This document shows, one piece after another, positions 1 to 64,000 of a stretch of DNA of 64,000 nt. The notes under the pieces are model-generated. The model did no database searches, was not told the DNA's origin, and saw nothing but the letters and a program-made list of their open reading frames with translations. The stretch lies in NCBI GenBank assembly GCA_902792855.1, contig CADBBP010000001.1, positions 24,784 to 88,783 on the forward strand, in the 5' to 3' direction. The stretch's first letter is position 1, and every line of letters begins with the position of its first letter. The position numbers and the translations under genes were made by a program. The stretch comes from an uncultured Prevotellaceae bacterium (GTDB lineage: Bacteria; Bacteroidota; Bacteroidia; Bacteroidales; Bacteroidaceae).

Positions 1-1
1 A

Positions 2-265
2 AACATACCCATTGACTACCAAACGGCACTCATGGCTGAGGAACTCAACATGAATGTCACCACCTGCGCACTCAACGGAGGCGAGGACTACGAACTGCTG
101 TTCACCGTGAGCATCGGCGATTATGAAAAGGTGGAACGAATGGAAGGGGTACGTCTCGTGGGCCACATCACTGACAAAAGTCTGGGGCGCATGCTTGTCA
201 CTACAGATGGGACAGAGTTGGAACTGAAAGCCCAAGGCTGGAACCCCCTGGGAAAAGAACAATGA
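2..265 (+). CDS. thiL: thiamine-monophosphate kinase, C-terminal part (5' end lies outside the window)
   Basis: The frame is open from the window edge. The motif NGGEDYELLFTV and the overall C-terminal layout are typical of the ThiL/AIR-synthase-related C-terminal domain. Confidence 0.55.
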   Translation, partial: NIPIDYQTALMAEELNMNVTTCALNGGEDYELLFTVSIGDYEKVERMEGVRLVGHITDKSLGRMLVTTDGTELELKAQGWNPLGKEQ

Positions 266-300
266 CATTTCTTTTATATTCACCTTAAATACTAAAAAAA

Positions 301-1710
301 ATGAAACAAAAATCATTACTACTCATCGTGGCATTGTTTGCCATGCAAGGAATGTGGGCGGAACACCCCATCGTTCAGTACTCACTCGACCCACAAATTG
401 TGGAGCATCGAAACCTCAATGGGCTTCAGGGCTACCTCAACGGGCTGGTTAACATCAATTTCGACCAACTTGTGTTTGAATACACAAGCCTTGCACCCGA
501 CCAGAAGTCAACGGTGCGCCTCACGGCATCCATCAACATGCCTGGAGCAGTGTACAACAAGACATCCAAGGCCCGCGCACTGGTCCTCTACAACCAGTAC
601 ACCACCTGCAAGAAGCGTGAACGCATTTCGCAAGACAATTACGATGACGCATCACTCTTGTTCAACAAGTTTGAAAGATTTATCTCCATCTCTCCCGACT
701 TGTATGGATGGACGCTCACCGAAGACAAACCACAGACCTACTGCTGCCCGGAGATTCTTGCCATAGAAACCGTTGATGCATGGGATGCCGCCATGATACT
801 CCTCGAGCAGGAGGGCTATGATTTCAAAGACCTGCCTGCCTTTAATGTTGGTTATTCCTCGGGAGGATACCATGCCATGGCCGTTCAGAAATACGTGGAT
901 GAGAAACGTCCCGACATCTTCTTCACTGCCACAAGCACAGGCGGAGCTCCTTACGACTTCACCACCGTCCTTGAAACCTACGTGAAAACCAACTTCACCG
1001 GCTACCAATGCGCACTACCGCTGGTCATCGTAGCCTACAACGAAACATACAACCTTGGCTTGGATTACAAGGACATCTTCCTCCCACCTTTGTGCGACAA
1101 GATTGATGAATGGATCCTTTCCAAGGACTACACCTCATGGGGCATCAACGACCTCATCGGACTGGACACCAAAATTGACCAAATGCTCACACCTGCAGCC
1201 CTCGACTACACAAGGGGCATAGGAAAGAAAATATATGACATATTCCGCGACAAAGCCCTCTGCGGCCCCTGGGCCAAATGGCAACCCAACACCGACACGA
1301 AGCATTTCATCCTCCACAGCAAAGACGACCTTTACATACACTATCATGTAGGATGGGAGATGGCCAACTACTTGGAGGCTCACGGCTGCGATGTGAAGAC
1401 AGATTTCAGCAACTGGGATAACCATGTGACATGGGGCATGGTTGTTTGGTACGTCAGAACCATCCTCTTCATAGAGAATTGCATCGCCGACGGCAACGCC
1501 AGCTACTTTGTGGATTTGCTGGAGAACAACCCGAATGCCATTCCCGACCTCTACAAGAAGATCAACCGCAACCCCAATATCAACTTGAACGAAGAAGACG
1601 TCCCCGCCATCTCTCTCACAACCGACAAGAAAGCCGACCTGAACTCAGACGGCGAAGTGAACGTCACCGATGTCATGCTGATGATCGACCAAATCATGGG
1701 CAAGGAATAA
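301..1710 (+). CDS. secreted alpha/beta-hydrolase, secretory-lipase (LIP)-like, with a C-terminal dockerin-type Ca-binding repeat
   Basis: Signal peptide MKQKSLLLIVALFAMQGMWA. Nucleophile elbow GYSSGG. By eye it is a paralogue of the 61138..62781 product (shared LTPAA.Y and HF.L/FHS.DD/GD motifs). The C-terminal tail is DLNSDGEVNVTDVMLMIDQI. Confidence 0.6.
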   Translation: MKQKSLLLIVALFAMQGMWAEHPIVQYSLDPQIVEHRNLNGLQGYLNGLVNINFDQLVFEYTSLAPDQKSTVRLTASINMPGAVYNKTSKARALVLYNQYTTCKKRERISQDNYDDASLLFNKFERFISISPDLYGWTLTEDKPQTYCCPEILAIETVDAWDAAMILLEQEGYDFKDLPAFNVGYSSGGYHAMAVQKYVDEKRPDIFFTATSTGGAPYDFTTVLETYVKTNFTGYQCALPLVIVAYNETYNLGLDYKDIFLPPLCDKIDEWILSKDYTSWGINDLIGLDTKIDQMLTPAALDYTRGIGKKIYDIFRDKALCGPWAKWQPNTDTKHFILHSKDDLYIHYHVGWEMANYLEAHGCDVKTDFSNWDNHVTWGMVVWYVRTILFIENCIADGNASYFVDLLENNPNAIPDLYKKINRNPNINLNEEDVPAISLTTDKKADLNSDGEVNVTDVMLMIDQIMGKE

Positions 1711-1716
1711 CAACAA

Positions 1717-1788
1717 GGACTTTAAGGTCTCTAAGGACTTTAGAGACCTTAAAGACCTTAAAGACCTTAAAGATCCTAAGGACCCTAA
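1717..1788. repeat. tandem array of 8 units with a 9-bp period (consensus AGACCTTAA)
   Basis: The units are ggactttaa ggtctctaa ggactttag agaccttaa agaccttaa agaccttaa agatcctaa ggaccctaa. The array starts 6 nt after the stop codon at 1708-1710, and the TAA/TAG of every unit is in frame with that CDS. Confidence 0.9.
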
Positions 1789-1794
1789 AAAAAC

Positions 1795-1826
1795 AAGGTG
1801 TGACGGCTATGCCGCCACACCTTTTA
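1795..1826. terminator. hairpin between convergent genes, a likely bidirectional intrinsic terminator
   Basis: The sequence aaggtgtg-a-cggc-tat-gccg-c-cacacctt is followed by ttt. It lies between 301..1710(+) and 1866..2645(-). Confidence 0.55.
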
Positions 1827-1865
1827 CTTTGCAAGGATGCGAGTGAATATTAAAGATGATGACTG

Positions 1866-2645
1866 TTACTTGACAAGTACCTTTTGGCCATTGACAACAT
1901 AGATGCCCGGCTGCAGTTTGCTCATTTCCTTGGCGCTCATGCCCTTGGCAACGCGCATGCCAGAAAGATTGTAAACGTCCATCTTCTCCTTTGAAGATGC
2001 GATGGCTGCGATGCTGGTCACCTCGTTGGCACCCATGTGAATGGTGTTGAGCTGGATGTCGTTTCCAGACTCGACCTTGATGTAGCAACGTGAGGCATAG
2101 AAGCCACTCTTTGTGTTGTCAACAGCTACGAAACGAGCCTCGGAGTTGTCGGCAGCAAGGATGCCATAGAGACCCTCGCCCGGCACATGCTGGCGAGCAC
2201 CTGCCATGGTCACTGTCTCGACATTGCCTTTGGCCATGAGGGTGATGGCAGCCTCAGCGTCGGTGACGACAGCTGTCTTTGCGATGCGCTTGTTGCCTGT
2301 CTCTCCCGTGAAATGGATGATGTAAGGAGTGTTGGCTTCAATGCCAGCGGCCTTGCAGTCTTGGAAATAGAGGTTTATGGCAGAGCCGTTGTTGTCCACT
2401 GCAACAAGTTTCTCCAATAAGCAGTCGGCACCAAAAACATCGTTCACCTCACTCTCGGTAAGAGCGAAAGGCAGTGCGATGGTGTTCCATCCATTAAACA
2501 TATAGCGGTTGACAACGACATTGCATTCCTGGCCGTCGAAGCGTGAGAGGTTCGTACCGTTGTAGGTGCTGATGTTGAGCGTTTGCTGTGCACTTGCAGC
2601 GAGGCTCATGATAGCCATGGCTGCGATAAGGTAAATCTTCTTCAT
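1866..2645 (-). CDS. T9SS-sorted surface protein made only of the WNT-x-x-LPF domain plus a CTD
   Basis: Signal peptide MKKIYLIAAMAIMSLAASAQ. It has NGWNTIALPF and the C-terminal DVYNLSGMRV...PGIYVVNGQKVLVK type-A sorting-domain signature. The domain is shared with the C-termini of 26382..28073 and 56489..61084. Confidence 0.7.
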   Translation of the reverse strand: MKKIYLIAAMAIMSLAASAQQTLNISTYNGTNLSRFDGQECNVVVNRYMFNGWNTIALPFALTESEVNDVFGADCLLEKLVAVDNNGSAINLYFQDCKAAGIEANTPYIIHFTGETGNKRIAKTAVVTDAEAAITLMAKGNVETVTMAGARQHVPGEGLYGILAADNSEARFVAVDNTKSGFYASRCYIKVESGNDIQLNTIHMGANEVTSIAAIASSKEKMDVYNLSGMRVAKGMSAKEMSKLQPGIYVVNGQKVLVK

Positions 2646-2697
2646 AACTATATAGTTTTGGTTAATAATACAAGATAAATCGATGTTATTGATGATG

Positions 2698-2705
2698 CAA
2701 AGATA
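2698..2705 (-). promoter_or_regulatory. Bacteroidota -7 promoter box (TATCTTTG)
   Basis: Exact TAnnTTTG match on the minus strand, 53 nt upstream of the start at 2645. Confidence 0.4.
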
Positions 2706-2870
2706 ATAAATTAAGATAAAAGGCCAAAGAAAAACTCACTTTTTTTATTTATTCATAACGATTTGCACATTTTTTCACAAAAGTAGTGACAAACTACACT
2801 TTTTTCTACTTTAGAAACCTCACCCACCAATTAAAAAGGCGAAAATCTTTCTTGTACCAAACAAAATTCG

Positions 2871-2878
2871 TATCTTTG
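2871..2878 (+). promoter_or_regulatory. Bacteroidota -7 promoter box (TATCTTTG)
   Basis: Exact TAnnTTTG match 26 nt upstream of the ATG at 2904. Confidence 0.4.
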
Positions 2879-2903
2879 TCAGCAAAACCTAACACTCGTG
2901 ATT

Positions 2904-3929
2904 ATGTACAAGCTTTTACTTACTTTGGCTGCTGCTACCATTTGCCAAATGGCCGCAGCACAAGGGCCGCGTCACCGCTATCAGCGCGAGGCTTTCACCA
3001 CCGACACCCCCATGGTACACGACCCCGTGATGGCCAAGGAGGGCGACACCTACCACATCTATGCCACAGGCATGGGCATCCAGCAAATGACCTCCAAGGA
3101 CCTCAAGACCTGGACGGTCCTCCCCACACCGGTGATGACCGTCATTCCCGGATGGACCACCGACTCGGTACCGGGCTTCAACAGCCATGTGTGGGCTCCC
3201 GACATCATTCGATGGCACGACCGTTGGTGGATGGCTTACAGCTGCTCCACTTTCGGAAAGAACGGCTCTGCCATCGGCCTGTTAAGCAGTCGCTCTCTCG
3301 ATGCCAACATCTGGAAGGACGAGGGCTGCATCGTCACCTCCCGTGAGAAGCGTGACAACTGGAATGCCATCGACCCCAATTTCGTCATCGACGAGGCCAC
3401 CGACACCCCATGGCTCGTATGGGGCTCTTTCTGGGACGGCATTCAACTGGCTCGTCTCGACACCACGATGCACATCGCCAAGGGCGAGAAGCCACGCACC
3501 ATCGCACGCCGCTACGACCCCAATTACAAGCCATCGGAACCCAATCCCACATCCAAATACGCGGGAACCAACGCCATCGAGGCGCCTTTCATCTTCAAGC
3601 ACGGTGGATATTACTACCTCTTCGTATCATGGGACTATTGCTGCCGGGGAGCAAAAAGCAACTACCGAGTGGCAGTGGGCCGCAGCAAGAATGTGGAGGG
3701 GCCTTACCTTGACCGCAAGGGCGTCAATATGGCCAATGGGGGTGGCGACCTCTTCATAGAAGGCGACAAGAAAGAATGGGAGGCCGCCGGTCATTGCGCC
3801 GCCTACAACATCGACGGTGAAGACATCTTCATCTGCCACGGCTACAGTGCCACACGCAACGGAGCCGCCATGCTCATCCTACGCAACATCGCCTGGACTA
3901 CCGATGGATGGCCGGAACTAAAACCATAA
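2904..3929 (+). CDS. GH43 endo-alpha-1,5-L-arabinanase-like glycoside hydrolase
   Basis: Signal peptide MYKLLLTLAAATICQMAAAQ. Motifs VHDPVMAKEGDTYHIYATG, WAPDI and NAIEAPFIFKHGGYYYLFVSWDYCC are typical of the GH43 five-bladed propeller. I prefer the ATG at 2904 over the GTG at 2898. Confidence 0.8.
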   Translation: MYKLLLTLAAATICQMAAAQGPRHRYQREAFTTDTPMVHDPVMAKEGDTYHIYATGMGIQQMTSKDLKTWTVLPTPVMTVIPGWTTDSVPGFNSHVWAPDIIRWHDRWWMAYSCSTFGKNGSAIGLLSSRSLDANIWKDEGCIVTSREKRDNWNAIDPNFVIDEATDTPWLVWGSFWDGIQLARLDTTMHIAKGEKPRTIARRYDPNYKPSEPNPTSKYAGTNAIEAPFIFKHGGYYYLFVSWDYCCRGAKSNYRVAVGRSKNVEGPYLDRKGVNMANGGGDLFIEGDKKEWEAAGHCAAYNIDGEDIFICHGYSATRNGAAMLILRNIAWTTDGWPELKP

Positions 3930-4087
3930 TCCTTTTCCATGGTACAGAAATAATGCCGCTACCCTCCTCATTCGGATGGTACCGGCATTACATATATAAA
4001 TAAGGTGTAGCCTTAGCCTTGCCTCGTAAAACAGGGACACGAAAAAACCCGGCTCCTTGCGGAATACCGGGCTGATGAAAGGAGGAG

Positions 4088-4160
4088 TGGTACCTCCAGG
4101 AATCGAACCGGGGACACACGGATTTTCAGTCCGATGCTCTACCAACTGAGCTAAGGCACC
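4088..4160 (-). tRNA. tRNA-Phe (anticodon GAA)
   Basis: The reverse complement reads GGTGCCTTAGCTCAGTTGGTAGAGCATCGGACTGAAAATCCGTGTGTCCCCGGTTCGATTCCTGGAGGTACCA. It has a 7-bp acceptor stem, the anticodon loop CTGAAAA and the T-loop GGTTCGATTCC. CCA is not encoded. Confidence 0.93.
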
Positions 4161-4180
4161 ATTTCTTTCGAATTGCGGTG

Positions 4181-4188
4181 CAAAGGTA
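4181..4188 (-). promoter_or_regulatory. Bacteroidota -7 promoter box (TACCTTTG) for tRNA-Phe
   Basis: Exact TAnnTTTG match on the minus strand, 21 nt upstream of the mature tRNA 5' end. Confidence 0.45.
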
Positions 4189-4362
4189 AGCATATTTCTC
4201 CAAACACCATCCAAAAGGAAAAGAAAAATGCAAATAGTTAACTTTTATTAACAATAAAGACGCATTCCAATCCATTATCCATATCAAATGACGCATTTAT
4301 ACGCGCATTTTATCGTTTTTGCAAGTTTTCCTTTGGCTTTCTCTGGCCAGCGACCACGAGGC

Positions 4363-4434
4363 ACTATAGACACTATAGACACTATTAATACTATAGAAAC
4401 TATAAACACTACATGCACTATATCCACCATAAAA
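4363..4434. repeat. tandem array of 8 units with a 9-bp period (consensus CACTATAGA)
   Basis: The units are cactataga cactataga cactattaa tactataga aactataaa cactacatg cactatatc caccataaa. The array lies in the divergent intergenic region between tRNA-Phe(-) and the porin gene(+). Confidence 0.85.
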
Positions 4435-4523
4435 AGCGACAAGCATCTCGATACAAAATAATCAAAATGTCATATTTATGCTCAAAAAAGCGACATTTTT
4501 CTTTGTGTTTGCGAAAAAATCAG

Positions 4524-4531
4524 TAATTTTG
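4524..4531 (+). promoter_or_regulatory. Bacteroidota -7 promoter box (TAATTTTG)
   Basis: Exact TAnnTTTG match 67 nt upstream of the ATG at 4598. Confidence 0.4.
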
Positions 4532-4597
4532 CAAGCGAAAATTTTTAATTAAGAATAATTTAATATGTAGAACAAGATTATAAAAATTTTCACAACA

Positions 4598-5644
4598 ATG
4601 AGGAAACAATCATTCAAGAGTTCCTCACTGGCCGTAGCCTTGGCTGTTTTCAGCTCGGTGGCGGCCATGGGGCAACGTAGTGATGGCCAGTCTATTGATT
4701 GGCTCAAAGAACTGACGAACCGCATAGAGGTTCACGGTTACGCTCAAGGCGGTTATTCTTACGACGACAACCACAAACAGACGAACAGCACTTTCAATCT
4801 GAAGCGCACACTGTTCTGGGCGAAAGCTCGTGTCACCGACCGTTTCTCCTTCCTGTTCATGCACGACTTTTCGAGTGTCGTTCAGGAATATTATTTGGAC
4901 TACCGTTTCTCCAATGACAAATCGCTCAATGTGCGGTTGGGGCAGTTCAAGCACAGTTACAGTATGGAGAACCCTTTGTCTCCCACCATGCTTGAACTCA
5001 TTGATGTCTATTCCCAGGCCGTGCTCTTCCTTGCCGGCGAAGGCCCCGACCCTCTCAATGGGGTCAACTATGGCCGCGACCTTGGCATGATGGTCTATGG
5101 AGACCTTTTCAACAACAAGATACATTATGAGTTGGCCCTGATGAACGGCCAGGGCATCAACCGCAAAGACCTGAACAGCGACAAGGACTTGATTGTACAC
5201 TTGGAATACAAGCCAACAGAACATTTCCGCGTTGTAGGCACGGCCCAGAAGGGTCGCGGCCATGCCGTCGGCACTGCCGCTTGGAACCCTGGCGTGAAGC
5301 AAGGCGACAACTACCGTCGCGACCGTGTGAGCCTTGGCGCCGAGTGGAAGAGCAAGGAGTTGAACGTCCGTGCCGAATACCTTGGCGGCAAAGACGGCGA
5401 CGTGGACAGCTATGGCGGCTATGTCACAGCGAGCGTTCCCATCGCCGACGGCCTCGACATCGTGGCCTCTGCGGATTACTACGACCGCAACACCGACATG
5501 GACTACTACCAGACCAACCTCACCGGCGGCATTCAGTATTGGTTCTACAAGAAATGCCGCCTTCAGTTGCAGTACACCCGCTGCCTGAGCCATTTTTCCG
5601 ACGATTACAACTGGCTTCAAGCACAAGTGCAAGTGGCCTTCTAA
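4598..5644 (+). CDS. outer-membrane beta-barrel porin (OprO/P-like)
   Basis: It has a signal peptide, alternating beta-strand-like sequence and a C-terminal aromatic residue (QVQVAF). The segments HGYAQGGYSYDD and RLGQFKHSYSMEN resemble the phosphate-selective porin O/P family. Confidence 0.55.
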   Translation: MRKQSFKSSSLAVALAVFSSVAAMGQRSDGQSIDWLKELTNRIEVHGYAQGGYSYDDNHKQTNSTFNLKRTLFWAKARVTDRFSFLFMHDFSSVVQEYYLDYRFSNDKSLNVRLGQFKHSYSMENPLSPTMLELIDVYSQAVLFLAGEGPDPLNGVNYGRDLGMMVYGDLFNNKIHYELALMNGQGINRKDLNSDKDLIVHLEYKPTEHFRVVGTAQKGRGHAVGTAAWNPGVKQGDNYRRDRVSLGAEWKSKELNVRAEYLGGKDGDVDSYGGYVTASVPIADGLDIVASADYYDRNTDMDYYQTNLTGGIQYWFYKKCRLQLQYTRCLSHFSDDYNWLQAQVQVAF

Positions 5645-5665
5645 CAAGCATAACACCATAAACAA

Positions 5666-7192
5666 ATGATCATAAAAGTACTTCTCACCGTCATTTTCCT
5701 GGCCGTGCTCATCGGCGTGGGTGTCTATTCCCGCAAACAGGCCAGGACCGTAGAAGGTTTCGTGCTTGGCGGCCGCGCCGTGGGTCCCTGGCTCACCGCC
5801 TTCGCCTTTGGCACCAGTTATTTCTCCGCCGTCGTCTTCGTGGGCTACGCCGGGCAGTTTGGTTGGAAATACGGCCTTTCCGCCTCATGGATTGGAGTGG
5901 GCAACGCCGTCATCGGCTCACTTTTGGCATGGATACTCTTAGGCCGCCGCACCAAGTTGATGACCCAGCACATCGAGAGCCGCACGATGCCCGACTTCTT
6001 CGGAACACGCTATCATAGCGAGTGGCTGCGGGTGACGGCTTCCATCATCGTCTTCGTCTTCCTCATCCCCTATACGGCAGGTGTTTACAAGGGCATTTCA
6101 ACCCTTTTCGAGATGGGCTTCGGCATTCCCTATGAGTATTGCGTGATTATCATGGCCATCCTTACCGCCATCTACGTCATCCTTGGCGGTTACAAGGCGA
6201 CGGCGATGAACGACTTTGTGCAGGGCGTGATCATGCTCGTGGGCATCGTGGTGGTGATAGCCGCCGTCCTCAACTCCAAGGGAGGGTTTTCTGTTGCCTT
6301 TGAGAAGATGGCTTCTCTGCCGTCCGACACCGACGCTTCGGTCAACGGCGGCTTCGCCTCACTCTTCGGCCCCGACCCATGGAACCTTCTCGGCGTGGTG
6401 GTGCTCACCTCGCTCGGCACGTGGGGACTTCCCCAGATGGTGGGCAAGTTCTATTCCATCACCGACGAGCAAGCCATTCACCGCGGCACGGTGATTTCCA
6501 CCATCTTCGCCTTCGTGGTGGCCGGCGGCTGCTATTTCCTCGGAGGGTTCGGCCGTCTGTTCGGCACACCGCCCACACTTCCCAATGGCCGTCTGGACTT
6601 CGACTCCATCGTCCCCTCGATGCTTGTCACGCTGCCCGACATTCTCATCGCCCTTGTGGTGCTGCTCGTGCTTTCCGCTTCGATGTCCACGCTGGCCTCG
6701 TTGGTGCTCACCTCTTCCTCCACGATGACGCTCGACTTGATTTACCGCGACAAGAAGTCCGCCCCCGGCGAGGTTGCCGAGGGAACCATCGACGACATTG
6801 TGTCGGAGAAGATTGAGCGTCGCAAGGTGGTTGTGATGCGTGTGCTCATCATGTTCTTCATCGCCATCTCGCTTCTCATCGCCCTCAACCCACCCACGTT
6901 CATCGCTCAGATGATGGGCATCTCATGGGGCGCATTGGCAGGGGCATTCCTGGCACCCTTCATGCTTGGTCTCTACTGGCGCGGTGTGACGACAGCCTCC
7001 GTGTGGGCCTGCTTCGTCTGGGGTGTCGGCCTCACCGTCATCAACATGCTCATAGGCAACCCCATCAACCCCATCAACTGCGGCGCCATTGCCATGGTTG
7101 GCGGCTTTGTGGTGGTGGCGTTCGTCAGCCTCTTCACCAAGAAGATGCCCGCCAAAGAAGTGGAAAATATTTTCGAGTGCTACAAGAAATAG
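5666..7192 (+). CDS. sodium:solute symporter family (SSF) transporter
   Basis: A 508-aa polytopic membrane protein. The GGR.VGPWLTAFAFGTSYFSA N-terminal motif and overall layout are typical of SSF (PanF/PutP-like). The substrate is unknown. Confidence 0.65.
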   Translation: MIIKVLLTVIFLAVLIGVGVYSRKQARTVEGFVLGGRAVGPWLTAFAFGTSYFSAVVFVGYAGQFGWKYGLSASWIGVGNAVIGSLLAWILLGRRTKLMTQHIESRTMPDFFGTRYHSEWLRVTASIIVFVFLIPYTAGVYKGISTLFEMGFGIPYEYCVIIMAILTAIYVILGGYKATAMNDFVQGVIMLVGIVVVIAAVLNSKGGFSVAFEKMASLPSDTDASVNGGFASLFGPDPWNLLGVVVLTSLGTWGLPQMVGKFYSITDEQAIHRGTVISTIFAFVVAGGCYFLGGFGRLFGTPPTLPNGRLDFDSIVPSMLVTLPDILIALVVLLVLSASMSTLASLVLTSSSTMTLDLIYRDKKSAPGEVAEGTIDDIVSEKIERRKVVVMRVLIMFFIAISLLIALNPPTFIAQMMGISWGALAGAFLAPFMLGLYWRGVTTASVWACFVWGVGLTVINMLIGNPINPINCGAIAMVGGFVVVAFVSLFTKKMPAKEVENIFECYKK

Positions 7193-7240
7193 GAACTTCG
7201 TTACTCAAAGATTATAGCAAGAGAGATTTAGTAGAACTGA

Positions 7241-7267
7241 AAAATCCCCCCGGCTGGGGGGATTTTT
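7241..7267. terminator. bidirectional intrinsic terminator
   Basis: An 11-bp stem, aaaatcccccc-ggct-ggggggatttt, has an A-run and a T-run on either side. It lies between convergent 5666..7192(+) and 7268..8671(-). Confidence 0.7.
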
Positions 7268-8671
7268 CTATTCGTCTTGTTGGAAGAGCGGGTCGTCGGG
7301 CATGACCATTTCCGGTTTTTGTTTCTCAGCCTTCAGGATGTTCTCCGGGACATATTTCTTGTCCACCACGAGGCGGAACATGTACTCCCTGAACCAAGGG
7401 TCGGTCATAACGAGGCATCCTGCCTTCCCTGAGGAAGCACCCCAACTGTTCTCCACCTTCCATTTCTTCGCCTTCCCCTGCTCGTCGAGGTCCACAGCGG
7501 TGAGAGTCATGGCATGCGTCGAACCACTGTCGAAAGTGGTGATGCGCTGTGCCTTGTCCATTGGGAAGTCGGTGCCGAAAAGCGAAGCATAGTCATAAAT
7601 GTCGATGTCAAGGAAGCCGTTTTTCCTGTCAAACTGCTTCCCCACGTCGTATGAGGAATACAGTTTGGTGCCGTCCTTGATGGATGCGATGGCGAGTTGC
7701 TCGATGTCGTCCATGGGCAGGTTGATGTATTTCCAGTTGTGTCCGTCGTAGGTGTGCCTGTCCCATTCCACCTCGTATGTCTTGTAATATTCCCTCCTGG
7801 GGTCGTTCATGGCCATGATGAACGTGCCGTTGAGAGGCTCTCCCACCGTCTCCTTGTAAAACTCAAGGGGAGTGTAGGTTTTCACCGGTGTCACCGCCTT
7901 GCCCTTCTTGTTGAGGAAAGCGTACGAGAACTGCTTCACCGGCTCGCCGAGGGTGATTTTGAGGATATGATAGATGGTGGCGAGCATCTGTGTCTTTCGC
8001 TCCTTGATGTCCTTGGCACTCTTTTTGTCGGCCACCATCTGCCTTAACTCCAAGCCATACTCCCTCAGTTTGGAGTCGATGATGCGAGACATCCTGCTGG
8101 TGTTGTCGGCAGAGTAAGTCTCCGGTTGCACGGACATGGGCACAAGGCCATATTTTTCGGCCAAGTCGGCCACGCCGCAGAAGGTGCCGCCGTCGCTGAT
8201 GGGCGATTTGAAAAGCATTCTCACAAACTTGTCATCCATGGGTTTGTCGGCCATGTCGATGACACCTTGCAACATGAGGTTGGCCTTCTCCAGTTGGTCG
8301 TAGAAGAAGAGGTAGTCTTGTGAGAACTCCACGTTGATGCTGTCGTTGTGTCGCTTTGCGAAATTGGCCCTCAGCACGTTGAGGCCGCTGAACATCCAAC
8401 ATCTTCCACTGCTTTTCTGGTTGTGTATGGACTGGCTCTTCGTCTCGTGGCTGAAATAGGTGTCTTCAGGGCCGTGATTGGCGAAGTTTTTTGCCAGGTC
8501 GTCGATGGCGTTGGCTGCGATGGCGTTGAATAGAGCCTTGTCGGATGGTCCTCCATCCTGCATTTTTTCTATCCGTGAGAGCATGTCGGCCGAAATGCCT
8601 CCTTGGCTCTTCTGCGCCACTGTAGTGGTGGCAAGACATACCAATGCGATGAACAATAATGCTTTTTTCAT
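7268..8671 (-). CDS. pepC: aminopeptidase C / bleomycin-hydrolase-like cysteine peptidase (C1B) with a signal peptide
   Basis: The active-site region is QKSSGRCWMFSGLNVLR, and the length is typical of C1B. I prefer the start at MKKALLFIALVCLATTTVAQ (8671) because the -7 box at 8707-8714 overlaps the longer ORF. Confidence 0.75.
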   Translation of the reverse strand: MKKALLFIALVCLATTTVAQKSQGGISADMLSRIEKMQDGGPSDKALFNAIAANAIDDLAKNFANHGPEDTYFSHETKSQSIHNQKSSGRCWMFSGLNVLRANFAKRHNDSINVEFSQDYLFFYDQLEKANLMLQGVIDMADKPMDDKFVRMLFKSPISDGGTFCGVADLAEKYGLVPMSVQPETYSADNTSRMSRIIDSKLREYGLELRQMVADKKSAKDIKERKTQMLATIYHILKITLGEPVKQFSYAFLNKKGKAVTPVKTYTPLEFYKETVGEPLNGTFIMAMNDPRREYYKTYEVEWDRHTYDGHNWKYINLPMDDIEQLAIASIKDGTKLYSSYDVGKQFDRKNGFLDIDIYDYASLFGTDFPMDKAQRITTFDSGSTHAMTLTAVDLDEQGKAKKWKVENSWGASSGKAGCLVMTDPWFREYMFRLVVDKKYVPENILKAEKQKPEMVMPDDPLFQQDE

Positions 8672-8706
8672 GATGAATGTATCTATATTTACGTGAGACA
8701 ATGGTG

Positions 8707-8714
8707 CAAAGATA
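8707..8714 (-). promoter_or_regulatory. Bacteroidota -7 promoter box (TATCTTTG)
   Basis: Exact TAnnTTTG match on the minus strand, 36 nt upstream of the ATG at 8671. Confidence 0.4.
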
Positions 8715-8849
8715 GCATAAAAGAATTGTAAAACAAAAAAGATGATGGCAATTGTTTGAGAATGGTTGATTTTTTAGGAAAGTTTAGTTGATTTTTTTGG
8801 AAAGAGCAATTTATTTGTTAAAAACAAACGAAGTATGAATAAAAATCAT

Positions 8850-8857
8850 TAATTTTG
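8850..8857 (+). promoter_or_regulatory. Bacteroidota -7 promoter box (TAATTTTG)
   Basis: Exact TAnnTTTG match 60 nt upstream of the dxs ATG at 8917. Confidence 0.4.
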
Positions 8858-8916
8858 CAGATTACAAGGATAATTTTCCGCAAGGTTTCCCCCTGTTTGC
8901 GGCAGATTAGGTTACG

Positions 8917-10827
8917 ATGGAAAAGTTAACATACAACATACTCAACAAGATAGAGAGCCCTTCCGACCTTCGGAAATTAAAGGTGGAGCAGTTGCCTCAA
9001 CTCTGCGAGGAGTTGCGCGACGACATCATCCACGAGCTTTCCGTGAACCCCGGCCACTTGGCGTCGAGCCTTGGCGTGGTGGAGCTCACCGTTGCCCTGC
9101 ACTATGTCTTCAACACACCCGAGGACCGCATCGTGTGGGATGTGGGCCATCAAGCCTACGGTCACAAGATTTTGACCGGTCGCCGCGATTCTTTCCACAC
9201 CAACCGCAAGCTCCACGGCATTCGCCCCTTCCCCTCACCGATGGAGAGCGAATACGACACCTTCACTTGCGGCCACGCCTCCAACTCCATCTCCGCTGCC
9301 CTCGGCATGGCCGTGGCAGCGAAGGCCACGGGCAGCAAGCGCAAGGTAGTGGCAGTGATAGGCGATGGAGCCATGAGCGGAGGACTTGCCTTCGAGGGTC
9401 TCAACAATGCCTCTTCCACCCCCAACGACATGCTCATCATCCTGAACGACAACAATATGAGCATCGACCGCTCCGTGGGTGGCATGAAACAATACTTGCT
9501 CACACTGAACACTACGGAGACCTACAACAACGTGCGCTACCGTATCGCCGAATGGCTTCGCAACAAGGGCATGCTCAGCGACCAGCGCCGCCATGGCCTC
9601 ATCCGCCTGACCAACGCCGTGAAGTCGGCCATCAGCCATCAGCAGAACGTCTTCGAGGGTATGAACATCCGCTATTTCGGACCTTTCGACGGCCACGACG
9701 TTGTGGAAGTGGTGAGACTTCTTCGGCAGTTGAAAAAGATGAATGGGCCCAAGTTGCTTCACCTGCACACCATCAAAGGCAAAGGCTACAAACCGGCGGA
9801 AAAGAACGCCCAAGCATGGCACGCCCCGGGGAAGTTTGACGTGGAAACCGGCGAGCGCCTGGTGGGCGACAGCACCGGACAGCCACCAAAATTCCAGGAT
9901 GTCTTCGGACACACCCTCCTCGAACTCGCCCAAGCCAACAAGCGCATCGTCGGCGTGACACCTGCCATGCCCTCCGGCTGCTCCATGAACATCATGATGA
10001 AGGCAATGCCCAAGCGCACCTTCGACGTGGGCATCGCCGAGGGGCATGCCGTAACCTTCTCCGCCGGGATGGCCAAGGACGGCCTTCTGCCTTTCTGCAA
10101 CATCTACAGCGCCTTCGCCCAACGTGCCTACGACAACATCATCCACGACGCAGCCATCCTCGGGCTACCTCTCGTGTTGTGCCTCGACCGTGCCGGTTTG
10201 GTGGGTGAGGACGGCCCCACCCACCATGGAGCGTTCGACATCGCCTCGCTGCGCGCCATCCCGGGCGTGACCATCTCCTCCCCCATGGACGAGCACGAAC
10301 TCCGGCATCTGATGTTCACCGCCCAGACACCCGGGAAAGGCGTGTTTGTCATACGCTATCCCCGTGGTCGCGGCGTCTGCTCCGACTGGTGCTGCCCCAT
10401 GGAAGAGATTCCTGTGGGAACAGGCCGCACACTTCGCGAAGGCAGCGACATTGCCGTGCTGAGCTTTGGCCCCATTGGCAACAACGTCGCCCAAGCCATC
10501 GACGCCCTCGCCGCCGAGGGTTCCACCCTCTCTGTTGCCCATTACGACATGCGCTTCGCCAAACCTCTCGACGAGAGGTTGTTGGAAGAGGTGTGCTCGC
10601 GTTTCACCCGCATTGTCACCGTTGAGGACGGCTGCATCGCCGGAGGCTTCGGCAGTGCTGTTGCCGAATGGCTCTTCGACCACGGCCATTCCCCCCTCCT
10701 TCGCCGCCTTGGCCTACCCGACACGTTTGTGGAGCATGGCAAGGTTGGCGAACTCCAACACCTTGTTGGCATCGACAGTTTCACCATCAAACAAACCATC
10801 CTTGATTTATGCGAATCATCATCGTAG
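8917..10827 (+). CDS. dxs: 1-deoxy-D-xylulose-5-phosphate synthase
   Basis: 636 aa. It has [17 protein letters not shown], the [19 protein letters not shown]-binding motif and a transketolase-like C-terminal half. Confidence 0.92.
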
Positions 10828-12155
10828 GCGCCTCGGCCATTGGTTCCCACCTTGCCCGCCTGCTCTCACGCAGCAACCATGACATCGTATTGATGGACGA
10901 GAGCGAAGACAAGCTGGACGCCATCAGCAGCGAATACGACCTGATGACGCTCACCGGCTCTCCCACGGAAATAAAGGCCCTGCGCAGTGCCGACACCGAC
11001 TTGGCCGACATCTTCATCGCCGTGACCCCCGACGAGAACGCCAACATGACCAGTTGTGCGATGGCACACGTGATGGGTGCCAAGAAGACAGTCGCACAGG
11101 TGACCAACTATGAATTGGTGGATGCCGACAACACCGCTCTCATCCGCCAAATGGGCATCGACAACATCATCCATCCGGAGAAATTGGCTGCCGACACCAT
11201 CGTCAAGAGTCTCAAACTCAGTTGGGTGCGACAGCGGTGGGATGTCCATGGCGGCTCCTTGGTGATGCTTGGCATCAAACTGCGTGAGTCGTGTGAAATC
11301 CTCAACCAACCCCTCCGACTGCTCTGCGGTCCACAAGACCCCTACCACATCGTGGCCATCAAGCGCGGCAACGAGACGGTCATTCCAGGTGGTAACGACG
11401 AACTCCGCCTCTACGACATCGTGTATTTCATGACCACCACGCCCTATATTGCCTACATCCGCAAAATTGTGGGCAAGGAGCATTATGCCGACGTGAAAAA
11501 CCTCATCATCATGGGCGGCGGCAAGACCGCCATCCGTGCGGCGAAACAGATGCCGACCTTCATCAATACCAAACTCATTGAGATTGACGAGCGACGGTGC
11601 GAACGACTCAACGAGGAGTTGGACGACACGAAGGTGATGGTCATCCACGGCGACGGCCGCGACATCAACCTGCTGAAGGAGGAGAACATCAAGAACACCC
11701 AAGGCTTCGTGGCCCTCACCGGCAACGACGAAATCAACATCCTGGCTTGCCTGAATGCCAAGAAACTTGGTGTGCGCAAGACCATTGCGATGATTGACAA
11801 CTCCAACTACCTCAGCATGGCGGAGAGCCTCGACATCGGCACGGTGATCAACAAGAAAGTGCTTGCCGCCGGCAACATCTACCAAATGATGCTCAGCGCC
11901 GACGTTCAAAACATCGGGTACCTTCCCTCCGTGCGTGCCGACGTGGCGGAATTTACCGCCCAGCCCGGTTCCAAGGTGACCCAGAAAAAAGTGTATGAAC
12001 TTGGGTTGCCCCGTGGCTGCACCATCGGCGGCCTGGTGCGCGGCAAGGAAGGCTTGCTCGTTTCGGGCGGCACACAGATAGAGGCTGGCGACAACGTGGT
12101 TGTGATTTGCTACGACCTCGACTTGAAGAAGATAGAAAAGTTTTTTTCCAAATAA
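10809..12155 (+). CDS. trkA: Trk potassium uptake system, NAD-binding subunit TrkA
   Basis: It has two RCK/Rossmann modules, [16 protein letters not shown] and [14 protein letters not shown]. It overlaps dxs by 19 nt. Confidence 0.85.
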
Positions 12156-13696
12156 TGTTCAACAAGAAGCTCATCTCCAAGGTGATAGGCTCCCTTCTGG
12201 TGTTGGAGGCCTCCTTCATGCTGCTGTGCGTGGTTACCGCACTTTTTTACGGCAGCAACGACGTGTTGCCTTTCGCCGTCTCTTTTCTCATCACACTTGG
12301 AGCGGGGATGGGTCTGATGCGCCTCGGCCATGAGGCCCCCACCACGATGGCTCGACGCGACGCGTACATCGTCGTCACCTTCACATGGGTCACCTTCAGC
12401 ATCTTCGGCTCCCTGCCCTACCTCTTTGGCGGCTTTTTCGGCTCCTTCGAATTCTTTGACATCGAAGCCCAAATAGCCATCACCACCGATGCCTTCTTCG
12501 AGACGATGTCGGGCTTCACCACCACGGGAGCCTCGATGCTCAACGATGTGGAAGCGCAGTTGGAGTCCCACCACGCGATGCTTGCCTGGCGGTCGCTGTC
12601 GCAATGGATTGGCGGCCTGGGTATCGTCTTCTTCACCATCGCCATCCTACCCTCGATGGTGGGCAACTCGATGAAGGTGTTCTCCGCAGAGGCCACGGGA
12701 CCCATCCGCTCGAAGATGCACCCCCGCCTGAGTGCCACCGCGATGCGCATCTGGTGGGTCTATATCCTGCTCACCATCGGCTGCGGAGTGTGCTACGCCC
12801 TTGCAGGGATGGACGGCTTCAGTGCCGTGAACTACGCCATGACGACGACGGCCACGGGCGGTTTCTCCATCCACAATGACAGCATTGCCCATTTCCATTC
12901 CCCCACCATCGAGTACATCGCCATCGTGTTCCAATTCCTCTCCGGCATCAACTTCTCCATGCTCTTCATGGTGATGGCCAAGCGCAAACTGACCAGCTGG
13001 CGGGAGTTCAAGCGCAGCGAGAAGAGCAAATGGAGCGAGTTCTTGGGCAACGAGGAGACGCGCTTCTACATCATCGCCGTGACGGCATGCACCATCGTGA
13101 TAGCCCTCATCCTGATATTTTCCAATGGTTATGCCCTGGAAACAGCGTTCCGCAAGTCGCTCTTCCAGGTGGTGTCGCTCATGACCACCACCGGCATCTT
13201 CTGCGACAACGTGGGTGCATGGCCTCACATCACATGGATGCTGCTCTACATCCTCATGTTCGTGGGAGCATGCTCTGGCTCCACCACTGGAGGTTTCAAG
13301 AGTTCCCGTGCATTGATGGTACTGAAGGTGATTCGCAACGAGTTCGTGCGCATGATGCATCCCCGCGCCGTGCTTCCGGTGAAGCTCAACGGCAAGGCGA
13401 TGCCCTCGCAGATGGTCAACAGCCTCCTTGCCTCTTTCTCCGTATATATCCTGGTATGCCTGGGCACGATGGCGCTGATGATGGCCATCGACATCAACGT
13501 GACCAACTCCGCCATCATCTCCATCAGTTGCCTGAGCAACGTAGGCCTCCCCCTCAACGAACTTGGCCCCGACATGACTTGGAGCAGCCTGCCCATCTGG
13601 ACAAAATGGGTTTGCACCATCCTCATGCTCCTCGGCCGTCTCGAAATATTCAATGTCCTCATCCTCTTCACCCCACCCTTCTGGGAAGACAACTAA
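12155..13696 (+). CDS. trkH: Trk potassium uptake system, membrane subunit TrkH
   Basis: A polytopic membrane protein with repeated selectivity-filter-like motifs (TTTGAS, TATGGFS, TTTGIF, STTGGFK). The ATG at 12155 shares one base with the trkA stop (TAATG). Confidence 0.85.
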   Translation: MFNKKLISKVIGSLLVLEASFMLLCVVTALFYGSNDVLPFAVSFLITLGAGMGLMRLGHEAPTTMARRDAYIVVTFTWVTFSIFGSLPYLFGGFFGSFEFFDIEAQIAITTDAFFETMSGFTTTGASMLNDVEAQLESHHAMLAWRSLSQWIGGLGIVFFTIAILPSMVGNSMKVFSAEATGPIRSKMHPRLSATAMRIWWVYILLTIGCGVCYALAGMDGFSAVNYAMTTTATGGFSIHNDSIAHFHSPTIEYIAIVFQFLSGINFSMLFMVMAKRKLTSWREFKRSEKSKWSEFLGNEETRFYIIAVTACTIVIALILIFSNGYALETAFRKSLFQVVSLMTTTGIFCDNVGAWPHITWMLLYILMFVGACSGSTTGGFKSSRALMVLKVIRNEFVRMMHPRAVLPVKLNGKAMPSQMVNSLLASFSVYILVCLGTMALMMAIDINVTNSAIISISCLSNVGLPLNELGPDMTWSSLPIWTKWVCTILMLLGRLEIFNVLILFTPPFWEDN

Positions 13697-13777
13697 GGCC
13701 CCAAAGTCCCTAAAGACCTTAAAATCCCTAAAGACCTTAAGGACCTTAAAGACCTTAAAGACCCTAAAGCCCCTATA
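13697..13777. repeat. tandem array of 9 units with a 9-bp period (consensus GACCTTAAA)
   Basis: The units are ggccccaaa gtccctaaa gaccttaaa atccctaaa gaccttaag gaccttaaa gaccttaaa gaccctaaa gcccctata. The array begins at the nucleotide after the trkH stop codon. It has the same unit and orientation as 1717..1788. Confidence 0.9.
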
Positions 13778-13792
13778 AGTATCACGATATCA

Positions 13793-14749
13793 ATGTTTAA
13801 ATTCAAGCCAATTTTTAAAAGCACCCTGTGGGGCGGTGAGAAAATCGCCGCCTTCAAACATTTGGACATTGCCCAGCACCAAGTAGGCGAAAGTTGGGAA
13901 ATCTCCGGCATACCCGGCAAGGAGACCGTGGTATGCGAGGGTGAACATACTGGCAAGTCACTCAACGAATTGGTCGCCCTCCTTGGCCCCCGTCTTTTAG
14001 GAGCCGACAACTATCGTCGCTTCGGCAACGAGTTTCCATTGCTCGTCAAGTTCATCGACGCCCACGACGACCTCTCCATCCAAGTTCACCCCGATAATGC
14101 AACGGCCCAACGCCACGGAAAGGGACGGGGCAAGAACGAGATGTGGTATGTCTTGGACTCCGATGCCGACGCATATCTTTACAACGGACTACGCCATGCC
14201 ATCACCCCGGAGGAATACAAGTCGATGGTAGCCGGCCATACCATCTGTGAAGCACTCACCCGCTACCCGGTGAGAGAGGGCGACGTGTTTTTCATCCCCT
14301 CCGGACGCATCCACTCCATCGGCAAAGGTTGTCTCGTGACCGAAATCCAGGAGACGAGCGACGTCACCTATCGCATCTACGATTTCAACCGCCGCGACCA
14401 GCAAGGCCACTTGCGCGAGTTGCACACCCACGAGGCTTCCGAGAGCATCGACTACCGCGTCCTTCCCGACTACCGCACTCATTACACGCCGATGAAGAAC
14501 ATGGGGGTGGAATTGGTGCGATGCCCCTATTTCACCACCAGTTTGTACGATTTGGACGAGCCCATGACCATCGACTATGACGACCTCGACAGCTTCGTCA
14601 TCCTCATCGGAGTCAAGGGAGGCGGTACGTTGACCGACGACACTGGCCACCTCACGACCCTCCGCGCCGGAGAAAGCATCCTCCTTCCCGCCACCACAAA
14701 AGCCATTCAGGTGGAAGGAGAAGTAAGTTTTTTGGAAACTTACGTGTGA
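13793..14749 (+). CDS. manA: mannose-6-phosphate isomerase, class I
   Basis: FKPIFKSTLWGGEKI and GESWEISG at the N-terminus, QVHPD, and a cupin fold of about 320 aa. Confidence 0.75.
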   Translation: MFKFKPIFKSTLWGGEKIAAFKHLDIAQHQVGESWEISGIPGKETVVCEGEHTGKSLNELVALLGPRLLGADNYRRFGNEFPLLVKFIDAHDDLSIQVHPDNATAQRHGKGRGKNEMWYVLDSDADAYLYNGLRHAITPEEYKSMVAGHTICEALTRYPVREGDVFFIPSGRIHSIGKGCLVTEIQETSDVTYRIYDFNRRDQQGHLRELHTHEASESIDYRVLPDYRTHYTPMKNMGVELVRCPYFTTSLYDLDEPMTIDYDDLDSFVILIGVKGGGTLTDDTGHLTTLRAGESILLPATTKAIQVEGEVSFLETYV

Positions 14750-14798
14750 AATTGCTACTTTTTTCAGCTTTTTTATTGCAAATTTAGAAGATTTTGTC

Positions 14799-14806
14799 TA
14801 ATTTTG
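14799..14806 (+). promoter_or_regulatory. Bacteroidota -7 promoter box (TAATTTTG)
   Basis: Exact TAnnTTTG match 47 nt upstream of the ATG at 14853. Confidence 0.4.
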
Positions 14807-14852
14807 CCCAATTATTGGTAGAAGGCATCCATCAACTACAAAAAAGAACGAT

Positions 14853-16448
14853 ATGAGAAAACCTATACTCCGAACAATAATCACACTGGTTGCCACACTC
14901 ATCCCGATGCTCCTCTGCGCCCAGGAGGCGGGAGGCTACAGCGTGGGCACCACGCCCACCAAGCGCGGTGCGCTGTTGGAGGAATTCACCGGCATCCACT
15001 GCGGCTTCTGCCCCCAGGGGCACGCCATCGCGAAGAAAATGATGCGCAACCACCCCAACGTGTACTCCATAGCCATCCACTCCGGGCACTATGCCGCCAA
15101 CCACCCCGACGAGCCCGACTTCCGCATCACCGAGGGAGAGGCCCTGGATGCCTTCTTCCACCCCAGCGGCTACCCCAGCGGCATGGTGTCGCGCTCACTC
15201 GTGTTGTCGGATGACGACAGTCCCGTGACAGAGCGGAGCCTGTGGCCCTACCAGGCAAAAGCCATCATTGAACAAGATGCCAGCGTCAACCTCCTCGCCA
15301 CATCGAAATACGACGGCTCCACCGGCAAGCTCTCCATCCATGTGGAAGGCTATTTCACCGCCGAGGAGCAACTCCTTGACCAAGAGCTGATGGTGGTGTG
15401 GACGCAGGGAAACATCTTAGGCCCACAAAGCGGCGCCAACCAAGGCGACGACTATTCCCATCAGCACATGCTCCGCCAGTATGTCACCCCGTTGTGGGGC
15501 GACACCTTGCAGTCTCCCAAGCAAGGGCAGTATTTCACACGCGACTACGAAGTGGTGGTGCCTGCCGACATCAAGAAGGTGGAGGTGGTGCCTGCCGACA
15601 TCCAAGTGCTGGCTTTCGTGTGCAACGGAAAGGGCGAAGTGCTCAACGTCACTTCCTCCAAGCCCGAATACGTCAACTACAGCCTCGTCAGCGGTGCGTT
15701 GGAAGCCCCGCAACTGCCCATCGGCAACCGCTATGCCTTCAATTTCTTCGAAGCATTCCTGAAGAACAACGGCACCGCCCCCATCACCACCGCCACATTT
15801 GACATCACCATCAACGAAGACAAGAAGAGTGTGGAGTGGAGCGGCAACATCGCCCCAGGCAAGGGTGCCGACATCGAGCTGCCCCTCGCCGGCCTTGCCA
15901 TCGACAGGAAAGACGAAAACGAGTATCTCATTGAACTGAAAACCCTCAACGGGCAAAGCGTGAAGTCGAGCAAGCTCAAGGGCGATTTCATCTATGCGCA
16001 GCCATGCACACCCGACTTGGACATCATCATCACGACCAACGACAAGGCCGACGATGCTTTCTACCGCCTCCGCGATGCCGACGGTGCCATCATCAAGGAA
16101 TTCGGCCCCTACCCCGTGGGGGAAATCAGCGAGGACAAGCAACAACTCAACCTTGAGCCCGACCGCGCCTATTGCTTTGAGGTGTGGTGCCCCTGGGGAA
16201 TGGACCTGACCTACCCCAACAGCACCTACGTGATACACAACTCCGACGGGTCCCTGTTGGCACAGGTGCTGAAAATCACCGACTATGGCTCACGCACCTT
16301 CTTCTTCACCTCCAAACCCTCCGGCGTGACAGAACTGCCTGCCGTGGGCAACACACCCGGCACCCTCTTCGACCTCTCCGGCCGACGTGTGACACATCCC
16401 ACACCAGGCCTCTACATCCAAGACGGAAAGAAAATCATCATTCAATAA
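14853..16448 (+). CDS. Omp28-related/thioredoxin-like surface protein with a T9SS C-terminal sorting domain
   Basis: It has a signal peptide, EEFTGIHCGFCPQGH (CxxC in an Omp28-like context) and the C-terminal tail LFDLSGRRVTHPTPGLYIQDGKKIIIQ. Confidence 0.6.
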   Translation: MRKPILRTIITLVATLIPMLLCAQEAGGYSVGTTPTKRGALLEEFTGIHCGFCPQGHAIAKKMMRNHPNVYSIAIHSGHYAANHPDEPDFRITEGEALDAFFHPSGYPSGMVSRSLVLSDDDSPVTERSLWPYQAKAIIEQDASVNLLATSKYDGSTGKLSIHVEGYFTAEEQLLDQELMVVWTQGNILGPQSGANQGDDYSHQHMLRQYVTPLWGDTLQSPKQGQYFTRDYEVVVPADIKKVEVVPADIQVLAFVCNGKGEVLNVTSSKPEYVNYSLVSGALEAPQLPIGNRYAFNFFEAFLKNNGTAPITTATFDITINEDKKSVEWSGNIAPGKGADIELPLAGLAIDRKDENEYLIELKTLNGQSVKSSKLKGDFIYAQPCTPDLDIIITTNDKADDAFYRLRDADGAIIKEFGPYPVGEISEDKQQLNLEPDRAYCFEVWCPWGMDLTYPNSTYVIHNSDGSLLAQVLKITDYGSRTFFFTSKPSGVTELPAVGNTPGTLFDLSGRRVTHPTPGLYIQDGKKIIIQ

Positions 16449-16466
16449 ACATCAACACACTTGATT

Positions 16467-18083
16467 ATGAGAAAAGCTTTACTTTTGTTTGCTGCATTTG
16501 CCTTGAGCATCTGTGCATGGGCCCAGTGGCCTTCCAGCACCGACAAGGCAGTACAAATCTCATTACCCGGACAGAGCGACTACGGCTGCCAGACAGCCTT
16601 CTCACCCGATGGCGTCACCTACGTGGTGAAAATCGTGCCACAAAGACCCGGAGAGGCAGGCCTCACCGTGCTTAGCTACCGTCTCTATGCCCTCGACAAG
16701 GACGGTGTTCTCCTTTCGCCCGCAGAAGGATACGACATCGCCACCGAGAACAACAAATCGTGGACGGCCGTCAACTCGCAACTTTACGTGGACAAGGATG
16801 GTAATGCCATCGTGATGTGCTGCGACAGCCGAAACGCAAGGGAATACTCCGATGAACAAGGATACACCATCTACAAAGTTAATCCCAAAGGAGAAGTCAT
16901 CTGGAAAGCAGACCTCGACAAGGGCAATGTTTACTATCTCCCAGTGAGCATCAACTGCGTTGAGGACACCGACGGCAACTATCTTTTTGCATACACGCCA
17001 TACACCACGATTGAGGCAAACGCAGTACCGCCCTTGCTCTTGGAGAAACTCGACAAGAACACCGGCGCCACCATCTGGACACGCAAGATGGAACACGAAA
17101 CCAGACCCTACGCCTATCCCCACCTGGTGGCCTCCAACAACAACCAGTCGCTTCTCTTCTACCTCTACACCTCCAACCAGTATGTCTATGCCAAGATGCT
17201 CGACAAGGACGGCAACGACGTATGGGATAGCGACGCACGCGTCTATCGCGGCGGCTTTGGCAGCATCCCCGCCCACGTCACCATCAAGTCGTTCGAGGGA
17301 CCCGACGGCGGCGGACTGTTCACCTGGCGCGACGACCGCAATTATGAGGATGTCTATGCCTCATACGCCTCTTATATCAAGGCCGACGGCAGCTATGGCT
17401 TCCCGGGCGAGACCGATGCCTTGAAGGTGTGCTACGACGACTTCCAGTCGCGCAATTCCGCCGACATAGCATGGAGCGAGCAGCATAACTGCTTCTACGC
17501 CGCCCTGCAAATCTTCAACCAAGCCTACCAGAACTACCAAGGACTGTATGTGCAGAAGATTTCAAAGGAAGGCGAACTGCTCTGGGGTCCCAATGGTCTG
17601 GCCTTGGAGCCTCTGGAAGAACAAAGCATCTACAACGACCCCATCGTGCGTATCGACAACGAGGGCAATCCCGTGGTGTTCTACATGAAGACGACAGACA
17701 TCTATACATACCAGACCAACGACATTCAGCAGTGTGCCGTGAAACTGGACAAGGACGGCAACAAGCTTTTCTCTGAAGAGGTGACCTTCGACACGCACAA
17801 GAGTTACAAGACCAGCCTCGCCGTTTCCCAACTGATTGACAACAAGTATTGGGTGGTGGCCTGGTCCGACAACCGTTTCGGTGAAATGGACTACGGCTCC
17901 AACAACATGATGGCCACCCGCTTCAACGTGGACGGGACAATAGGCGACCCGGAGAGCGGCATTCATGCCATCGAAGCGGGTGCCACGTCCGACGATGCCT
18001 ATTTCGACCTCTCGGGCCGACGCGTCTCCCAACCCTCCAAGGGCATATACATCCGCAATGGGCGCAAGACCGTTGTGAGGTGA
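16467..18083 (+). CDS. T9SS-sorted hypothetical surface protein
   Basis: Signal peptide MRKALLLFAAFALSICAWAQ. Repeated D(K/G)DGN segments suggest a propeller-like fold. The C-terminal tail is YFDLSGRRVSQPSKGIYIRNGRKTVVR. I prefer the ATG at 16467 over the TTG at 16461. Confidence 0.65.
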   Translation: MRKALLLFAAFALSICAWAQWPSSTDKAVQISLPGQSDYGCQTAFSPDGVTYVVKIVPQRPGEAGLTVLSYRLYALDKDGVLLSPAEGYDIATENNKSWTAVNSQLYVDKDGNAIVMCCDSRNAREYSDEQGYTIYKVNPKGEVIWKADLDKGNVYYLPVSINCVEDTDGNYLFAYTPYTTIEANAVPPLLLEKLDKNTGATIWTRKMEHETRPYAYPHLVASNNNQSLLFYLYTSNQYVYAKMLDKDGNDVWDSDARVYRGGFGSIPAHVTIKSFEGPDGGGLFTWRDDRNYEDVYASYASYIKADGSYGFPGETDALKVCYDDFQSRNSADIAWSEQHNCFYAALQIFNQAYQNYQGLYVQKISKEGELLWGPNGLALEPLEEQSIYNDPIVRIDNEGNPVVFYMKTTDIYTYQTNDIQQCAVKLDKDGNKLFSEEVTFDTHKSYKTSLAVSQLIDNKYWVVAWSDNRFGEMDYGSNNMMATRFNVDGTIGDPESGIHAIEAGATSDDAYFDLSGRRVSQPSKGIYIRNGRKTVVR

Positions 18084-18126
18084 AAAAAGAGCAACCTACT
18101 TTTACCAACCTAAATAACTCAACTTC

Positions 18127-21100
18127 ATGAAAAAAACTTTATGGCTATTCCTGGGCTTCATGCTCTCCATGATGGGAGTGCAAGCCCAAGTCATGCCCTC
18201 CTACTCGTTTGTGTCGAGTTCAGGCACTTACGAGGAGATCAGCGGCGGCACCGTGCTTGCTACGGCTGCCCTCGCGGGCGATGACTTCGACGGGAAGGTG
18301 TTTGGCGCCGAAGGCACGGCAGTGTCATCATCCGGCGCCGTTGCCGGCATCGACATCGGCTTCACCTTCAAGTACAACAACCAGGACATGACGAAGTTTG
18401 TCGTTTACACCAATGGAGCCATCCAATTGGGAACGGGCGACATCAACGTCAATCCTTCTGGCTACTACAACAACTACGCGAATACCGAGAACTACCTTGG
18501 TATGAGCGACATCCGCGGCGTAACCAACAATGATGCCACGGAGGTGAGCTACAAGGTTGAAGGCTCCGCCCCCAACCGCGTGCTCGTCGTGCAATGGAAG
18601 AACGTCTCGAACAAGACAACCCACTGGGGCGACGACGACTTCATCACCAGCAACCACCAAGTCCGCTTGAACGAGGCCGACTGCAGCGTGCAGGTGGTCT
18701 TCGGCGCGTTCACTCCTTCCGAGACGGTATCCGGCGGTGTCAACTTCAAGGTTGGCGTGGGTGGTGGCTCCGACAATCTCCTCCTCACCACCGGCACCTG
18801 GGCGGAGCCGGTGAGCAGCACCAACGATGTTTCTGCCATCAACACGGGCAAGGGGAGTCTTCCCGCCAACGGGCAGACGTTCACCTTCAACGTCCCACCG
18901 CCCTGCACGGCTCCTGTGGCACAGCCCACCGGACTGGTGCTCAGCGCCACCTCCACGCAGTTCACCGGTGAATTCACCGCCTCTGCCTCTGCCGACCACT
19001 ACCTCGTGCTTTGCTCCGACGCTCCCATCACTGCCACCCCGGCCGATGGTGTGACCTATGCTGAAGGCACCGAACTTGGCGGAGCCATCGTGGTGACTTA
19101 CACGGAGAAGACCTCGTTTGAATCGCCTGACGGCCTCTCTGGTTCGACGAAATATTATGTGGCCGTCTTCGCCGCCAACTCCCGCTGCATGAACGGGCCG
19201 AGCTACCTGCTCGCCGCCCCGCTCACTGGTGAGACAAGCACCCTGCCGGCCGCACCCGCCGGCCTGACGGCCGAGGCCACCGGCGTGAGCACCGTGAAGC
19301 TCTCCTTCCAAGGCAACGCCTCTGGAGACAAGGTGCTGGTGGCCCAGACCAACATGGCAGCCATCAACGACTACGACCAGATGCTCGAGTATGGCGCCTT
19401 TGGCCTGCCCTCTGGCGACCTTGCCGTTGGCAGCGAGATAGCCGGCGGTGGCAAGGTGGTCTTCATAGGCACACCTGGCGAAGCCATCACCCTCGAAGGC
19501 CTTGCCGAGAACAACGCTTGGTTCTTCCGCGCCTGGAGTGTTGACGCCAACGGCAACTGCTCCACCACTTACACCGACGCAGCCACCGCCACCGGCGGCA
19601 CGGTGCCCTACGAGCCCGACCTGAGCCAGTTCTCGCCCTACAACTACGAGTCACTGCCTGGTTGGAACGACACGGGCGCCTTCTATATCCAGGAAGACAC
19701 CGAAGGCAACAAGTTCATCGAGTGCAACCCCTCTCCGGTGGACACCGACCACGGTACCGAGGTGTTCACCAACACGCCTTGGGTGACTTTGGGTGAGGGC
19801 ACCAACCGCGTCCTCTTCGACCTGAACATGGTCAACCCGGGACGCTGGGGAATGACGAACCCATACGCATGGAATGAAGACGACGTGATGCTCATCCAAG
19901 CCAGCGAGGACGGCGAGAACTTCACCACCCTCTACACGGTGAACGACAACAACGCCCCGGTGTTTGCAAGTACCACCGACCGCCTGCACTATGGCATCAA
20001 GTTCGACCAGTTTGCTGGCAAGACAGTGCGCCTGCGCATCTACTTCAAGATTTTCAGCCCCATGCGCGCACAATTCTTCAACTTCGCCGTGGAGCAAGTC
20101 AAGGCCGTGGACTATCCTGCCAACCTGAAGGCCACCATGATTGCCGGTGGCAACGTCACCCTGGCATGGGAGAGCAACAACGACCCTGCCGAGACCGACT
20201 GGGAGGTGCGTTACAAGAAGAGCGACGAGAGCGAATGGAGCGAGCCGGTGGCTGTGAGCGGAGAGCCTACCGTCGTGCTTGCCGGACTCGCAGGCCTGAC
20301 GAACTACGAGGCTCAAGTGCGCGCCAAGAAGGGTGACCAGGAGAGCGACTGGACAAAGAGCTACTTCTTCACCACCGGTCTGGCCATCCCGTTTGAGGAC
20401 ACCTTCGCAGAAGGCAATACTGCCGGCTGGACCCCGATGCACGGCGTGCTGACAGAGGCCGGCGGCCCGTTGGAGGACGAAGGCGCATGGAGATACAACA
20501 ACTGGGGACGTGCGATGGTTTATGCCCCCTATGAAGTGCCGGCCGACGACTGGCTCATCAGCCCCACCATCGACCTGGGCGACGGTTCCAAGTCTTACTC
20601 CATCTGCTACGACATCATGCACAGCTACGGCCAGGGCGAAGCCCAGGGCGTGAAATACCAGATTGTGGTGTCGCGTGACAACGGTGCCACATGGAGCACC
20701 AATGACGTGGTGGCCACCTTCAGCGGCGACGACATCCCGGCAGCAGCAACGGAGAGCACCATCTACTCCGCCAACCTCCAGGGCATCACCGGCCCGGTGA
20801 AAGTCGGCTTCTACATCCACATCGAAGGAGGAGACCCCGACCAGCTGCGGATGAGAAAAATCTCCGTTGTGGAGAATGCGGCACCAGAAGGTGGTGAGTT
20901 CACCGTCACCTACGCCGTACAAGAGGGCGATGCACACGCTTCCGGCGAGACCGTCAGCGTGACAGCCAACGGCAAGGAAGTGGCCACCCTCACCTTCGGC
21001 GAGGAAGGCGGTGCCGACTTCACGGCAGCTTCCGCCGACAGCCATGTGGACGGCTTCGTGGCCTACACTCCAGGCAACGGCGTCAACGGCAACAAGGCAG

Positions 21101-24100
21101 GAGGCACCTTCTACACCATCACTCCGAAATACGACGGAAAGATGACCGTCGCCGTCGTGCTCAACAGCGACAAGGACTTCTTCGTCCTGGAGAACGGCAC
21201 AGCCCTGCCCGAATACGACGCATACAGGGCAACGGAGAAATACTACGGAACGTTCGACTTCGACGTGAAGGGCGGCAGCAGCTACAAGATTTACTGCGCC
21301 GGCTCCAAGCTCGGCTTCTACGGCTTCAACTACAGCGGCTCTATCCCGTCGGATGAAATCTACATCGAGACCGACCTCACCAGCCAGTTTGCTTCCCTCA
21401 CCGAGTACACCAACTGGGTGGGTGCCAGCGGCTACGCCACATGGGCGGCTCCACAGGTGACCACCAATGCCGGACAGACCGTCTATATGTGCGAGCGATA
21501 TGACACCAACTGCGAGACCACCGGAGACGTGTTCTACCAGAACCTCACCGGCCTCACACCCGGCACCTACAAGATTGAACTCTACGGCTCGGCTGCCTTT
21601 ACCTTCGGACGTGGCATCCGTTCCGATGCCTTCGCTGACGACGACACACCTGAAGGCCCGCTGACAGAGAATACCGGCATCAAGCTCTACGCACAAACCA
21701 GCGAGGGCGTCGTGGAGCAGGAAATCGCCGCTTACAAGGCCACCTCGTTCTCCGAGGTTTCCACCGCCGTGCTCGACGGCGTGGTAGTGGGCGAAGATGG
21801 TGCCATGAAGCTCGGCATGAGCAAGAACACCAAAGCCACCAACTGGCACATCGTACAGCTGAAGGGCGTCACCGCCAAGGTGCTGGCCTCCGAACTCTTT
21901 GCAACCTACATCGCACAGGCTCAAGCCCTCTTGGGCGAGCCGATGAACGGCGAGACCCTCGCACAGTTGCAGGCCGCCATGGTGGACAACAGCGGCTTCA
22001 CCACCGCTGAGCAATATGAGCAGGCCATCGCCAAGCTTGACGAGGCCATCGCCGAAGCCAACAAATCAATAGCAGCCTACAAGAACGTGAAGGACGCTCT
22101 CGACACCTACGCTGCGAAGGCTGCCCTGCTCGACGCCGACGGCCAGGCCGCATACGACGTCGCTGCCATCCAGAAAGCTTACGACGAGCGCACACTGACC
22201 GACGACAGCGTCACGGCTGAAATCGCTGCCAAGTACATCGCTGCAGTGAAGCAGCAGACCACTCCGGGCTCCGACTACACCGACGCAGGAAGCAAGGCCC
22301 AGAGCGCATGGATTGGCTCCACAGGGGTTTACCAAGGTGACTATGCAGAGCGCTTCGGTGAGGAGATGCCCGCCGACACCATCATGCACCAGACCATCAG
22401 CGGCCTGAAGGAAGGCACCTACAAGGTGGAACTCTACGCCGTGGCAAGCCAGGCTTGGAACAGCGCTGCTGTGGGCAACGACATCACCGTGGCTTACGCC
22501 AACGATGGCATCTACCCGCTTGAGGTCATCGCCCAGGTGGCTTGCGACCCCACGGCATCCGTCGCCACGATGGAAGCCAACGTTGGCAGCGACGGCTTGC
22601 TCGACATGGGCATGCGCAACATCGCTGCAGGTGGCAACTGGTTCGTCATCCAGCTCAAGTCCATCTCGCTCGTGAGCCTGGTGCCCTCCGTAGGAGAGGC
22701 CATCACACTCGACATCGAGAGCGGCAAGGACATCACCACCGAGTTGGCAGCGGCCATGGAAAACAACCCCAAGCCAGCGGCCATCAACATCAACCTCGCT
22801 GCTGGTGGTGAATACACCGTCAGCGGAACCATCGAGACGGCTGCACCGCTCACCATCTCGGGTGACGAGAACAGCATCGCAACCATCGACGCCTCAGCCC
22901 TCAATGCACCGCTGACAGCCATCAGCACCACTCCGTATGAGAGCACGCTCAACGCCGCCAACAACTTCTACGGCATCGGCGACATCGCCTTCAAGAACCT
23001 GAAGGTGAAGGGCCTCAAACAACAGCTCATCTTTGGTAACAAGGTACGCGCACTGATTGACAACCTGATTGTTGACAACTGCATCATCGAAATTGCCGGT
23101 GGCAGCAAGACAACCTTCGATTTCAACGGAGGCGGCGTCGTTGGCCTATTTACGGTGAACAACTCCACCATCTACGGCAACCCGCAGCACACAGGCCAGC
23201 TCTACAGCTCGCAAAGCGGACAGAAGGCCACGGAGGTGAGCGAAGACTTCATTCAGAAGTTCTCTTTCACCAGCAGCACCTTCTTCAACTTCTCCTACGG
23301 CAAGAACGTCACCTCTCACCGCCAGAGCAACCAGAAATGGCTGAGCTACGAACTGACCAACTGCCTCGTGGTGGACTGCGGAAAGGACGGCCAGTTTGTC
23401 AAGGGCCTCAACGGAGGACAAGGAGGCGCCAACCCCACTTGGAGCATCTTCGGCAACTCCTTCCAGCGCATTGTTGACGGCGCATTCACCGACATCAGTG
23501 CCAATGAGAGCACCGGCGACGACGATGAGCCTGTGGTCAACAGCCTGGAAGGCGTGGTGGTCTTCGCCGGCGACTACGCCAACGGCGACTTCACCTTGGG
23601 CAGTTGCCCGCAAAGCGAAGCCTTGATCGGCGACCCGCGCTGGCTGAGCATCGACCACACCCTCGTACTCAACGTGGAGAGTGGCAAGGACATCACCACC
23701 GAGTTGGCAGCCGCCTTGGAGAACAATCCGAAACCGACGGCCATCAACATCAACCTTGCCGCCGACGGCCAATACACCGTCAGCGGAACCATCGAGACGG
23801 CGGCACCGCTCACCATCTCTGGCGACGAAAGCAGCATCGCCACCATCGACGCGGCAGCCCTCAGCGCACCACTGGCAGCCATCAGCACCACCCCGTATGA
23901 GAGCACGCTCAACGCCAACAACAACTTCTATGAAATTGGCAACATCACCTTCCAGAACGTGAAGGTGAAGGGCCTCGCCCAACCGCTCATCTACGGCAAC
24001 AAGGTGCGCGCATTCATAGAGAACCTGCTTGTTGAAAACTGCGTCATCGAGATTGCCGGCGGCAGCAAGACGACCTTCGACTTCAACGGAGGAGGCGTGG

Positions 24101-25728
24101 TGGGACACCTCACGGTGAACAACTCCACCATCTACGCCAACCCGCAACACACCGGCCAGCTTTACAGCTCGCAGAGCGGGCAGAAGGCTACGGAGGTGAG
24201 CGAAGACTTCATTCAGAAGTTCACCTTCACCAACTGCACCTTCTACAACTTCTCCTACGGGAAGAACGTCACATCCCATCGCCAGAGCAACCAGAAATGG
24301 CTGAGCTATGAGATGAGCGGCTGCATCGTGGTGGACTGCGGCAAGGACGGTCAGTTCGTCAAGGGTCTCAACGGTGGACAAGGCGGCCCCAACCCCATCT
24401 GGGACATCAACGGCAACTCCTTCCAACGCATTGTTGACGGCAAGTTCACCGACATCAGCGCCAACGAGAGCACCGGCGACGACGAGGAGCCCGTGGAGAA
24501 CAACGTGGAAGGCGTGGTGGCCTTTGCCGGAGACTATGCCAACGGCGACTTCACCTTGGGTTATTGCGTACAGGATATCTTGGGCATAGGAGACCCGAGG
24601 TGGCTAAGTGGCACCAATTACTATAACTTCGTGGCCAGCGAATGGATTGCCGGCGACCCGGGACGCATCAGCCCCGACCAAGTAAGCGTCAATGAGGAGG
24701 AGAACACCATCACGGTGAGCCAGACGGGACAGAACAACGTGAATCTGCTCTTCCGCTCTCAGAACGTCTATACCGTGCCGGCAGAAGCCCGTTACTTCAT
24801 CATCACCGCCAAAGGTCTTTCCACCAACGACGGCGACAGTTATCTCTGGTGGCTGAACAACACCAACGACGGAGGACAGTACAAGCCCACTGCCATCTAT
24901 GAGGAGGACGGAGAGACCGTCTTCGCATGGGATGCCAACCTCCTTCCCATCGGCGGCAACCTCGGCTTCGAAACAACGGAGTTCAAGGACGACGGCGGAT
25001 GGAGCACCACCTTTGGTATGACACTGGCCGACCCGGCCGTGCCGGCAGTCATCAGCTACATCGGCTTCACCAACAACATCGAGCAACCGACGGAGGAGGC
25101 TGAGTATGCATGGGACGCCACACTTTGGGTGGCCGGCGACCCGGGACGCATCTCACCCGACAAGGTGGTGGTGGACGAGACGGCCAACACCATCACGGTG
25201 AGCCAGACGGGCGACAACAACGTGGCATTGCTCTATCAGACCGACAAGGTGCTCTACGTGAACAACGCGAAGTACTTCGTCATCCAGGGCAAGGGGCTCT
25301 CCATCGCTGCCACCAAGTCTTACCTCTGGTGGCTGAACAACACGAACAACGGCAGCCAGGTGGAACCCAACATCGCTGTTGAGGACCAGGACGGCACCGT
25401 CACCCTCGTGTGGACCATCGCCGACACCGGCCTGGGAGCTTCCTTCGAGACGGAGACAGGCAAGACCTACCTCGTGGGCAACGCCGGATGGAACACCACC
25501 TTCGGCCTCACCTTGGCCGATGAGAACGTGCCAGCCGTCATCAGCTACATCGGCTATGAGACAACCAACTCCGACATCGTGAAACATGCGGAGGAACTCA
25601 CAGGCATCGTCAACGTGACCATCGACGTGGCCAACGGCGACATCTACGACCTCATGGGCCGCAAGGTGCTCACACCGCGCAAGGGCAACGTCTATATCCA
25701 AAACGGAAAGAAGTTTGTCGTGAAATAA
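18127..25728 (+). CDS. giant (2533 aa) multidomain T9SS-sorted cell-surface protein
   Basis: It has a signal peptide, FN3-like segments (for example NLKATMIAGGNVTLAWES...YEAQVRA) and an Ala-rich helical segment. Two 320-aa beta-helix-like modules end in GDPRWLS, and two 161-aa modules follow. The C-terminal tail is IYDLMGRKVLTPRKGNVYIQNGKKFVVK. Confidence 0.85.
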   Translation: MKKTLWLFLGFMLSMMGVQAQVMPSYSFVSSSGTYEEISGGTVLATAALAGDDFDGKVFGAEGTAVSSSGAVAGIDIGFTFKYNNQDMTKFVVYTNGAIQLGTGDINVNPSGYYNNYANTENYLGMSDIRGVTNNDATEVSYKVEGSAPNRVLVVQWKNVSNKTTHWGDDDFITSNHQVRLNEADCSVQVVFGAFTPSETVSGGVNFKVGVGGGSDNLLLTTGTWAEPVSSTNDVSAINTGKGSLPANGQTFTFNVPPPCTAPVAQPTGLVLSATSTQFTGEFTASASADHYLVLCSDAPITATPADGVTYAEGTELGGAIVVTYTEKTSFESPDGLSGSTKYYVAVFAANSRCMNGPSYLLAAPLTGETSTLPAAPAGLTAEATGVSTVKLSFQGNASGDKVLVAQTNMAAINDYDQMLEYGAFGLPSGDLAVGSEIAGGGKVVFIGTPGEAITLEGLAENNAWFFRAWSVDANGNCSTTYTDAATATGGTVPYEPDLSQFSPYNYESLPGWNDTGAFYIQEDTEGNKFIECNPSPVDTDHGTEVFTNTPWVTLGEGTNRVLFDLNMVNPGRWGMTNPYAWNEDDVMLIQASEDGENFTTLYTVNDNNAPVFASTTDRLHYGIKFDQFAGKTVRLRIYFKIFSPMRAQFFNFAVEQVKAVDYPANLKATMIAGGNVTLAWESNNDPAETDWEVRYKKSDESEWSEPVAVSGEPTVVLAGLAGLTNYEAQVRAKKGDQESDWTKSYFFTTGLAIPFEDTFAEGNTAGWTPMHGVLTEAGGPLEDEGAWRYNNWGRAMVYAPYEVPADDWLISPTIDLGDGSKSYSICYDIMHSYGQGEAQGVKYQIVVSRDNGATWSTNDVVATFSGDDIPAAATESTIYSANLQGITGPVKVGFYIHIEGGDPDQLRMRKISVVENAAPEGGEFTVTYAVQEGDAHASGETVSVTANGKEVATLTFGEEGGADFTAASADSHVDGFVAYTPGNGVNGNKAGGTFYTITPKYDGKMTVAVVLNSDKDFFVLENGTALPEYDAYRATEKYYGTFDFDVKGGSSYKIYCAGSKLGFYGFNYSGSIPSDEIYIETDLTSQFASLTEYTNWVGASGYATWAAPQVTTNAGQTVYMCERYDTNCETTGDVFYQNLTGLTPGTYKIELYGSAAFTFGRGIRSDAFADDDTPEGPLTENTGIKLYAQTSEGVVEQEIAAYKATSFSEVSTAVLDGVVVGEDGAMKLGMSKNTKATNWHIVQLKGVTAKVLASELFATYIAQAQALLGEPMNGETLAQLQAAMVDNSGFTTAEQYEQAIAKLDEAIAEANKSIAAYKNVKDALDTYAAKAALLDADGQAAYDVAAIQKAYDERTLTDDSVTAEIAAKYIAAVKQQTTPGSDYTDAGSKAQSAWIGSTGVYQGDYAERFGEEMPADTIMHQTISGLKEGTYKVELYAVASQAWNSAAVGNDITVAYANDGIYPLEVIAQVACDPTASVATMEANVGSDGLLDMGMRNIAAGGNWFVIQLKSISLVSLVPSVGEAITLDIESGKDITTELAAAMENNPKPAAININLAAGGEYTVSGTIETAAPLTISGDENSIATIDASALNAPLTAISTTPYESTLNAANNFYGIGDIAFKNLKVKGLKQQLIFGNKVRALIDNLIVDNCIIEIAGGSKTTFDFNGGGVVGLFTVNNSTIYGNPQHTGQLYSSQSGQKATEVSEDFIQKFSFTSSTFFNFSYGKNVTSHRQSNQKWLSYELTNCLVVDCGKDGQFVKGLNGGQGGANPTWSIFGNSFQRIVDGAFTDISANESTGDDDEPVVNSLEGVVVFAGDYANGDFTLGSCPQSEALIGDPRWLSIDHTLVLNVESGKDITTELAAALENNPKPTAININLAADGQYTVSGTIETAAPLTISGDESSIATIDAAALSAPLAAISTTPYESTLNANNNFYEIGNITFQNVKVKGLAQPLIYGNKVRAFIENLLVENCVIEIAGGSKTTFDFNGGGVVGHLTVNNSTIYANPQHTGQLYSSQSGQKATEVSEDFIQKFTFTNCTFYNFSYGKNVTSHRQSNQKWLSYEMSGCIVVDCGKDGQFVKGLNGGQGGPNPIWDINGNSFQRIVDGKFTDISANESTGDDEEPVENNVEGVVAFAGDYANGDFTLGYCVQDILGIGDPRWLSGTNYYNFVASEWIAGDPGRISPDQVSVNEEENTITVSQTGQNNVNLLFRSQNVYTVPAEARYFIITAKGLSTNDGDSYLWWLNNTNDGGQYKPTAIYEEDGETVFAWDANLLPIGGNLGFETTEFKDDGGWSTTFGMTLADPAVPAVISYIGFTNNIEQPTEEAEYAWDATLWVAGDPGRISPDKVVVDETANTITVSQTGDNNVALLYQTDKVLYVNNAKYFVIQGKGLSIAATKSYLWWLNNTNNGSQVEPNIAVEDQDGTVTLVWTIADTGLGASFETETGKTYLVGNAGWNTTFGLTLADENVPAVISYIGYETTNSDIVKHAEELTGIVNVTIDVANGDIYDLMGRKVLTPRKGNVYIQNGKKFVVK
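22717..24636 (+). repeat. in-frame tandem duplication of 2 x 960 bp (320 aa) within the giant gene
   Basis: The copies start at 22717 and 23677 (ESGKDITTELAAA(M/L)ENNPKP...). Most residues are identical by eye through to GDPRWLS. Confidence 0.9.
24640..25565 (+). repeat. in-frame tandem duplication of about 2 x 483 bp (161 aa) within the giant gene
   Basis: EWIAGDPGRISPDQVSVNEEENTITVSQTG... is repeated as LWVAGDPGRISPDKVVVDETANTITVSQTG.... Both copies end in PAVISYIG. Confidence 0.85.
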
Positions 25729-25755
25729 GCACACGAGCATCCTACTCTCATACGT

Positions 25756-25786
25756 GGGGGAATGGCCTTGGCCATTCCCCCATTTT
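25756..25786 (+). terminator. intrinsic terminator after the giant gene
   Basis: The stem gggggaatgg/ccattccccc is followed by atttt. Confidence 0.6.
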
Positions 25787-25938
25787 GTATCACTTGATTT
25801 TTCAAAATCGAAAAGTTAGGCCAATAATGGCCGGCAAAAACAAATGCCTTTTTATCCATCATATAGGGAAACCTGTTCATTGGGGGGCCTATATGATTGT
25901 TTTTGACCAAAAATTTTGTCTAATTTCGAAAGATATAG

Positions 25939-25946
25939 TATTTTTG
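25939..25946 (+). promoter_or_regulatory. Bacteroidota -7 promoter box (TATTTTTG)
   Basis: Exact TAnnTTTG match 38 nt upstream of the ATG at 25984. Confidence 0.35.
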
Positions 25947-25983
25947 CATTTTCTGAAACATATCAATTCATCATTATATATCT

Positions 25984-26360
25984 ATGCATAGAACCATATC
26001 AAAATGGCTCCTGGTGCCAACCCTGGAGGGCAATACCGGCGGCACATTCATCCGCCTCGCCTCCGGCAAGAGCGCATCCTTCGAGGACTGCTGGTGTACA
26101 CGCTACATCGGCACCGAGCAAGGCACCTGCGTGTTCGGCAAGGTTGGTGTGCCGGAAGGCTGCAAGTGGGAGATGGTGGAGGAGCCAGACCTGCGGTTCG
26201 CCGGCAAGTCCTACTGGAAGAGCAGAACAAACAACTCAGTGAATACTGGGAGATGCTCCTGGAGGCGGGCATGGGAGGTTTTAGCGATGGAGAAGGTATC
26301 ATGGAAACCGACCTCAAAGACAAGAACGCCGTCGAAGTGTCACGCGTCAAACGTAGATAA
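25984..26360 (+). pseudogene. small Cys-rich ORF split by a -1 frame change near 26205-26215
   Basis: Genome-typical G/C-ending codons run in one frame from 25984 to about 26210 (…FEDCWCTRYIGTEQGTCVFGKVGVPEGCKWEMVEEPDLRFAGK). They continue in the -1 frame to the TAA at 26358-26360 (LLEEQNKQLSEYWEMLLEAGMGGFSDGEGIMETDLKDKNAVEVSRVKRR). I recognise no family. Confidence 0.35.
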
Positions 26361-26381
26361 GCCATAGATTATTCAGAAAAT

Positions 26382-28073
26382 ATGAACATAACAATGAGAA
26401 AAAATGTGATTTTGGTCGCTCTCTTGGCGATGAGCGGGGGGGCGATGGCGCAAGGGTCGTGGGAAGATTTAATATCCGAGCCGGAAATGATTGACAACAT
26501 CAACAAACAGATTACAATCTCCAAAGAGGGAGAACTCGCCTGGATTGCCTATCAGGTAAACGAGGGGGAATCGGACTTCGATGGATACACAATCACCTTA
26601 AACAAAGACCTTGACTTCGTGGGTCACATCTGGAAACCAATAGGATATGGGGATGAACTCGACGACGGTAATAGCTTCAAGGGTACTTTCAACGGAAAAG
26701 ACGAAGAAGGGAACATCCATACCATCAAACACCTCGACGTCAAGAATGGTTGTGGCGTCGGCTTGTTTGGATATATATACAATGCCACCATCAAAAACCT
26801 CATTCTTGAGGATTGCCACTTCACCGGCGAATACAACGTGGGAGCCATCGTGGGCAACAATGGCGGCAGCACATACGGCAGCAACAATCCCAACGTGGGC
26901 ATCTACAACTGCCATGTGGGAAGCGGGGTCACTGTCACTGCCAAAGGTGAAAATGAGGATGACGGATTAAATGCCGGAGGAATTATCGGGTGCCTGTCTT
27001 CCATCACCGTCAGTAATTGCACGTCAGCCGCAACGGTGAAAGGTGTAACTTGCGTGGGGGGGATTGCAGGTCTTCTCCTTGGTGAAATCATTGATGGCAA
27101 ACAGTGTGGTGAAATAGATGACTGCTACTACCTCGGATATGATATCCAGGCATCTGATGAAGACTTGGGAGAATATGGTACTATCGTGGGGGCTCGGGGA
27201 TATCCCGACCCTGATACGGAAGGTGCTATCCAGAAGGGTACAGAAGGACGCATTCACATCACACTCTTCGACAATGATGTGAACAACAATGACATCATTA
27301 TCAATAACAACAGCCTCAATAACGAGCAACGCATCTTTTATTATTTGGACATGAAGGATATAAGTATTACCATACAGGGGCGCACCCTGTACAGGGACGG
27401 CTCATGGAATACGCTCTGCCTGCCTTTCTCACCTATTCCCGGAACCACGACTCCTCTTGAGGAAGGCAACCCCGTCGTACAGGAATTGGAAGAATCTACA
27501 TACGACGAAGAAACAAATACTTTGAATCTCGTTTTCAAGGAGTTGACGAATGGTATTCATGACATGTCGCCACGTTATCCATACATCGTGAAGTGGAATG
27601 CGGGGACTCCCCTCGAAAATCCTACTTTCAACCATGTGGTCATGGTGGGAAGCGACGTCTCCGAGCCTAATGATGTGGAGCAGGACAATGTCTCCTTCTG
27701 TGGCATATACACCACTATCGACATCTTCACCACCGAGAAGACCAACCTCTATCTTGGCTACGACAGCAATGAAAAAACGTCAAAACTCTACTATCCATGG
27801 GGAAATGAAATGGAGTACTTCTATATCAACTCCTTCCGTGCCTATTTCAAACTCATCGGCCTCACGGCTGACCAAACCAGTTCCTCCAATGGCATCAACA
27901 ATTTCGTGCTGAACTTCGGAGGCGAAAGCACTGGCATCAAGGAGATTTCAAATCCCATATCCCATGCCTCCAATTCCTCGGAATGGTTTTCTCTTGACGG
28001 AAGAAAATGGGACAGCAAGCCCAAGGCCAAGGGCATCTACGTCAACAATGGCCAAAAGGTGGTCATCAAATAA
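26382..28073 (+). CDS. GLUG-motif surface protein with a WNT-x-x-LPF domain and a T9SS C-terminal sorting domain
   Basis: It has a signal peptide and the GLUG-like repeats VGAIVGNNGG, AGGIIGCLSS and VGGIAGLLLG. It also has RTLYRDGSWNTLCLPF and NSFRAYFKL. The C-terminal tail is WFSLDGRKWDSKPKAKGIYVNNGQKVVIK. The start could instead be 26394. Confidence 0.75.
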   Translation: MNITMRKNVILVALLAMSGGAMAQGSWEDLISEPEMIDNINKQITISKEGELAWIAYQVNEGESDFDGYTITLNKDLDFVGHIWKPIGYGDELDDGNSFKGTFNGKDEEGNIHTIKHLDVKNGCGVGLFGYIYNATIKNLILEDCHFTGEYNVGAIVGNNGGSTYGSNNPNVGIYNCHVGSGVTVTAKGENEDDGLNAGGIIGCLSSITVSNCTSAATVKGVTCVGGIAGLLLGEIIDGKQCGEIDDCYYLGYDIQASDEDLGEYGTIVGARGYPDPDTEGAIQKGTEGRIHITLFDNDVNNNDIIINNNSLNNEQRIFYYLDMKDISITIQGRTLYRDGSWNTLCLPFSPIPGTTTPLEEGNPVVQELEESTYDEETNTLNLVFKELTNGIHDMSPRYPYIVKWNAGTPLENPTFNHVVMVGSDVSEPNDVEQDNVSFCGIYTTIDIFTTEKTNLYLGYDSNEKTSKLYYPWGNEMEYFYINSFRAYFKLIGLTADQTSSSNGINNFVLNFGGESTGIKEISNPISHASNSSEWFSLDGRKWDSKPKAKGIYVNNGQKVVIK

Positions 28074-28081
28074 CATGACAC

Positions 28082-28116
28082 ATTCAGCCTCCATGCACAC
28101 CGCATGGAGGCTGAAT
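28082..28116. terminator. perfect 15-bp-stem hairpin (no U-run)
   Basis: The hairpin attcagcctccatgc-acacc-gcatggaggctgaat lies directly after the stop of 26382..28073. Confidence 0.45.
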
Positions 28117-28306
28117 GTCAAGAGGCAGTCATTGCTTCTCCTACGACACAGAGGGCTACTATTGGACTAACGAACTGGAGCCTTTCATAACAGACTACGC
28201 ACTCATATTACGTTTCACTCCACGGGTAGTTCATCATAAAAACTTCTATAATGCACCACGCGACATGGGTATGCCCGTCCGTGCAGTATCTACAACCAGC
28301 CCCTGA
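28115..28306 (+). pseudogene. orphan C-terminal fragment resembling a Fibrobacter-succinogenes-major-paralogous (FISUMP)/DUF1566-type domain
   Basis: GYYWTNE...YALILRF...RDMGMPVRAV resembles the G.YWSS...A..L.F...G.SVRCV end of that domain family. It has no plausible N-terminus or promoter. Confidence 0.3.
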
Positions 28307-28426
28307 CATCACTATAACAAGAAATCGTCGGCTATGCTGCAACATTGTTGCAGCCTTATAGCAGGCAAAAAATGTAGAAAAGGCGAAAAAAACGACCTAA
28401 GAATGTGTGCTTTTCATTTTTTTTGT

Positions 28427-28434
28427 TATCTTTG
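28427..28434 (+). promoter_or_regulatory. Bacteroidota -7 promoter box (TATCTTTG)
   Basis: Exact TAnnTTTG match 22 nt upstream of the ATG at 28456. It lies inside the longer 28405 ORF, which argues for the shorter start. Confidence 0.45.
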
Positions 28435-28455
28435 CCGTGCCTAAACAATGAAGCT

Positions 28456-29277
28456 ATGCAGAAATACGCCGACTACATCGAACAGATAGAGATAGACTCC
28501 CTTTGGAGCGGTCGCCGCCACATCAAATGGGACTTGGACCAGCATGTGAACATCCTCAGCGGCACCAACGGCCAAGGCAAGAGCACCATCATCAACAAAG
28601 TGGTGAAAGGACTCGCCGCAGGAGGCGAATATCCCAGCCACCTGCTCAAGGGCGTTCACCTGAAGGTGTTCCCCTCGGAGGCGAGATGGATACGCTTCGA
28701 CGTCATCCGCTCCTTCGACCGCCCCTTGATGAACCTCGACACGTTGGCAAAAATGGACATGAGCCTTGCCACGGAACTCGACTGGCAACTCTTCCAGCTT
28801 CAGCGCAAATACTTGGACTACCAAGTGAACATCGGCAACCGCATCATTGAGGTGCTTCAGAGCGGCGACCCCGACGCGGCACAACGAGCACAGGCATTCT
28901 CCGCACCCAAGAAGCGTTTCCAAGACCTGATGGACGACCTCTTCTCCGACACGGGCAAGAAAATCGTCCGCACCGCCAACGAAATCTTCTTCTCACAGAT
29001 AGGAGAGACGCTCGTTCCCTACCAGTTGTCGAGCGGCGAGAAGCAGATGCTCGTCATCCTCCTCACCGTGCTCATACAGGACAACAAGCCGTCGGTGCTC
29101 TTCATGGACGAGCCGGAGGTGAGCCTCCACATCGAATGGCAGAAACGCCTCATCGACATGGTGTTGGAACTCAACCCCAACGTCCAAATCATCCTCACCA
29201 CACACTCCCCGGCCGTCATCATGAATGGTTGGATTGACCACGTGACCGAGGTGTCGGACATCACCGACAGCTTCTAA
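28456..29277 (+). CDS. compact ABC-type (AAA_21/23-like) ATPase, AriA/AbiLi-like
   Basis: Walker A is GTNGQGKST, the ABC signature is LSSGEKQ, Walker B is VLFMDEPEVSLH and the H-loop is TTHSP. A helical insert of about 60 aa sits between Walker A and the signature. The protein is 273 aa. Confidence 0.75.
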   Translation: MQKYADYIEQIEIDSLWSGRRHIKWDLDQHVNILSGTNGQGKSTIINKVVKGLAAGGEYPSHLLKGVHLKVFPSEARWIRFDVIRSFDRPLMNLDTLAKMDMSLATELDWQLFQLQRKYLDYQVNIGNRIIEVLQSGDPDAAQRAQAFSAPKKRFQDLMDDLFSDTGKKIVRTANEIFFSQIGETLVPYQLSSGEKQMLVILLTVLIQDNKPSVLFMDEPEVSLHIEWQKRLIDMVLELNPNVQIILTTHSPAVIMNGWIDHVTEVSDITDSF

Positions 29278-29295
29278 CCCACCCAAATTTCGCCC

Positions 29296-30423
29296 ATGGC
29301 CAAACGCCTCAGAGACAACCTCACCTCCGACTACTTCAGCGCAGCCAACAAACTGAAGCCCAAGACCGCCCGTCGCCGTATCGCCGCATACGTGGAAAGC
29401 TACGACGACATCTTCTTTTGGCGGTCCGTGCTGAGCGAGTTTGAAGACGACACCCGCTATTTCGAGGTGATGCTGCCCTCCAAGGTGAACCTGTCCAAAG
29501 GCAAGAAACAAGTGCTGATGAACCTCGTGGGCGACAACGTGGGCGAGGACTTGATAGCCTGCGTCGATGCCGACTACGACTTCCTGGTCCAAGGAGTGAC
29601 CAAGACTTCGGAGAAGGTGATACACAACCCATACGTCTTCCACACCTACGTCTATGCGATTGAAAACTACCAGTGCTACGCCCCCTCCCTGCACAACGTA
29701 TGCGTGATGGCCACCCTCAACGACCACCAAATCTTCAATTTCGAGGAATACCTGCGCCAATTCTCACAAGCCATCTTCCCACTCTTCGTGTGGAGCATCT
29801 GGTACTACCGCTCACCCAAATACACCGATTTCACCATCACCGACTTCAACAAGGTGATTGAGACAGGCCATTTCACCCTGGCCAATGCCGCCGACGGCCT
29901 CGCCAACGTGCGGCACAAGGTGGGCCGTAAAATCATCCAGTTGCAGAAAGAGAACCCCGAGGCGAAGGACTCCTACCTGGCACTGAAAGACGAGTTGAAA
30001 GCCCTCGGCGTCACGCCCGACACCACCTACCTCTACATCCAGGGACACCACCTCTACGACAATGTGGTGGCACCGATGCTCGGCAAGGTTTGCGACCGCC
30101 TGCGCCGGGAGCGGGAGATAGAGATTCACAACAAGGCCGTGCACCACACCCAGATGCGCAACGAACTGTCGTGCTACGAGCACAGCATAGAGAGCGTGTC
30201 GGCGATGCTGAAGAAAAACACCGGCTACACCCGCTCAAAGCCCTACAACCGTCTCCGTGCCGACCTCACCTACTTCCTTTCCCACCTGCCACCTCTCCGG
30301 AAAGCGGAAATCCACACCACCCCGCAAGCAACCCCTTCCCCCATCCCGCAAGCAACCCATCCCCTCACCCCGCATCCATCACAACAACCCCAACAGCCAT
30401 TCACGGCTTCCCAAGACCTATAA
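29296..30423 (+). CDS. DUF4435/Toprim-like protein (AriB/AbiLii/OLD-nuclease-like) with a Pro/Thr/Gln-rich tail
   Basis: It has AAYVESYDDIFFW (Toprim Glu), ACVDADYDF (DxD) and YAIENY, in the order expected for DUF4435. It starts 18 nt after the ATPase. The tail is TTPQATPSPIPQATHPLTPHPSQQPQQP. Confidence 0.65.
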   Translation: MAKRLRDNLTSDYFSAANKLKPKTARRRIAAYVESYDDIFFWRSVLSEFEDDTRYFEVMLPSKVNLSKGKKQVLMNLVGDNVGEDLIACVDADYDFLVQGVTKTSEKVIHNPYVFHTYVYAIENYQCYAPSLHNVCVMATLNDHQIFNFEEYLRQFSQAIFPLFVWSIWYYRSPKYTDFTITDFNKVIETGHFTLANAADGLANVRHKVGRKIIQLQKENPEAKDSYLALKDELKALGVTPDTTYLYIQGHHLYDNVVAPMLGKVCDRLRREREIEIHNKAVHHTQMRNELSCYEHSIESVSAMLKKNTGYTRSKPYNRLRADLTYFLSHLPPLRKAEIHTTPQATPSPIPQATHPLTPHPSQQPQQPFTASQDL

Positions 30424-30426
30424 CCC

Positions 30427-30813
30427 ATGGAACAAAAAACCGCCTCCATCGAGACCGCACGCCTTCTGCGGAAACACCGTTTCAACGAGCCCACCACGAG
30501 CTACTACGACGCCGACGGCACTTTTCACACCGTAAGCACCTCCGAAGCGTGCAACTGGAACAGCCCCACCTACGACAAGAGCCCCCGGAAGAAAGCCTAC
30601 TCCTCCCCCTCGCTCTCCCTCGCCCACCAGTGGCTACGCGAGAAAAAACGTTTCGACGTGCTGGTGGACCGTGACTACCTTTTCGGCAAGGTGGGCAAGT
30701 ATTACGCCAAAATCATCCGCCTGAAGGATGGAGCCATCGGCGAGACAGGCAAGTACCGCAGCTTCGAGAAAGCCTTGGAGCAAGGCATCGTGAAAGCCCT
30801 CCGCACGATGTAA
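30427..30813 (+). CDS. hypothetical 128-aa protein, third gene of the ATPase/DUF4435 operon
   Basis: The ATG is 3 nt after the preceding stop. Codon usage is genome-typical, and a terminator follows. I recognise no motif. Confidence 0.55.
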   Translation: MEQKTASIETARLLRKHRFNEPTTSYYDADGTFHTVSTSEACNWNSPTYDKSPRKKAYSSPSLSLAHQWLREKKRFDVLVDRDYLFGKVGKYYAKIIRLKDGAIGETGKYRSFEKALEQGIVKALRTM

Positions 30814-30846
30814 GACCCCTGCAATCGTTTTCGTGAAAAAGAAATC

Positions 30847-30872
30847 GCCAAGCCATCGGTTTGGCCTTTTTT
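30847..30872 (+). terminator. intrinsic terminator
   Basis: The hairpin gccaagcc-atc-ggtttggc is followed by cttttttg. Confidence 0.6.
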
Positions 30873-30877
30873 GTTCG

Positions 30878-30885
30878 TACCTTTG
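30878..30885 (+). promoter_or_regulatory. Bacteroidota -7 promoter box (TACCTTTG)
   Basis: Exact TAnnTTTG match 21 nt upstream of the ATG at 30906. Confidence 0.45.
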
Positions 30886-30905
30886 CAGCCCAAAACAAAC
30901 AAGCC

Positions 30906-32246
30906 ATGACGTCACTAACCATTGCAATTGTATTCGTATTTATCGTAGGCTATCTTTGCATCGCCTTTGAGAGTAGTCTGAAAATCAACAAGGCAGCCAT
31001 CGCCCTGCTCATGTGCGTGGGCACCTGGACCCTCTTCATGCTCGACCCAGGCAGTTACATCGCTGGCTTGTCGGTTTCCGAAATACCATTGCGAGTTAGC
31101 GAGATACTCAAGGAGCACCTTGGCGAGACGGGCGAGACGCTCTTCTTCCTGATGGGCGCCATGACCATCGTGGAGATTGTTGACAAGAACGGCGGTTTCA
31201 ACTTTGTGCGCGACATGATGGCCACCACGAACAAGCGCAAGCTCCTGTGGCGCATCGCCTTCATGACATTCATCCTCTCTGCCATCCTCGACAACCTCAC
31301 CACGAGCATCGTGATGGTCATGGTGCTCCGCAAGTTGGTGAACGACCGCAACGACCGGCTCATCTACGCTGCACTCATCGTCATCTCCGCCAACAGTGGC
31401 GGCGCCTTCTCACCCATCGGCGACGTCACCACCATCATGCTGTGGATCAAAGGAATGATCACCACCCAGGGGGTCATCAAGGAAATCTTCATCCCCTCCT
31501 TGGTGTCGATGATCATCCCCGCCCTCATCCTTCAAAACTATCTCAGCGGCGAGTTGCCCCAACCCCAAGGCATGAAGAAGCAGGAGACCTCAGACCTTTT
31601 CACCAAGCGCCAGCGCAACACCATCTTCGTACTCGGCGTGGGCGGCCTGATGTTCGTGCCTGTCTTCCGCTATCTCACCGACCTTCCCCCGTTCATGGGC
31701 ATCTTGCTCATCCTCGGCATCCTTTGGACGGCGACGGAAATATTCTACCGCAGCGTGAAAAACAAGAGCAAGGACAGTTTCTCACGTCGTGTGACCAATC
31801 TTTTGGGCAACATCGACATGGCCACCATCCTCTTCTTCCTCGGCATCCTCATGGCCGTTGCCTGCTTGGAAGAGGTGGGCGTGCTGACCGCCCTTGGCGA
31901 GAGTTTGGACAAGATGTCGGGCGGCAACCACTACTTGGTGACAGGTGTCATTGGTGTGCTGTCAAGCATCGTTGACAACGTGCCATTGGTGGCCGGCTGC
32001 ATGGGCATGTATCCCATCGCCGAGAGCGGTGCGATGGCCGTGGACGGCATCTTCTGGCAGTTGTTGGCCTATTGCGCCGGCGTGGGCGGTTCGATGCTCA
32101 TCATCGGCAGTGCCGCCGGCGTGGTGGTGATGGGTCTGGAAAAGATTACTTTCGGTTGGTACATGCGCAAGATAACATGGATTGTCTTCGTAGGCTACAT
32201 TTCAGGCATGGTGAGCTACTGGCTGTTGGACACCTTCGTGTTCTAA
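30906..32246 (+). CDS. nhaD: NhaD/ArsB-superfamily Na+/H+ antiporter
   Basis: A polytopic membrane protein of about 446 aa. AILDNLTTSIVMV and SANSGGAFSPIGDVTT are typical NhaD-family motifs. I chose the start at MTSLTIAIVF because a terminator and a promoter lie within the longer ORF. Confidence 0.7.
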   Translation: MTSLTIAIVFVFIVGYLCIAFESSLKINKAAIALLMCVGTWTLFMLDPGSYIAGLSVSEIPLRVSEILKEHLGETGETLFFLMGAMTIVEIVDKNGGFNFVRDMMATTNKRKLLWRIAFMTFILSAILDNLTTSIVMVMVLRKLVNDRNDRLIYAALIVISANSGGAFSPIGDVTTIMLWIKGMITTQGVIKEIFIPSLVSMIIPALILQNYLSGELPQPQGMKKQETSDLFTKRQRNTIFVLGVGGLMFVPVFRYLTDLPPFMGILLILGILWTATEIFYRSVKNKSKDSFSRRVTNLLGNIDMATILFFLGILMAVACLEEVGVLTALGESLDKMSGGNHYLVTGVIGVLSSIVDNVPLVAGCMGMYPIAESGAMAVDGIFWQLLAYCAGVGGSMLIIGSAAGVVVMGLEKITFGWYMRKITWIVFVGYISGMVSYWLLDTFVF

Positions 32247-32260
32247 GGCCCCCTCACCCC

Positions 32261-32294
32261 AAAGCGCCCCCCATAAGTCATGAGGGGCGCTTTT
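32261..32294. terminator. bidirectional terminator hairpin
   Basis: The arms aagcgcccc and ggggcgctt are flanked by A/T runs. The hairpin lies between convergent nhaD(+) and cysK(-). Confidence 0.55.
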
Positions 32295-32313
32295 GCATTC
32301 GTGGGTCATCGCA

Positions 32314-33261
32314 TCATAGCGGGTACTCGTCAAAGGCGTAGAGCACGGTGGAGAGATAGCGCTCGCCTGTGTCGGGCAGCAGCACGACGATGTTCTTCCC
32401 CTTGTTCTCCGGCCTGGCGGCGATTTGGGCAGCGGCGAAAGCAGCCGCTCCCGACGAGATGCCTACGAGCAACCCCTCCGTCCTGGCCAAGAGCCGGCCG
32501 GTGCGTATGGCGTCGTCGTTGTCCACGTCCACCACCTCGTCGATGATGCCGGCGTCATAGGTCGCGGGGACGAAGCCGGCCCCAATGCCCTGGATTTTGT
32601 GCGGTCCGCTCTTTCCGCCATTGAGCACGGGCGACGAAAGCGGTTCCACTGCCACCACCTTCACCTCGGGGTTGCGCTCCTTGAGCAGCCTTCCCACGCC
32701 GGAGACGGTGCCTCCAGTGCCCACGCCGGCCACGAAGATGTCCACCTTCCCGTCAGTGTCCTCCCACACCTCACGTCCGGTGGTGAGGTAGTGCCTTTCG
32801 GGGTTGGCTTGGTTTTCAAACTGCTGCAGGATGATGCTTCCCGGGATGGAGTCCCTCAGTTGCTCTGCTGCCTTGATGGCTCCCGGCATGCCGTCCTTCC
32901 CACTGGTGAGTTTCACCTCCGCACCGTATGCCTTGACGAGGTTTCTCCTCTCCACGCTCATGGTTTCCGGCATGGTGAGTATGAGTTTGTATCCCTTGAC
33001 AGCCGCCACGAGTGCGAGGCCCACTCCCGTGTTTCCACTGGTGGGTTCGATGATGGTTCCACCCGGTTTGAGAAGTCCCTTTTCCTCCGCATCCTCAATC
33101 ATGGCGAGGGCGATGCGGTCTTTTACACTGCCACCCGGGTTGAAATATTCCACTTTTGCCACGATGGGTTTTTCCAGACCCTTCTCAGCCGAAAACTTTC
33201 CTAATTCGAGCAACGGCGTATGCCCGATGAGCTCTGTGAGCACTTTTGCTACTTTTGCCAT
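32314..33261 (-). CDS. cysK: cysteine synthase A (O-acetylserine sulfhydrylase)
   Basis: It has [16 protein letters not shown] (the PLP lysine motif), EPTSGNTG and GVGTGGT, and is 315 aa long. Confidence 0.9.
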
Positions 33262-33310
33262 AGTTGTTTGTTTTTATTTGTTGATGTTGATATGTTTCTT
33301 TTCGACGGTG

Positions 33311-33318
33311 CAAAGGTA
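33311..33318 (-). promoter_or_regulatory. Bacteroidota -7 promoter box (TACCTTTG)
   Basis: Exact TAnnTTTG match on the minus strand, 50 nt upstream of the cysK ATG. Confidence 0.4.
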
Positions 33319-33470
33319 GTGACAAAAAATGGGGTGAGAAATAGCCCATGGGAGTGATTTTATCTACCACAAATGTGGTATTTCTTTGTTTTTATCCCAA
33401 AAAATGACTGAAAATAGGGTTTGTTAACATTAATTATATGCGCAAAGCCTGTTTTTCTTACATTTTGACG

Positions 33471-33478
33471 TAATTTTG
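33471..33478 (+). promoter_or_regulatory. Bacteroidota -7 promoter box (TAATTTTG)
   Basis: Exact TAnnTTTG match 41 nt upstream of the ATG at 33519. It ends 2 nt before the GTG at 33480, which makes that longer start unlikely. Confidence 0.45.
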
Positions 33479-33518
33479 CGTGGAAAATTTGACTATTCAT
33501 TTTTTATATAAAGTTAGT

Positions 33519-35720
33519 ATGATTATTCCTTCCGTCTTTTGGCTTGTTCCCATTGCCTCGGTGTGCGCATTGGGGATGGCTTGGTATTTCTTCAAGCAGA
33601 TGATGCAAGAAGAAGAGGGCACACCTCGAATGGCAGAGATTGCCGAGTATGTTCGCCGTGGTGCGATGGCCTATTTGAAACAGCAATACCGCGTGGTGCT
33701 GATTGTGTTCATCGTCCTGGCACTTATTTTCTCCTTCATGGCCTATGTGCTGGAGGTGCAGAACCCCTGGGTGCCCTTTGCCTTCCTCACGGGCGGTTTC
33801 TTCAGCGGCCTTGCCGGCTTCTTTGGAATGAAGACCGCCACCTACGCCTCCGCTCGCACGGCGAACGCCGCACGCCGGAGCATGGACCGCGGCCTCCGCG
33901 TGGCTTTCCGCAGCGGTGCCGTGATGGGGCTTGTGGTTGTAGGCCTCGGCCTTCTCGACATCGCCCTCTGGTTCATCATCCTCACCTATTTCTACCAGGA
34001 CAATCCAAAGATGCTTATCGTCATCACCACCACGATGCTTACCTTCGGCATGGGTGCCTCGACACAGGCTTTGTTCGCCCGTGTTGGTGGTGGCATCTAC
34101 ACGAAGGCTGCCGACGTTGGTGCCGACCTGGTGGGCAAGGTTGAGGCGAACATCCCGGAGGACGACCCGCGCAACCCCGCCACCATCGCCGACAACGTTG
34201 GCGACAACGTTGGTGACGTGGCCGGCATGGGTGCCGACTTGTACGAGAGTTACTGCGGAAGCATCCTTTCCACCGCTGCTCTTGGCGCCACCGCCTTTGC
34301 CATGGACCCATCGATGCAGTTGAAAGCCGTCATCGCCCCGATGATCATCGCCGCCGTGGGCATCTTCCTCTCCTTGATAGGCATCTTCCTGGTACGCACG
34401 AAGGAAGGCGCCACGATGAAGGATCTGCTCCACTCATTAGGTGTAGGCACCAACGTGTCGGCCATCCTCATCGCCGTGGCATCGTTCGTCATCCTCTACC
34501 TGCTTGGCATAGAGAACTGGATGGGCGTTTCCTTCTCCGTCATCACCGGCCTGGTTGCCGGCGTGATCATCGGACAAGGCACCGAATATTACACCTCTCA
34601 CAGCTACAAGCCCACACAGAAGATTGCCGAGGCCTCCCAGACTGGCTCCGCCACGGTGATCATCAAGGGCATCGGCACGGGCATGATCTCCACGATGATT
34701 CCCGTGGTGACCATCTCCATCGCCATCCTTCTGAGCTACCTGTGCGCCAATGGCTTCGACCTCTCCATGAATGCAGCCAGCATGTCGCACGGCCTCTACG
34801 GCATCGGCATCGCCGCCGTGGGCATGCTCTCCACATTGGGCATCACCCTTGCCACCGACGCCTACGGCCCCATTGCCGACAATGCTGGTGGCAATGCCGA
34901 GATGAGCGAACTGGAGCCGGAGGTACGCAAGCGCACCGACGCCCTCGACGCCCTTGGCAACACCACCGCCGCCACCGGCAAGGGGTTCGCCATCGGCTCT
35001 GCAGCCCTCACCGCCCTCGCACTGCTTGCCTCATACGTTGAGGAGGTGAAGATTGCCATGGAACGCACCGTTGACGCCGCCGGCAACTTCATCTCTTCCT
35101 ACGGCAGCATCAATCCTTCCACCGCCACCATGTCCGACTTCATGAGCTACTTCCAAGTGAACCTGATGAACCCGAAAGTTCTCGTTGGAGCCTTCATCGG
35201 CGGCATGGCTGCTTTCCTGTTCTGCGGCTTGACGATGGGTGCCGTGGGTCGCGCCGCCCAGTCGATGGTCGAGGAGGTTCGCCGCCAATTCCGTGAAATC
35301 AAGGGCATCCTTGACGGCAAGGCAACTCCCGACTACGGCCGTTGCGTGGAGATTTCCACACGCAGTGCTCAGCGTGAGATGATATTCCCCTCCCTTCTTG
35401 CCATCGCCATCCCCATCGTCGTGGGCATGCTGCTTGGTGTCGCCGGTGTGATGGGCTTGCTCGTTGGCGGCTTGACAGCCGGCTTCACGCTTGCCGTCTT
35501 CATGGCCAATGCCGGCGGTGCCTGGGACAACGCGAAGAAGATGGTTGAGGAAGGCAATTTCGGCGGCAAGGGCTCCGCTTGTCACAAGGCCACGATTGTG
35601 GGCGACACAGTGGGTGACCCGTTCAAGGACACCTCCGGCCCGAGCCTCAACATCCTCATCAAACTGATGTCAATGGTGAGCATCGTGATGGCAGGCCTGA
35701 CGATAGCCTGCGGAATGTAA
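33519..35720 (+). CDS. hppA: membrane-bound ion-translocating pyrophosphatase
   Basis: It has GGGIYTKAADVGADLVGKVE, DNVGDNVGDVAGMGADL and GDTVGDPFKDTSGPSLN, all hallmark M-PPase motifs. Confidence 0.92.
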   Translation: MIIPSVFWLVPIASVCALGMAWYFFKQMMQEEEGTPRMAEIAEYVRRGAMAYLKQQYRVVLIVFIVLALIFSFMAYVLEVQNPWVPFAFLTGGFFSGLAGFFGMKTATYASARTANAARRSMDRGLRVAFRSGAVMGLVVVGLGLLDIALWFIILTYFYQDNPKMLIVITTTMLTFGMGASTQALFARVGGGIYTKAADVGADLVGKVEANIPEDDPRNPATIADNVGDNVGDVAGMGADLYESYCGSILSTAALGATAFAMDPSMQLKAVIAPMIIAAVGIFLSLIGIFLVRTKEGATMKDLLHSLGVGTNVSAILIAVASFVILYLLGIENWMGVSFSVITGLVAGVIIGQGTEYYTSHSYKPTQKIAEASQTGSATVIIKGIGTGMISTMIPVVTISIAILLSYLCANGFDLSMNAASMSHGLYGIGIAAVGMLSTLGITLATDAYGPIADNAGGNAEMSELEPEVRKRTDALDALGNTTAATGKGFAIGSAALTALALLASYVEEVKIAMERTVDAAGNFISSYGSINPSTATMSDFMSYFQVNLMNPKVLVGAFIGGMAAFLFCGLTMGAVGRAAQSMVEEVRRQFREIKGILDGKATPDYGRCVEISTRSAQREMIFPSLLAIAIPIVVGMLLGVAGVMGLLVGGLTAGFTLAVFMANAGGAWDNAKKMVEEGNFGGKGSACHKATIVGDTVGDPFKDTSGPSLNILIKLMSMVSIVMAGLTIACGM

Positions 35721-35739
35721 ACCGCCTCGCTTCATAGTG

Positions 35740-35791
35740 GAATGCCAAAGGCCCCGACCTCTTCAGGTATGTGGCCTTTGGCATTCTTTTT
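35740..35791 (+). terminator. intrinsic terminator
   Basis: A 14-bp stem, gaatgccaaaggcc/ggcctttggcattc, is followed by ttttt. Confidence 0.65.
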
Positions 35792-35888
35792 CGCTATTTC
35801 CCTTGCTCTCATTGTTTGAAAATTATGCGTGTTGGGACGTTTTAACAAAAATTACCACTCCAATTGAACTTATTAGGGGGAATAGTTG

Positions 35889-35896
35889 TACTTTTG
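35889..35896 (+). promoter_or_regulatory. Bacteroidota -7 promoter box (TACTTTTG)
   Basis: Exact TAnnTTTG match 117 nt upstream of the ATG at 36013. Confidence 0.3.
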
Positions 35897-36012
35897 CAAA
35901 CAATTAATAAATAGCGTCTTTGCATATCGTCGTACATTCAAGAACTTTCGAGTATTTTTCAGACAAAGTTCTCGAGTGCAAGAGACATGCATGATAAAAA
36001 AGAAATGAAACA

Positions 36013-36258
36013 ATGAGCATTCCTGACAATTACAAGAGCGGCTCTTCGCAAAGCAGCCACCATCACCATCATCACAGTGGCAAGAAGAGGAAGCACATGG
36101 ATGACTCCGACCGCTTCAAGAAGCATGGCTTGTCATCCATCCGCCGTCGCAAAATTTTGAGCAGACTCCTCTGGTGGGCGTTGGTATTGGCAGCGATAGC
36201 TGTTATTGTAACAGTCATCATCGTCTATACCCAGGTTCCAGTGACAAAATACAAATAA
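36013..36258 (+). CDS. small tail-anchored membrane protein with a natural His6 tract
   Basis: The 81-aa product has SSHHHHHHSGKKRKH, a basic region and one C-terminal TM helix (LLWWALVLAAIAVIVTVIIV). A terminator follows. Confidence 0.45.
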   Translation: MSIPDNYKSGSSQSSHHHHHHSGKKRKHMDDSDRFKKHGLSSIRRRKILSRLLWWALVLAAIAVIVTVIIVYTQVPVTKYK

Positions 36259-36301
36259 TGACGATTGGCCGCTAAGCCAATCCGAAAATGTCATCAGAGA
36301 C

Positions 36302-36333
36302 AAAAGGCCAAGGGCAATCTCCCTTGGCCTTTT
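36302..36333. terminator. bidirectional terminator hairpin
   Basis: The hairpin aaaaggccaaggg-caatct-cccttggcctttt lies between convergent genes. Confidence 0.6.
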
Positions 36334-36353
36334 GCAGCGTTTTGTCTTCCATC

Positions 36354-38006
36354 CTATTTGGTCACCCTGAACCAGTCGGCCTCCAACCATCCCCTGTCGG
36401 TGGGTCCGTCGGGTTCGACGCTTACAAAGCCTATTTTCGCCCCTATCCATTTTCCCTCTTTCATGGTAAAAGGCTCCCCAGCGTCCTTGAATTTCTTTCC
36501 GTCGAGGCTGTATGCGAACTTGCAAACACCGTCATCGACCGTCATTCTCAGGAAGATGTCGAGATGTATCCCCGGCTTGTAGTCCACCTTGTCCTCAGCC
36601 GTGGGCTTGAGCGTGGCGATGTCAGTTGCCGTCTCCGGTTTTCCCTTGTCGGCAGCCTTGCACGTCACCCTTTGCAGGATGAACTCCTTTCCCACCCTTT
36701 TGGCCATGAGGGCGGAGTAGTCGAGCCCTTGCATGATGATGCCAGCCGACTGGTTGTCAGCCTTTGACGTGATGCGCACCTTTGCCGTGGCTGTAAACTT
36801 GTCGGCGGGTGTTTTCTGCAACAGCATGTTGGGCACATCCCACATGTTGGGGGCTTTCGGGTCGTGCTTGAAGTTGAAGACGCGGAACGTGCCGAACATG
36901 GTGGGCATTCCGAACGTCTGGTCGTAATTAGCCTGCCACTGCCACTGCAAGCCCATTTTCGGTTGGTCGAACTCATCACTCTCCACGGGGTTGACAAGTT
37001 TCCAGGTGGCGTTCGTTTTGGGCTTCTTGTAGGTGACAACCGGCTCCCCGCAATAGTCGCCATCCTTGTCCTCGCCCATGACGGGCCAGTTGTCCTTCCA
37101 GGTCACAGGCTGCAGGTGCACCACCCTGCCGTAACATTCCTTGTCTTGGAAATGCATGAACCAGTCCTCTCCCATGGGCGTATGCACCCATCCTCCCTGG
37201 TGAGGCCCGTTCACCTTGGTGCTCCCTTGTGCCAACACCACCTTTGCCTCGTATGGGCCGTAAGGCGACTTGGCCCTCATGGCCAGTTGGAAGCCCGTAG
37301 GCACACCTCCCGCCGGGCACATGATCCAATACCACCCTTCTCGTTTGTAGAATTTCGGCCCCTCGCAAGTGCGGTTCTCCGTCCCGTTGCCATCAAAGAC
37401 GATGACAGGCTGCGAGATGGGCTTCGTCCCATCTGGTGTCAACTCCCTGACGGTGAGTACAGAAGCGAACCTTGACCGGCTGTTGGCCCATCCATTAACG
37501 AGGTAACACCTGCCGTCGTCGTCCCACAACGGGCACGTGTCAATCATCCCCTTTCCTGGAATGACACAGAGGGGCTCGCTCCATTCTCCTGCCGGGTCCT
37601 TGGCCTTCACCATGAAGACGCCGAAGTCGGGGTCTCCCCAATAGATGTAAAACTCTCCGTTGTGGTATCTGATGCTCGGCGCCCAGATGCCATTTCCGTG
37701 ACTTGGCTTGTCAAACACCTCCTTGGGTTGAAGTTCCTTGACCGCGTAGCCAATGATTTCCCAGTTGACCAAGTCCTTGGAGTGCAGGATGGGAAGTCCT
37801 GGGATGCACTGGAAGGAACTGGCCGTGAGATAGTAGTCGTCTCCAGCGACACACACGTCGGGGTCGCTGTAGTCTGCATTGATCACCGGGTTGGTGAAAG
37901 TGCCGTTTCCATTGTCTGGCGCCCACACCTTCGAGCGGTATTCGCCTTGCGCTTGCAATGCCACGGCGAGCATCAGCAAGAGTGTTGTTTCAATTAGTCT
38001 TTTCAT
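36354..38006 (-). CDS. GH43 beta-xylosidase/alpha-L-arabinofuranosidase-like hydrolase with a C-terminal beta-sandwich domain
   Basis: It has a signal peptide. NPVINADYSDPDVCVAGDDYYLTASSF, WAPSIRYH and CEGPKFYKREGWYW are typical GH43 XynB-like motifs. Confidence 0.8.
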   Translation of the reverse strand: MKRLIETTLLLMLAVALQAQGEYRSKVWAPDNGNGTFTNPVINADYSDPDVCVAGDDYYLTASSFQCIPGLPILHSKDLVNWEIIGYAVKELQPKEVFDKPSHGNGIWAPSIRYHNGEFYIYWGDPDFGVFMVKAKDPAGEWSEPLCVIPGKGMIDTCPLWDDDGRCYLVNGWANSRSRFASVLTVRELTPDGTKPISQPVIVFDGNGTENRTCEGPKFYKREGWYWIMCPAGGVPTGFQLAMRAKSPYGPYEAKVVLAQGSTKVNGPHQGGWVHTPMGEDWFMHFQDKECYGRVVHLQPVTWKDNWPVMGEDKDGDYCGEPVVTYKKPKTNATWKLVNPVESDEFDQPKMGLQWQWQANYDQTFGMPTMFGTFRVFNFKHDPKAPNMWDVPNMLLQKTPADKFTATAKVRITSKADNQSAGIIMQGLDYSALMAKRVGKEFILQRVTCKAADKGKPETATDIATLKPTAEDKVDYKPGIHLDIFLRMTVDDGVCKFAYSLDGKKFKDAGEPFTMKEGKWIGAKIGFVSVEPDGPTDRGWLEADWFRVTK

Positions 38007-38043
38007 TGTTTGTTATGTAATTTAGGTTGATTTTGTCCATACG

Positions 38044-39102
38044 TCATGTCAGCACGAGTTGGCATTCCCCTCCCCTGCAGTCCGTCGCCATGGTCTTGAA
38101 GCGCCCTTCTGTTCGCATAGCCACACTGACGGCGGCCATCCCCATGGTTCGTCTCACATTGACTTCCACACAAGGATGCACACATCTTCCACCCTCCTGC
38201 TCCACCACCATCATGTCCACTCCTACAGGGCCGAGGTAGGGGTCGCACATTTCACCAAGAAGCCTTTGCAAAGCCTTTGCAAGGCTGCGCATGTCATCAC
38301 GCCCGGCAACCCTCTGCAGCATGTCCCATTTCTCGTCCTCCCCGGCCAGGACGTTACCGAGGTAAGCCCCCCGGTTGGTGTGGAAGACAGACAGCCCCAC
38401 AAATTTCGCCTCCTTTTCCCCGTCAAGGATGAATTCCATGGCGAAATCCATCACCTTGTTGTAAAACGGCTCGACGATGATGCTGCCCTGCCTCTCGATG
38501 GTGTTTCTCACAAACTTCAAGGTGCCGGGGTCGCCGTCATTATCCACCAACCTTACACCTCTTCCGCTGCTGCTCCAAGGAGCTTTCACCACGCATCTCC
38601 CCCACTGTTCCTTCCACCTCCACACTTCGTCCAAGTCCTTGGCCTCCTTTCGCTTGCCGATGGTGGCAGGCACGGAGCGCACCAACGTCTCAAGAAGGTT
38701 GATGGTCGTCCTCCTGTGCGAGATGGCTCTCACCCATTCCAGTTGCTCCCTTGACGGCAAGGCCCCCTCGTCGAGACCGGCTCTCAGCAAGGCATGCCTT
38801 AATGAGTGGTTCCATCCCCATGGGTCGATGAGGGGTTTGCCATCCGTGCCTCTTGCAATTTGCCCCAACTGCTTCCAGTGGCAGAAATTCACCTTTGGCA
38901 GCAGCGTGGCAAATCGGCTTGCCTGAAGCTCCGCCTCTTCCACGTCGTCCACAACGACCCAGTCGCCTTCATCAGCCCAAAAAGCTGGAAGGAAGCCAAG
39001 TCCCTTTCGCAAGTTTCTCGCCGCTGCCGGAGGGGTAAATCCTTCTTTTCCGTATGCGAGCGCCAAGTCGTGCTCGGGGTTGAAGAGGTGGAAAATTGCC
39101 AT
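38044..39102 (-). CDS. conserved hypothetical, possibly ATP-grasp-like
   Basis: The 352-aa product has genome-typical codon usage. VVKAPWSSSGRGVRLV resembles an ATP-grasp P-loop-like strand-turn. The assignment is weak. Confidence 0.5.
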   Translation of the reverse strand: MAIFHLFNPEHDLALAYGKEGFTPPAAARNLRKGLGFLPAFWADEGDWVVVDDVEEAELQASRFATLLPKVNFCHWKQLGQIARGTDGKPLIDPWGWNHSLRHALLRAGLDEGALPSREQLEWVRAISHRRTTINLLETLVRSVPATIGKRKEAKDLDEVWRWKEQWGRCVVKAPWSSSGRGVRLVDNDGDPGTLKFVRNTIERQGSIIVEPFYNKVMDFAMEFILDGEKEAKFVGLSVFHTNRGAYLGNVLAGEDEKWDMLQRVAGRDDMRSLAKALQRLLGEMCDPYLGPVGVDMMVVEQEGGRCVHPCVEVNVRRTMGMAAVSVAMRTEGRFKTMATDCRGGECQLVLT

Positions 39103-39151
39103 TTCTCACTCCATTTTTTTATTAAAGAGGTGGAAATCTCTTATTTCGATG

Positions 39152-39159
39152 CAAAAATA
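39152..39159 (-). promoter_or_regulatory. Bacteroidota -7 promoter box (TATTTTTG)
   Basis: Exact TAnnTTTG match on the minus strand, 50 nt upstream of the ATG at 39102. Confidence 0.4.
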
Positions 39160-39213
39160 ACAAAAAATTCTCATATTTTGCAAACTTGACTTTGCATTTT
39201 AAGAAAAAAGCAT

Positions 39214-39221
39214 TAATTTTG
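39214..39221 (+). promoter_or_regulatory. Bacteroidota -7 promoter box (TAATTTTG)
   Basis: Exact TAnnTTTG match upstream of the AAA ATPase gene. Confidence 0.4.
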
Positions 39222-39313
39222 CAGAATAAACAAATCGAAAGGGCTGGGCTGTTCCCTGTCGCTGGCAGGGGTACATGTCATACAGCCATAAAAGAGAAAA
39301 CCAACCGTCCAAT

Positions 39314-40501
39314 ATGGAAGCCTTTTTCCGCACTCACACCTACCTTGTGGAGCACACCTCCGCGCCAGTTCGTCGCGACTTGATGGACGAGATAGACTGG
39401 AATGCCCGCCTGATAGGCATCAAGGGCACTCGTGGTGTGGGAAAAACCACCTTCCTTCTTCAATACGCCAACGAGCACTTTGGCTCTCGCGACCGCCAAT
39501 GCCTCTATGTGAACATGAACAACTTCTATTTCCAGGAGCATGGCATCGAGGAGTTTGCCGGGGAGTTCTACCGCCATGGCGGCAAGGTGCTGCTGGTGGA
39601 CCAGGTTTTCAAGCAGTACAACTGGAGCAAAGGTCTTCGCAAATGCTACGACAGCTATCCCGGCCTCCGTATTGTCTTCACCGGTTCGAGCGTGATGCGC
39701 CTGAAGGAGGAGAACCCCGAACTCAACGGCATCGTCAAGAGCTACAACCTTCGCGGCTTTTCCTTCCGCGAGTTTCTCAACCTTCAGACAGGCAACCATT
39801 TCCGTGCTTACACCCTGGATGAGATATTGGAGGGCCACGAACACATCATCAAGGAAATCCTCCCCAAGGCTCGTCCTCAAGAGCATTTCCAGCATTATCT
39901 ACACCATGGTTTCTACCCGTTTTTCCAGGAGCGTCGCAACTACTCCGAAAACCTCCTGAAGACGATGAACATGATGACCGAGGTTGACATACTGCTCATC
40001 AAGCAGATAGAGTTGAAATATCTCACCAAAATCAAGCGCCTGTTCTACGAACTGGCCGTCGATGGCCCCAAGGCACCCAATGTGAGTCAGTTGGCCATAG
40101 ACATAGAGACGAGCCGCGCCACCGTGATGAACTACATCAAGTATCTGGCTGACGCCCGATTGATCAACATCATCTACCCCGAGGGCCAGTCGTTCCCCAA
40201 GAAGCCGTCGAAAGTGATGCTGCACAACCCCAACCTGATGTACGCCATCTACCCGAGCAAGGTGGACCAGCAGGATATGATGGAGACATTCTTGGTGAAC
40301 TCGCTCTGGAAGGACCACAAGGTGCACCAGTCGAGCCATGAGAGCACCTACTTGGTTGACGGTCACCACCGCTTCTGCGTGTGCAACGCCCAGCAACCGC
40401 TCTCCAAGCGTCTGCCTCCGGACACAATCTACGCACGCTACAACACCGAAGTAGGCAAGGGCAACCTCATTCCCCTCTGGCTATTTGGGTTCCTCTACTA
40501 A
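39314..40501 (+). CDS. AAA family ATPase (AAA_14 + DUF4143-like)
   Basis: Walker A is GIKGTRGVGKTT and Walker B-like is VLLVDQV. The size and layout match the widespread Bacteroidota ATP-binding protein family. The start could instead be 39275. Confidence 0.65.
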   Translation: MEAFFRTHTYLVEHTSAPVRRDLMDEIDWNARLIGIKGTRGVGKTTFLLQYANEHFGSRDRQCLYVNMNNFYFQEHGIEEFAGEFYRHGGKVLLVDQVFKQYNWSKGLRKCYDSYPGLRIVFTGSSVMRLKEENPELNGIVKSYNLRGFSFREFLNLQTGNHFRAYTLDEILEGHEHIIKEILPKARPQEHFQHYLHHGFYPFFQERRNYSENLLKTMNMMTEVDILLIKQIELKYLTKIKRLFYELAVDGPKAPNVSQLAIDIETSRATVMNYIKYLADARLINIIYPEGQSFPKKPSKVMLHNPNLMYAIYPSKVDQQDMMETFLVNSLWKDHKVHQSSHESTYLVDGHHRFCVCNAQQPLSKRLPPDTIYARYNTEVGKGNLIPLWLFGFLY

Positions 40502-40558
40502 GCACGAGCGCAAGCATATACAAACATTATAAATTATTTTAACCTTTTTATTAAGAAA

Positions 40559-43500
40559 ATGGCAAAGGAAAAAAAATTCATCACCTGTGATGGCAACGAG
40601 GCTGCCGCCCATATCAGCTACATGTTTAGCGAAGTGGCCGCCATTTATCCCATCACTCCGTCATCGCCCATGGCTGAGCACGTGGACGAGTGGGCCGCTC
40701 GCGGCCGCAAGAACCTCTGGGGCCAGACTGTCTCCGTCCAGGAGATGCAGTCGGAGGCTGGTGCCGCCGGTGCCGTCCACGGCTCCCTCCAAGCCGGTGC
40801 TCTTACCACCACCTTCACCGCCTCCCAAGGCTTGCTTCTGATGATTCCGAACATGTACAAGATTGCCGGCGAGTTGCTTCCTTGCGTGTTCGACGTGTCA
40901 GCTCGTACGCTGGCCTCCCACTCTCTTTGCATCTTCGGCGACCACCAGGATGTCATGGCATGCCGCCAGACTGGCTTCGCCATGCTCTGCGAGGGCTCTG
41001 TCCAGGAAGTGATGGACCTCACCGCCGTGGCTCACCTTGCATCCCTGAAGACCTGCGTGCCTTTCATCAATTTCTTTGACGGTTTCCGCACCTCTCACGA
41101 GTATCACAAGATTGAGCGTCTTGACAACGAGGACATCCTCCCGTTGGTGGACGAGGCCGACATCAAGCGTTTCCGCGACCGTGCCTTGACTCCCGAGCGT
41201 CCTGTCACCCGTGGTACTGCCGAGAATCCCGAAACCTTCTTCACCCACCGCGAGGCTTGCAACGCCTACTACGACTCCGTTCCCGAGATTGTGGAGGAGT
41301 ACCTTGGCAAAATCAGCGCCATCACCGGCCGCGAGTATCACCTCTTCTCATACTATGGAGCCGAGGATGCCGACCGCATGGTGATTTTGATGGGTTCGGC
41401 CACCGATGCAGCCCGCGAGGCCATCGACCACCTGAATGCCAACGGCGAGAAGGTGGGCATGCTGAGCGTGCACCTCTATCGTCCTTTCTCCATCAAGCAC
41501 CTGCTGGCCTCTGTTCCCAAGTCAGTGAAGCGCATCGCCGTGCTCGACCGCACGAAGGAGCCCGGTGCAGAGGGCGAGCCTCTCTACCTGGATGTGAAGT
41601 CGGCCTACTACGACGTTGAAGACCGCCCGCTGATTGTCGGCGGCCGCTACGGACTTGGCTCTCACGACACCACTCCGGCTCAAATCATCTCCGTGTTCAA
41701 CAACCTGAAGATGCCGGAGCCAAAGAACCACTTCACCATCGGCATCGTGGACGATGTGACATTCACATCCCTCCCCGTCGTTCCCGAACTCGCACTTGGC
41801 GGCAAGGGCCTCTATCAGGCCAAGTTCTACGGCCTTGGCGCCGATGGTACCGTTGGTGCCAACAAGAACTCTGTGAAGATCATCGGCGACAACACCGACA
41901 AGTACTGCCAGGCTTATTTCTCCTATGACTCGAAGAAGTCCGGCGGCTTCACCTGCTCACACCTTCGTTTCGGCGACGAGCCCATCCGCTCCACCTACTT
42001 GGTGACAACTCCCAATTTCGTGGCATGCCACGTGCAGGCTTACCTGCACATGTATGACGTGACCCGTGGTTTGCAGAAGAACGGCACGTTCCTTCTCAAC
42101 ACCATCTTCGAGGGCGAAGAACTTGCCCGCTTCATGCCCAACAAGGTGAAGCGCTACTTCGCTGAGAACAACATCACCGTCTATACCATCAACGCCACGA
42201 AGATTGCCCAGGAGATTGGTCTCGGCAACCGCACGAACACCATCCTCCAGTCGGCCTTCTTCCGCATCACTCAAGTGATTCCCGAGGAGCTCGCCGTGGA
42301 GCAGATGAAGAAGTTCATCGTGAAATCCTACGGTTCCAAGGGTCAGGACATCATCGACAAGAACTACGCAGCTGTTGACCGCGGCGGCGAGTACAAGGAG
42401 TTTGCTGTTGACCCGGCATGGGCCAATCTTCCCGACGACGCCGTTGTTGAGGACGACGCTCCCGCTTTCGTGAAAGAGGTTGTTCGCCCAATCAACGCCC
42501 AAGCCGGCGACTTGCTGCCCGTGAGCGCCTACACCAAGTTCGGCACCACCGACGGTTCATGGGAAGTGGGCACCGCAGCTTACGAGAAGCGTGGCGTGGA
42601 GGCCTTCGTACCGGTATGGAATCCCGAGAATTGCATCCAGTGCAACCAGTGTGCTTACATCTGTCCTCACGCTGCCATCCGTCCGTTCGTCCTCACCGAC
42701 GAGGAGCTTGCCGGCTATGGCGGGCAGACCATCGAGATGAAAGCCCCGAAGACCATGAAGGGCATGCATTTCGCCATGCAGGTATCTGTTCTCGACTGCC
42801 TTGGCTGCGGCAACTGCGCCGACATCTGCCCGGGCAACCCGAAACTTGGCAAGGCACTTGCCATGGCTCCGTTCAACCCGGATGCCGAGGCCATGAAGAA
42901 AGAGGCCGCCAACTGGGAATACTGCGTGAAGAACGTGAAGTCGAAGCAAGACTTGGTGGACATCCGCAGCAACGTGAAGAACTCCCAGTTCGCACAGCCG
43001 CTGTTCGAGTTCTCCGGCGCTTGCGCTGGTTGCGGCGAGACTCCATACGTGAAGCTCATCTCCCAGTTGTTTGGCGACCGTGAGATGATTGCCAACGCCA
43101 CTGGCTGCTCGTCCATCTATTCCGCCTCCATCCCCTCCACACCTTATACAAAGAACGAGAAGGGTCAAGGCCCGGTGTTCAACAACTCCCTCTTCGAGGA
43201 CTTCTGCGAGTTCGGCCTTGGCATGGCCCTTGGCAACAAGAAGATGAAGGAGCGCGTGGCCAAGCTGCTCTGCGAGGCAACTGCTTGCGAGGAGTGCCCG
43301 TCAGAGTTCAAGGCCCTGGCTCAGGAGTGGATTGAGAAGCGCGAGGATGCCGACGAGACAAAGCGTCTGGCCGCCCTCATCAAGCCCTTCATCGCCGGTG
43401 GAGCCGAGGCTGGCTGCCCGCATTGCAAGGAGCTTCAGACCCTGGAGCACTACCTGGTGAAGCGCTCGCAGTGGATCATCGGTGGCGACGGTGCCTCCTA

Positions 43501-44131
43501 TGACATCGGCTACGGCGGTCTCGACCACGTGATTGCTTCTGGCGAGGATGTGAACATCCTGGTGCTCGACACCGAGGTTTACTCCAACACTGGCGGCCAG
43601 GCTTCGAAGGCCACCCCGCTGGGCGCCATCGCACAGTTTGCCGCTCAAGGCAAGCGCATCCGCAAGAAGGACCTTGGCATGATTGCCACCACTTACGGCT
43701 ATGTCTATGTGGCTCAAATCGCCATGGGCGCCGACCACGCACAGTGCCTCAAGGCCATCCGCGAGGCTGAGGCTTGGCACGGCCCGTCAGTGGTGATTGC
43801 CTACGCTCCGTGTATCAACCACGGCCTGAAGGCCAAGGGCGGCATGGGCAAGAGCCAGGCAGAGGAGAAGAAGGCTGTGGAGTGCGGTTACTGGCACCTG
43901 TGGCGCTTCAACCCGGCTCTGATTGACGAGAACAAGAACCCGTTCTCGCTCGACTCCAAGGAGCCCGACTGGAGCAAGTTCCACGACTTCCTCATGGGCG
44001 AGGTGCGCTACCTCTCCGTGAAGAAGGCCTACCCGAACGAGGCAGAGGAACTCTTCGCCGAGGCACAGCGCATGGCACAAATCCGCTACAAGAGCTACGT
44101 GCGCAAGACCAAGGAGGACTGGGCAGAATAA
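40559..44131 (+). CDS. nifJ: pyruvate:ferredoxin (flavodoxin) oxidoreductase
   Basis: A 1190-aa single-chain PFOR. It has two ferredoxin-type clusters (CIQCNQCAYICPHAAIRP; CLGCGNCADICP) and the TPP motif GGDGASYDIGYGGLDH. Confidence 0.93.
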   Translation: MAKEKKFITCDGNEAAAHISYMFSEVAAIYPITPSSPMAEHVDEWAARGRKNLWGQTVSVQEMQSEAGAAGAVHGSLQAGALTTTFTASQGLLLMIPNMYKIAGELLPCVFDVSARTLASHSLCIFGDHQDVMACRQTGFAMLCEGSVQEVMDLTAVAHLASLKTCVPFINFFDGFRTSHEYHKIERLDNEDILPLVDEADIKRFRDRALTPERPVTRGTAENPETFFTHREACNAYYDSVPEIVEEYLGKISAITGREYHLFSYYGAEDADRMVILMGSATDAAREAIDHLNANGEKVGMLSVHLYRPFSIKHLLASVPKSVKRIAVLDRTKEPGAEGEPLYLDVKSAYYDVEDRPLIVGGRYGLGSHDTTPAQIISVFNNLKMPEPKNHFTIGIVDDVTFTSLPVVPELALGGKGLYQAKFYGLGADGTVGANKNSVKIIGDNTDKYCQAYFSYDSKKSGGFTCSHLRFGDEPIRSTYLVTTPNFVACHVQAYLHMYDVTRGLQKNGTFLLNTIFEGEELARFMPNKVKRYFAENNITVYTINATKIAQEIGLGNRTNTILQSAFFRITQVIPEELAVEQMKKFIVKSYGSKGQDIIDKNYAAVDRGGEYKEFAVDPAWANLPDDAVVEDDAPAFVKEVVRPINAQAGDLLPVSAYTKFGTTDGSWEVGTAAYEKRGVEAFVPVWNPENCIQCNQCAYICPHAAIRPFVLTDEELAGYGGQTIEMKAPKTMKGMHFAMQVSVLDCLGCGNCADICPGNPKLGKALAMAPFNPDAEAMKKEAANWEYCVKNVKSKQDLVDIRSNVKNSQFAQPLFEFSGACAGCGETPYVKLISQLFGDREMIANATGCSSIYSASIPSTPYTKNEKGQGPVFNNSLFEDFCEFGLGMALGNKKMKERVAKLLCEATACEECPSEFKALAQEWIEKREDADETKRLAALIKPFIAGGAEAGCPHCKELQTLEHYLVKRSQWIIGGDGASYDIGYGGLDHVIASGEDVNILVLDTEVYSNTGGQASKATPLGAIAQFAAQGKRIRKKDLGMIATTYGYVYVAQIAMGADHAQCLKAIREAEAWHGPSVVIAYAPCINHGLKAKGGMGKSQAEEKKAVECGYWHLWRFNPALIDENKNPFSLDSKEPDWSKFHDFLMGEVRYLSVKKAYPNEAEELFAEAQRMAQIRYKSYVRKTKEDWAE

Positions 44132-44157
44132 AGCCTTCACCTCTTTTAATACATCAT

Positions 44158-44189
44158 TCCCGCCAGCAAGCCTGCTGGCGGGATTTTTT
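44158..44189 (+). terminator. intrinsic terminator of nifJ
   Basis: The hairpin tcccgccagc-aagcct-gctggcggga is followed by tttttt. Confidence 0.75.
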
Positions 44190-44426
44190 ATAATGATGGG
44201 TTGTAATGTAATGGAAAGTTGAGTATTTACAAGATGATTCCTGAAAAACAAATCAAACCATTGACATAAAGACAGTTATAAATTAGGCTCATTTTTGCCT
44301 TGTTCCCGATAATCGGGCAAAATTGACAAACAAAAAAAACTAACTTAAAAACTATCTATTCATTATCATAATTATCTCATTTTTTTTTTGTTATTTTGCA
44401 CACGAGAACCAAAAATCTTTAAAGTA

Positions 44427-44678
44427 ATGACAGCAATAGAACTACGTGCAGAACTACTTCGCGAAATGAGCCCACTTCTCGATAATGAGGTGGCTATGAA
44501 AAAAATGCTGATGTATGTTAGGTCATTGGTATTAGAAAAAAAGACAAGAACTGATACGGTTTCATCTGGTTGGGCTGACCGTTTCGTAGGTGCTTGGAAA
44601 GACGACCGTACTGCTGAAGAAATCATTCAAGACATACATCAAGCAAGAACAAAAAACAATATTGATGTTGTACAATGA
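44427..44678 (+). CDS. putative antitoxin of the VapBC-like pair
   Basis: The 83-aa ORF (MTAIELRAELLREMS...) overlaps the PIN gene by 4 nt (ATGA). The local context is low in GC. Confidence 0.5.
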   Translation: MTAIELRAELLREMSPLLDNEVAMKKMLMYVRSLVLEKKTRTDTVSSGWADRFVGAWKDDRTAEEIIQDIHQARTKNNIDVVQ

Positions 44679-45073
44679 AAGGATATCTGCTTGACACAAG
44701 TATATGTGTCGCCATTTTTAGAGGCAACAACAAAGTGGCAGCAAAAATGAATAAAGTGGGAAAGGAAAAATGTTTCACAACCCATATTGTTGTTGCCGAA
44801 TTACTCTTTGGAGCATATAGGAGCAATCATGTAGAGGAAAACGTCAATCAAACAAATGAATTCATTAAAAATCTAACCATTCTTCCTTTCGAAGATTGCA
44901 TTAATGATTTTGTAAAGGAAAGAGTACGATTGTGGAACATAGGTGAGAAGATTGAAGATTTTGACCTAATGATAGGTTGCGCCGCCAAGGCTGCGGGATT
45001 GACTATGGTGACTCATAACGTGAAGCATTTCGCACATATTGAAGGTATTGAAATAGAAGACTGGGTTGAATGA
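44675..45073 (+). CDS. vapC: PIN-domain toxin, VapC-like ribonuclease
   Basis: It has LLDTSICV (Asp), VVAELLFG (Glu), DFDLMIG (Asp) and VTHNVKHF, with the spacing expected for a PIN domain. The protein is 132 aa. Confidence 0.75.
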   Translation: MKGYLLDTSICVAIFRGNNKVAAKMNKVGKEKCFTTHIVVAELLFGAYRSNHVEENVNQTNEFIKNLTILPFEDCINDFVKERVRLWNIGEKIEDFDLMIGCAAKAAGLTMVTHNVKHFAHIEGIEIEDWVE

Positions 45074-45083
45074 CTATTTGCTT

Positions 45084-45890
45084 ATGAACAACAGACTGAT
45101 ATTCCTTGGCACTGGCAATGCGTTTGTGACGCGCTGCTTCAACACCTGTTTCATCCTTGAGAGCGATGGCAAGCGCCTCATGGTGGACGCCGGCGGAGGC
45201 AATGGCATCCTCCGCCAGATGGAGGATGCAGGAATAAGCTTCGCCTCCATCCACGACCTTTATCTCACCCATGCCCACACCGACCACGTGATGGGTGCCG
45301 TGTGGGTGGTGCGCAAGGTGACAAGCCTCATGTCGCAAGGCAAGTATGAAGGGGTGCTGCACATTTACGGCCATGAGAGGGTGCTTCGCGTGCTTCTGAC
45401 GATGTGCGAGATGATGCTCCCCGGCAAGTTTCTCAAAATGATTGGCGAGCGTGTGCTCACGGTGGAAGTGAAAGACGGCGAGCATTTCGATGCTGCCGGG
45501 ATGCACTTGGTCGCCTTCGACATCCACTCCACGAAGGAGAAGCAATTCGGTTTCACCGCCACTCTTCCTGATGGGACACGTGTGGCTTGCCTCGGCGACG
45601 AGCCTTTCAACGCCCTTTGCCGGGACTATGTAGCCAGTGCCGACTGGCTGTTGAGCGAGGCTTTTTGTCTTTACGATGCTCGCGAGGTGTTCAAACCATA
45701 CGAAAAGCACCACAGCACAGCACTCGACACAGGCCGCCTCGCCAAAGAGCTGGGTGTGCGCCACTTGGTGATGTATCATACTGAAGACAAGACACTTGCA
45801 AGCAGGAAAGAGAACTACTCAAAAGAGGCAGCGAGGGAGTTTGACGGGGAGATTTTCGTGCCCGATGACTTGGAAGTAATATTTTTTTAG
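45084..45890 (+). CDS. MBL-fold metallo-hydrolase
   Basis: It has the LTHAHTDHVMG (HxHxDH) motif and the N-terminal segment LIFLGTGNAF. I prefer the ATG at 45084 over the TTG at 45066. Confidence 0.7.
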   Translation: MNNRLIFLGTGNAFVTRCFNTCFILESDGKRLMVDAGGGNGILRQMEDAGISFASIHDLYLTHAHTDHVMGAVWVVRKVTSLMSQGKYEGVLHIYGHERVLRVLLTMCEMMLPGKFLKMIGERVLTVEVKDGEHFDAAGMHLVAFDIHSTKEKQFGFTATLPDGTRVACLGDEPFNALCRDYVASADWLLSEAFCLYDAREVFKPYEKHHSTALDTGRLAKELGVRHLVMYHTEDKTLASRKENYSKEAAREFDGEIFVPDDLEVIFF

Positions 45891-45933
45891 TTAAATAATA
45901 CAAACAAAAGTAACATTTTCGAGATTTAATATC

Positions 45934-45941
45934 TACTTTTG
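45934..45941 (+). promoter_or_regulatory. Bacteroidota -7 promoter box (TACTTTTG)
   Basis: Exact TAnnTTTG match 44 nt upstream of the ATG at 45985. Confidence 0.4.
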
Positions 45942-45984
45942 CGGCGAGAATTAATTTTATGTTTTACTAAATCAATCGAAAAAA

Positions 45985-46581
45985 ATGAAAAAGTTTTTGT
46001 TTATCGCCGTGGCAGCTGCCGCAGTAACATTCACAAGTTGCACAAATGAGAAAGCTCCTGTTCCCACAGAGCCCGAAGCACCTGAGGTAGAACTCGTTTC
46101 TGAAGACTCTCTGGCCAGCTTCATCGAGGCAGCCGATACGACCGCCATCTCCAACTTCCTCACCGAGGCTCAGGCCAAGATTGAGGAGCTGAAGAACACC
46201 GACCCTGTGAAGGCTAAGGAGTATCTTGCAAAGATCCAGGCTCTTCTGAAAGAGAATGCTGACAAGATCAAGGCATTCGTTGGCACTGGCGCCGTTGCTT
46301 CTGTGATTGACGCAGTGAACAGCCTTCCCGAGATTGAGGTTCCTGACGTGACCGACGCCGCCGCTGAGGCTGTTGAGGGTGCCAAGGATGCTGCCGCTGA
46401 GGCTGTTGACAACGCCAAGGAGGCTGTTGAGGGTGCCGCTGACGCTGCCAAGGACGCCGCTGCTGACGCTGTTGACAACGCCAAGGAGGCTGTCGAGGAT
46501 GCCAAGGACGCTGCCGCCGACAAGGCTGCCGAGGCTGTTGACAAAGCCGCTGACAAAATCAAGGGTGCCATTGGCAAATAA
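45985..46581 (+). CDS. lipoprotein with Ala/Asp/Lys-rich helical repeats
   Basis: The lipobox is VTFTSC. The C-terminal half consists of degenerate repeats, AAEAVEGAKDAAAEAVDNAKEAVEGAADAAKDAAADAVDNAKEAVEDAKDAAADKAAEAVDKAADK. Confidence 0.6.
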   Translation: MKKFLFIAVAAAAVTFTSCTNEKAPVPTEPEAPEVELVSEDSLASFIEAADTTAISNFLTEAQAKIEELKNTDPVKAKEYLAKIQALLKENADKIKAFVGTGAVASVIDAVNSLPEIEVPDVTDAAAEAVEGAKDAAAEAVDNAKEAVEGAADAAKDAAADAVDNAKEAVEDAKDAAADKAAEAVDKAADKIKGAIGK

Positions 46582-46623
46582 TCCCTTTTAGAGAAAGAGA
46601 AAGCTTAGAAAGAAAAGAATTGG

Positions 46624-46652
46624 CGCGGGTGTTTCGACACCCGCGTTTTTTT
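46624..46652 (+). terminator. intrinsic terminator
   Basis: The hairpin cgcgggtg-tttcga-cacccgcg is followed by ttttttt. Confidence 0.75.
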
Positions 46653-46738
46653 GCTTCCTTGTTTGGTCTTGATAACGCGAAAAGACATTCTTCCATCATT
46701 TTTCCCGCCAAAAGCATTGTTGTTGTAAAAAAAATCCG

Positions 46739-46746
46739 TATATTTG
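46739..46746 (+). promoter_or_regulatory. Bacteroidota -7 promoter box (TATATTTG)
   Basis: Exact TAnnTTTG match 33 nt upstream of the ATG at 46779. Confidence 0.4.
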
Positions 46747-46778
46747 CAAACGTATAATTTCTAACCCCCTTTACAATT

Positions 46779-47318
46779 ATGAGAAAAACAACATTATCAG
46801 GCGTTTTGATGCTTATTGCCATCTTCTTCATCTCTTGCAGCAGTGACGCACCCTCACTTGTTGGCAAGTGGCAAATGAAAAAGTCGGAAGTGGACGAGAA
46901 GCAGAAGATTGAGAGCACTTGGGACATGGACTTGAAGGCCGACAACACGTTGTCGATGGCCATTGAGATGCTTCTTGAAGGCGAGTCCGATGGTTTCTCG
47001 ATGAAGCTCCCCATGTCTCTTGCTTTCGACGGCAAGTGGAATTCCACCGACAAGGTCATTGTAATCAGTGCCGACACCACCACTACCAAGTTCGCCATCG
47101 ACAAGGAAAAGATGGACTTCAAGTTCACCAACAAGGAGATGGAGGCATTCAACGACAAAATCAAGAAAACCGTTCTTGAGCAGATGGAACAGTCATTCAA
47201 GGATGACATGATGAAGCAGTTCCTTGGCAAGGACTCTGCAGACTATGTCCTCAATGGTGACAAGCTGCAGTTCATCACCAAGAGCGACACGCTGGATTTC
47301 GAACGTGTGAAAAATTAG
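46779..47318 (+). CDS. small lipoprotein, function unknown
   Basis: The lipobox is IFFISCSSD. The protein is 179 aa and a terminator follows. Confidence 0.6.
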   Translation: MRKTTLSGVLMLIAIFFISCSSDAPSLVGKWQMKKSEVDEKQKIESTWDMDLKADNTLSMAIEMLLEGESDGFSMKLPMSLAFDGKWNSTDKVIVISADTTTTKFAIDKEKMDFKFTNKEMEAFNDKIKKTVLEQMEQSFKDDMMKQFLGKDSADYVLNGDKLQFITKSDTLDFERVKN

Positions 47319-47338
47319 CATTTTACGTCCTTACACTA

Positions 47339-47380
47339 CCAATAAAGCCAAGGTGCAGACCAGCACCTTGGCTTTATTGG
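47339..47380. terminator. bidirectional terminator with a perfect 18-bp stem
   Basis: The hairpin ccaataaagccaaggtgc-agacca-gcaccttggctttattgg lies between convergent genes. Confidence 0.7.
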
Positions 47381-47401
47381 TTTCAATTGATGCCGGGAGT
47401 G

Positions 47402-48250
47402 TTATTTGTTGATAACGTTGACATCGATTTTCTTGCATGGGAACATGAAAGCAAGTCCCTTGAGTTGCTGATAGACAGTCTCATTCATGTAGAAATACAC
47501 CGTCCAGTAGTCCTCGCCCTTGCACCATGTGCGGGTGTTGACAACGACGCCTTTCTCTGCCAGTTCGGTGATGCCAACCCACGGCTCTGCCACCACGGGT
47601 GAGTCTGACACGGGCCCTTGCAGGATGAGCGGACTTGCAGCCTGCACCTTGTTGATGGCCTTTTTCACTGCTTCCAAGTCAGCACCGTAAGCGAAATGGA
47701 AGTCGAGGTCCACCCTGCGGTATTTCTCCGTCGAATAGTTTTTCAAGCTTCCCGTAGAGAGGCCGCCGTTGGGTATGATGATGGTTTGTGCATCGTTGGT
47801 CCGTATGATGGTGTTGAAAATCTGTATCTCCTTCACGGTGCCTTGGAAGCCCTGTGCCTCAATGTAATCGCCCACTTTGAAAGGTTTGAACAGGAGCAGC
47901 ATCACACCCCCGGCGAAGTTCTGCAGCGTGCCGCTCAAAGCCAAGCCTACAGCGACACCGGCGGAAGCAAAAAGTGCGATGAACGAGGAAGTCTCTATTC
48001 CGAGGATGGAAATGATGATGATGATGAGGCAGAACCACAACACCACGCTGACGATGCTCTTGAGGAATGAAGCGAGGGATGGCTCCACCTTGCTCTTCTT
48101 GAGCATTTTGGAAACCAGTTTGGTGACCCATTTGATGATGCACTTTCCGACGAGATAGACAACGACGGCTAAAAACAAACTTTTGCAGAAGCTGAGTGCC
48201 CACTGACCCAACATGGAGTAGGTTTCGGGCGAGAAGATTTTTTCCAACAT
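47402..48250 (-). CDS. mscS: small-conductance mechanosensitive channel (MscS family)
   Basis: It has three N-terminal TM helices, then LLLFKPFKVGDYIE and the beta-domain motif TIIRTNDAQTIIIPNG, which are typical of MscS. Confidence 0.8.
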   Translation of the reverse strand: MLEKIFSPETYSMLGQWALSFCKSLFLAVVVYLVGKCIIKWVTKLVSKMLKKSKVEPSLASFLKSIVSVVLWFCLIIIIISILGIETSSFIALFASAGVAVGLALSGTLQNFAGGVMLLLFKPFKVGDYIEAQGFQGTVKEIQIFNTIIRTNDAQTIIIPNGGLSTGSLKNYSTEKYRRVDLDFHFAYGADLEAVKKAINKVQAASPLILQGPVSDSPVVAEPWVGITELAEKGVVVNTRTWCKGEDYWTVYFYMNETVYQQLKGLAFMFPCKKIDVNVINK

Positions 48251-48288
48251 GTTTTACGGCGAGAAGATTTTTTCAAGCATGTTTTACG
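48221..48288 (-). repeat. 30-bp tandem duplication (2 copies plus an 8-bp third start) spanning the mscS start codon
   Basis: 48221-48250 and 48251-48280 match at 25 of 30 positions, and 48281-48288 repeats the first 8 nt again. On the coding strand the upstream copy reads ATG CTT GAA AAA ATC TTC TCG CCG TAA (MLEKIFSP-stop), which equals residues 1-8 of MscS. Confidence 0.9.
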
Positions 48289-48349
48289 TTTTTAAGGATT
48301 AGAAATGATAAGATTAGATGGATGCCAAGACAAAAGTGGCAATTCGTTG

Positions 48350-48357
48350 CAAATTTA
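48350..48357 (-). promoter_or_regulatory. Bacteroidota -7 promoter box (TAAATTTG)
   Basis: Exact TAnnTTTG match on the minus strand, upstream of both copies of the duplicated mscS start. Confidence 0.35.
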
Positions 48358-48586
48358 GTATTTTTTCATTTCATTTGCAAGTCTTTGTCACTTTTTTTGC
48401 GTTTGGATGGCTGTTGTCCCTTTCAAATCTTTTCACATTGCTGAATGAAGTCTGCAAGCTGCACATGACAGATGACACATTATATGGCAATTACATAGGA
48501 GGTATGTTTTACACACATCGTCATCTATTTTTCATCGCTCTCACAGAAAAAGCCGTGTCATTTTTGGTGTATTCGCAAATTGTTGC

Positions 48587-48594
48587 TACCTTTG
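48587..48594 (+). promoter_or_regulatory. Bacteroidota -7 promoter box (TACCTTTG)
   Basis: Exact TAnnTTTG match 25 nt upstream of the ATG at 48619. Confidence 0.45.
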
Positions 48595-48618
48595 CACTTC
48601 CACATACTACCATGAACC

Positions 48619-50025
48619 ATGTTTAGCAAAGAAGTTTATATCAACCGCCGTGCCGAGCTCAAAAAACTTGTGGGCTCCGGCATCGTCGTTTTGTTCGGCA
48701 ACAACGAGTCGCCTTGCAACTATCCCGCCAATAGTTACCACCCTATGCGCCAGGACTCCACGTTTCTCTACTATTTTGGTCAGAAGCGCGATGGCTTGGT
48801 GGGCGTAATCGATATTGACAACGACACAGAGACGCTCATCGGTGACGACATCGACATCGAGGACATCGTGTGGTATGGCAGTGTTGACAGCGTTGCCGAC
48901 CTTGCCAGCCAAGTGGGCGTCGCCCATTCCGCCCCGATGTCACAATTGAAAACCCTGTGCGACGCCGCCCGCGGCAAGCGCACCATCCATTTCCTACCCC
49001 CCTACCGCCACGACATCAAAATCCAACTGATGGACCTGCTCGGCATCCATCCCTCCCTTCAGAAAGCCGCCGCCTCCATGGCCCTCATCCGTGCCGTTGT
49101 GAAGATGCGCTCCACGAAGTCTCCCTTGGAGATAGAGGCCATCGAGGAAGCCTGCACCATCGGCTACCAGATGCACACCACGGCGATGTCGTTGGTGCGT
49201 CCCGGAGTGACGGAGAAATACATTGGCGGCCAAATTGACGGCATCGCCTACTCTTACGGTGCCATGATGAGCTTTGCCACCATCTTCTCCCAGCATGGCG
49301 AAATCATGCACGGTGCCCCCTCCATGGCACAGTTGGAGGATGGTCGCCTGGTATTGTGCGACTGCGGTGCAGAGACGATGGAGCACTACTGCTCCGACAA
49401 CACCCGCACCATGCCGGTGAACGGCAAGTTCACCCAGCGTCAATTGGAAATCTACTCCATCGTGGAGGCCTGCCACGACTATGTGCTTGAGGTGGCCCGC
49501 CCCGGGGTGAAATACATGGACGTGCATTTCGCCGTCTGCCGCCTGATGACCGACCGCCTGAAGGAACTCGGCTTGATGCGTGGCGACACGGAGGAGGCCG
49601 TGCGCGCCGGCGCCCATGCCATGTTCCTCCCCCACGGCTTGGGGCACATGATGGGCATGGACGTGCATGACATGGAGGGCCTGGACCAAATAAACGTGGG
49701 GTTCGACGAAGAGACACGCCCCATCCTCGACCAGTTTGGCACCAACTGCCTGCGCATGGGCCGTCGCCTGCAGGAAGGCTTCGTGGTGACCGACGAGCCA
49801 GGCATCTATTTCATCCCCGCCCTCATCGACGACTGGAAACAGTCGGGCCATTGTGCGGAGTTCCTCAATTTCGACATGCTGGAGAGCTACAAGGATTTCG
49901 GTGGCATCCGCATCGAGGACGACGTGCTCATCACCTCCGACGGCTGCCGCTTCTTAGGCAAGGAGCGCATTCCCTATCATCCCAAGGACGTGGAGGAATA
50001 CATGGCTTCGCACCGGCAGGCATAA
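48619..50025 (+). CDS. pepP: Xaa-Pro aminopeptidase (M24B)
   Basis: It has an N-terminal creatinase-like domain and the M24 metal ligands in context (LCDCGAE, HGLGHMMGMDVHD, EPGIYF, IRIEDDV). Confidence 0.8.
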   Translation: MFSKEVYINRRAELKKLVGSGIVVLFGNNESPCNYPANSYHPMRQDSTFLYYFGQKRDGLVGVIDIDNDTETLIGDDIDIEDIVWYGSVDSVADLASQVGVAHSAPMSQLKTLCDAARGKRTIHFLPPYRHDIKIQLMDLLGIHPSLQKAAASMALIRAVVKMRSTKSPLEIEAIEEACTIGYQMHTTAMSLVRPGVTEKYIGGQIDGIAYSYGAMMSFATIFSQHGEIMHGAPSMAQLEDGRLVLCDCGAETMEHYCSDNTRTMPVNGKFTQRQLEIYSIVEACHDYVLEVARPGVKYMDVHFAVCRLMTDRLKELGLMRGDTEEAVRAGAHAMFLPHGLGHMMGMDVHDMEGLDQINVGFDEETRPILDQFGTNCLRMGRRLQEGFVVTDEPGIYFIPALIDDWKQSGHCAEFLNFDMLESYKDFGGIRIEDDVLITSDGCRFLGKERIPYHPKDVEEYMASHRQA

Positions 50026-50067
50026 GCCCCACAAAAAGAAGATTATTCACACAAAACACAATTCTAT

Positions 50068-51288
50068 ATGAGAAAAGTCATCATGATGGCGCTGGCCGCC
50101 CTTGTGGCCATGAGCGCCTCCGCCCAAGAAGAGAAGAAAAACAACAAGCCCGTGTTCACCACGGTGAAGGAGATTCCCATCACAAGCATCAAGGACCAGA
50201 ACCGCTCCGGCACCTGCTGGGACTACTCCACCCTGAGCTATTTCGAGGCCGAAATCCTCAAGGCCACAGGCAAGACCTATGACCTCTGCGAGAGCTTCGT
50301 AGCTAACAAGACTTACATGGACCGTGCCATACAGGTCGTCCGTCTCCATGGCGACTGCCAGTTTGCCCAGGGCGGCAGTGCCTACGACGTGCTCTACGCA
50401 CTGAAGAACTACGGCATCTGCCCGGAGGATGCCATGCCCTTCCCCGGCAGCCTCTACGGCGACTCACTGAACAATTTCAACGAGTTCTTCAGCCTGTTGA
50501 GCCCATACGTGAACGCAGTGGCCAAGAACAGTGCCAGCAAGATTTCCACCCAGTGGAAGCCGGGCCTGCAAGGCATCCTCGACGCCTATCTGGGTGTCTG
50601 CCCCGAAGAGTTCAAATACGAGGGCAAGAGCTACACCCCGAAGACCTTCATGAGCAGCCTTGGCATCAACCTCGACGACTACGTGTCGATTACAAGCTAC
50701 ACCCACAAGCCCTTCTACACACAGTTTGCCGTGGAGGTTCAGGACAACTGGCGCAACCCGCTGTCATGGAACCTTCCCATGGATGACATGATGCGCATCA
50801 TCGACAACGCCGTGGAGAAAGGCTACACCGTGGCCTGGGGCGGTGACGTCTCCGAAGAAGGCTTCACCCGCAAGGGTCTGGCCTACGCCATCGACTCGAA
50901 GAAGGCACAAAGCCTCGCCGGCAGCGACATGGCCCGCTGGCTGAAACTCACCCGCGTGGAGAAGACCAACCTGCTCGACTCCCTGGGATGCACCGTTCCT
51001 GAAATCACCCCGACGCAGGAGCGCCGCCAGTTGCGCTATGACAACTGGGAGCTCACCGACGACCATGGCATGCTCATCTACGGCCTCGCCAAGGACCAAA
51101 ACGGCAAGGAGTACTACATGGTGAAAAACTCATGGGGCGAGGCTGGCGACTACAAGGGCATCTGGTACATGACCAAAGCCTTCATCGCCGACAACACCAT
51201 GGACTACTTGGTGAACATCAACGCCATCCCCAAGGACATCCTCAAGAAGATGCAGGACGCCCGCAAAAACCAAGGATTGGGCGACTAA
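50068..51288 (+). CDS. C1B-type cysteine peptidase (aminopeptidase C-like) with a signal peptide, second paralogue
   Basis: Signal peptide MRKVIMMALAALVAMSASAQ. The active-site region is QNRSGTCWDYSTLSYFEAE, and DHGMLIYG and VKNSWG lie near the C-terminus. Confidence 0.7.
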   Translation: MRKVIMMALAALVAMSASAQEEKKNNKPVFTTVKEIPITSIKDQNRSGTCWDYSTLSYFEAEILKATGKTYDLCESFVANKTYMDRAIQVVRLHGDCQFAQGGSAYDVLYALKNYGICPEDAMPFPGSLYGDSLNNFNEFFSLLSPYVNAVAKNSASKISTQWKPGLQGILDAYLGVCPEEFKYEGKSYTPKTFMSSLGINLDDYVSITSYTHKPFYTQFAVEVQDNWRNPLSWNLPMDDMMRIIDNAVEKGYTVAWGGDVSEEGFTRKGLAYAIDSKKAQSLAGSDMARWLKLTRVEKTNLLDSLGCTVPEITPTQERRQLRYDNWELTDDHGMLIYGLAKDQNGKEYYMVKNSWGEAGDYKGIWYMTKAFIADNTMDYLVNINAIPKDILKKMQDARKNQGLGD

Positions 51289-51313
51289 AACCAGCATTCA
51301 AGCAATTATCCTT

Positions 51314-51349
51314 CAACAGGCTTCACCGGGATAGCGGTGAAGCCTGTTG
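51314..51349 (+). terminator. terminator-like hairpin with a 14-bp stem
   Basis: The hairpin is caacaggcttcacc-gggatagc-ggtgaagcctgttg. The U-run is weak. Confidence 0.5.
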
Positions 51350-51548
51350 GCGTTTGAACAGCCATGCGATGCATCTCGACATGCATCCCGATATGATAAA
51401 TAATGTAAAAAAATCGTGGAAAAAGTGGTTATGTTGTGATTTATTTGTATCTTTACACGCAATTTGCCGTATTGTGGCATCATCCGTCTTTGGCATGACA
51501 CATTGCCAGAGGCTTCTGAGAGCAGAAAACAAAATAAAAATAACATAA

Positions 51549-53297
51549 ATGCACTTTAAATGGAATTACGAACCACCTACACCAGACGAGAAGAAAGCAG
51601 CTGACGAGCTGGCCGAGAAGATAGGCATGAACCCTGTCCTCGCATCGCTCCTCATCAGGCGTGGCATCACCACCGAGTCGGCGGCCAAGCGCTTTTTCCG
51701 CCCGCAATTGGCCGACCTCATCAATCCCTACCTCATGAAGGACATGGACGTCGCCGTGGACCGGCTGAACGACGCCATGGGCCGCAAGGAGAGGATATTG
51801 GTATATGGCGACTACGACGTGGACGGATGCACGGCGGTAGCCTTGGTGTACAAGTTTCTTCAGCAATTCTACTCCAACATCGACTACTACATTCCCGACC
51901 GCTATGACGAGGGCTACGGCATCAGCAAGAAGGGGTTGGAGTATGCGAAGGAAACCGGTGTAAAACTCATCATCATCCTCGACTGCGGCATCAAGGCCAT
52001 CGAGGAGATAGCCAATGCCAAGCGTCTTGGCATCGATTTCATCATTTGCGACCATCACGTTCCCGACGAAGTGATGCCAGATGCCGTGGCCATCCTCAAC
52101 CCGAAGAGGCAGGATGACACCTACCCTTTCAAGCATTTGTGCGGTTGCGGCGTGGGATTCAAGTTCATGCAGGCTTTCGCCAAGAACAACGACATCCCCT
52201 TTTCACGCCTCATCCCCCTTCTCGACTTCTGTGCCGTGAGCATCGCCGCCGACATCGTCCCGGTGACAGAGGAGAACCGCATCCTCGCCTTCCACGGCCT
52301 GAAACAACTCAACCAGAACCCGAGCATCGGCCTGAAGGCCATCATCGACATCTGCGGCCTCAGCGGCCGTGAGATATCGATGAGCGACATCGTGTTCAAG
52401 ATTGGCCCCCGCATCAACGCCTCCGGACGTATGGAGAACGGCAAGGAGAGCGTGGACCTGCTCATCGAGCGCGACTTTGGCACCGCCCTGCGCAAGGCGC
52501 GCCACATCAACCATTACAACGAGCAGCGCAAGGACATCGACAAGCAGATGACGGAGGAGGCCAACCAGATTGTGGCAAAGCTGGAGAGCCAGAAACATCA
52601 GTCGAGCATCGTGCTCTACGACGAGAACTGGAAGAAGGGCGTGATAGGCATCGTGGCGTCGCGACTGACAGAAATCTACTTCCGCCCCACGGTGGTGCTC
52701 ACCCGCGACGGCGCCTTGGCCACCGGCTCCGCCCGCAGCGTCGCCGGCTTCGACGTCTATTCCGCCGTCAAGCACTGCCGCGACCTTCTCCTCAACTTCG
52801 GTGGTCACACCTACGCCGCCGGCCTGACCTTGCGATGGAGCGACATCAAATCCTTCCGTGAGAAGTTCCAGCATTACGTGGAAGAGCACATCACCCCGGA
52901 ACAGACGGAGGCCATCCTCAACATCGACGCCATGATCGACTTCCGCGACATCTCCTCCAAGCGTCTTTACAACGACTTGAAACGCTTCGCCCCCTTCGGA
53001 CCCGGCAATGAAAAGCCCCTCTTCTGCACCGTCGGCGTTTATGACTTCGGCACGAGCAAGGTGGTGGGCCGCGACCAGGAGCACATCAAGCTGGAGTTGG
53101 TTGACTCGAAGTCGAGCCATGTGATGAACGGCATCGCCTTCGGCCAGAGTGCAGCCGCCCGCTACATCAAGTCCAAGCGAAGCTTCGACATCGTCTATAC
53201 CATCGAGGAGAACATCTACAAACACGGCACCGTGCAACTGCAGATAGAGGACATCCGCCAGACGGAGGAGGAGCCATCCGAAGCAAAGCAACCATAA
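51549..53297 (+). CDS. recJ: single-stranded-DNA-specific exonuclease RecJ
   Basis: It has DHH motifs (VYGDYDVDGCT, ILDCG, ICDHH) and a DHHA1 region (GGHTYAAG). The protein is 582 aa. Confidence 0.9.
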   Translation: MHFKWNYEPPTPDEKKAADELAEKIGMNPVLASLLIRRGITTESAAKRFFRPQLADLINPYLMKDMDVAVDRLNDAMGRKERILVYGDYDVDGCTAVALVYKFLQQFYSNIDYYIPDRYDEGYGISKKGLEYAKETGVKLIIILDCGIKAIEEIANAKRLGIDFIICDHHVPDEVMPDAVAILNPKRQDDTYPFKHLCGCGVGFKFMQAFAKNNDIPFSRLIPLLDFCAVSIAADIVPVTEENRILAFHGLKQLNQNPSIGLKAIIDICGLSGREISMSDIVFKIGPRINASGRMENGKESVDLLIERDFGTALRKARHINHYNEQRKDIDKQMTEEANQIVAKLESQKHQSSIVLYDENWKKGVIGIVASRLTEIYFRPTVVLTRDGALATGSARSVAGFDVYSAVKHCRDLLLNFGGHTYAAGLTLRWSDIKSFREKFQHYVEEHITPEQTEAILNIDAMIDFRDISSKRLYNDLKRFAPFGPGNEKPLFCTVGVYDFGTSKVVGRDQEHIKLELVDSKSSHVMNGIAFGQSAAARYIKSKRSFDIVYTIEENIYKHGTVQLQIEDIRQTEEEPSEAKQP

Positions 53298-53304
53298 CCC
53301 GGCG

Positions 53305-55187
53305 GTGGTGGACAAGTACCGTGCTACCCTGCGCAAGTACTGGGGCTACGACGACTTCCGCGGCATCCAGCGCGAGATCATCGAGAGCATCGACAGCGGC
53401 CACGACACGCTGGGCCTCATGCCCACGGGTGGCGGCAAAAGCATCACCTTCCAGGTGCCTGCGATGCTCCACGAGGGTGTCTGCTTGGTGGTGACACCCC
53501 TCATCGCATTGATGAAGGACCAGGTGAGCCACCTTCGTGCGAAAGGCATCCTGGCCTCCGCCATCTATTCCGGCATGAGCCACCAGGAGATTGTCACGAC
53601 GCTCGACAACGCCGTCTTCGGTGGTGTGGACATCCTTTATGTCTCGCCCGAGCGCCTGGCTTCCGAACTTTTCCTTATCAAGCTCCGCCACATGCGGGTG
53701 AGTTTCATCACCGTCGATGAGGCCCACTGCATCAGCCAGTGGGGCTACGACTTCCGCCCCTCCTACCTCCGCATCGCCGACATCCGCCACATCAAGCCGG
53801 AGGCCCCGGTGCTGGCCCTGACGGCCACCGCCACCCCCCAGGTGGTGGACGACATCCAGGAACGCTTGGCTTTCAAGGAGAAGCGCGTGTTCCGCATGAG
53901 CTTCGAGCGCAAGAACTTGGCATACGTCGTTCGGCAAACCACCGACAAGCAAGCAGAGTTGCTCCACATCCTCTCCTCCGTTCCCGGCAGTGCCATCGTC
54001 TATGCCCGCAGCCGCAAGCGCACGAAGGACACGTCGGAATGGCTCAACGCTTGCGGAGTGAGCGCCACCTTCTACCACGCCGGACTGGAGAGCGGTGTGA
54101 AAGACCAGCGCCAGAAGGAGTGGCAGGCGGGCAAGGTGCGCGTGATGGTGGCCACCAATGCCTTTGGCATGGGCATCGACAAACCCGATGTACGCATGGT
54201 GGCACACATCGACTGCCCGGACTCCCTGGAGGCTTATTTCCAAGAGGCCGGCCGTGCTGGTCGCGATGGGAAGAAGGCTTACGCCGTGCTGCTCTACAAC
54301 TCTTCCGACAAGCGAAAGTTGACGAAGCGCATCAGCGACACCTTCCCCACAAAGGAGTATGTCCGAGAGGTTTACGACCACCTGGCCGATTTCTTCCAGA
54401 TGGGCGTAGGCGGCGGCGAAGGCACCACGCATGAGTTTGACATCGACAAGTTCTGCCGCAATTTCCACCATTTCCCCGTCCATGTGGACGCCGCACTGAA
54501 AATCCTCCAGCGTGCCGGCTACCTGGAATATGATGCCGACCCGGACAACAACGCCCGTTTGCGCTTCATGCTCGCACGCGACCAACTCTACCTCTTGGAG
54601 AACACCTCGCCCACAGAGGAGCGGGTGATTGACGCCCTGCTGCGCCTCTACGGCGGCCTTTTCTCCGACTACTGCTTCATCGACGAGAGTGCCGTGGCCT
54701 ACAAAGCCGGCATAGACAGCAGCACCGTCTATATGACGCTCAAGGGGTTGGGCAAGCGCCGCATCGTGCATTTCATCCCCCGTCGCCAGATGCCCGCCAT
54801 CTACTACACGCAGCGGCGCGAGGATGGGCACCGTCTCATGCTCACCCGCGACGTGTATGAGGACCGCAAGGAAAGCTACGAGGCACGCATCGGCAGCATG
54901 GTGGACTATGCCACCAACGACAGCGTGTGCCGCGATATTTCGGTGAGACGCGCTCCACCGACTGCGGGCAGTGCGACGTCTGTCTGACCCATACCCCACC
55001 GCCCGGTGCCGAACAAGCGGTAAATAGTGCGAGAGAGCGCATTCTCCAATTACTTGCCGACCACCAACGCCACCACATCGCCGAGCTACACGGCTTGCAG
55101 CTGCCCCGCCAACAACTCGACACCGCACTGCAAGGCCTCCTCCACGAGGAGCAGATACACATTTCGGGGGCATTCATAACAAGATGA
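53305..55187 (+). pseudogene. recQ: RecQ-family DNA helicase, reading frame broken at the Zn-binding motif (near 54931-54936)
   Basis: It has FRGIQREII, MPTGGGKS, VDEAHCISQWGYDFRP, ATNAFGMGIDKPDVR and the QEAGRAGRDG helicase motifs. The first frame ends at 54987 after ...NDSVCRDISV. The expected continuation RYFGETRSTDCGQCDVCL plus about 70 more residues sits in the -1 frame up to 55187. The putative start is a GTG. Confidence 0.8.
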
Positions 55188-55797
55188 AGAAACTCGTTAG
55201 AATCTGACACTAAATAAAAAATACGACCTGCGGTTGATGATTGACGCTGAAAGCGTCACCACTCAGTAACACTGTCCGTAGGACCTGCGGAATCACAATG
55301 GCAAAGATGTGCACTCTGAAAAAGTGACTGTAGATAACCTCATAGGTCGAAAAAAATGGAAAAATATCCCTCGCCAAAGGCAAATTCCTTTGGTATTTGC
55401 TCCTTATTAAAACTAAAGGGATTTTCATCCGTACAGGTCGAATTTTGTTGTAATATTGCCCCTCCCGCCTCGGTTGCTTGAAGTAGGGTATGCATCCAAA
55501 AATCCTATGACCATCCTCAAGGTGAATAATAGGGATTGATTCAAGTTGTTTCAAGCAAGTTAGCCGAAACAGTATTTGGGAAAGAGGCTGGAAACGATTG
55601 AGATTAGAATAGACATTTCTCACCGTGAGAAATCAATATCGACTACAAAAATACACTTTTTTGTCGGAATTGCCAACTATTTTGATTGAAAACCTACGAA
55701 ATTTTGACAAATTGTTTCTTGCTTGTCATTTTGATATAAATACCATTATTCATTCTTTACTCATTCCCTCATTCATACCAGTAAAAAAATGAGGTTA

Positions 55798-55817
55798 TGC
55801 TAAACATTGTTTAGCAA
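55798..55817. repeat. left copy of a 20-bp inverted repeat, itself nearly palindromic
   Basis: The sequence tgctaaacattgtttagcaa is the exact reverse complement of 55899..55918. Confidence 0.9.
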
Positions 55818-55822
55818 GAAGT

Positions 55823-55867
55823 CACCTTGAAAAATGCATTTGTCTATTTTTCAAGGTGTGTTTTTTC
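55823..55867 (+). terminator. strong intrinsic terminator lying between the two inverted repeats
   Basis: A perfect 13-bp stem, caccttgaaaaat/atttttcaaggtg, is followed by tgtttttt. No annotated gene lies directly upstream. Confidence 0.6.
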
Positions 55868-55898
55868 GTATTCATCTCTCCCGAAGAGAATGAGAGAT

Positions 55899-55918
55899 TT
55901 GCTAAACAATGTTTAGCA
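55899..55918. repeat. right copy of the 20-bp inverted repeat
   Basis: The sequence ttgctaaacaatgtttagca is the exact reverse complement of 55798..55817. The centres are about 101 bp apart. Confidence 0.9.
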
Positions 55919-55988
55919 AAAAAGCATGATGACATCTATAAGGCTTTTGCCCTGTCGGGGCGCAATCTACTCCGTTATTTACCATTTA

Positions 55989-56062
55989 CCCAGGGCGTTG
56001 CCCTGGGCTGATATCTCGTTGGCCTTGCAGGCCGCCTTTGCACAAAAAACCATCCGCAAAGG
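55989..56062. other. cluster of three consecutive GC-rich hairpins in an AT-rich gap
   Basis: The hairpins are cccagggc-gtt-gccctggg (55989-56007), ggcc-ttgca-ggcc (56021-56033) and cctttgc-N14-gcaaagg (56035-56062). Confidence 0.5.
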
Positions 56063-56166
56063 ACAAAAAATAACCCGTAAGACACATTCAAAAGCATACC
56101 GAGTTGATTAACGCCAAGAACCAGCACCCAATGAAAGGGAACATTGGCTGTTGTCACTTATAGATG

Positions 56167-56209
56167 AAAAAGGCCGGAAGGTGTGCTTCACTGCACACGC
56201 CTTCCGGCC
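56167..56209 (-). terminator. intrinsic terminator ending the minus-strand operon
   Basis: The arms ggccggaaggtgtgc and gcacacgccttccggcc pair with one bulge. On the minus strand the hairpin is followed by ttttt. Confidence 0.7.
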
Positions 56210-56240
56210 ATCTTTGTTGTCTATCAAAAGTGTTGTGATG

Positions 56241-56456
56241 TTAGTCTTTTGGTTCTGTCATCATAACGCACTCCATCTGGTTGTATTTTATCACATAACC
56301 GCCGCGCTCCCAGTGGAGCAGCTTCATCAGCGTACGACTGTGGTTGAGGAACACGTACACGTTGCCGTCCGAAGGCTTCCTGCCCAATGCTGGGTCAGTC
56401 AGGCCGCACAAGGGGAGGAATCCTTTGCGGAGGTCTATATGGGAACTGTAAACCAA
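56241..56456 (-). mobile_element. IS66-family accessory protein TnpB (Orf2)-like remnant
   Basis: HIDLRKGF...GLTDPALGRKPSDGNVYVFLNHSRTLMKLLHWERGGYVIKYNQME matches the D-M/L-RKGF ... P..G..FVF.N.R....K.L.W...G......KRLE pattern of IS66 Orf2. It has no ATG, is truncated at the C-terminus, and has no adjacent transposase or IS ends. Confidence 0.6.
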
Positions 56457-56488
56457 GAAGTGGTTGGTCTGGAAATTGTGTTTGTTGT

Positions 56489-59400
56489 TTATTTGATGGC
56501 TACTTTCTTGCCATTGTTGATATAAACGCCTGGCCTGTTGGGTAGGCCGTTGATGCGGCGGCCGTCGAGGGTAAACCAGAGAGGTTTGAGGTTTGAGGTT
56601 TGAGGTTTGAGGTTTTGGATTTCCTCATTGCCAGTTTCTCCACCATTGAAGTTGAGTACGAATGCACTGACCATTGAAGTCTTGTCACCAGCATGGAGTT
56701 CGTCGGCCAGTTGGAAGTAACCACGGAAAGCGTTGGCAAACGACACGGCCTCACCATTGGGATAATAGAGTTTGTTGTCTGCCCCCATGAGCAGGATGCT
56801 CCGATTTTGTCTTCCTTCCTCATAGACAACGGGGGCGTAAGTTCCCTTGAATGTGATGTAGTCGGTCGCCTCGTCTATTAATTCCGCTGTCAGCACCGTC
56901 ACATCCTCAAACACCGGGTCAACCGTATTTTCTCCTTTATCCCACCATCTCACGATATATGGTTTTCCAGCCTTCACTTCCCATCCCTCGGGATCGGCAA
57001 AGTCAAGTGTCAGCGTCTTGGTAGCCAGGTTGAATGAAGATCCGGTCAGTTCCATGGCATCAGCCTGTCCGAAAGGCGAGGAGTATGTCATGGCCATGTC
57101 AAACGGCAGACAGATGGTGTTCCATCCCTTGTCTTTGTAGAATGTGCGTCCTTTGAGAGTGAAAGTATGCCTTGCATGGTAGATGAGAGAGTTCTCCGGG
57201 CGGTCGAAGTATTGGTTGCGGGTTATCAGCAGGTTCAGTGCGTCTGTATTGTCTCGGCCATCCACTGCCAAGGGTTCTGCCACCCCTTCCACATCGGTGC
57301 TTGAATAGCCGAGGTTTCCGTTCGGGCTGGTCTGCCCGATGCCGACTCCGAGGGATGTGTCGTATGGATGTGTATCATCGCCCCAATATGTTGACGGCAC
57401 ATCGTTGTCCACCACTACAGGTGCGTTATCATAGTAGTTGTTGCTGGCGTGGGCGGGGTATTCATTTCCGTCACGGTCGGTTGCCGCCCTGTTGTCGCCC
57501 GTGATGGATCCGAAATGACCGAGGGGGTCTGCGCCGCTGACGTGAATGCTACCGAAGAAAATGTTGTCGCTCATCGTCGCCTCTCTGACATTGGTGGTCA
57601 CATCACCCGTTTCCATGTTTATCAGCGACTGGGCGTATGTGGTGTTTCCGCCGCAGATGCCTCCGAAGTGCGAAACATTCTGGCAACCGTCGCCGTCGCT
57701 GATGGCTGTCTTGCTGACACTGCTGTTCTGAATGGTTCCTCCGAGATTGTTTCCGGTCACGCCTCCTACATATTCGGCATTGTCGGCCACGGCGGAAACT
57801 GAAGCCTCAACGATATGGCAATTCGTCACCGTTCCACGGTTTTCTCCTGCCACTACACCTACGTTTCTTGCTCCTGTCACAGTGGCTTCCTGTATGAACA
57901 AATCCTTCACCACCGCACCCTCAGGCAAAATGCTGAAGAGTCCAATGTAATCGTTGCTGTATTCATCAGGACTGTCGTTTAAGGACGCATTGATGCCTCT
58001 GATGTTCCTGCGGTTTCCATCAAAAGTGCCCTTGAAAATTTTGTTTATGTCCAACATAGCGATGCTTCCCACTGGTTCCCATCTGTGACCTGGCATGTAA
58101 AAGTCCTTGTCATCGGCAAGCTTCACCGTCCATCCTTCGAAGTTGTTTCCAAGCACGTTCACCTCGTAGGCAACCCTTGCCAACTCCTCTTCGCTGTGCA
58201 GGACGAGCAGCTTGTCCGTTTCCGATATGTCGGAGAAAGTTTCCGAACGATAGTAAATCCAGTTGTCGTTGGCGATGGCTATTCTTGAAGCAATTGCGAC
58301 GTAGATGTCGGCAGAGCCCATTGTAAGTGTCATGCCGTCGGACGTAGCATCGCCTGTATCTCCAAAGGAATAGGGAAGAATCATCAGTCCAAGTGGCTGT
58401 ACCCCTTCCGCAGAGGTTTCAGCGAGTTTCAGTGTGACTTCAAGATTCTGCGGTGCATAATAGACTCCATCGTAAAAGAGCACTCCGTTGTCGTATGCCG
58501 TGACACCTATATAATCGCCTTCTCCATAGACGGTCTTCTCATCATCGATTTCCACGTCTTCGGCAAGTATGATCTTGTGGGCCAGCAGGAAATTGTTGTT
58601 ATAGTCGCCGACGAGAGAATTGTCGGTGTAATAACTGTTGGGGGTGTAACCTGTTGTCACGAAAGTCCATCCGGCAATCGCACCTTCTGCACTGCCTCCC
58701 AAGTCTGTTCCCACACTCACATGGTCACCTAAATACAAACAGTGCTGGATGTTGGGCGTGCTGCGGTTGTTAGAACCAATAATTCCGCCAAATTCCTTGC
58801 ACGCATGATGGCCGTCATTGTCAATGTATGCGGCACTGACACACCCCCGGATGATACGGGGTGCGTCGGTGTTGACGTTAGTGCTGGGCTGATAACCTAC
58901 GATTCCACCAATGTAGTTCGTTCCATTCCATTGTTTGTAAGTGTTGTAGTATTCGCTCCATGCCGCCTTCAGGATCACGGTGGAAGTGGCGCGGCAGTTT
59001 TCGATGATGCCCAAGTTATAGCCGACGATACCGCCCGTATAATGTCCCGTGAAGGTGTTGGAGTCGCTGACAAGATTCTTGACAATGCCATTGGAGCCTA
59101 CGACACCGAATATGCCATTGTAACCGTTGCTACTACTATACGTGCTTCCAGATTTTCTTACATATATGCCGCTTATGCTATGCCCTTTGCCGTCAAACAC
59201 GCCATCAAACGGGTTATCATGTTTGCCGACAGGTGTGTAATTGTTTTCTGTCCCATCATATACCAAACTGGCTGTCAATTCCACATACTTGCCTTCATAA
59301 GAGTTTCCACTGTTGACTCTCGATGCCAAGTAGTCCATGTCATTGGTGTTATTGATGAGATAGGGGGCCTCTTCTGTTCCAGTTCCGTCAAGGGCATACA

Positions 59401-61084
59401 GGCTAACGTGGGTTTCTTGTCCCGGCATCTGAATGCTGTTTGTCCTCACACACTCGTCATTGACAACATACCATGCGTCCTGATTGGCGAATGTCAGAGA
59501 GGCAGTTTGTTTAGCATAGTAATTCCCATCAAAGAAAAGAATGTCATTATAGGATGTAATCCCCGGGAAGTCGCTTGTTCCGTATGTGCTTACTACGGTG
59601 TTCGTCAATGTCACACCTTCATCCATTGTGAGTGTGTATGCCTGTTGGGCTTCACCGTCAGTTAATGTAGGCTCTGTGTAGAAGCAGTTGCTTACATTTG
59701 CCAAGTAATTATCGGAAACCGCATACGCGTTGGTTCCGATGATGGATGCCCCCAGATAGATGCAGTCGGTCAGATCGGCCTTGTTATAACCAACCAGTCC
59801 CGCCACGCACTGTCCGTTTCCGGAGACTTGGGCGGCACTTGAGCATCCCGACAGGGAACCGCCGTTGGCCTTGCCTATCAGTCCTCCTGCGTTTGAGTAA
59901 ATACTTTCCTCGGACAAGCCTTTGACAGTCACGCTTGACTTGACATGACAGTTTCTGACAGTAACTGCGTCTTCCAAAATACCCAACAACGGTCCCACGC
60001 AATTGTCTGCTTGGAACGACGAGTTTTCGATACATATATTATCTATGGTGGAAAAGTTGGCACCTCCCATTACGCCGGCGTACGAACCGGTGGTTTGTAT
60101 GTGAATGTTGTCAAACTTGATGTTTTTCACGGTTCCCGTCACATAGGGAATGATTCCCACGTAATCCTTATCGGTCTTGATGTTGATGCCGCTTATCGTG
60201 TGTCCATTGCCGTCGAGCGAGCCGAAGAAGCTCTTCTCTTCAGAGCCGACAGGGGTGAAATTGTTTTCTTCCGTCTCGTCATACGCCAAGTCTGCCATCA
60301 GTTTCAAATAGAAATTACTTTCCTCGGTATTGTCAAGGGAAGTGCTGTTAATCATGGCGATGATGAAATCCAATTGCCACTTGTAGTATATTTCGTAAGG
60401 ATTGTCTGGGTCTGTCATGTCACTTTGTCCGACACTGCGCATGTCATCACCGATATCCTTGACGAAGTTGCAGTTCAGTCCACTTGGCAATGACGCACTC
60501 TTATAGACATGCACTTTGGTTGCCTTGTTGTCCTTGAACTCCCATGTGTTGTTCCAACTGATAGAAGAGATGTTGTTCTGGTAGAAATAGATGTCGGATA
60601 CCGCATCGCAGTAGGCAAAAGCGCCATAGTCGGAGTCGGTGGACCCCGGATGTCCCATCCTGGTGATGCTGCCACCAAGATAGATGGTTCTCAACTGGTC
60701 GCACCACAGGAATGCCGCCCCGCCGATGGTCTGCACCGATGCCGGGATGACGAGCTGTTGCACGGCGGTTTCCGCAAAGGCGTAGTCGCCGATGGACTGC
60801 AACCCGTTGGGGAGTGAGATAAAGGCAAGTTTTGGAAACTTAGCAAACGCATTGTTTCCTATGGATGTCACCCCGGATTTCACGACAACTGTCGTAATGT
60901 CGTCTTTACGACTGTACCAGGGGGTGTTTTCGCTAATGTCATAATCGGCCATCGCCCCCGTTCCAGAAATAGATAAAGTATGGGTTGTGCTGTTATAATC
61001 CCAATGGATGGCAGCATTTGTGTTCATCACATTCAGCATCGTCATGATGACGGTGGAAATGATGATTGAAAACGTTCTTTTCAT
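56489..61084 (-). CDS. 1531-aa BspA-type LRR + GLUG-repeat surface protein with a WNT-x-x-LPF domain and a T9SS C-terminal sorting domain
   Basis: It has a signal peptide and N-terminal LRR_5-like repeats (VTSIGNNAFAKF, LQSIGDYAFAE, VQTIGGAAFLWC). At least 9 GLUG-like motifs are present (AGGLIGKANGG, TGGIVGYNLG, IGGIVGYQPS, FGGIIGSNN, VGVVAGENRG, VGGVTGNNLGG ...). It also has RTFYKDKGWNTICLPF and NAFRGYFQL. The C-terminal tail is LWFTLDGRRINGLPNRPGVYINNGKKVAIK. Confidence 0.85.
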   Translation of the reverse strand: MKRTFSIIISTVIMTMLNVMNTNAAIHWDYNSTTHTLSISGTGAMADYDISENTPWYSRKDDITTVVVKSGVTSIGNNAFAKFPKLAFISLPNGLQSIGDYAFAETAVQQLVIPASVQTIGGAAFLWCDQLRTIYLGGSITRMGHPGSTDSDYGAFAYCDAVSDIYFYQNNISSISWNNTWEFKDNKATKVHVYKSASLPSGLNCNFVKDIGDDMRSVGQSDMTDPDNPYEIYYKWQLDFIIAMINSTSLDNTEESNFYLKLMADLAYDETEENNFTPVGSEEKSFFGSLDGNGHTISGINIKTDKDYVGIIPYVTGTVKNIKFDNIHIQTTGSYAGVMGGANFSTIDNICIENSSFQADNCVGPLLGILEDAVTVRNCHVKSSVTVKGLSEESIYSNAGGLIGKANGGSLSGCSSAAQVSGNGQCVAGLVGYNKADLTDCIYLGASIIGTNAYAVSDNYLANVSNCFYTEPTLTDGEAQQAYTLTMDEGVTLTNTVVSTYGTSDFPGITSYNDILFFDGNYYAKQTASLTFANQDAWYVVNDECVRTNSIQMPGQETHVSLYALDGTGTEEAPYLINNTNDMDYLASRVNSGNSYEGKYVELTASLVYDGTENNYTPVGKHDNPFDGVFDGKGHSISGIYVRKSGSTYSSSNGYNGIFGVVGSNGIVKNLVSDSNTFTGHYTGGIVGYNLGIIENCRATSTVILKAAWSEYYNTYKQWNGTNYIGGIVGYQPSTNVNTDAPRIIRGCVSAAYIDNDGHHACKEFGGIIGSNNRSTPNIQHCLYLGDHVSVGTDLGGSAEGAIAGWTFVTTGYTPNSYYTDNSLVGDYNNNFLLAHKIILAEDVEIDDEKTVYGEGDYIGVTAYDNGVLFYDGVYYAPQNLEVTLKLAETSAEGVQPLGLMILPYSFGDTGDATSDGMTLTMGSADIYVAIASRIAIANDNWIYYRSETFSDISETDKLLVLHSEEELARVAYEVNVLGNNFEGWTVKLADDKDFYMPGHRWEPVGSIAMLDINKIFKGTFDGNRRNIRGINASLNDSPDEYSNDYIGLFSILPEGAVVKDLFIQEATVTGARNVGVVAGENRGTVTNCHIVEASVSAVADNAEYVGGVTGNNLGGTIQNSSVSKTAISDGDGCQNVSHFGGICGGNTTYAQSLINMETGDVTTNVREATMSDNIFFGSIHVSGADPLGHFGSITGDNRAATDRDGNEYPAHASNNYYDNAPVVVDNDVPSTYWGDDTHPYDTSLGVGIGQTSPNGNLGYSSTDVEGVAEPLAVDGRDNTDALNLLITRNQYFDRPENSLIYHARHTFTLKGRTFYKDKGWNTICLPFDMAMTYSSPFGQADAMELTGSSFNLATKTLTLDFADPEGWEVKAGKPYIVRWWDKGENTVDPVFEDVTVLTAELIDEATDYITFKGTYAPVVYEEGRQNRSILLMGADNKLYYPNGEAVSFANAFRGYFQLADELHAGDKTSMVSAFVLNFNGGETGNEEIQNLKPQTSNLKPLWFTLDGRRINGLPNRPGVYINNGKKVAIK
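56581..56615 (-). repeat. heptanucleotide microsatellite, 5 x AAACCTC on the coding strand, inside the CDS
   Basis: The plus strand reads gaggttt x5 exactly. The repeat encodes NLKPQTSNLKP in the loop just before the last conserved strands of the T9SS sorting domain. Confidence 0.95.
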
Positions 61085-61137
61085 CTTTAAAAAGTTTTTA
61101 AAGTAAATCTAAGTCTGCATATAAAGTAAAAAAGAGA

Positions 61138-62781
61138 TCATTCCTTTGTTTCTTCACCTGACTTCCAGTCGCCGTCTATGATGTCTCCCACCAGTCCGCT
61201 ATGATAGCTTTTGAAGAAGATGGTACCCACATCGAGATGGCTTTCCTTGCCTTCACCCTTGTAGGTGACTCCACGCAGTTTGCCCGTTCCCCAGGCTTTC
61301 TTCATCGACTGGTAATTATCGTAGGGAACCACCCTGTCGCCCTCGCTGTGGAAGAAGGTGAAATGTGCGTAGGGTGGCGGGGTGAAGTTGTATGCCACGC
61401 TGTTTTTCTGCAGACATTTCTTGAGAATGGCCAGCTTCTGGTAGTTGGCACCCTTGATGAGTTTCCCGGTGGCGAAATAGTTGTATGCCGCCGGTGTAAG
61501 CATCTGGTCGGCAGACAGCCCGCCGTCGTCCCGCAACTTGATCTCATCCGGATGCTCTTTCGCATATTTATAGACGAAGGCGCTGCATTGGTCAGTATTG
61601 TTGTTTTTGGAGGCGATAGCCTCGAAGATTCCCGAATTGATGAACCCAGGGTTGCAGAAGTCTGCCGGTGTGCATTTGGCTGCTATCATCTCCGGGTCGT
61701 AGTCGCACAGTCCTTTGAGCACCATGGCCGGCGCCACCGGCATTTCCACGTAATTGGTCGTGCAATAGTAGGTCAGCGTGGCGAACGGGTCGTGAGGACC
61801 GTCGCCGCATACGGCACCGGCAATAGGGAGGTTCTTCGCCCACGCCTCACCCTGATGTTCCAGGAAATAGCGGTATGTAGCGGCCGATACCGCCCCTCCC
61901 TGCGAATAGCCTTCAATCACGATTTTATAGTCTTTGTCGATCTTCTCACCATGTCCGTCAGGCCCCCACAGGTCTGTGTTGGAAGTGAACCAGCCGATGC
62001 CTCTCAGCAGGGCTATGATGCACTGTCGTGCCTGTACTTCGCGTATGAGATAAGGATGTGGCACATCTTTTGACTCTCCATATCCTTCATAGTCGGGCAT
62101 GATGACAAGGTATTCGTCAAAGGCGGCCCACTCTCCTGCCATCACGTTGGAATTGCTGCTCTTGTATGAAAATGATTCCGCCTCGACATAGTTCGTCGGG
62201 CGCTCCCCGTCGCTGGCAATCGTCCAGTGGGGACACAGGATTACGTGCTCGGCATTGAGGTTGCAGAATGCATTGCGGGGAAAGATTGCCAGGGCTGACA
62301 TCCTTCTTCTCTTCCCGTCGGCGCCGACGTCCATATAGGAGAGGACAGCCCATCCGTAGGTGCCGAACATCTGTCCTATGCCAGCCATCAAGCTGTTAGC
62401 CGGGTCAAGGGCCTTGAGTGAATCAAGTGCATGCTGATAGCCTGCGGGGTCGGCTTCTTTCACCGAATCCGACTTGTGCTCGCAGTATGCCTCTATCTCC
62501 TGGAGTCTCTGCTTGTAAAAGTCCAGTTCCATCATATCGTCAGCATCATTGCTCTGCGAAAGCTCCTTGATGATGTTGCGGTAGTCATCGAGCAGGTTCC
62601 CGACACCACTGTCACAAAGTTTAACGGTTGAATCACTCGCTTTCAGCAATTCATCGATTTGTACGGTCACGTCTTCGACTTTGCCATCGTCGTCATCGTC
62701 ATCGCTACATGCTGTAAATACCGGAACTGCTGTCAAGGCTATCGCCGAAGCGAGCAACAGGGCTGTTCTATTCTTTTTCAT
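61138..62781 (-). CDS. surface lipoprotein, secretory-lipase (LIP)-like alpha/beta-hydrolase
   Basis: The lipobox is PVFTAC, followed by SDDDDDDGK. It has PDYEGYG, the nucleophile elbow EGYSQGG and the late acid motif HSEGDRVVP. It is a paralogue of 301..1710. Confidence 0.7.
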   Translation of the reverse strand: MKKNRTALLLASAIALTAVPVFTACSDDDDDDGKVEDVTVQIDELLKASDSTVKLCDSGVGNLLDDYRNIIKELSQSNDADDMMELDFYKQRLQEIEAYCEHKSDSVKEADPAGYQHALDSLKALDPANSLMAGIGQMFGTYGWAVLSYMDVGADGKRRRMSALAIFPRNAFCNLNAEHVILCPHWTIASDGERPTNYVEAESFSYKSSNSNVMAGEWAAFDEYLVIMPDYEGYGESKDVPHPYLIREVQARQCIIALLRGIGWFTSNTDLWGPDGHGEKIDKDYKIVIEGYSQGGAVSAATYRYFLEHQGEAWAKNLPIAGAVCGDGPHDPFATLTYYCTTNYVEMPVAPAMVLKGLCDYDPEMIAAKCTPADFCNPGFINSGIFEAIASKNNNTDQCSAFVYKYAKEHPDEIKLRDDGGLSADQMLTPAAYNYFATGKLIKGANYQKLAILKKCLQKNSVAYNFTPPPYAHFTFFHSEGDRVVPYDNYQSMKKAWGTGKLRGVTYKGEGKESHLDVGTIFFKSYHSGLVGDIIDGDWKSGEETKE

Positions 62782-62868
62782 TTGATTGATACTATTTGAT
62801 TGTTTAATTTATCTTACAACGGTTTTTTATCTTGGTAGATGTCCAGACCCACGAATCACCGCACTTGC

Positions 62869-64000
62869 TTACTCGGACAGTCCACTCTTCATGATGAATT
62901 CCTTCGGTCCGGTGACATACAAGTTATCAAAATGTGATGAATTGAGTATTCTCACATGCGAGCCGATGGTGTGCCGGGTGCAATAGAGATACAGGTCCCT
63001 GTAGGTGGCCGACGGATTCGATGTGAGGAAATTCACCGTGTTCATGGTGAACCGGTCGCTCATCCAGGTGCCGTATTTTCCCAAGTCCGGATTCCAGTTC
63101 TCTGCCCATGACTGTTCCTCACCGCTTGCCCCGGAGATGGCCATTACTCCCGTCGTTCCCTCCACTGGCTTGATGACATTCTCCGAATAGCATGCCTCGG
63201 CGATAATCAGCAACTTCCGGAATGCCTTTACCTCACTCATGCTTTCCACCGTCTGCCTCATCAGGTCAGCCGTGAATCCTTTACCGGGCGGATTATCCCT
63301 CCAGATGAACTCGTCGCTTCCGCCATGCTGCACACTCCGTCCGTGCCCGCCCCAATAGAGCAGCACATTGGTGCATTCGTCGCCACTGACCACCACCGGC
63401 AGCTTTTCACTGCGCCGGCCCTTCAGAATGTCGGCAATGCCTTCGGGCGACAAGTCGGCGTTATCATAGTCCACCACCACCCCTTCAAGCAGGTTTTCGC
63501 CGTCCTTGCTGGAACGGATGATGCCTGGTTCATTGTTGTCTGTTGAAGATGCCAGTGAAGCATCCATCACGAGAATAATGTGTTCGTCGTCGAATCCGCC
63601 ACGTTTGAGCAGTTGATACATGGACAGGACCCCTGACTGATGCCGGTAATTGGCCATGCCTTCGCTTCCCTGCACAAGCACGGCATACTGTCCTTGGGTT
63701 TCAGGATAGGAAATGTCCACTCCGCTTGTGGCTTGCCGTCGGAAGTTCTCTTCTGCCTTGGTTGAATCATAGAGATATTGCCAAGAGGCATGGGCGTCGT
63801 TCAACCGTCCGCTGCCGCCTTTTCCATAGTAATACAGATGTTCAAACTCACCGTTCACAATCTGCCACTTCAAATATGTGGTGTGCGTAGAAGCGGTATA
63901 GGTGTCTTTGTCAAAACCGATATCGCCCGAGGCCCCTCTGAACTGCAGCCTGTGCCCGTTTTCCAGTTCGGAGAGATAAATATCCATGGGGGTGGCGTTC
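62869..64000 (-). CDS. C13 legumain-like cysteine peptidase (N-terminus outside the window)
   Basis: YAVLVQGSEGMANYRHQSGVLSMYQLLKRGGFDDEHIILVM resembles the legumain N-terminal core. It has the catalytic His-Gly (LLYWGGHG) and Ala-Cys (LIIAEACYSE) dyads. The frame stays open to the window edge. Confidence 0.7.
   Translation of the reverse strand, partial: NATPMDIYLSELENGHRLQFRGASGDIGFDKDTYTASTHTTYLKWQIVNGEFEHLYYYGKGGSGRLNDAHASWQYLYDSTKAEENFRRQATSGVDISYPETQGQYAVLVQGSEGMANYRHQSGVLSMYQLLKRGGFDDEHIILVMDASLASSTDNNEPGIIRSSKDGENLLEGVVVDYDNADLSPEGIADILKGRRSEKLPVVVSGDECTNVLLYWGGHGRSVQHGGSDEFIWRDNPPGKGFTADLMRQTVESMSEVKAFRKLLIIAEACYSENVIKPVEGTTGVMAISGASGEEQSWAENWNPDLGKYGTWMSDRFTMNTVNFLTSNPSATYRDLYLYCTRHTIGSHVRILNSSHFDNLYVTGPKEFIMKSGLSE

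Follow-up and report, generated by a model that had tools for sequence, protein, structure and literature searches.

The window analysed here, a stretch of 64,000 nucleotides from a contig (CADBBP010000001.1) of an uncultured Prevotellaceae bacterium, carries three genes on one strand, referred to below as g1, g2 and g3, which encode proteins of 273, 375 and 128 amino acids and are separated by 18 nt and 3 nt, respectively. The features of the locus are as follows.

28427 to 28434, plus strand: -7 promoter box of the Bacteroidetes type, TATCTTTG (consensus TAnnTTTG), with its end 21 nt upstream of the g1 start codon
28456 to 29277, plus strand: g1, compact AriA-like ABC ATPase, 273 aa from the ATG, 31 kDa
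29296 to 30423, plus strand: g2, AriB-like DUF4435/Toprim protein, 375 aa
30317 to 30364, plus strand: tandem 24-nt direct repeat, two units 88% identical with an exact 14-nt core CCCGCAAGCAACCC, encoding part of the g2 tail
30427 to 30813, plus strand: g3, basic alpha/beta protein of the phrog_12005 family, 128 aa, pI 9.7
30847 to 30875, plus strand: intrinsic-terminator-like hairpin (30847-30865; 8-bp stem with 5 G-C pairs) followed by a T-run

These coordinates agree with an earlier sequence-only reading, which had described a tightly spaced co-directional trio of host-like composition, bracketed by its own promoter box and terminator. An in-frame GTG at 28405 upstream of the g1 ATG provides an alternative start that would give a protein of 290 aa; the commonest g1 length among species is 273 aa. 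In 63 of 79 species the 100 nt upstream of g1 contain a TAnnTTTG box, for the most part at a distance of 20-28 nt from the ATG. A sigma-70 promoter scan of the region, uninformative for this phylum, gave no match. The terminator-like hairpin was likewise found, beginning 34 nt past the g3 stop codon, and it is this position that argues for it, because hairpins with a T-run number three in the region against a mean of 4.0 after shuffling and thus show no excess. An Rfam scan of positions 25500-33500 at E values up to 0.1 revealed no RNA family. The GC3 values of the three genes (0.79-0.81) resemble those of core neighbours (0.76-0.80), in keeping with the host-like composition noted before.

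The complete ABC-ATPase motif set attributed to g1 is present (GTNGQGKST, LSSGEKQ, VLFMDEPE and TTHSP), with K42 in Walker A, the signature LSSGEKQ, D218/E219 in Walker B and H250 in the H-loop. Pfam searches identified g1 as an AAA_21 (4e-20, 73.4 bits) and AAA_15 (4e-18, 66.6 bits) ABC ATPase, and its best match among defence-system profiles is the PADLOC AriA model PDLC04164 (7.8e-56), where residues 6-271 cover positions 4-252 of 253. The best PDB sequence match is Escherichia coli AriA (1.6e-13; 8ux9, HMMER alignment), in which K39 of Walker A and E393 of Walker B align to K42 and E219, both invariant among 37 g1 homologues. The helical insert between the aligned head segments has approximately 140 residues, as compared with approximately 320 in AriA. 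An AlphaFold2 model predicts in it one helical hairpin (107-163, helices 107-136 and 141-163); with a mean pLDDT of 67 the model is moderately confident, and use was made only of its layout of secondary structure and of its family-level Foldseek matches, headed by AriA and PtuA. Per-site conservation across 74 species is 0.71-0.80 in the insert vs. 0.85-0.87 in the ATPase head, and no hypervariable patch was detected in the insert.

The second gene carries the motifs YVESYDD, CVDADYD and AIENY, and their acidic residues (E34, D37, D38, D91, D93, D95 and E123) do not vary among 38 homologues. DUF4435 is the sole Pfam family matched, over the full length of the protein (1.4e-55, 189 bits), and the AriB models PDLC02983 (6e-64) and PDLC04165 (4e-35) represent the only PADLOC family. 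The Toprim-like acidic motifs in DUF4435 order proposed from the sequence have held up. The conserved core spans roughly residues 1-330 and is followed by a Pro/Thr/Gln-rich tail (residues 331-375) that is hypervariable between species and prone to indels within the species (locus L006); the 14-nt repeat on which this tail was said to be built proved to be the exact core of the two 24-nt units listed above. Searches of PDB chains by sequence and by profile retrieved neither AriB nor any other relative of g2, which is too distant for a match to the solved AriB structure, and we therefore infer, rather than align directly, that E34 corresponds to AriB E26.

How closely does this pair resemble PARIS? 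The published detection rule requires that a DUF4435 gene scoring 27 bits or more be adjacent to an ATPase gene scoring 32 bits or more for AAA_15 or 27 bits or more for AAA_21 (Rousset et al. 2022, PMC9122126). By this rule g1 and g2, with 73.4 bits for AAA_21, 66.6 bits for AAA_15, 189 bits for DUF4435 and a gap of 18 nt, are a PARIS pair, and the full-length PADLOC matches to AriA and AriB bear out the PARIS-like assignment of the sequence-only reading. The two other relatives that it had named are not supported: the OLD/Gabija GajA comparison does not apply to two separate genes of which g2 has DUF4435 only, with GajA outside the 25 best PADLOC matches of g1, and AbiLi is equally outside those 25 matches, with no AbiLii match for g2. 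The characterised PARIS of the P4 satellite in E. coli B185 (PDB 8ux9, 8v45-8v49; PMC9122126, PMC11464382) has the same gene order, with the AAA_15/21 ATPase gene first and the DUF4435/Toprim gene second; the lysine of Walker A and the glutamate of Walker B are aligned, and the Toprim acidic residues are conserved in g2. The differences are also substantial. AriA has 464 aa against the 273 aa of g1, and its coiled coil and IS1/IS2 domains, which form a trimer of dimers with trigger-binding pores, are replaced in g1 by the one predicted hairpin. As g1 is without approximately 180 of the helical residues that build the hexamer and pores, the assembly and sensing mechanism established in E. coli may not carry over. 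The trigger-binding residues of E. coli PARIS are poorly conserved (PMC11464382), and this variable trigger surface contrasts with a g1 insert that is free of any hypervariable patch. Moreover, E. coli PARIS is borne by satellites or hotspots, whereas the pair in the window has a fixed chromosomal place, conserved synteny and a slow rate of divergence, and in one Prevotella clade it is joined by g3 as an extra coupled gene.

Relatives of g1 and g2 were detected in at least 347 species-representative genomes, and the two genes are adjacent in 80 of the 80 species examined. Their usual neighbours are DXS, TrkA, TrkH, PMI or cysteine synthase genes: at 58 of 80 loci TrkH and TrkA are no more than 10 kb away from the pair, and at 53 of 80 DXS is, with a conserved block order of PALP/EamA, the pair and then PMI/TrkH/TrkA/DXS. 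No defence or mobile genes flank the pair in divergent species. Mean pairwise divergence (g1, 0.25; DXS, 0.26; TrkA, 0.31; g2, 0.38) places the pair among housekeeping genes, and the distance matrices correlate with r of 0.63-0.82. No relatives of the pair were found in the phage collection, and the sole close plasmid-labelled matches resemble chromosomal contigs. The pair is thus vertically inherited and chromosomally fixed among housekeeping genes throughout Prevotella and Bacteroides; g3 alone is particular to this rumen lineage. Near-universal occurrence among the genomes found, synteny, a slow rate and an evenly conserved insert are not what defence systems typically show. The sequence-only reading had counted conservation of the whole trio in a housekeeping context across the genus as evidence against a defence role; such conservation was observed for the pair, whereas only one clade has all three genes.

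Outside Prevotella, the Bacteroides finegoldii orthologue of g1 is 60% identical and lies beside the same EamA neighbour, as does an orthologue in Phocaeicola. The Bacteroides pair WP_007751218 (AAA family ATPase) and WP_022275889 (DUF4435) is orthologous to that in the window (60% identity for g1, approximately 51% for g2), as compact (282 and 333 aa) and next to the same divergently oriented EamA/DMT gene; its ATPase matches PDLC04164 over the full length, and a mechanosensitive-channel gene is found downstream in place of g3. The only relevant item that literature searches on PARIS in Prevotella or Bacteroides brought up is a DefenseFinder table for B. thetaiotaomicron, in which a pair of strain jmh43 (333 and 291 aa, matching in gene sizes) carries the label PARIS_II; RNA-seq counts indicate that this pair is transcribed, and transcription is all that is reported (PMC12135933). 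A 273-aa ATPase is consequently nothing exceptional: it is the standard form throughout Prevotella and Bacteroides and fits an existing 253-position PADLOC AriA model end to end, so the "unusual architecture" once ascribed to the locus is the norm of the lineage. Pairs on small ColE1-type plasmids of E. coli and Klebsiella (e.g., NZ_CP104443 and NZ_CP084858), with ATPases of 325-343 aa and DUF4435 partners of approximately 325 aa, match the same compact PADLOC models (PDLC04164 and PDLC04165). These pairs differ in being plasmid-borne, in that their ATPases match the compact model partly and in that the DUF4435 partner is approximately 22% identical to g2.

The third gene, for which no motif had been recognised, is real, being conserved, confidently folded (AlphaFold2, mean pLDDT 93) and tightly coupled to g2. 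Its homologues form 29 clusters of 57-98% identity, and the 28 columns invariant in their alignment, together with the confident model, point to purifying selection. g3 matches phrog_12005 over its full length (2.2e-7; residues 7-126 on profile positions 6-128 of 137), and more distant relatives reach 1e-15 to 1e-18 with the same profile. Structural matches in BFVD (E down to 4.5e-8, TM-score 0.70-0.78) are uncharacterised phage proteins. Members of phrog_12005 are carried by crAss-like phages and are also found where marker genes of conjugative elements occur; the phage proteins (e.g., WEY17602 of Kolpuevirus 'frurule' and QOR58294 of cr106_1), of unknown function, are 27-29% identical to g3. 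These phage copies lie in rows of small uncharacterised genes, whereas g3 is chromosomal, host-like and coupled to a DUF4435 gene. The idea that phage homologues of g3 always lie beside tRNA genes was discarded, as this is true in two Steigviridae genomes and not in Rudgehvirus. A protein of 2519 aa (P0270), whose 18 repeats resemble the N-terminal half of g3, is unrelated to the 2533-aa ORF of the window. The broad family alignment is too divergent to serve as a seed for collection scans, and scans of viral contigs with two single proteins (P0273 and P0278) found nothing. In the AlphaFold2 model the topology of residues 63-127 fits the alpha-beta-beta-beta-alpha fold of a dsRNA-binding domain; Foldseek compares this C-terminal half to such domains with a probability of up to 0.99, but the E values are only 0.05-0.5 and the TM-scores, normalised by the target, 0.5-0.6, and Pfam gives no match for g3.

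g3 is present in 16 of the 80 species examined and absent from the other 64, where the pair persists. All 16 bearers are monophyletic and have g3 in the same position, with 57-91% protein identity to the window copy. g3 thus stems from a single gain, in the ancestor from which a clade of rumen Prevotella descends. In the 10 of 16 loci with a clearly callable start, g3 begins -4 to +10 nt from the g2 stop codon. The co-occurrence of g3 with the pair, which the earlier reading had proposed to examine, depends on the breadth of the family considered: within its own narrow family g3 is always downstream of the pair, but its closest relatives beyond it (35-40% identity), which lie near RadC, DUF4099, ParA-like and WYL genes, have no g1- or g2-like gene beside them in any of 52 loci. 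No Pfam or PADLOC family ties g3 to PARIS.

With moderate confidence, we read the locus as a fixed, compact PARIS-type module of ATPase and Toprim nuclease with a domesticated accessory protein from a mobile element, in which g1-g2 would be best regarded as the form that the PARIS (AriA/AriB, class 4 OLD-like) module takes in Bacteroidales. If homology to the E. coli system is the guide, a dimer or higher oligomer of g1 would hold g2 inactive, ATP-dependent sensing of a signal would free it, and the Toprim site (E34, D91/D93/D95, E123) would then cut RNA, most likely tRNA, and thereby arrest translation. Since a single short hairpin that is not hypervariable occupies the site of the AriA trigger domains, the signal is probably a conserved one, unlike the Ocr-type trigger. 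The rumen Prevotella ancestor would have captured g3 from the small-protein family of crAss-like phages and mobile elements, and, as its start lies a few nucleotides from the g2 stop codon, g3 is probably translated together with g2. From this conserved linkage we infer that g3 is a partner of the pair; most likely it would modulate g2, either as an inhibitor or antitoxin-like brake or as an RNA-binding adaptor.

A PARIS homologue with a housekeeping job, for instance an ATP-controlled Toprim RNase or DNase, is a possible although rather unlikely alternative, by which the PARIS labels in Bacteroidales would be over-annotation. RNA maturation, tRNA quality control and repair are examples of such jobs. 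This alternative would account for the synteny of the pair in 80/80 species and its detection in at least 347 genomes, for the Bacteroides and Phocaeicola orthologues beside the same EamA gene, for a divergence equal to that of DXS and TrkA, for the missing hypervariable sensor patch in g1 and for the scarcity of mobile context, be it flanking genes in divergent species, phage relatives or plasmid matches; the promoter box present in most species and the transcription of the B. thetaiotaomicron pair are also as expected. However, both by sequence and by fold the nearest characterised relatives are all defence ATPases, namely AriA and PtuA, the latter from Septu and retron systems, and no NCBIfam housekeeping equivalog was matched by the pair. 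In addition, the recruitment of a mobile-element family protein beside the nuclease suggests genetic conflict, and an immune role is compatible with a core-genome location.

It is also conceivable, if rather unlikely, that g3 is an unrelated mobile-element passenger that arrived downstream of g2 in one ancestor, read through from the promoter of the pair and functionally independent of it. The 64 species that retain the pair without g3, the 0/52 loci of its closest relatives and the lack of a Pfam or PADLOC family joining it to PARIS would all agree with this. Nevertheless, 16 of 16 descendant species have kept g3 in place, its start has stayed close to the g2 stop codon despite a highly variable g2 tail, its invariant columns and confident model speak for purifying selection, and its codon usage is wholly host-like. 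A more far-reaching variant of the fixed-module reading, in which the pair would be a core-genome sentinel nuclease for RNA or tRNA and phrog_12005 proteins would be mobile-element modulators (inhibitors or triggers) of that nuclease, one such counter-defence protein having been domesticated in a rumen Prevotella lineage as g3, a built-in regulator co-translated with the nuclease, appears doubtful.

The upstream gene fragment and large hairpin noted previously are both real: a perfect hairpin with 17-nt arms lies at 28080-28118, and a gene remnant lies at 28115 to 28306, where two other loci (L002 and L007) have a full 244-aa gene. Variation at this locus is found in the sequence immediately upstream of the pair and in whether g3 is present, not in the pair. 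The view that the trio is a recently mobile accessory defence operon at a variable site and a miniaturised novelty, for which these strain differences, an upstream gene of 563 aa with atypical GC3 (0.59) and, in one related species (L011), genes for transposase and for the S subunit of type I restriction-modification 3-6 kb upstream could be invoked, is contradicted by the synteny and divergence data and retains hardly any probability, as the pair is ancestral at this position and host-like in composition, the compact form is normal in the lineage and already in PADLOC, and the inserted material adjoins the pair, which itself is not the insertion. The accessory insertion point or defence island suggested earlier is therefore not borne out, the pair being syntenic in a conserved housekeeping block, away from defence or mobile genes, and diverging at a housekeeping rate.

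These observations concern a pair that is labelled PARIS by detection tools in Bacteroides and yet is core-like, being syntenic, slow-evolving and devoid of the large trigger-binding domains of the ATPase. If the pair is immune in function, it would exemplify an abortive-infection-type system that has become fixed throughout a major bacterial group of gut and rumen, and it would be a natural target for counter-measures of crAss-like phages. If instead it has a housekeeping role, PARIS would be overcounted in defence-system censuses of Bacteroidales. The sentinel-nuclease reading, if true, would connect a core host nuclease with a so far unexplored phage family of accessory proteins and, more speculatively, with the tRNA genes of crAss-like phages. 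The single capture of g3, a small protein of phages and mobile elements, beside a nuclease provides a concrete experimental handle.

The trio described in the sequence-only reading consists of co-directional ORFs separated by 18 nt (g1 to g2) and 3 nt (g2 to g3), which lie where that reading placed them and carry every motif it quoted:

28456..29277, forward strand: g1, compact AriA-like ABC ATPase, 273 aa counted from ATG
29296..30423, forward strand: g2, AriB-like DUF4435/Toprim protein, 375 aa
30427..30813, forward strand: g3, small third gene, 128 aa
28427-28434: promoter box TATCTTTG, upstream of g1
30847-30875: hairpin and T-run, downstream of g3

Hairpin/T-run sites are no more numerous than shuffling predicts, and position after g3 is the sole argument for the site at 30847-30875. 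At 0.79-0.81, the GC3 of g1, g2 and g3 is the same as in core neighbours, in agreement with the host-like composition noted earlier. Within the Pro/Thr/Gln tail of g2 lies a tandem repeat of 24-nt units that share an exact 14-nt core; beyond residue 330 or so, homologues differ freely in both length and composition. In the same-species contig L006 (about 720..990), this repeat is interrupted by a 109-nt C-rich insertion that introduces an early stop codon 113 nt ahead of g3, reflecting either a tail prone to indels or an assembly artefact.

g1 matches AAA_21 (73 bits) and AAA_15 (67 bits) in Pfam, and g2 matches DUF4435 across the whole model (189 bits), a combination recognised by the published detection rule for PARIS, the AriA/AriB anti-phage system of E. 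coli (PMC9122126). In PADLOC, the AriA model PDLC04164 aligns to g1 along its full length (7.8e-56; g1 residues 6-271, model positions 4-252 of 253), so that a compact AriA class already has a model there; the hits of g2 are two AriB models and no others. The top solved-structure sequence match of g1 is E. coli AriA (1.6e-13), in an alignment restricted to the N- and C-terminal halves of the ATPase head, where K42 and E219 align to K39 and E393 of AriA. Between these segments g1 has about 140 residues, whereas AriA has about 320; the AlphaFold2 model of g1 (mean pLDDT 67) places there one helical hairpin (residues 107-163), and the Foldseek list is headed by AriA and PtuA chains. The truncated g1 lacks the trigger-binding helical domains of E. 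coli AriA, whose trigger-binding residues are poorly conserved (PMC11464382), unlike the g1 insert, which is conserved nearly as strongly as the ATPase head. Sequence and profile searches of g2 against solved chains gave no detectable match; its acidic residues E34, D37, D38, D91, D93, D95 and E123 are invariant in the 38 homologues. The pair is of a known kind, already labelled PARIS_II by standard tools; compared with characterised PARIS, the truncated ATPase, the core-genome status of the pair and the lineage-specific third gene are new.

When one genome of each species was scanned, g2 relatives turned up in 347 genomes or more; seeding on exact peptides makes this figure a minimum. The best 80 of these are all Prevotella-group organisms, and in 80/80 loci g1 is the gene immediately before g2, with TrkH and TrkA (58/80), DXS (53/80), PMI (44/80) and cysteine synthase (31/80) within 10 kb. 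On Pfam-annotated contigs of divergent species the block reads PALP-(EamA)-ATPase-DUF4435-(PMI)-TrkH-TrkA-DXS, and no defence or mobile genes were found around the pair. Of 79 species, 63 have a TAnnTTTG box upstream of g1. Mean pairwise divergence across 51 species is 0.25 for g1, 0.26 for DXS, 0.31 for TrkA and 0.38 for g2, and the correlation between the distance matrices is about as good as that of TrkA with DXS. No relatives of the pair occur in 50,697 phage records, and close plasmid-labelled relatives are limited to Bacteroides finegoldii and Phocaeicola massiliensis; the annotated B. finegoldii "plasmid" record carries chromosomal-type genes, and its pair (282 + 333 aa, the ATPase 60% identical to g1) adjoins the same EamA/DMT gene. 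In RefSeq the two Bacteroides pair proteins are multispecies records, found on at least 1000 and 637 contigs, respectively. DefenseFinder labels a 333-aa DUF4435 gene and a 291-aa AAA_21 gene of B. thetaiotaomicron jmh43 PARIS_II, and this pair is transcribed according to RNA-seq counts; its gene sizes agree with the Bacteroides orthologue, a match by size and not by sequence. Taken together, these data place the pair among the old, vertically transmitted parts of Bacteroidales genomes; it is not an insertion at an accessory site, as the sequence-only reading suggested.

Inserted material adjoins the pair in the window, in a block of about 13-14 kb and in a strain-variable slot:

14853..28073: block between PMI and the pair, with two ORFs of about 530 aa, a 2533-aa ORF and a 563-aa ORF
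28080..28118: perfect inverted repeat, 17-nt arms, 5-nt loop
28115..28306, forward strand: gene remnant (63-aa ORF); compare, on the reverse strand, 2427..3161 in L002 and 2757..3377 in L007, two same-species contigs

Most other Prevotella species have PMI, TrkH, TrkA and DXS much nearer the pair. The 2533-aa ORF has DUF4957, pectate-lyase-like and fn3 matches, and the GC3 of the 563-aa ORF (0.59, against 0.76-0.81 in its neighbours) suggests recent import. In L002 and L007 the slot holds a full 244- or 206-aa copy on the opposite strand, and since its flanks are 95-99% identical among same-species contigs, the difference is an indel of about 1 kb between strains, immediately ahead of the pair's promoter. 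The 244-aa gene has a signal-peptide-like N-terminus, and the remnant resembles its C-terminal end weakly (25% identity over 51 aa, E 0.002). The inverted repeat, which begins 7 nt past the 563-aa ORF stop codon, has no T-run after it and lies in a region 95% identical in L002, probably ends the upstream gene, outside the trio. The orientation of the pair and g3 with respect to PMI/TrkH is reversed in L011 (1..3364), which comes from one related Prevotella species; 3-6 kb upstream lie genes for a DDE transposase and for the S subunit of a type I restriction-modification system, the sole defence/mobile neighbourhood seen.

Close homologues of g3, a basic protein (pI 9.7) with a confidently predicted fold (mean pLDDT 93), form only 29 clusters (57-98% identity; 28 invariant alignment columns). 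Within this narrow family g3 stands right behind the pair on every contig with enough flank, starting -4 to +10 nt from the g2 stop codon in the 10 of 16 loci with a cleanly callable start. It occurs in 15 of 80 species (16 with the window), and its carriers are strictly monophyletic in the g1+g2 neighbour-joining tree, which points to a single gain followed by retention. With E values up to 1e-3 accepted, an exhaustive profile search places g3 in a family of 1544 clusters, most of them 115-145 aa long; we found no Pfam model for this large family, which corresponds to phrog_12005. Structural matches of g3 are uncharacterised phage proteins, and crAss-like phages of Bacteroides carry homologues of 27-29% identity, among runs of small genes of unknown function. 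The nearest relatives beyond the narrow family (35-40% identity) come from 52 rumen metagenome loci, with a g1- or g2-like gene nearby in 0/52; three of six examined adjoin conjugative-element-type genes (RadC, DUF4099, ParA-like, WYL-domain). The alpha-beta-beta-beta-alpha order of the C-terminal half of g3 resembles that of a dsRBD, but structural scores are weak. In two Steigviridae genomes, Kolpuevirus 'frurule' (L100, 3739..4354) and cr106_1 (L101, 3370..4420), g3 homologues lie directly downstream of tRNA-Arg, tRNA-Ile and tmRNA genes; Rudgehvirus jaberico (L164) has no annotated tRNA within 2.5 kb of its homologue. P0270 (2519 aa), a giant repetitive protein of the protein representative library, has 18 stretches matching g3 profile positions 21-74; tried as kin of the window's 2533-aa ORF, it proved unrelated.

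The best-supported account, in which we place about even confidence, is that the pair constitutes a compact PARIS-type defence module fixed in the chromosome. The ABC ATPase g1 would hold the Toprim nuclease g2 restrained in a putative complex and release it upon some ATP-dependent signal, the target of g2 being, by analogy with E. coli PARIS, possibly tRNA. In one rumen Prevotella clade g3, probably translated together with g2, may act as a domesticated mobile-element-family protein that modulates it. The data show HMM-based family membership, intact catalytic residues, an operon-like layout, vertical inheritance of the pair and one gain of g3; that g1 and g2 form a complex, what g2 cuts, which signal releases it and whether g3 plays a part are inferred. 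The main rival, which strikes us as rather unlikely, is that the pair serves a housekeeping nucleic-acid function and is merely a PARIS homologue; its conservation pattern suits this at least as well as defence, but its nearest relatives are exclusively defence-related and a mobile-element protein, g3, was recruited beside it. Compact pairs on E. coli/Klebsiella ColE1-type plasmids of 4-5 kb (L162, 1971..3984; L163, 1879..3826), each an AAA ATPase of 325-343 aa with a DUF4435 protein of about 325 aa, match the same compact PADLOC AriA/AriB models, and mobile compact PARIS-like pairs therefore exist in Enterobacteria. For Bacteroidales, the compact PARIS-type account raises the question of whether these bacteria possess a fixed PARIS-like sentinel, and whether phrog_12005 proteins may be its mobile-element counterparts.

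Follow-up and report, generated by a model that had tools for sequence, protein, structure and literature searches.

The window analysed here, a 64,000-nucleotide stretch of contig CADBBP010000001.1 from an uncultured Prevotellaceae bacterium, carries on its minus strand an open reading frame (ORF) for a 1531-aa surface protein, the 3' end of which contains a perfect heptanucleotide repeat. Searches against Pfam identified BspA-type leucine-rich repeats (LRR_5, PF13306; E 1.7e-17, 63.9 bits versus a cut-off of 27.7) and GLUG motifs (Glug, PF07581; E 6.6e-11, 42.3 bits versus a cut-off of 20.5) in this protein, both scores lying above the gathering cut-offs. The protein is identical to the representative of the P0001 cluster, one member of which bears the name 'leucine-rich repeat domain-containing protein [Prevotella sp.]'. 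Its N-terminus, with basic N-terminal residues followed by a hydrophobic core and TNA-A, has the appearance of a Sec-type signal peptide. The features of the gene are as follows.

56489..61084, minus strand: 1531-aa ORF for a BspA-type LRR and GLUG-motif surface protein (ORF list, translation, Pfam).
61013..61084, minus strand: predicted N-terminal Sec-type signal peptide, MKRTFSIIISTVIMTMLNVMNTNA (inspection of the translation only).
56627..56638, minus strand: ET/GN motif, the predicted site of PorU cleavage, located upstream of the repeat; the consensus of the family is T/GI (putative cleavage position taken from alignments).
56492..56632, minus strand: predicted 'short' T9SS C-terminal signal, G1485-K1531, 47 aa, GNEEIQNLKPQTSNLKPLWFTLDGRRINGLPNRPGVYINNGKKVAIK (alignments, AF2 model).
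56581..56615, minus strand: perfect heptanucleotide microsatellite (AAACCTC)x5 (Tandem Repeats Finder, sequence reading, frame mapping).
56555..56578, minus strand: Motif B-like WFTLDGRR, starting three bases after the repeat (conservation in 43 homologues).
56492..56530, minus strand: Motif D/E-like GVYINNGKKVAIK, the predicted final two beta strands (conservation, AF2 strands).

Tandem Repeats Finder describes positions 56581-56615 as a repeat of period 7 with 5.0 copies, 100% matches and no indels. On the coding (minus) strand the region reads ...ATCCA (AAACCTC)x5 TCTGG..., with no partial sixth unit at either flank, so that the five tandem units of non-triplet length reported within the adhesin coding sequence by the first-pass annotation are indeed present. 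One of the properties of a contingency locus is present here: the ORF contains a perfect tandem repeat, and the length of its unit is not divisible by 3. The tract codes for residues N1491-P1501 (NLKPQTSNLKP) and contributes a single base to each of Q1490 and L1502; it is situated 97% of the way into the ORF, i.e. in its last 3%; downstream of NLKPQTSNLKP the ORF continues as LWFTLDGRRINGLPNRPGVYINNGKKVAIK. No other perfect non-triplet simple sequence repeat (SSR) with at least three copies of a unit of at least 2 nt is found in the 64 kb. Since the probability of a perfect 35-nt tract of period 7 is ∼4^-28 per position (our own arithmetic), the five-unit repeat is not due to chance. The paralogue encoded at 26382..28073 reads ...TGIKEISNPISHASNSSEWFSLDGRK at the corresponding position and does not possess the repeat, which bears out the contrast drawn earlier between the two genes. 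Two further ideas, programmed ribosomal frameshifting at the tract and a role for GAGGTTT on the other strand, were dropped because no feature supported them.

The repeat had been placed within a T9SS C-terminal domain (CTD). This assignment stands in so far as the tail fits, motif by motif, the 'short CTD' type; it does not extend to the standard CTD profiles, which fail on this protein. Within the last 170 aa no canonical T9SS CTD was matched in Pfam or NCBIfam at E<=10, and the PF18962 or TIGR04183 match that marks a canonical type A CTD is consequently absent. Of the 32 Pfam families hit at E<=1 by 43 family members, the 25 with the most matches did not include PF18962. One homologue (P0156) gave a sub-threshold PF18962 match (E 0.31) at residues 62-83, outside the tail, and the window ORF 1866-2645, which has a longer B-D spacing, gave a weak match to PF18962 in its tail (E 0.017, below the gathering score). 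A Foldseek comparison of the AF2 model with the PDB yielded no significant match, the lowest E value being 0.18 (HBP35 ranked 20th, E 2), and a profile built from the tail alignment retrieved from the PDB only 4KCA and 7JVI and no Porphyromonas gingivalis CTD. When homologues were searched with the tail profile, only unnamed fragments of at most 100 aa were returned, none annotated 'T9SS'; likewise, no T9SS component was recognised among the scanned ORFs of the window.

The motifs themselves are well conserved in the family, whose tail has the consensus xxNFGDxxxTGI...WYTLDGRRLxGKPTxxGxYINNGKKVVIK. In both of our alignments (A1 and A2) TGI is conserved at the column of ET/GN, the Ile at position +2 of the cleavage motif being replaced by Asn (TGN) in the 1531-aa protein. 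Across 43 homologues, and in the numbering of the 226-aa AF2 model, G203 (G1508 of the full-length protein), G214 and Y216 are invariant, while R204, N219, G220, K222 and K226 are nearly so. The model, with a mean pLDDT of 90, has strands at W198-F199, 205-206 (short), 214-218 and 221-225. Its pLDDT minimum falls in residues 181-200 and the only segment below 50, residues 190-193 (QTSN), lies within the tract peptide. Several characteristics of a short CTD are found together in this protein: a position at the very end of a protein that begins with a signal peptide (by inspection), the series ET/GN ... WFTLDGRR ... GVYI ... KKVAIK within 47 aa (40–55 aa being the range for the type), and a predicted three-stranded sheet preceded by a flexible cleavage-site linker. 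The stretch that starts at G1485 and leads up to W1503 comprises 18 residues (13 if counted after GNEEI), and eight residues separate GRR from GVY. Judging from the sequence, the tail is most probably a T9SS export signal of the 'short CTD' type; T9SS dependence and the position of cleavage are what we infer from it.

The repeat thus codes for a spacer of low model confidence, probably disordered, that separates the predicted PorU site from Motif B. At the position of the tract, unrelated sequences are found in orthologues of 42–62% identity and in about 70 homologues. The length of the spacer clusters at 16–18 residues in the family and is 18 residues in the window protein. In the nearest orthologue (P0002) the site is occupied by the degenerate AAACAAC CACCCCC AAACCTC CGATTCC, coding for NNHPQTSDS, and 7-residue internal repeats (IENGKLKIEN, IDHSPLTIDHS, NSQLSTLHSQLS) are present in the spacers of several unrelated family members. 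One homologue (P0171/L022) was found to contain a tail-loss frameshift in its spacer, and the method is therefore able to detect such frameshifts. We regard the segment between the cleavage site and Motif B as a hotspot for low-complexity and tandem-repeat evolution, which is roughly constrained in length.

In order to describe the consequences of changes in unit number, reading frames were simulated for zero to eight units, which brings two further features into consideration.

56500..56502, minus strand: TAG codon at which translation would end once a unit is lost (n = 1, 4 or 7), giving a 26-aa nonsense tail without Motifs B, D and E (simulation).
56241..56456, minus strand: 71-aa ORF, IS66 TnpB-like remnant (Pfam PF05717, E 4.7e-14; NCBIfam IS66_TnpB), present only in some strains.

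With 2, 5 or 8 units the normal tail is retained, and with 1, 4 or 7 units the protein would end in ...SGLPSTAAASTAYPTGQAFISTMARK*. With 0, 3 or 6 units, translation would read through ∼112 codons, in frame with the IS66 TnpB-like ORF, as far as the stop at 56241-56243. Both outcomes foreseen in the first-pass annotation, i.e. loss of the tail at the TAG at 56500-56502 upon loss of one unit, and read-through into the IS66 remnant ending at 56241 upon gain of one unit or loss of two, were reproduced. A frameshift in the tract would remove Motifs B, D and E. The three-state switch that had been proposed on this basis does not follow, as both out-of-frame outcomes simply lose the tail, leaving two phenotypic states. 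Furthermore, the long read-through state is strain-specific, since the IS66 remnant is absent from a buffalo-rumen MAG (RGIG8039; L009), where one additional unit adds just 14 residues.

The related sequences available for comparison are all consensus assemblies, which hide minority length variants, and in these the tract is 35 nt long in 10 out of 10 independent contigs (the window, L001, L002, L003, L004, L009, L012, L014, L015 and L016) from cattle and buffalo rumen assemblies. The window was counted as an independent sequence because 50 SNPs and one indel separate it from L010/L001 across 11.8 kb. Among the 21 members of the P0001 cluster, 15 were read, and all of these possess the 11-residue tract peptide (NLKPQTSNLKP in 10, NLKSQTSNLKP in three and NLKPQTSNPKP in two) with the tail in the ON frame. 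Point substitutions break the tract in four of the 10 contigs and five of the 15 alleles: unit 2 is AAGTCTC in L002, L015 and L016, and unit 4 is AAACCCC in L003. The pure tract survives in half of the contigs, and the haplotype that flanks it in L009 is not that of the window. A comparison of seven full-length alleles gave 53 variable positions out of 4596 and not a single indel. The 35-nt tract contains three of these positions (8.6% versus 1.15% gene-wide), two of which are adjacent, so that the binomial P of ∼0.008 (our own arithmetic) rises to ∼0.06 if the pair is taken as one event.

Alleles were also sought independently of the adhesin gene call, by look-ups through the neighbouring genes (the TnpB remnant, a 547-aa neighbour and RecJ). 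These returned additional five-unit alleles and a gapped scaffold (L017); several contigs end before the tract, and no frameshifted adhesin allele was present among the contigs reached in this way. Scaffold L017 has an N10 gap and junk sequence within the tract, which could reflect heterogeneity at the read level. A metagenome scan added one conspecific contig, again with five units, and four distant paralogues, and a genome scan recovered the species representative MAG only. Exact look-ups of fragments with 2, 4, 6 and 8 units (from MGADNKLYYPNG) found none of them, although this is a weak search in that exact identity is needed. An AAA-ATPase gene beside recQ in L023 and L024 is 89% identical to the gene of L012 and may be a paralogue, which bears on the presence or absence of an island as an explanation of the variation. 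Two further properties of a contingency locus are accordingly lacking from these data: there is no copy-number polymorphism with ON and OFF alleles in the 10 contigs and the 15 of 21 cluster members, and purity is not kept across strains (AAGTCTC, AAACCCC). Comparison of unit counts across relatives had been set beforehand as the refuting test for the slipped-strand switch, and the public data examined display no length polymorphism. The claim of such a switch is not upheld, given a constant 35-nt length in all 10 contigs, an ON frame in all 15 readable members and a tract broken by substitutions.

We therefore favour, with a probability of roughly three in four, the reading that the repeat is a real lineage-specific microsatellite in the variable short-CTD spacer of a rumen Prevotella protein, and not a contingency locus. 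The repeat, its frames, the low-confidence loop, the variability of the spacer, the length invariance and the interruptions are direct observations. The remainder of the reading is a proposal. The tract would have arisen from an older CCTCAAACCTC (PQTS) core through replication slippage or local duplication. The sequence of the spacer would be barely constrained because it belongs to the piece that is presumably cut off and discarded; its length, unlike its sequence, would be under constraint. Gain or loss of one or two units would delete Motifs B, D and E and abolish export, and for this reason frameshift alleles would be purged by purifying selection rather than used. The tract would thereby be held at five units in the population while decaying by point substitution. 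Counting against a fixed microsatellite is the fact that five perfect units reach the PhasomeIt cut-off, so that some slippage is to be expected; pure tracts on different haplotypes are compatible with some homogenising slippage.

The same observations can be read as signs of a contingency locus operating at a low rate, in which slippage would produce a minority of cells with unexported adhesin while the ON state dominates and assemblies show five units. We consider this improbable. The perfect tract, with a unit that is not a multiple of 3 and a copy number at the PhasomeIt cut-off, resides in the gene for a surface LRR protein, a class usually subject to phase variation; frameshifts in it would delete the entire predicted export signal, the importance of which is indicated by mutagenesis of Hbp35 and RgpB in P. 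gingivalis (as summarised in PMC11969387); and both the break of scaffold L017 within the tract and the pure tract on two flanking haplotypes could be due to slippage. However, the 10 contigs and 15 alleles contain neither a length variant nor an OFF allele, and interrupted tracts persist in four of the 10 contigs, i.e. purity is not maintained, whereas the heptanucleotide loci of Haemophilus influenzae vary between strains (PMC2651432). Moreover, with a site so close to the 3' end an OFF cell would make a 1500-aa protein for nothing, and there is no second candidate SSR in the 64 kb. Slipped-strand mispairing as a basis of phase variation in Prevotella was not found in the literature searched: there was no Prevotella paper, and none among the top Bacteroidetes/Bacteroidota matches listed. 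That the locus switches slowly, with a few rumen cells carrying 4 or 6 units and surface display off, we hold to be less probable still.

It is equally doubtful, and to our mind very unlikely, that the periodic NLKPQTS-NLKP peptide is itself a selected linker, favoured for the length or flexibility of the spacer during handling by PorV/PorU, the DNA repeat being the footprint of a 21-nt duplication. The narrow range of spacer lengths (16–18 residues, with 18 in the window) and the 7-residue periodicity of unrelated spacers would fit such a linker, but the spacer shows no other sequence conservation, P->S and L->P replacements are tolerated within the tract, and a 21-nt duplication leaves three perfect 7-nt units per 21 nt unexplained. 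An artefact of short-read assembly or sequencing, creating the repeat or its copy number, would account for the gap and junk sequence in L017 but is effectively refuted by the independent assemblies, as the 35-nt region was obtained with different assemblers and in different studies (ENA k141 and k87 contigs, STEW19 scaffolds, a JGI contig and an NCBI MAG), with SNPs that are haplotype-consistent across them.

Phase variation in the phylum is dominated by invertases. If real, the switch would add slipped-strand phase variation to this repertoire, would provide the first reported case of SSR-driven phase variation in Prevotella, and would represent a new logic, in which display is turned off by loss of the T9SS signal instead of by early abortion of translation. 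Because of the comparative data such a switch is unlikely, and the SSR itself is of modest interest. The export signal may have wider implications. Predicted short-type signals are borne by six proteins in the 64 kb, 786 database proteins match the profile, and the crystallised rumen arabinanase 4KCA appears to be of the same type. Thus, the short T9SS signal, so far reported for Prevotella intermedia only, appears to be abundant in rumen Prevotella, and the T9SS cargo of gut and rumen Prevotella is probably under-annotated, since the standard CTD models miss the short type.

The closest known heptanucleotide loci are those of H. influenzae, which include (TGAAAGA)n in the hmw1A/hmw2A promoter, an intragenic (AATTTTG)14 in the hmw1a gene of PittAA, and (AACAACC)n within or at the gene for a TonB-dependent receptor; accepted and proposed loci have 13–38, 1–13 and 14 copies between strains (PMC2651432). 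The window tract is similar to these in being a perfect tandem repeat of a 7-nt unit associated with a large surface adhesin, and intragenic copies cause frameshifts in both. The H. influenzae tracts, however, are longer (mostly 6–38 units) and differ between almost every pair of strains, frameshifted alleles having been seen, whereas the tract described here has the five-unit length in all strains found, displays no OFF allele, is interrupted by SNPs in several of the strains and lies at the extreme 3' end. Five units correspond to the lowest in silico cut-off of PhasomeIt for units of at least 4 bases (at least five copies), and its authors state that tracts at the cut-off may mutate at rates below 1e-5 (PMC6321876).

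Enrichment at N-termini characterises SSRs tuned for phase variation, while those at C-termini have been put down to relaxed constraint, the U-shaped density of SSRs being attributed to biophysical tolerance and not to phase variation (Lin & Kussell 2012, PMC3315296). The window SSR, near a terminus and in a low-confidence segment, likewise fits the U-shaped density. Unlike in terminal SSRs under relaxed constraint, a frameshift here would not be harmless, because the last 30 residues carry the predicted export signal.

With canonical type A CTDs (PF18962 Por_Secre_tail, TIGR04183) the tail shares its C-terminal position and Motifs B, D and E, which are visible by eye; it differs in having neither the seven-strand sandwich nor an HMM match. 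The closest counterparts are the 'short' T9SS CTDs described in P. intermedia (Ye et al. 2025, Open Biol, PMC11969387). In these, the cleavage consensus is PT/GI; Motif B combines a conserved aromatic residue with a basic residue and a Gly that is absolute; Motif D consists of GxY and a subsequent Ile; Motif E is a conserved basic residue (Lys/Arg); and 6–11 aa separate the cleavage motif from Motif B and 1–6 aa Motif B from Motif D. In P. gingivalis, secretion and attachment of GFP depended on the final 22 residues of Hbp35, which hold Motifs D and E, and RgpB with a mutated Motif B was not secreted (PMC11969387). The window tail, known here from sequence and model, was compared with the short CTDs by their described motifs. 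It differs from them in belonging to a rumen Prevotella, in the replacement of the +2 Ile by Asn, and in a spacer between the cleavage site and Motif B of ∼13–18 residues, depending on the motif boundary drawn, versus 6–11. It resembles them in its location at the extreme C-terminus of signal-peptide proteins, among which LRR and pectate-lyase-fold cargo is represented, in its size (47 aa from the predicted cleavage site versus 40–55 aa), in its predicted three-stranded structure, and in the succession of T/G(I), the aromatic-x-x-x-G-basic Motif B, the GxY-I Motif D and the basic Motif E.

The adhesin encoded at 56489..61084 on the minus strand matches the BspA-type LRR_5 (E 1.7e-17) and GLUG (E 6.6e-11) families of Pfam. 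Its sequence is identical to the representative of a database cluster, one member of which, MBO4850093.1, is annotated as 'leucine-rich repeat domain-containing protein [Prevotella sp.]'. A water-buffalo rumen MAG, RGIG8039, serves as the species-representative genome, and further contigs carrying the locus derive from cattle rumen metagenomes, the STEW19 assemblies among them. Tandem Repeats Finder reported one period-7 array within the gene, at 56581-56615, with 5.0 copies, 100% matches and 0 indels; the coding (minus) strand reads ATCCA-(AAACCTC)x5-TCTGG, and neither flank holds part of a sixth copy. The tract starts at CDS nucleotide 4470, 97% into the ORF, and encodes NLKPQTSNLKP, the stop codon following 30 residues further on. 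In a census of the 64 kb (53.9% G+C) it was the only perfect non-triplet repeat with a unit of at least 2 nt and at least three copies, the remaining ones being solely A/T homopolymers of 8-10 bases. Imperfect 9-bp tandem arrays were also seen in intergenic positions. Two of them (1715-1789 and 13695-13775) share the unit TAAAGACCT and start directly after the stop codons of ORF 301-1710 and the trkH-like ORF 12107-13696, respectively; the third (4361-4422, unit CACTATAGA) lies upstream of ORF 4598-5644.

The first-pass annotation had placed the tract in a T9SS sorting domain. The last 170 aa of the adhesin matched neither PF18962 (Pfam) nor TIGR04183 (NCBIfam), even at E<=10. In a scan of 43 homologues PF18962 was outside the 25 most-matched families, and its match in the homologue P0156 (E 0.31) was located outside the tail. 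An AF2 model of the C-terminal part (226 aa; pLDDT 90.2, pTM 0.77) found no significant match in the PDB by Foldseek. Judged by the standard models, the tail is not a T9SS sorting domain. We did find a common tail of ~30 aa, [WYF][YF]xLxGR[RK]..P..G[IVL]Y[IV]xNG[KQR]K..[IV][KRQ], at the end of six signal-peptide proteins in the window.

Window proteins ending in the short tail
1866-2645, minus strand, protein with longer tail spacing and a weak PF18962 match (E 0.017)
14853-16448, plus strand, short-tail protein
16461-18083, plus strand, short-tail protein
18127-25728, plus strand, short-tail protein
26382-28073, plus strand, short-tail protein
56489-61084, minus strand, the adhesin (1531 aa), containing the tract

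A profile of this tail matched 786 database proteins as well as two PDB entries, 4KCA (a rumen arabinanase; E 1.5e-9) and 7JVI (E 0.01); short-tail proteins escape the standard CTD HMMs. In P. intermedia, 48 'short' CTDs of 40-55 aa have been described (Ye et al. 2025, Open Biol, PMC11969387), with a PT/GI cleavage consensus, 6-11 aa from the cleavage motif to Motif B, and three predicted beta strands only. Motif B comprises Tyr, an absolute Gly and a basic residue, Motif D is GxY followed by Ile, and Motif E is a conserved basic residue. Cleavage and C-terminal glycosylation were demonstrated by experiment for several of them, and their cargo includes LRR and pectate-lyase-fold proteins (PMC11969387). 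The consensus that we derived for the family, NFGDxxxTGI-(spacer)-WYTLDGRRLxGKPTxxGxYINNGKKVVIK, agrees with the P. intermedia type motif by motif. Therefore, the tail is most likely a T9SS export signal of the short type, and the protein would depend on the T9SS; the earlier assignment probably holds in this form and fails in its standard one. The predicted signal spans G1485-K1531 (47 aa), with predicted cleavage at ET/GN, and the model has strands at W198-F199, 214-218 and 221-225, plus a short one at 205-206. In an orthologue (P0004, 59% identity) and a close fragment (P0135) a dockerin type I module replaces the short tail, and the end of window ORF 301-1710 (plus strand) weakly resembles dockerin (E 0.0013), which suggests swapping of C-terminal modules between T9SS signal and dockerin.

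The tract codes for the central part of the spacer that separates the predicted cleavage site from Motif B, and pLDDT falls below 50 only at model residues 190-193 (QTSN), within the tract peptide. No conserved spacer sequence is apparent across orthologues (42-62% identity), distant paralogues and ~70 homologues. Spacer length is mostly 16-18 residues in homologues with a locatable TGI, P0136-P0210 included, and 18 in the window. Many homologue spacers are of low complexity or internally periodic (IENGKLKIEN, IDHSPLTIDHS, TNxTNxTN); since 7-residue internal repeats (the first two of these and NSQLSTLHSQLS) occur in several members of P0136-P0210, tandem duplication has occurred repeatedly in this linker within the family. 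In the nearest orthologue, P0002, the tract site reads NNHPQTSDSNT, encoded by AAACAAC CACCCCC AAACCTC CGATTCC. This is a degenerate version with one perfect unit, so that either the PQTS core (CCTCAAACCTC) is older than the tract or the tract decayed in the P0002 lineage.

Unit numbers from 0 to 10 were simulated in silico. The normal tail is retained at 2, 5 or 8 units; 1, 4 or 7 units yield SGLPSTAAASTAYPTGQAFISTMARK*, with the stop at 56500-56502; and with 0, 3 or 6 units the frame stays open for ~112 codons, joins that of an IS66 TnpB-like remnant ORF (71 aa; PF05717) and ends at 56241-56243. The tract is thus real and was accurately described, the earlier observations on it and on its frames agreeing throughout with the repeat search, the sequence and the simulation. 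The three-state switch built on them was not supported. In the contig of RGIG8039 (L009), which lacks the IS66 remnant, one additional unit adds 14 residues only; the readthrough state is therefore no conserved feature, and either out-of-frame state simply loses Motifs B, D and E. The remnant region (56241-56470), present in the window and missing in RGIG8039, is a strain-variable insertion or deletion immediately past the adhesin stop codon.

Tract length was compared in ten independent assemblies (the window, L001, L002, L003, L004, L009, L012, L014, L015 and L016); across 11.8 kb, 50 SNPs and a single indel separate the window from L001/L010, and it is thus a distinct sequence. In these consensus assemblies, which mask minority variants, the tract is exactly 35 nt from flank to flank in 10 of 10. 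It is pure in the window and five further contigs, whereas unit 2 is AAGTCTC in L002, L015 and L016 and unit 4 is AAACCCC in L003. All 15 distinct cluster members read, out of 21, have the tail in frame and a tract peptide of 11 residues (10 pure, three P->S, two L->P). Seven full-length alleles (<=0.8% pairwise) are polymorphic at 53 of 4596 sites, three of them within the tract, and contain no indel anywhere. With its length fixed and its units changed by SNPs rather than indels, the tract evolves by substitution, the opposite of a contingency locus, which speaks against the proposed slipped-strand switching of surface display.

Two sequences call for comment. In the STEW19 scaffold L017 (~6250-6310) an N10 gap and ~21 nt of unrelated sequence lie inside the tract, which makes the called protein 1544 aa long. 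Assembly failed at the repeat here, and the scaffold is uninformative on copy number, being compatible with at least five units. Mixed alleles in that sample may have caused the gap. In the homologue P0171 (L022, ~1470-1530) the spacer is frameshifted beside an imperfect 14-nt duplication (AATGAAGAAT..AATGAAGAAT), and the tail WYTLDGRK...GMYIMNGRKVVIK lies in another frame, where it is readable intact (WYTLDGRKLDGKPTKKGMYIMNGRKVVIK). Either the tail was lost naturally in this allele or the Logan contig was misassembled. Tail frameshifts are detectable by our approach.

Further observations concern the surroundings of the adhesin gene. The window recQ homologue (~53289-55187, plus strand) lacks, at ~54931, 16 nt (GCAGCCGCCAACTGCT) found in the sister contig L010. 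The loss frameshifts this RecQ-family helicase gene, intact in other contigs (632-638 aa), and reflects either a true pseudogene or an assembly error. Synteny breaks immediately beyond recQ (~55177-56280): in L023 and L024, where RecJ is identical, an AAA-ATPase/PDDEXK_9 gene follows recQ and takes the place of the adhesin side. Window 56168-56280 (113 nt) recurs in L012 (2014-2126) upstream of the Bmp/C13-peptidase/547-aa/adhesin block, which may be a variable island. Three adjoining tyrosine-recombinase (Phage_integrase) genes flank this block in L011 (1-2099; ERZ1045688 scaffold_2411), past the window end and upstream of the Bmp gene, but not in L012, which suggests that a mobile or recombinase-trio element adjoins the locus.

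With a probability of about three in four, we take the tract for an ordinary coding microsatellite that is specific to the lineage. A linker that is discarded and probably disordered would tolerate the repeat, and purifying selection on the downstream export motifs would keep it at five units. A slow contingency locus is unlikely: five units reach the PhasomeIt threshold for long units, but tracts of threshold length may, as its authors caution, have mutation rates too low for phase variation to be effective (PMC6321876), and the constant length, the indel-free alleles and the SNPs breaking tract purity all speak against it. Phase-variation SSRs are enriched N-terminally, C-terminal enrichment being attributed to tolerance (PMC3315296), and the position of the tract therefore argues against a tuned switch. 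SSR-driven loss of the T9SS signal in Prevotella appears very improbable.

Heptanucleotide SSRs of H. influenzae accepted or proposed as phase-variable have 13-38, 1-13 or 14 copies, vary in copy number among nearly all strains and include frameshifted alleles (PMC2651432), whereas the window-type tract is constant at 35 nt in ten assemblies. The short tail type has so far been reported for P. intermedia only, and the six tails of the window match it.
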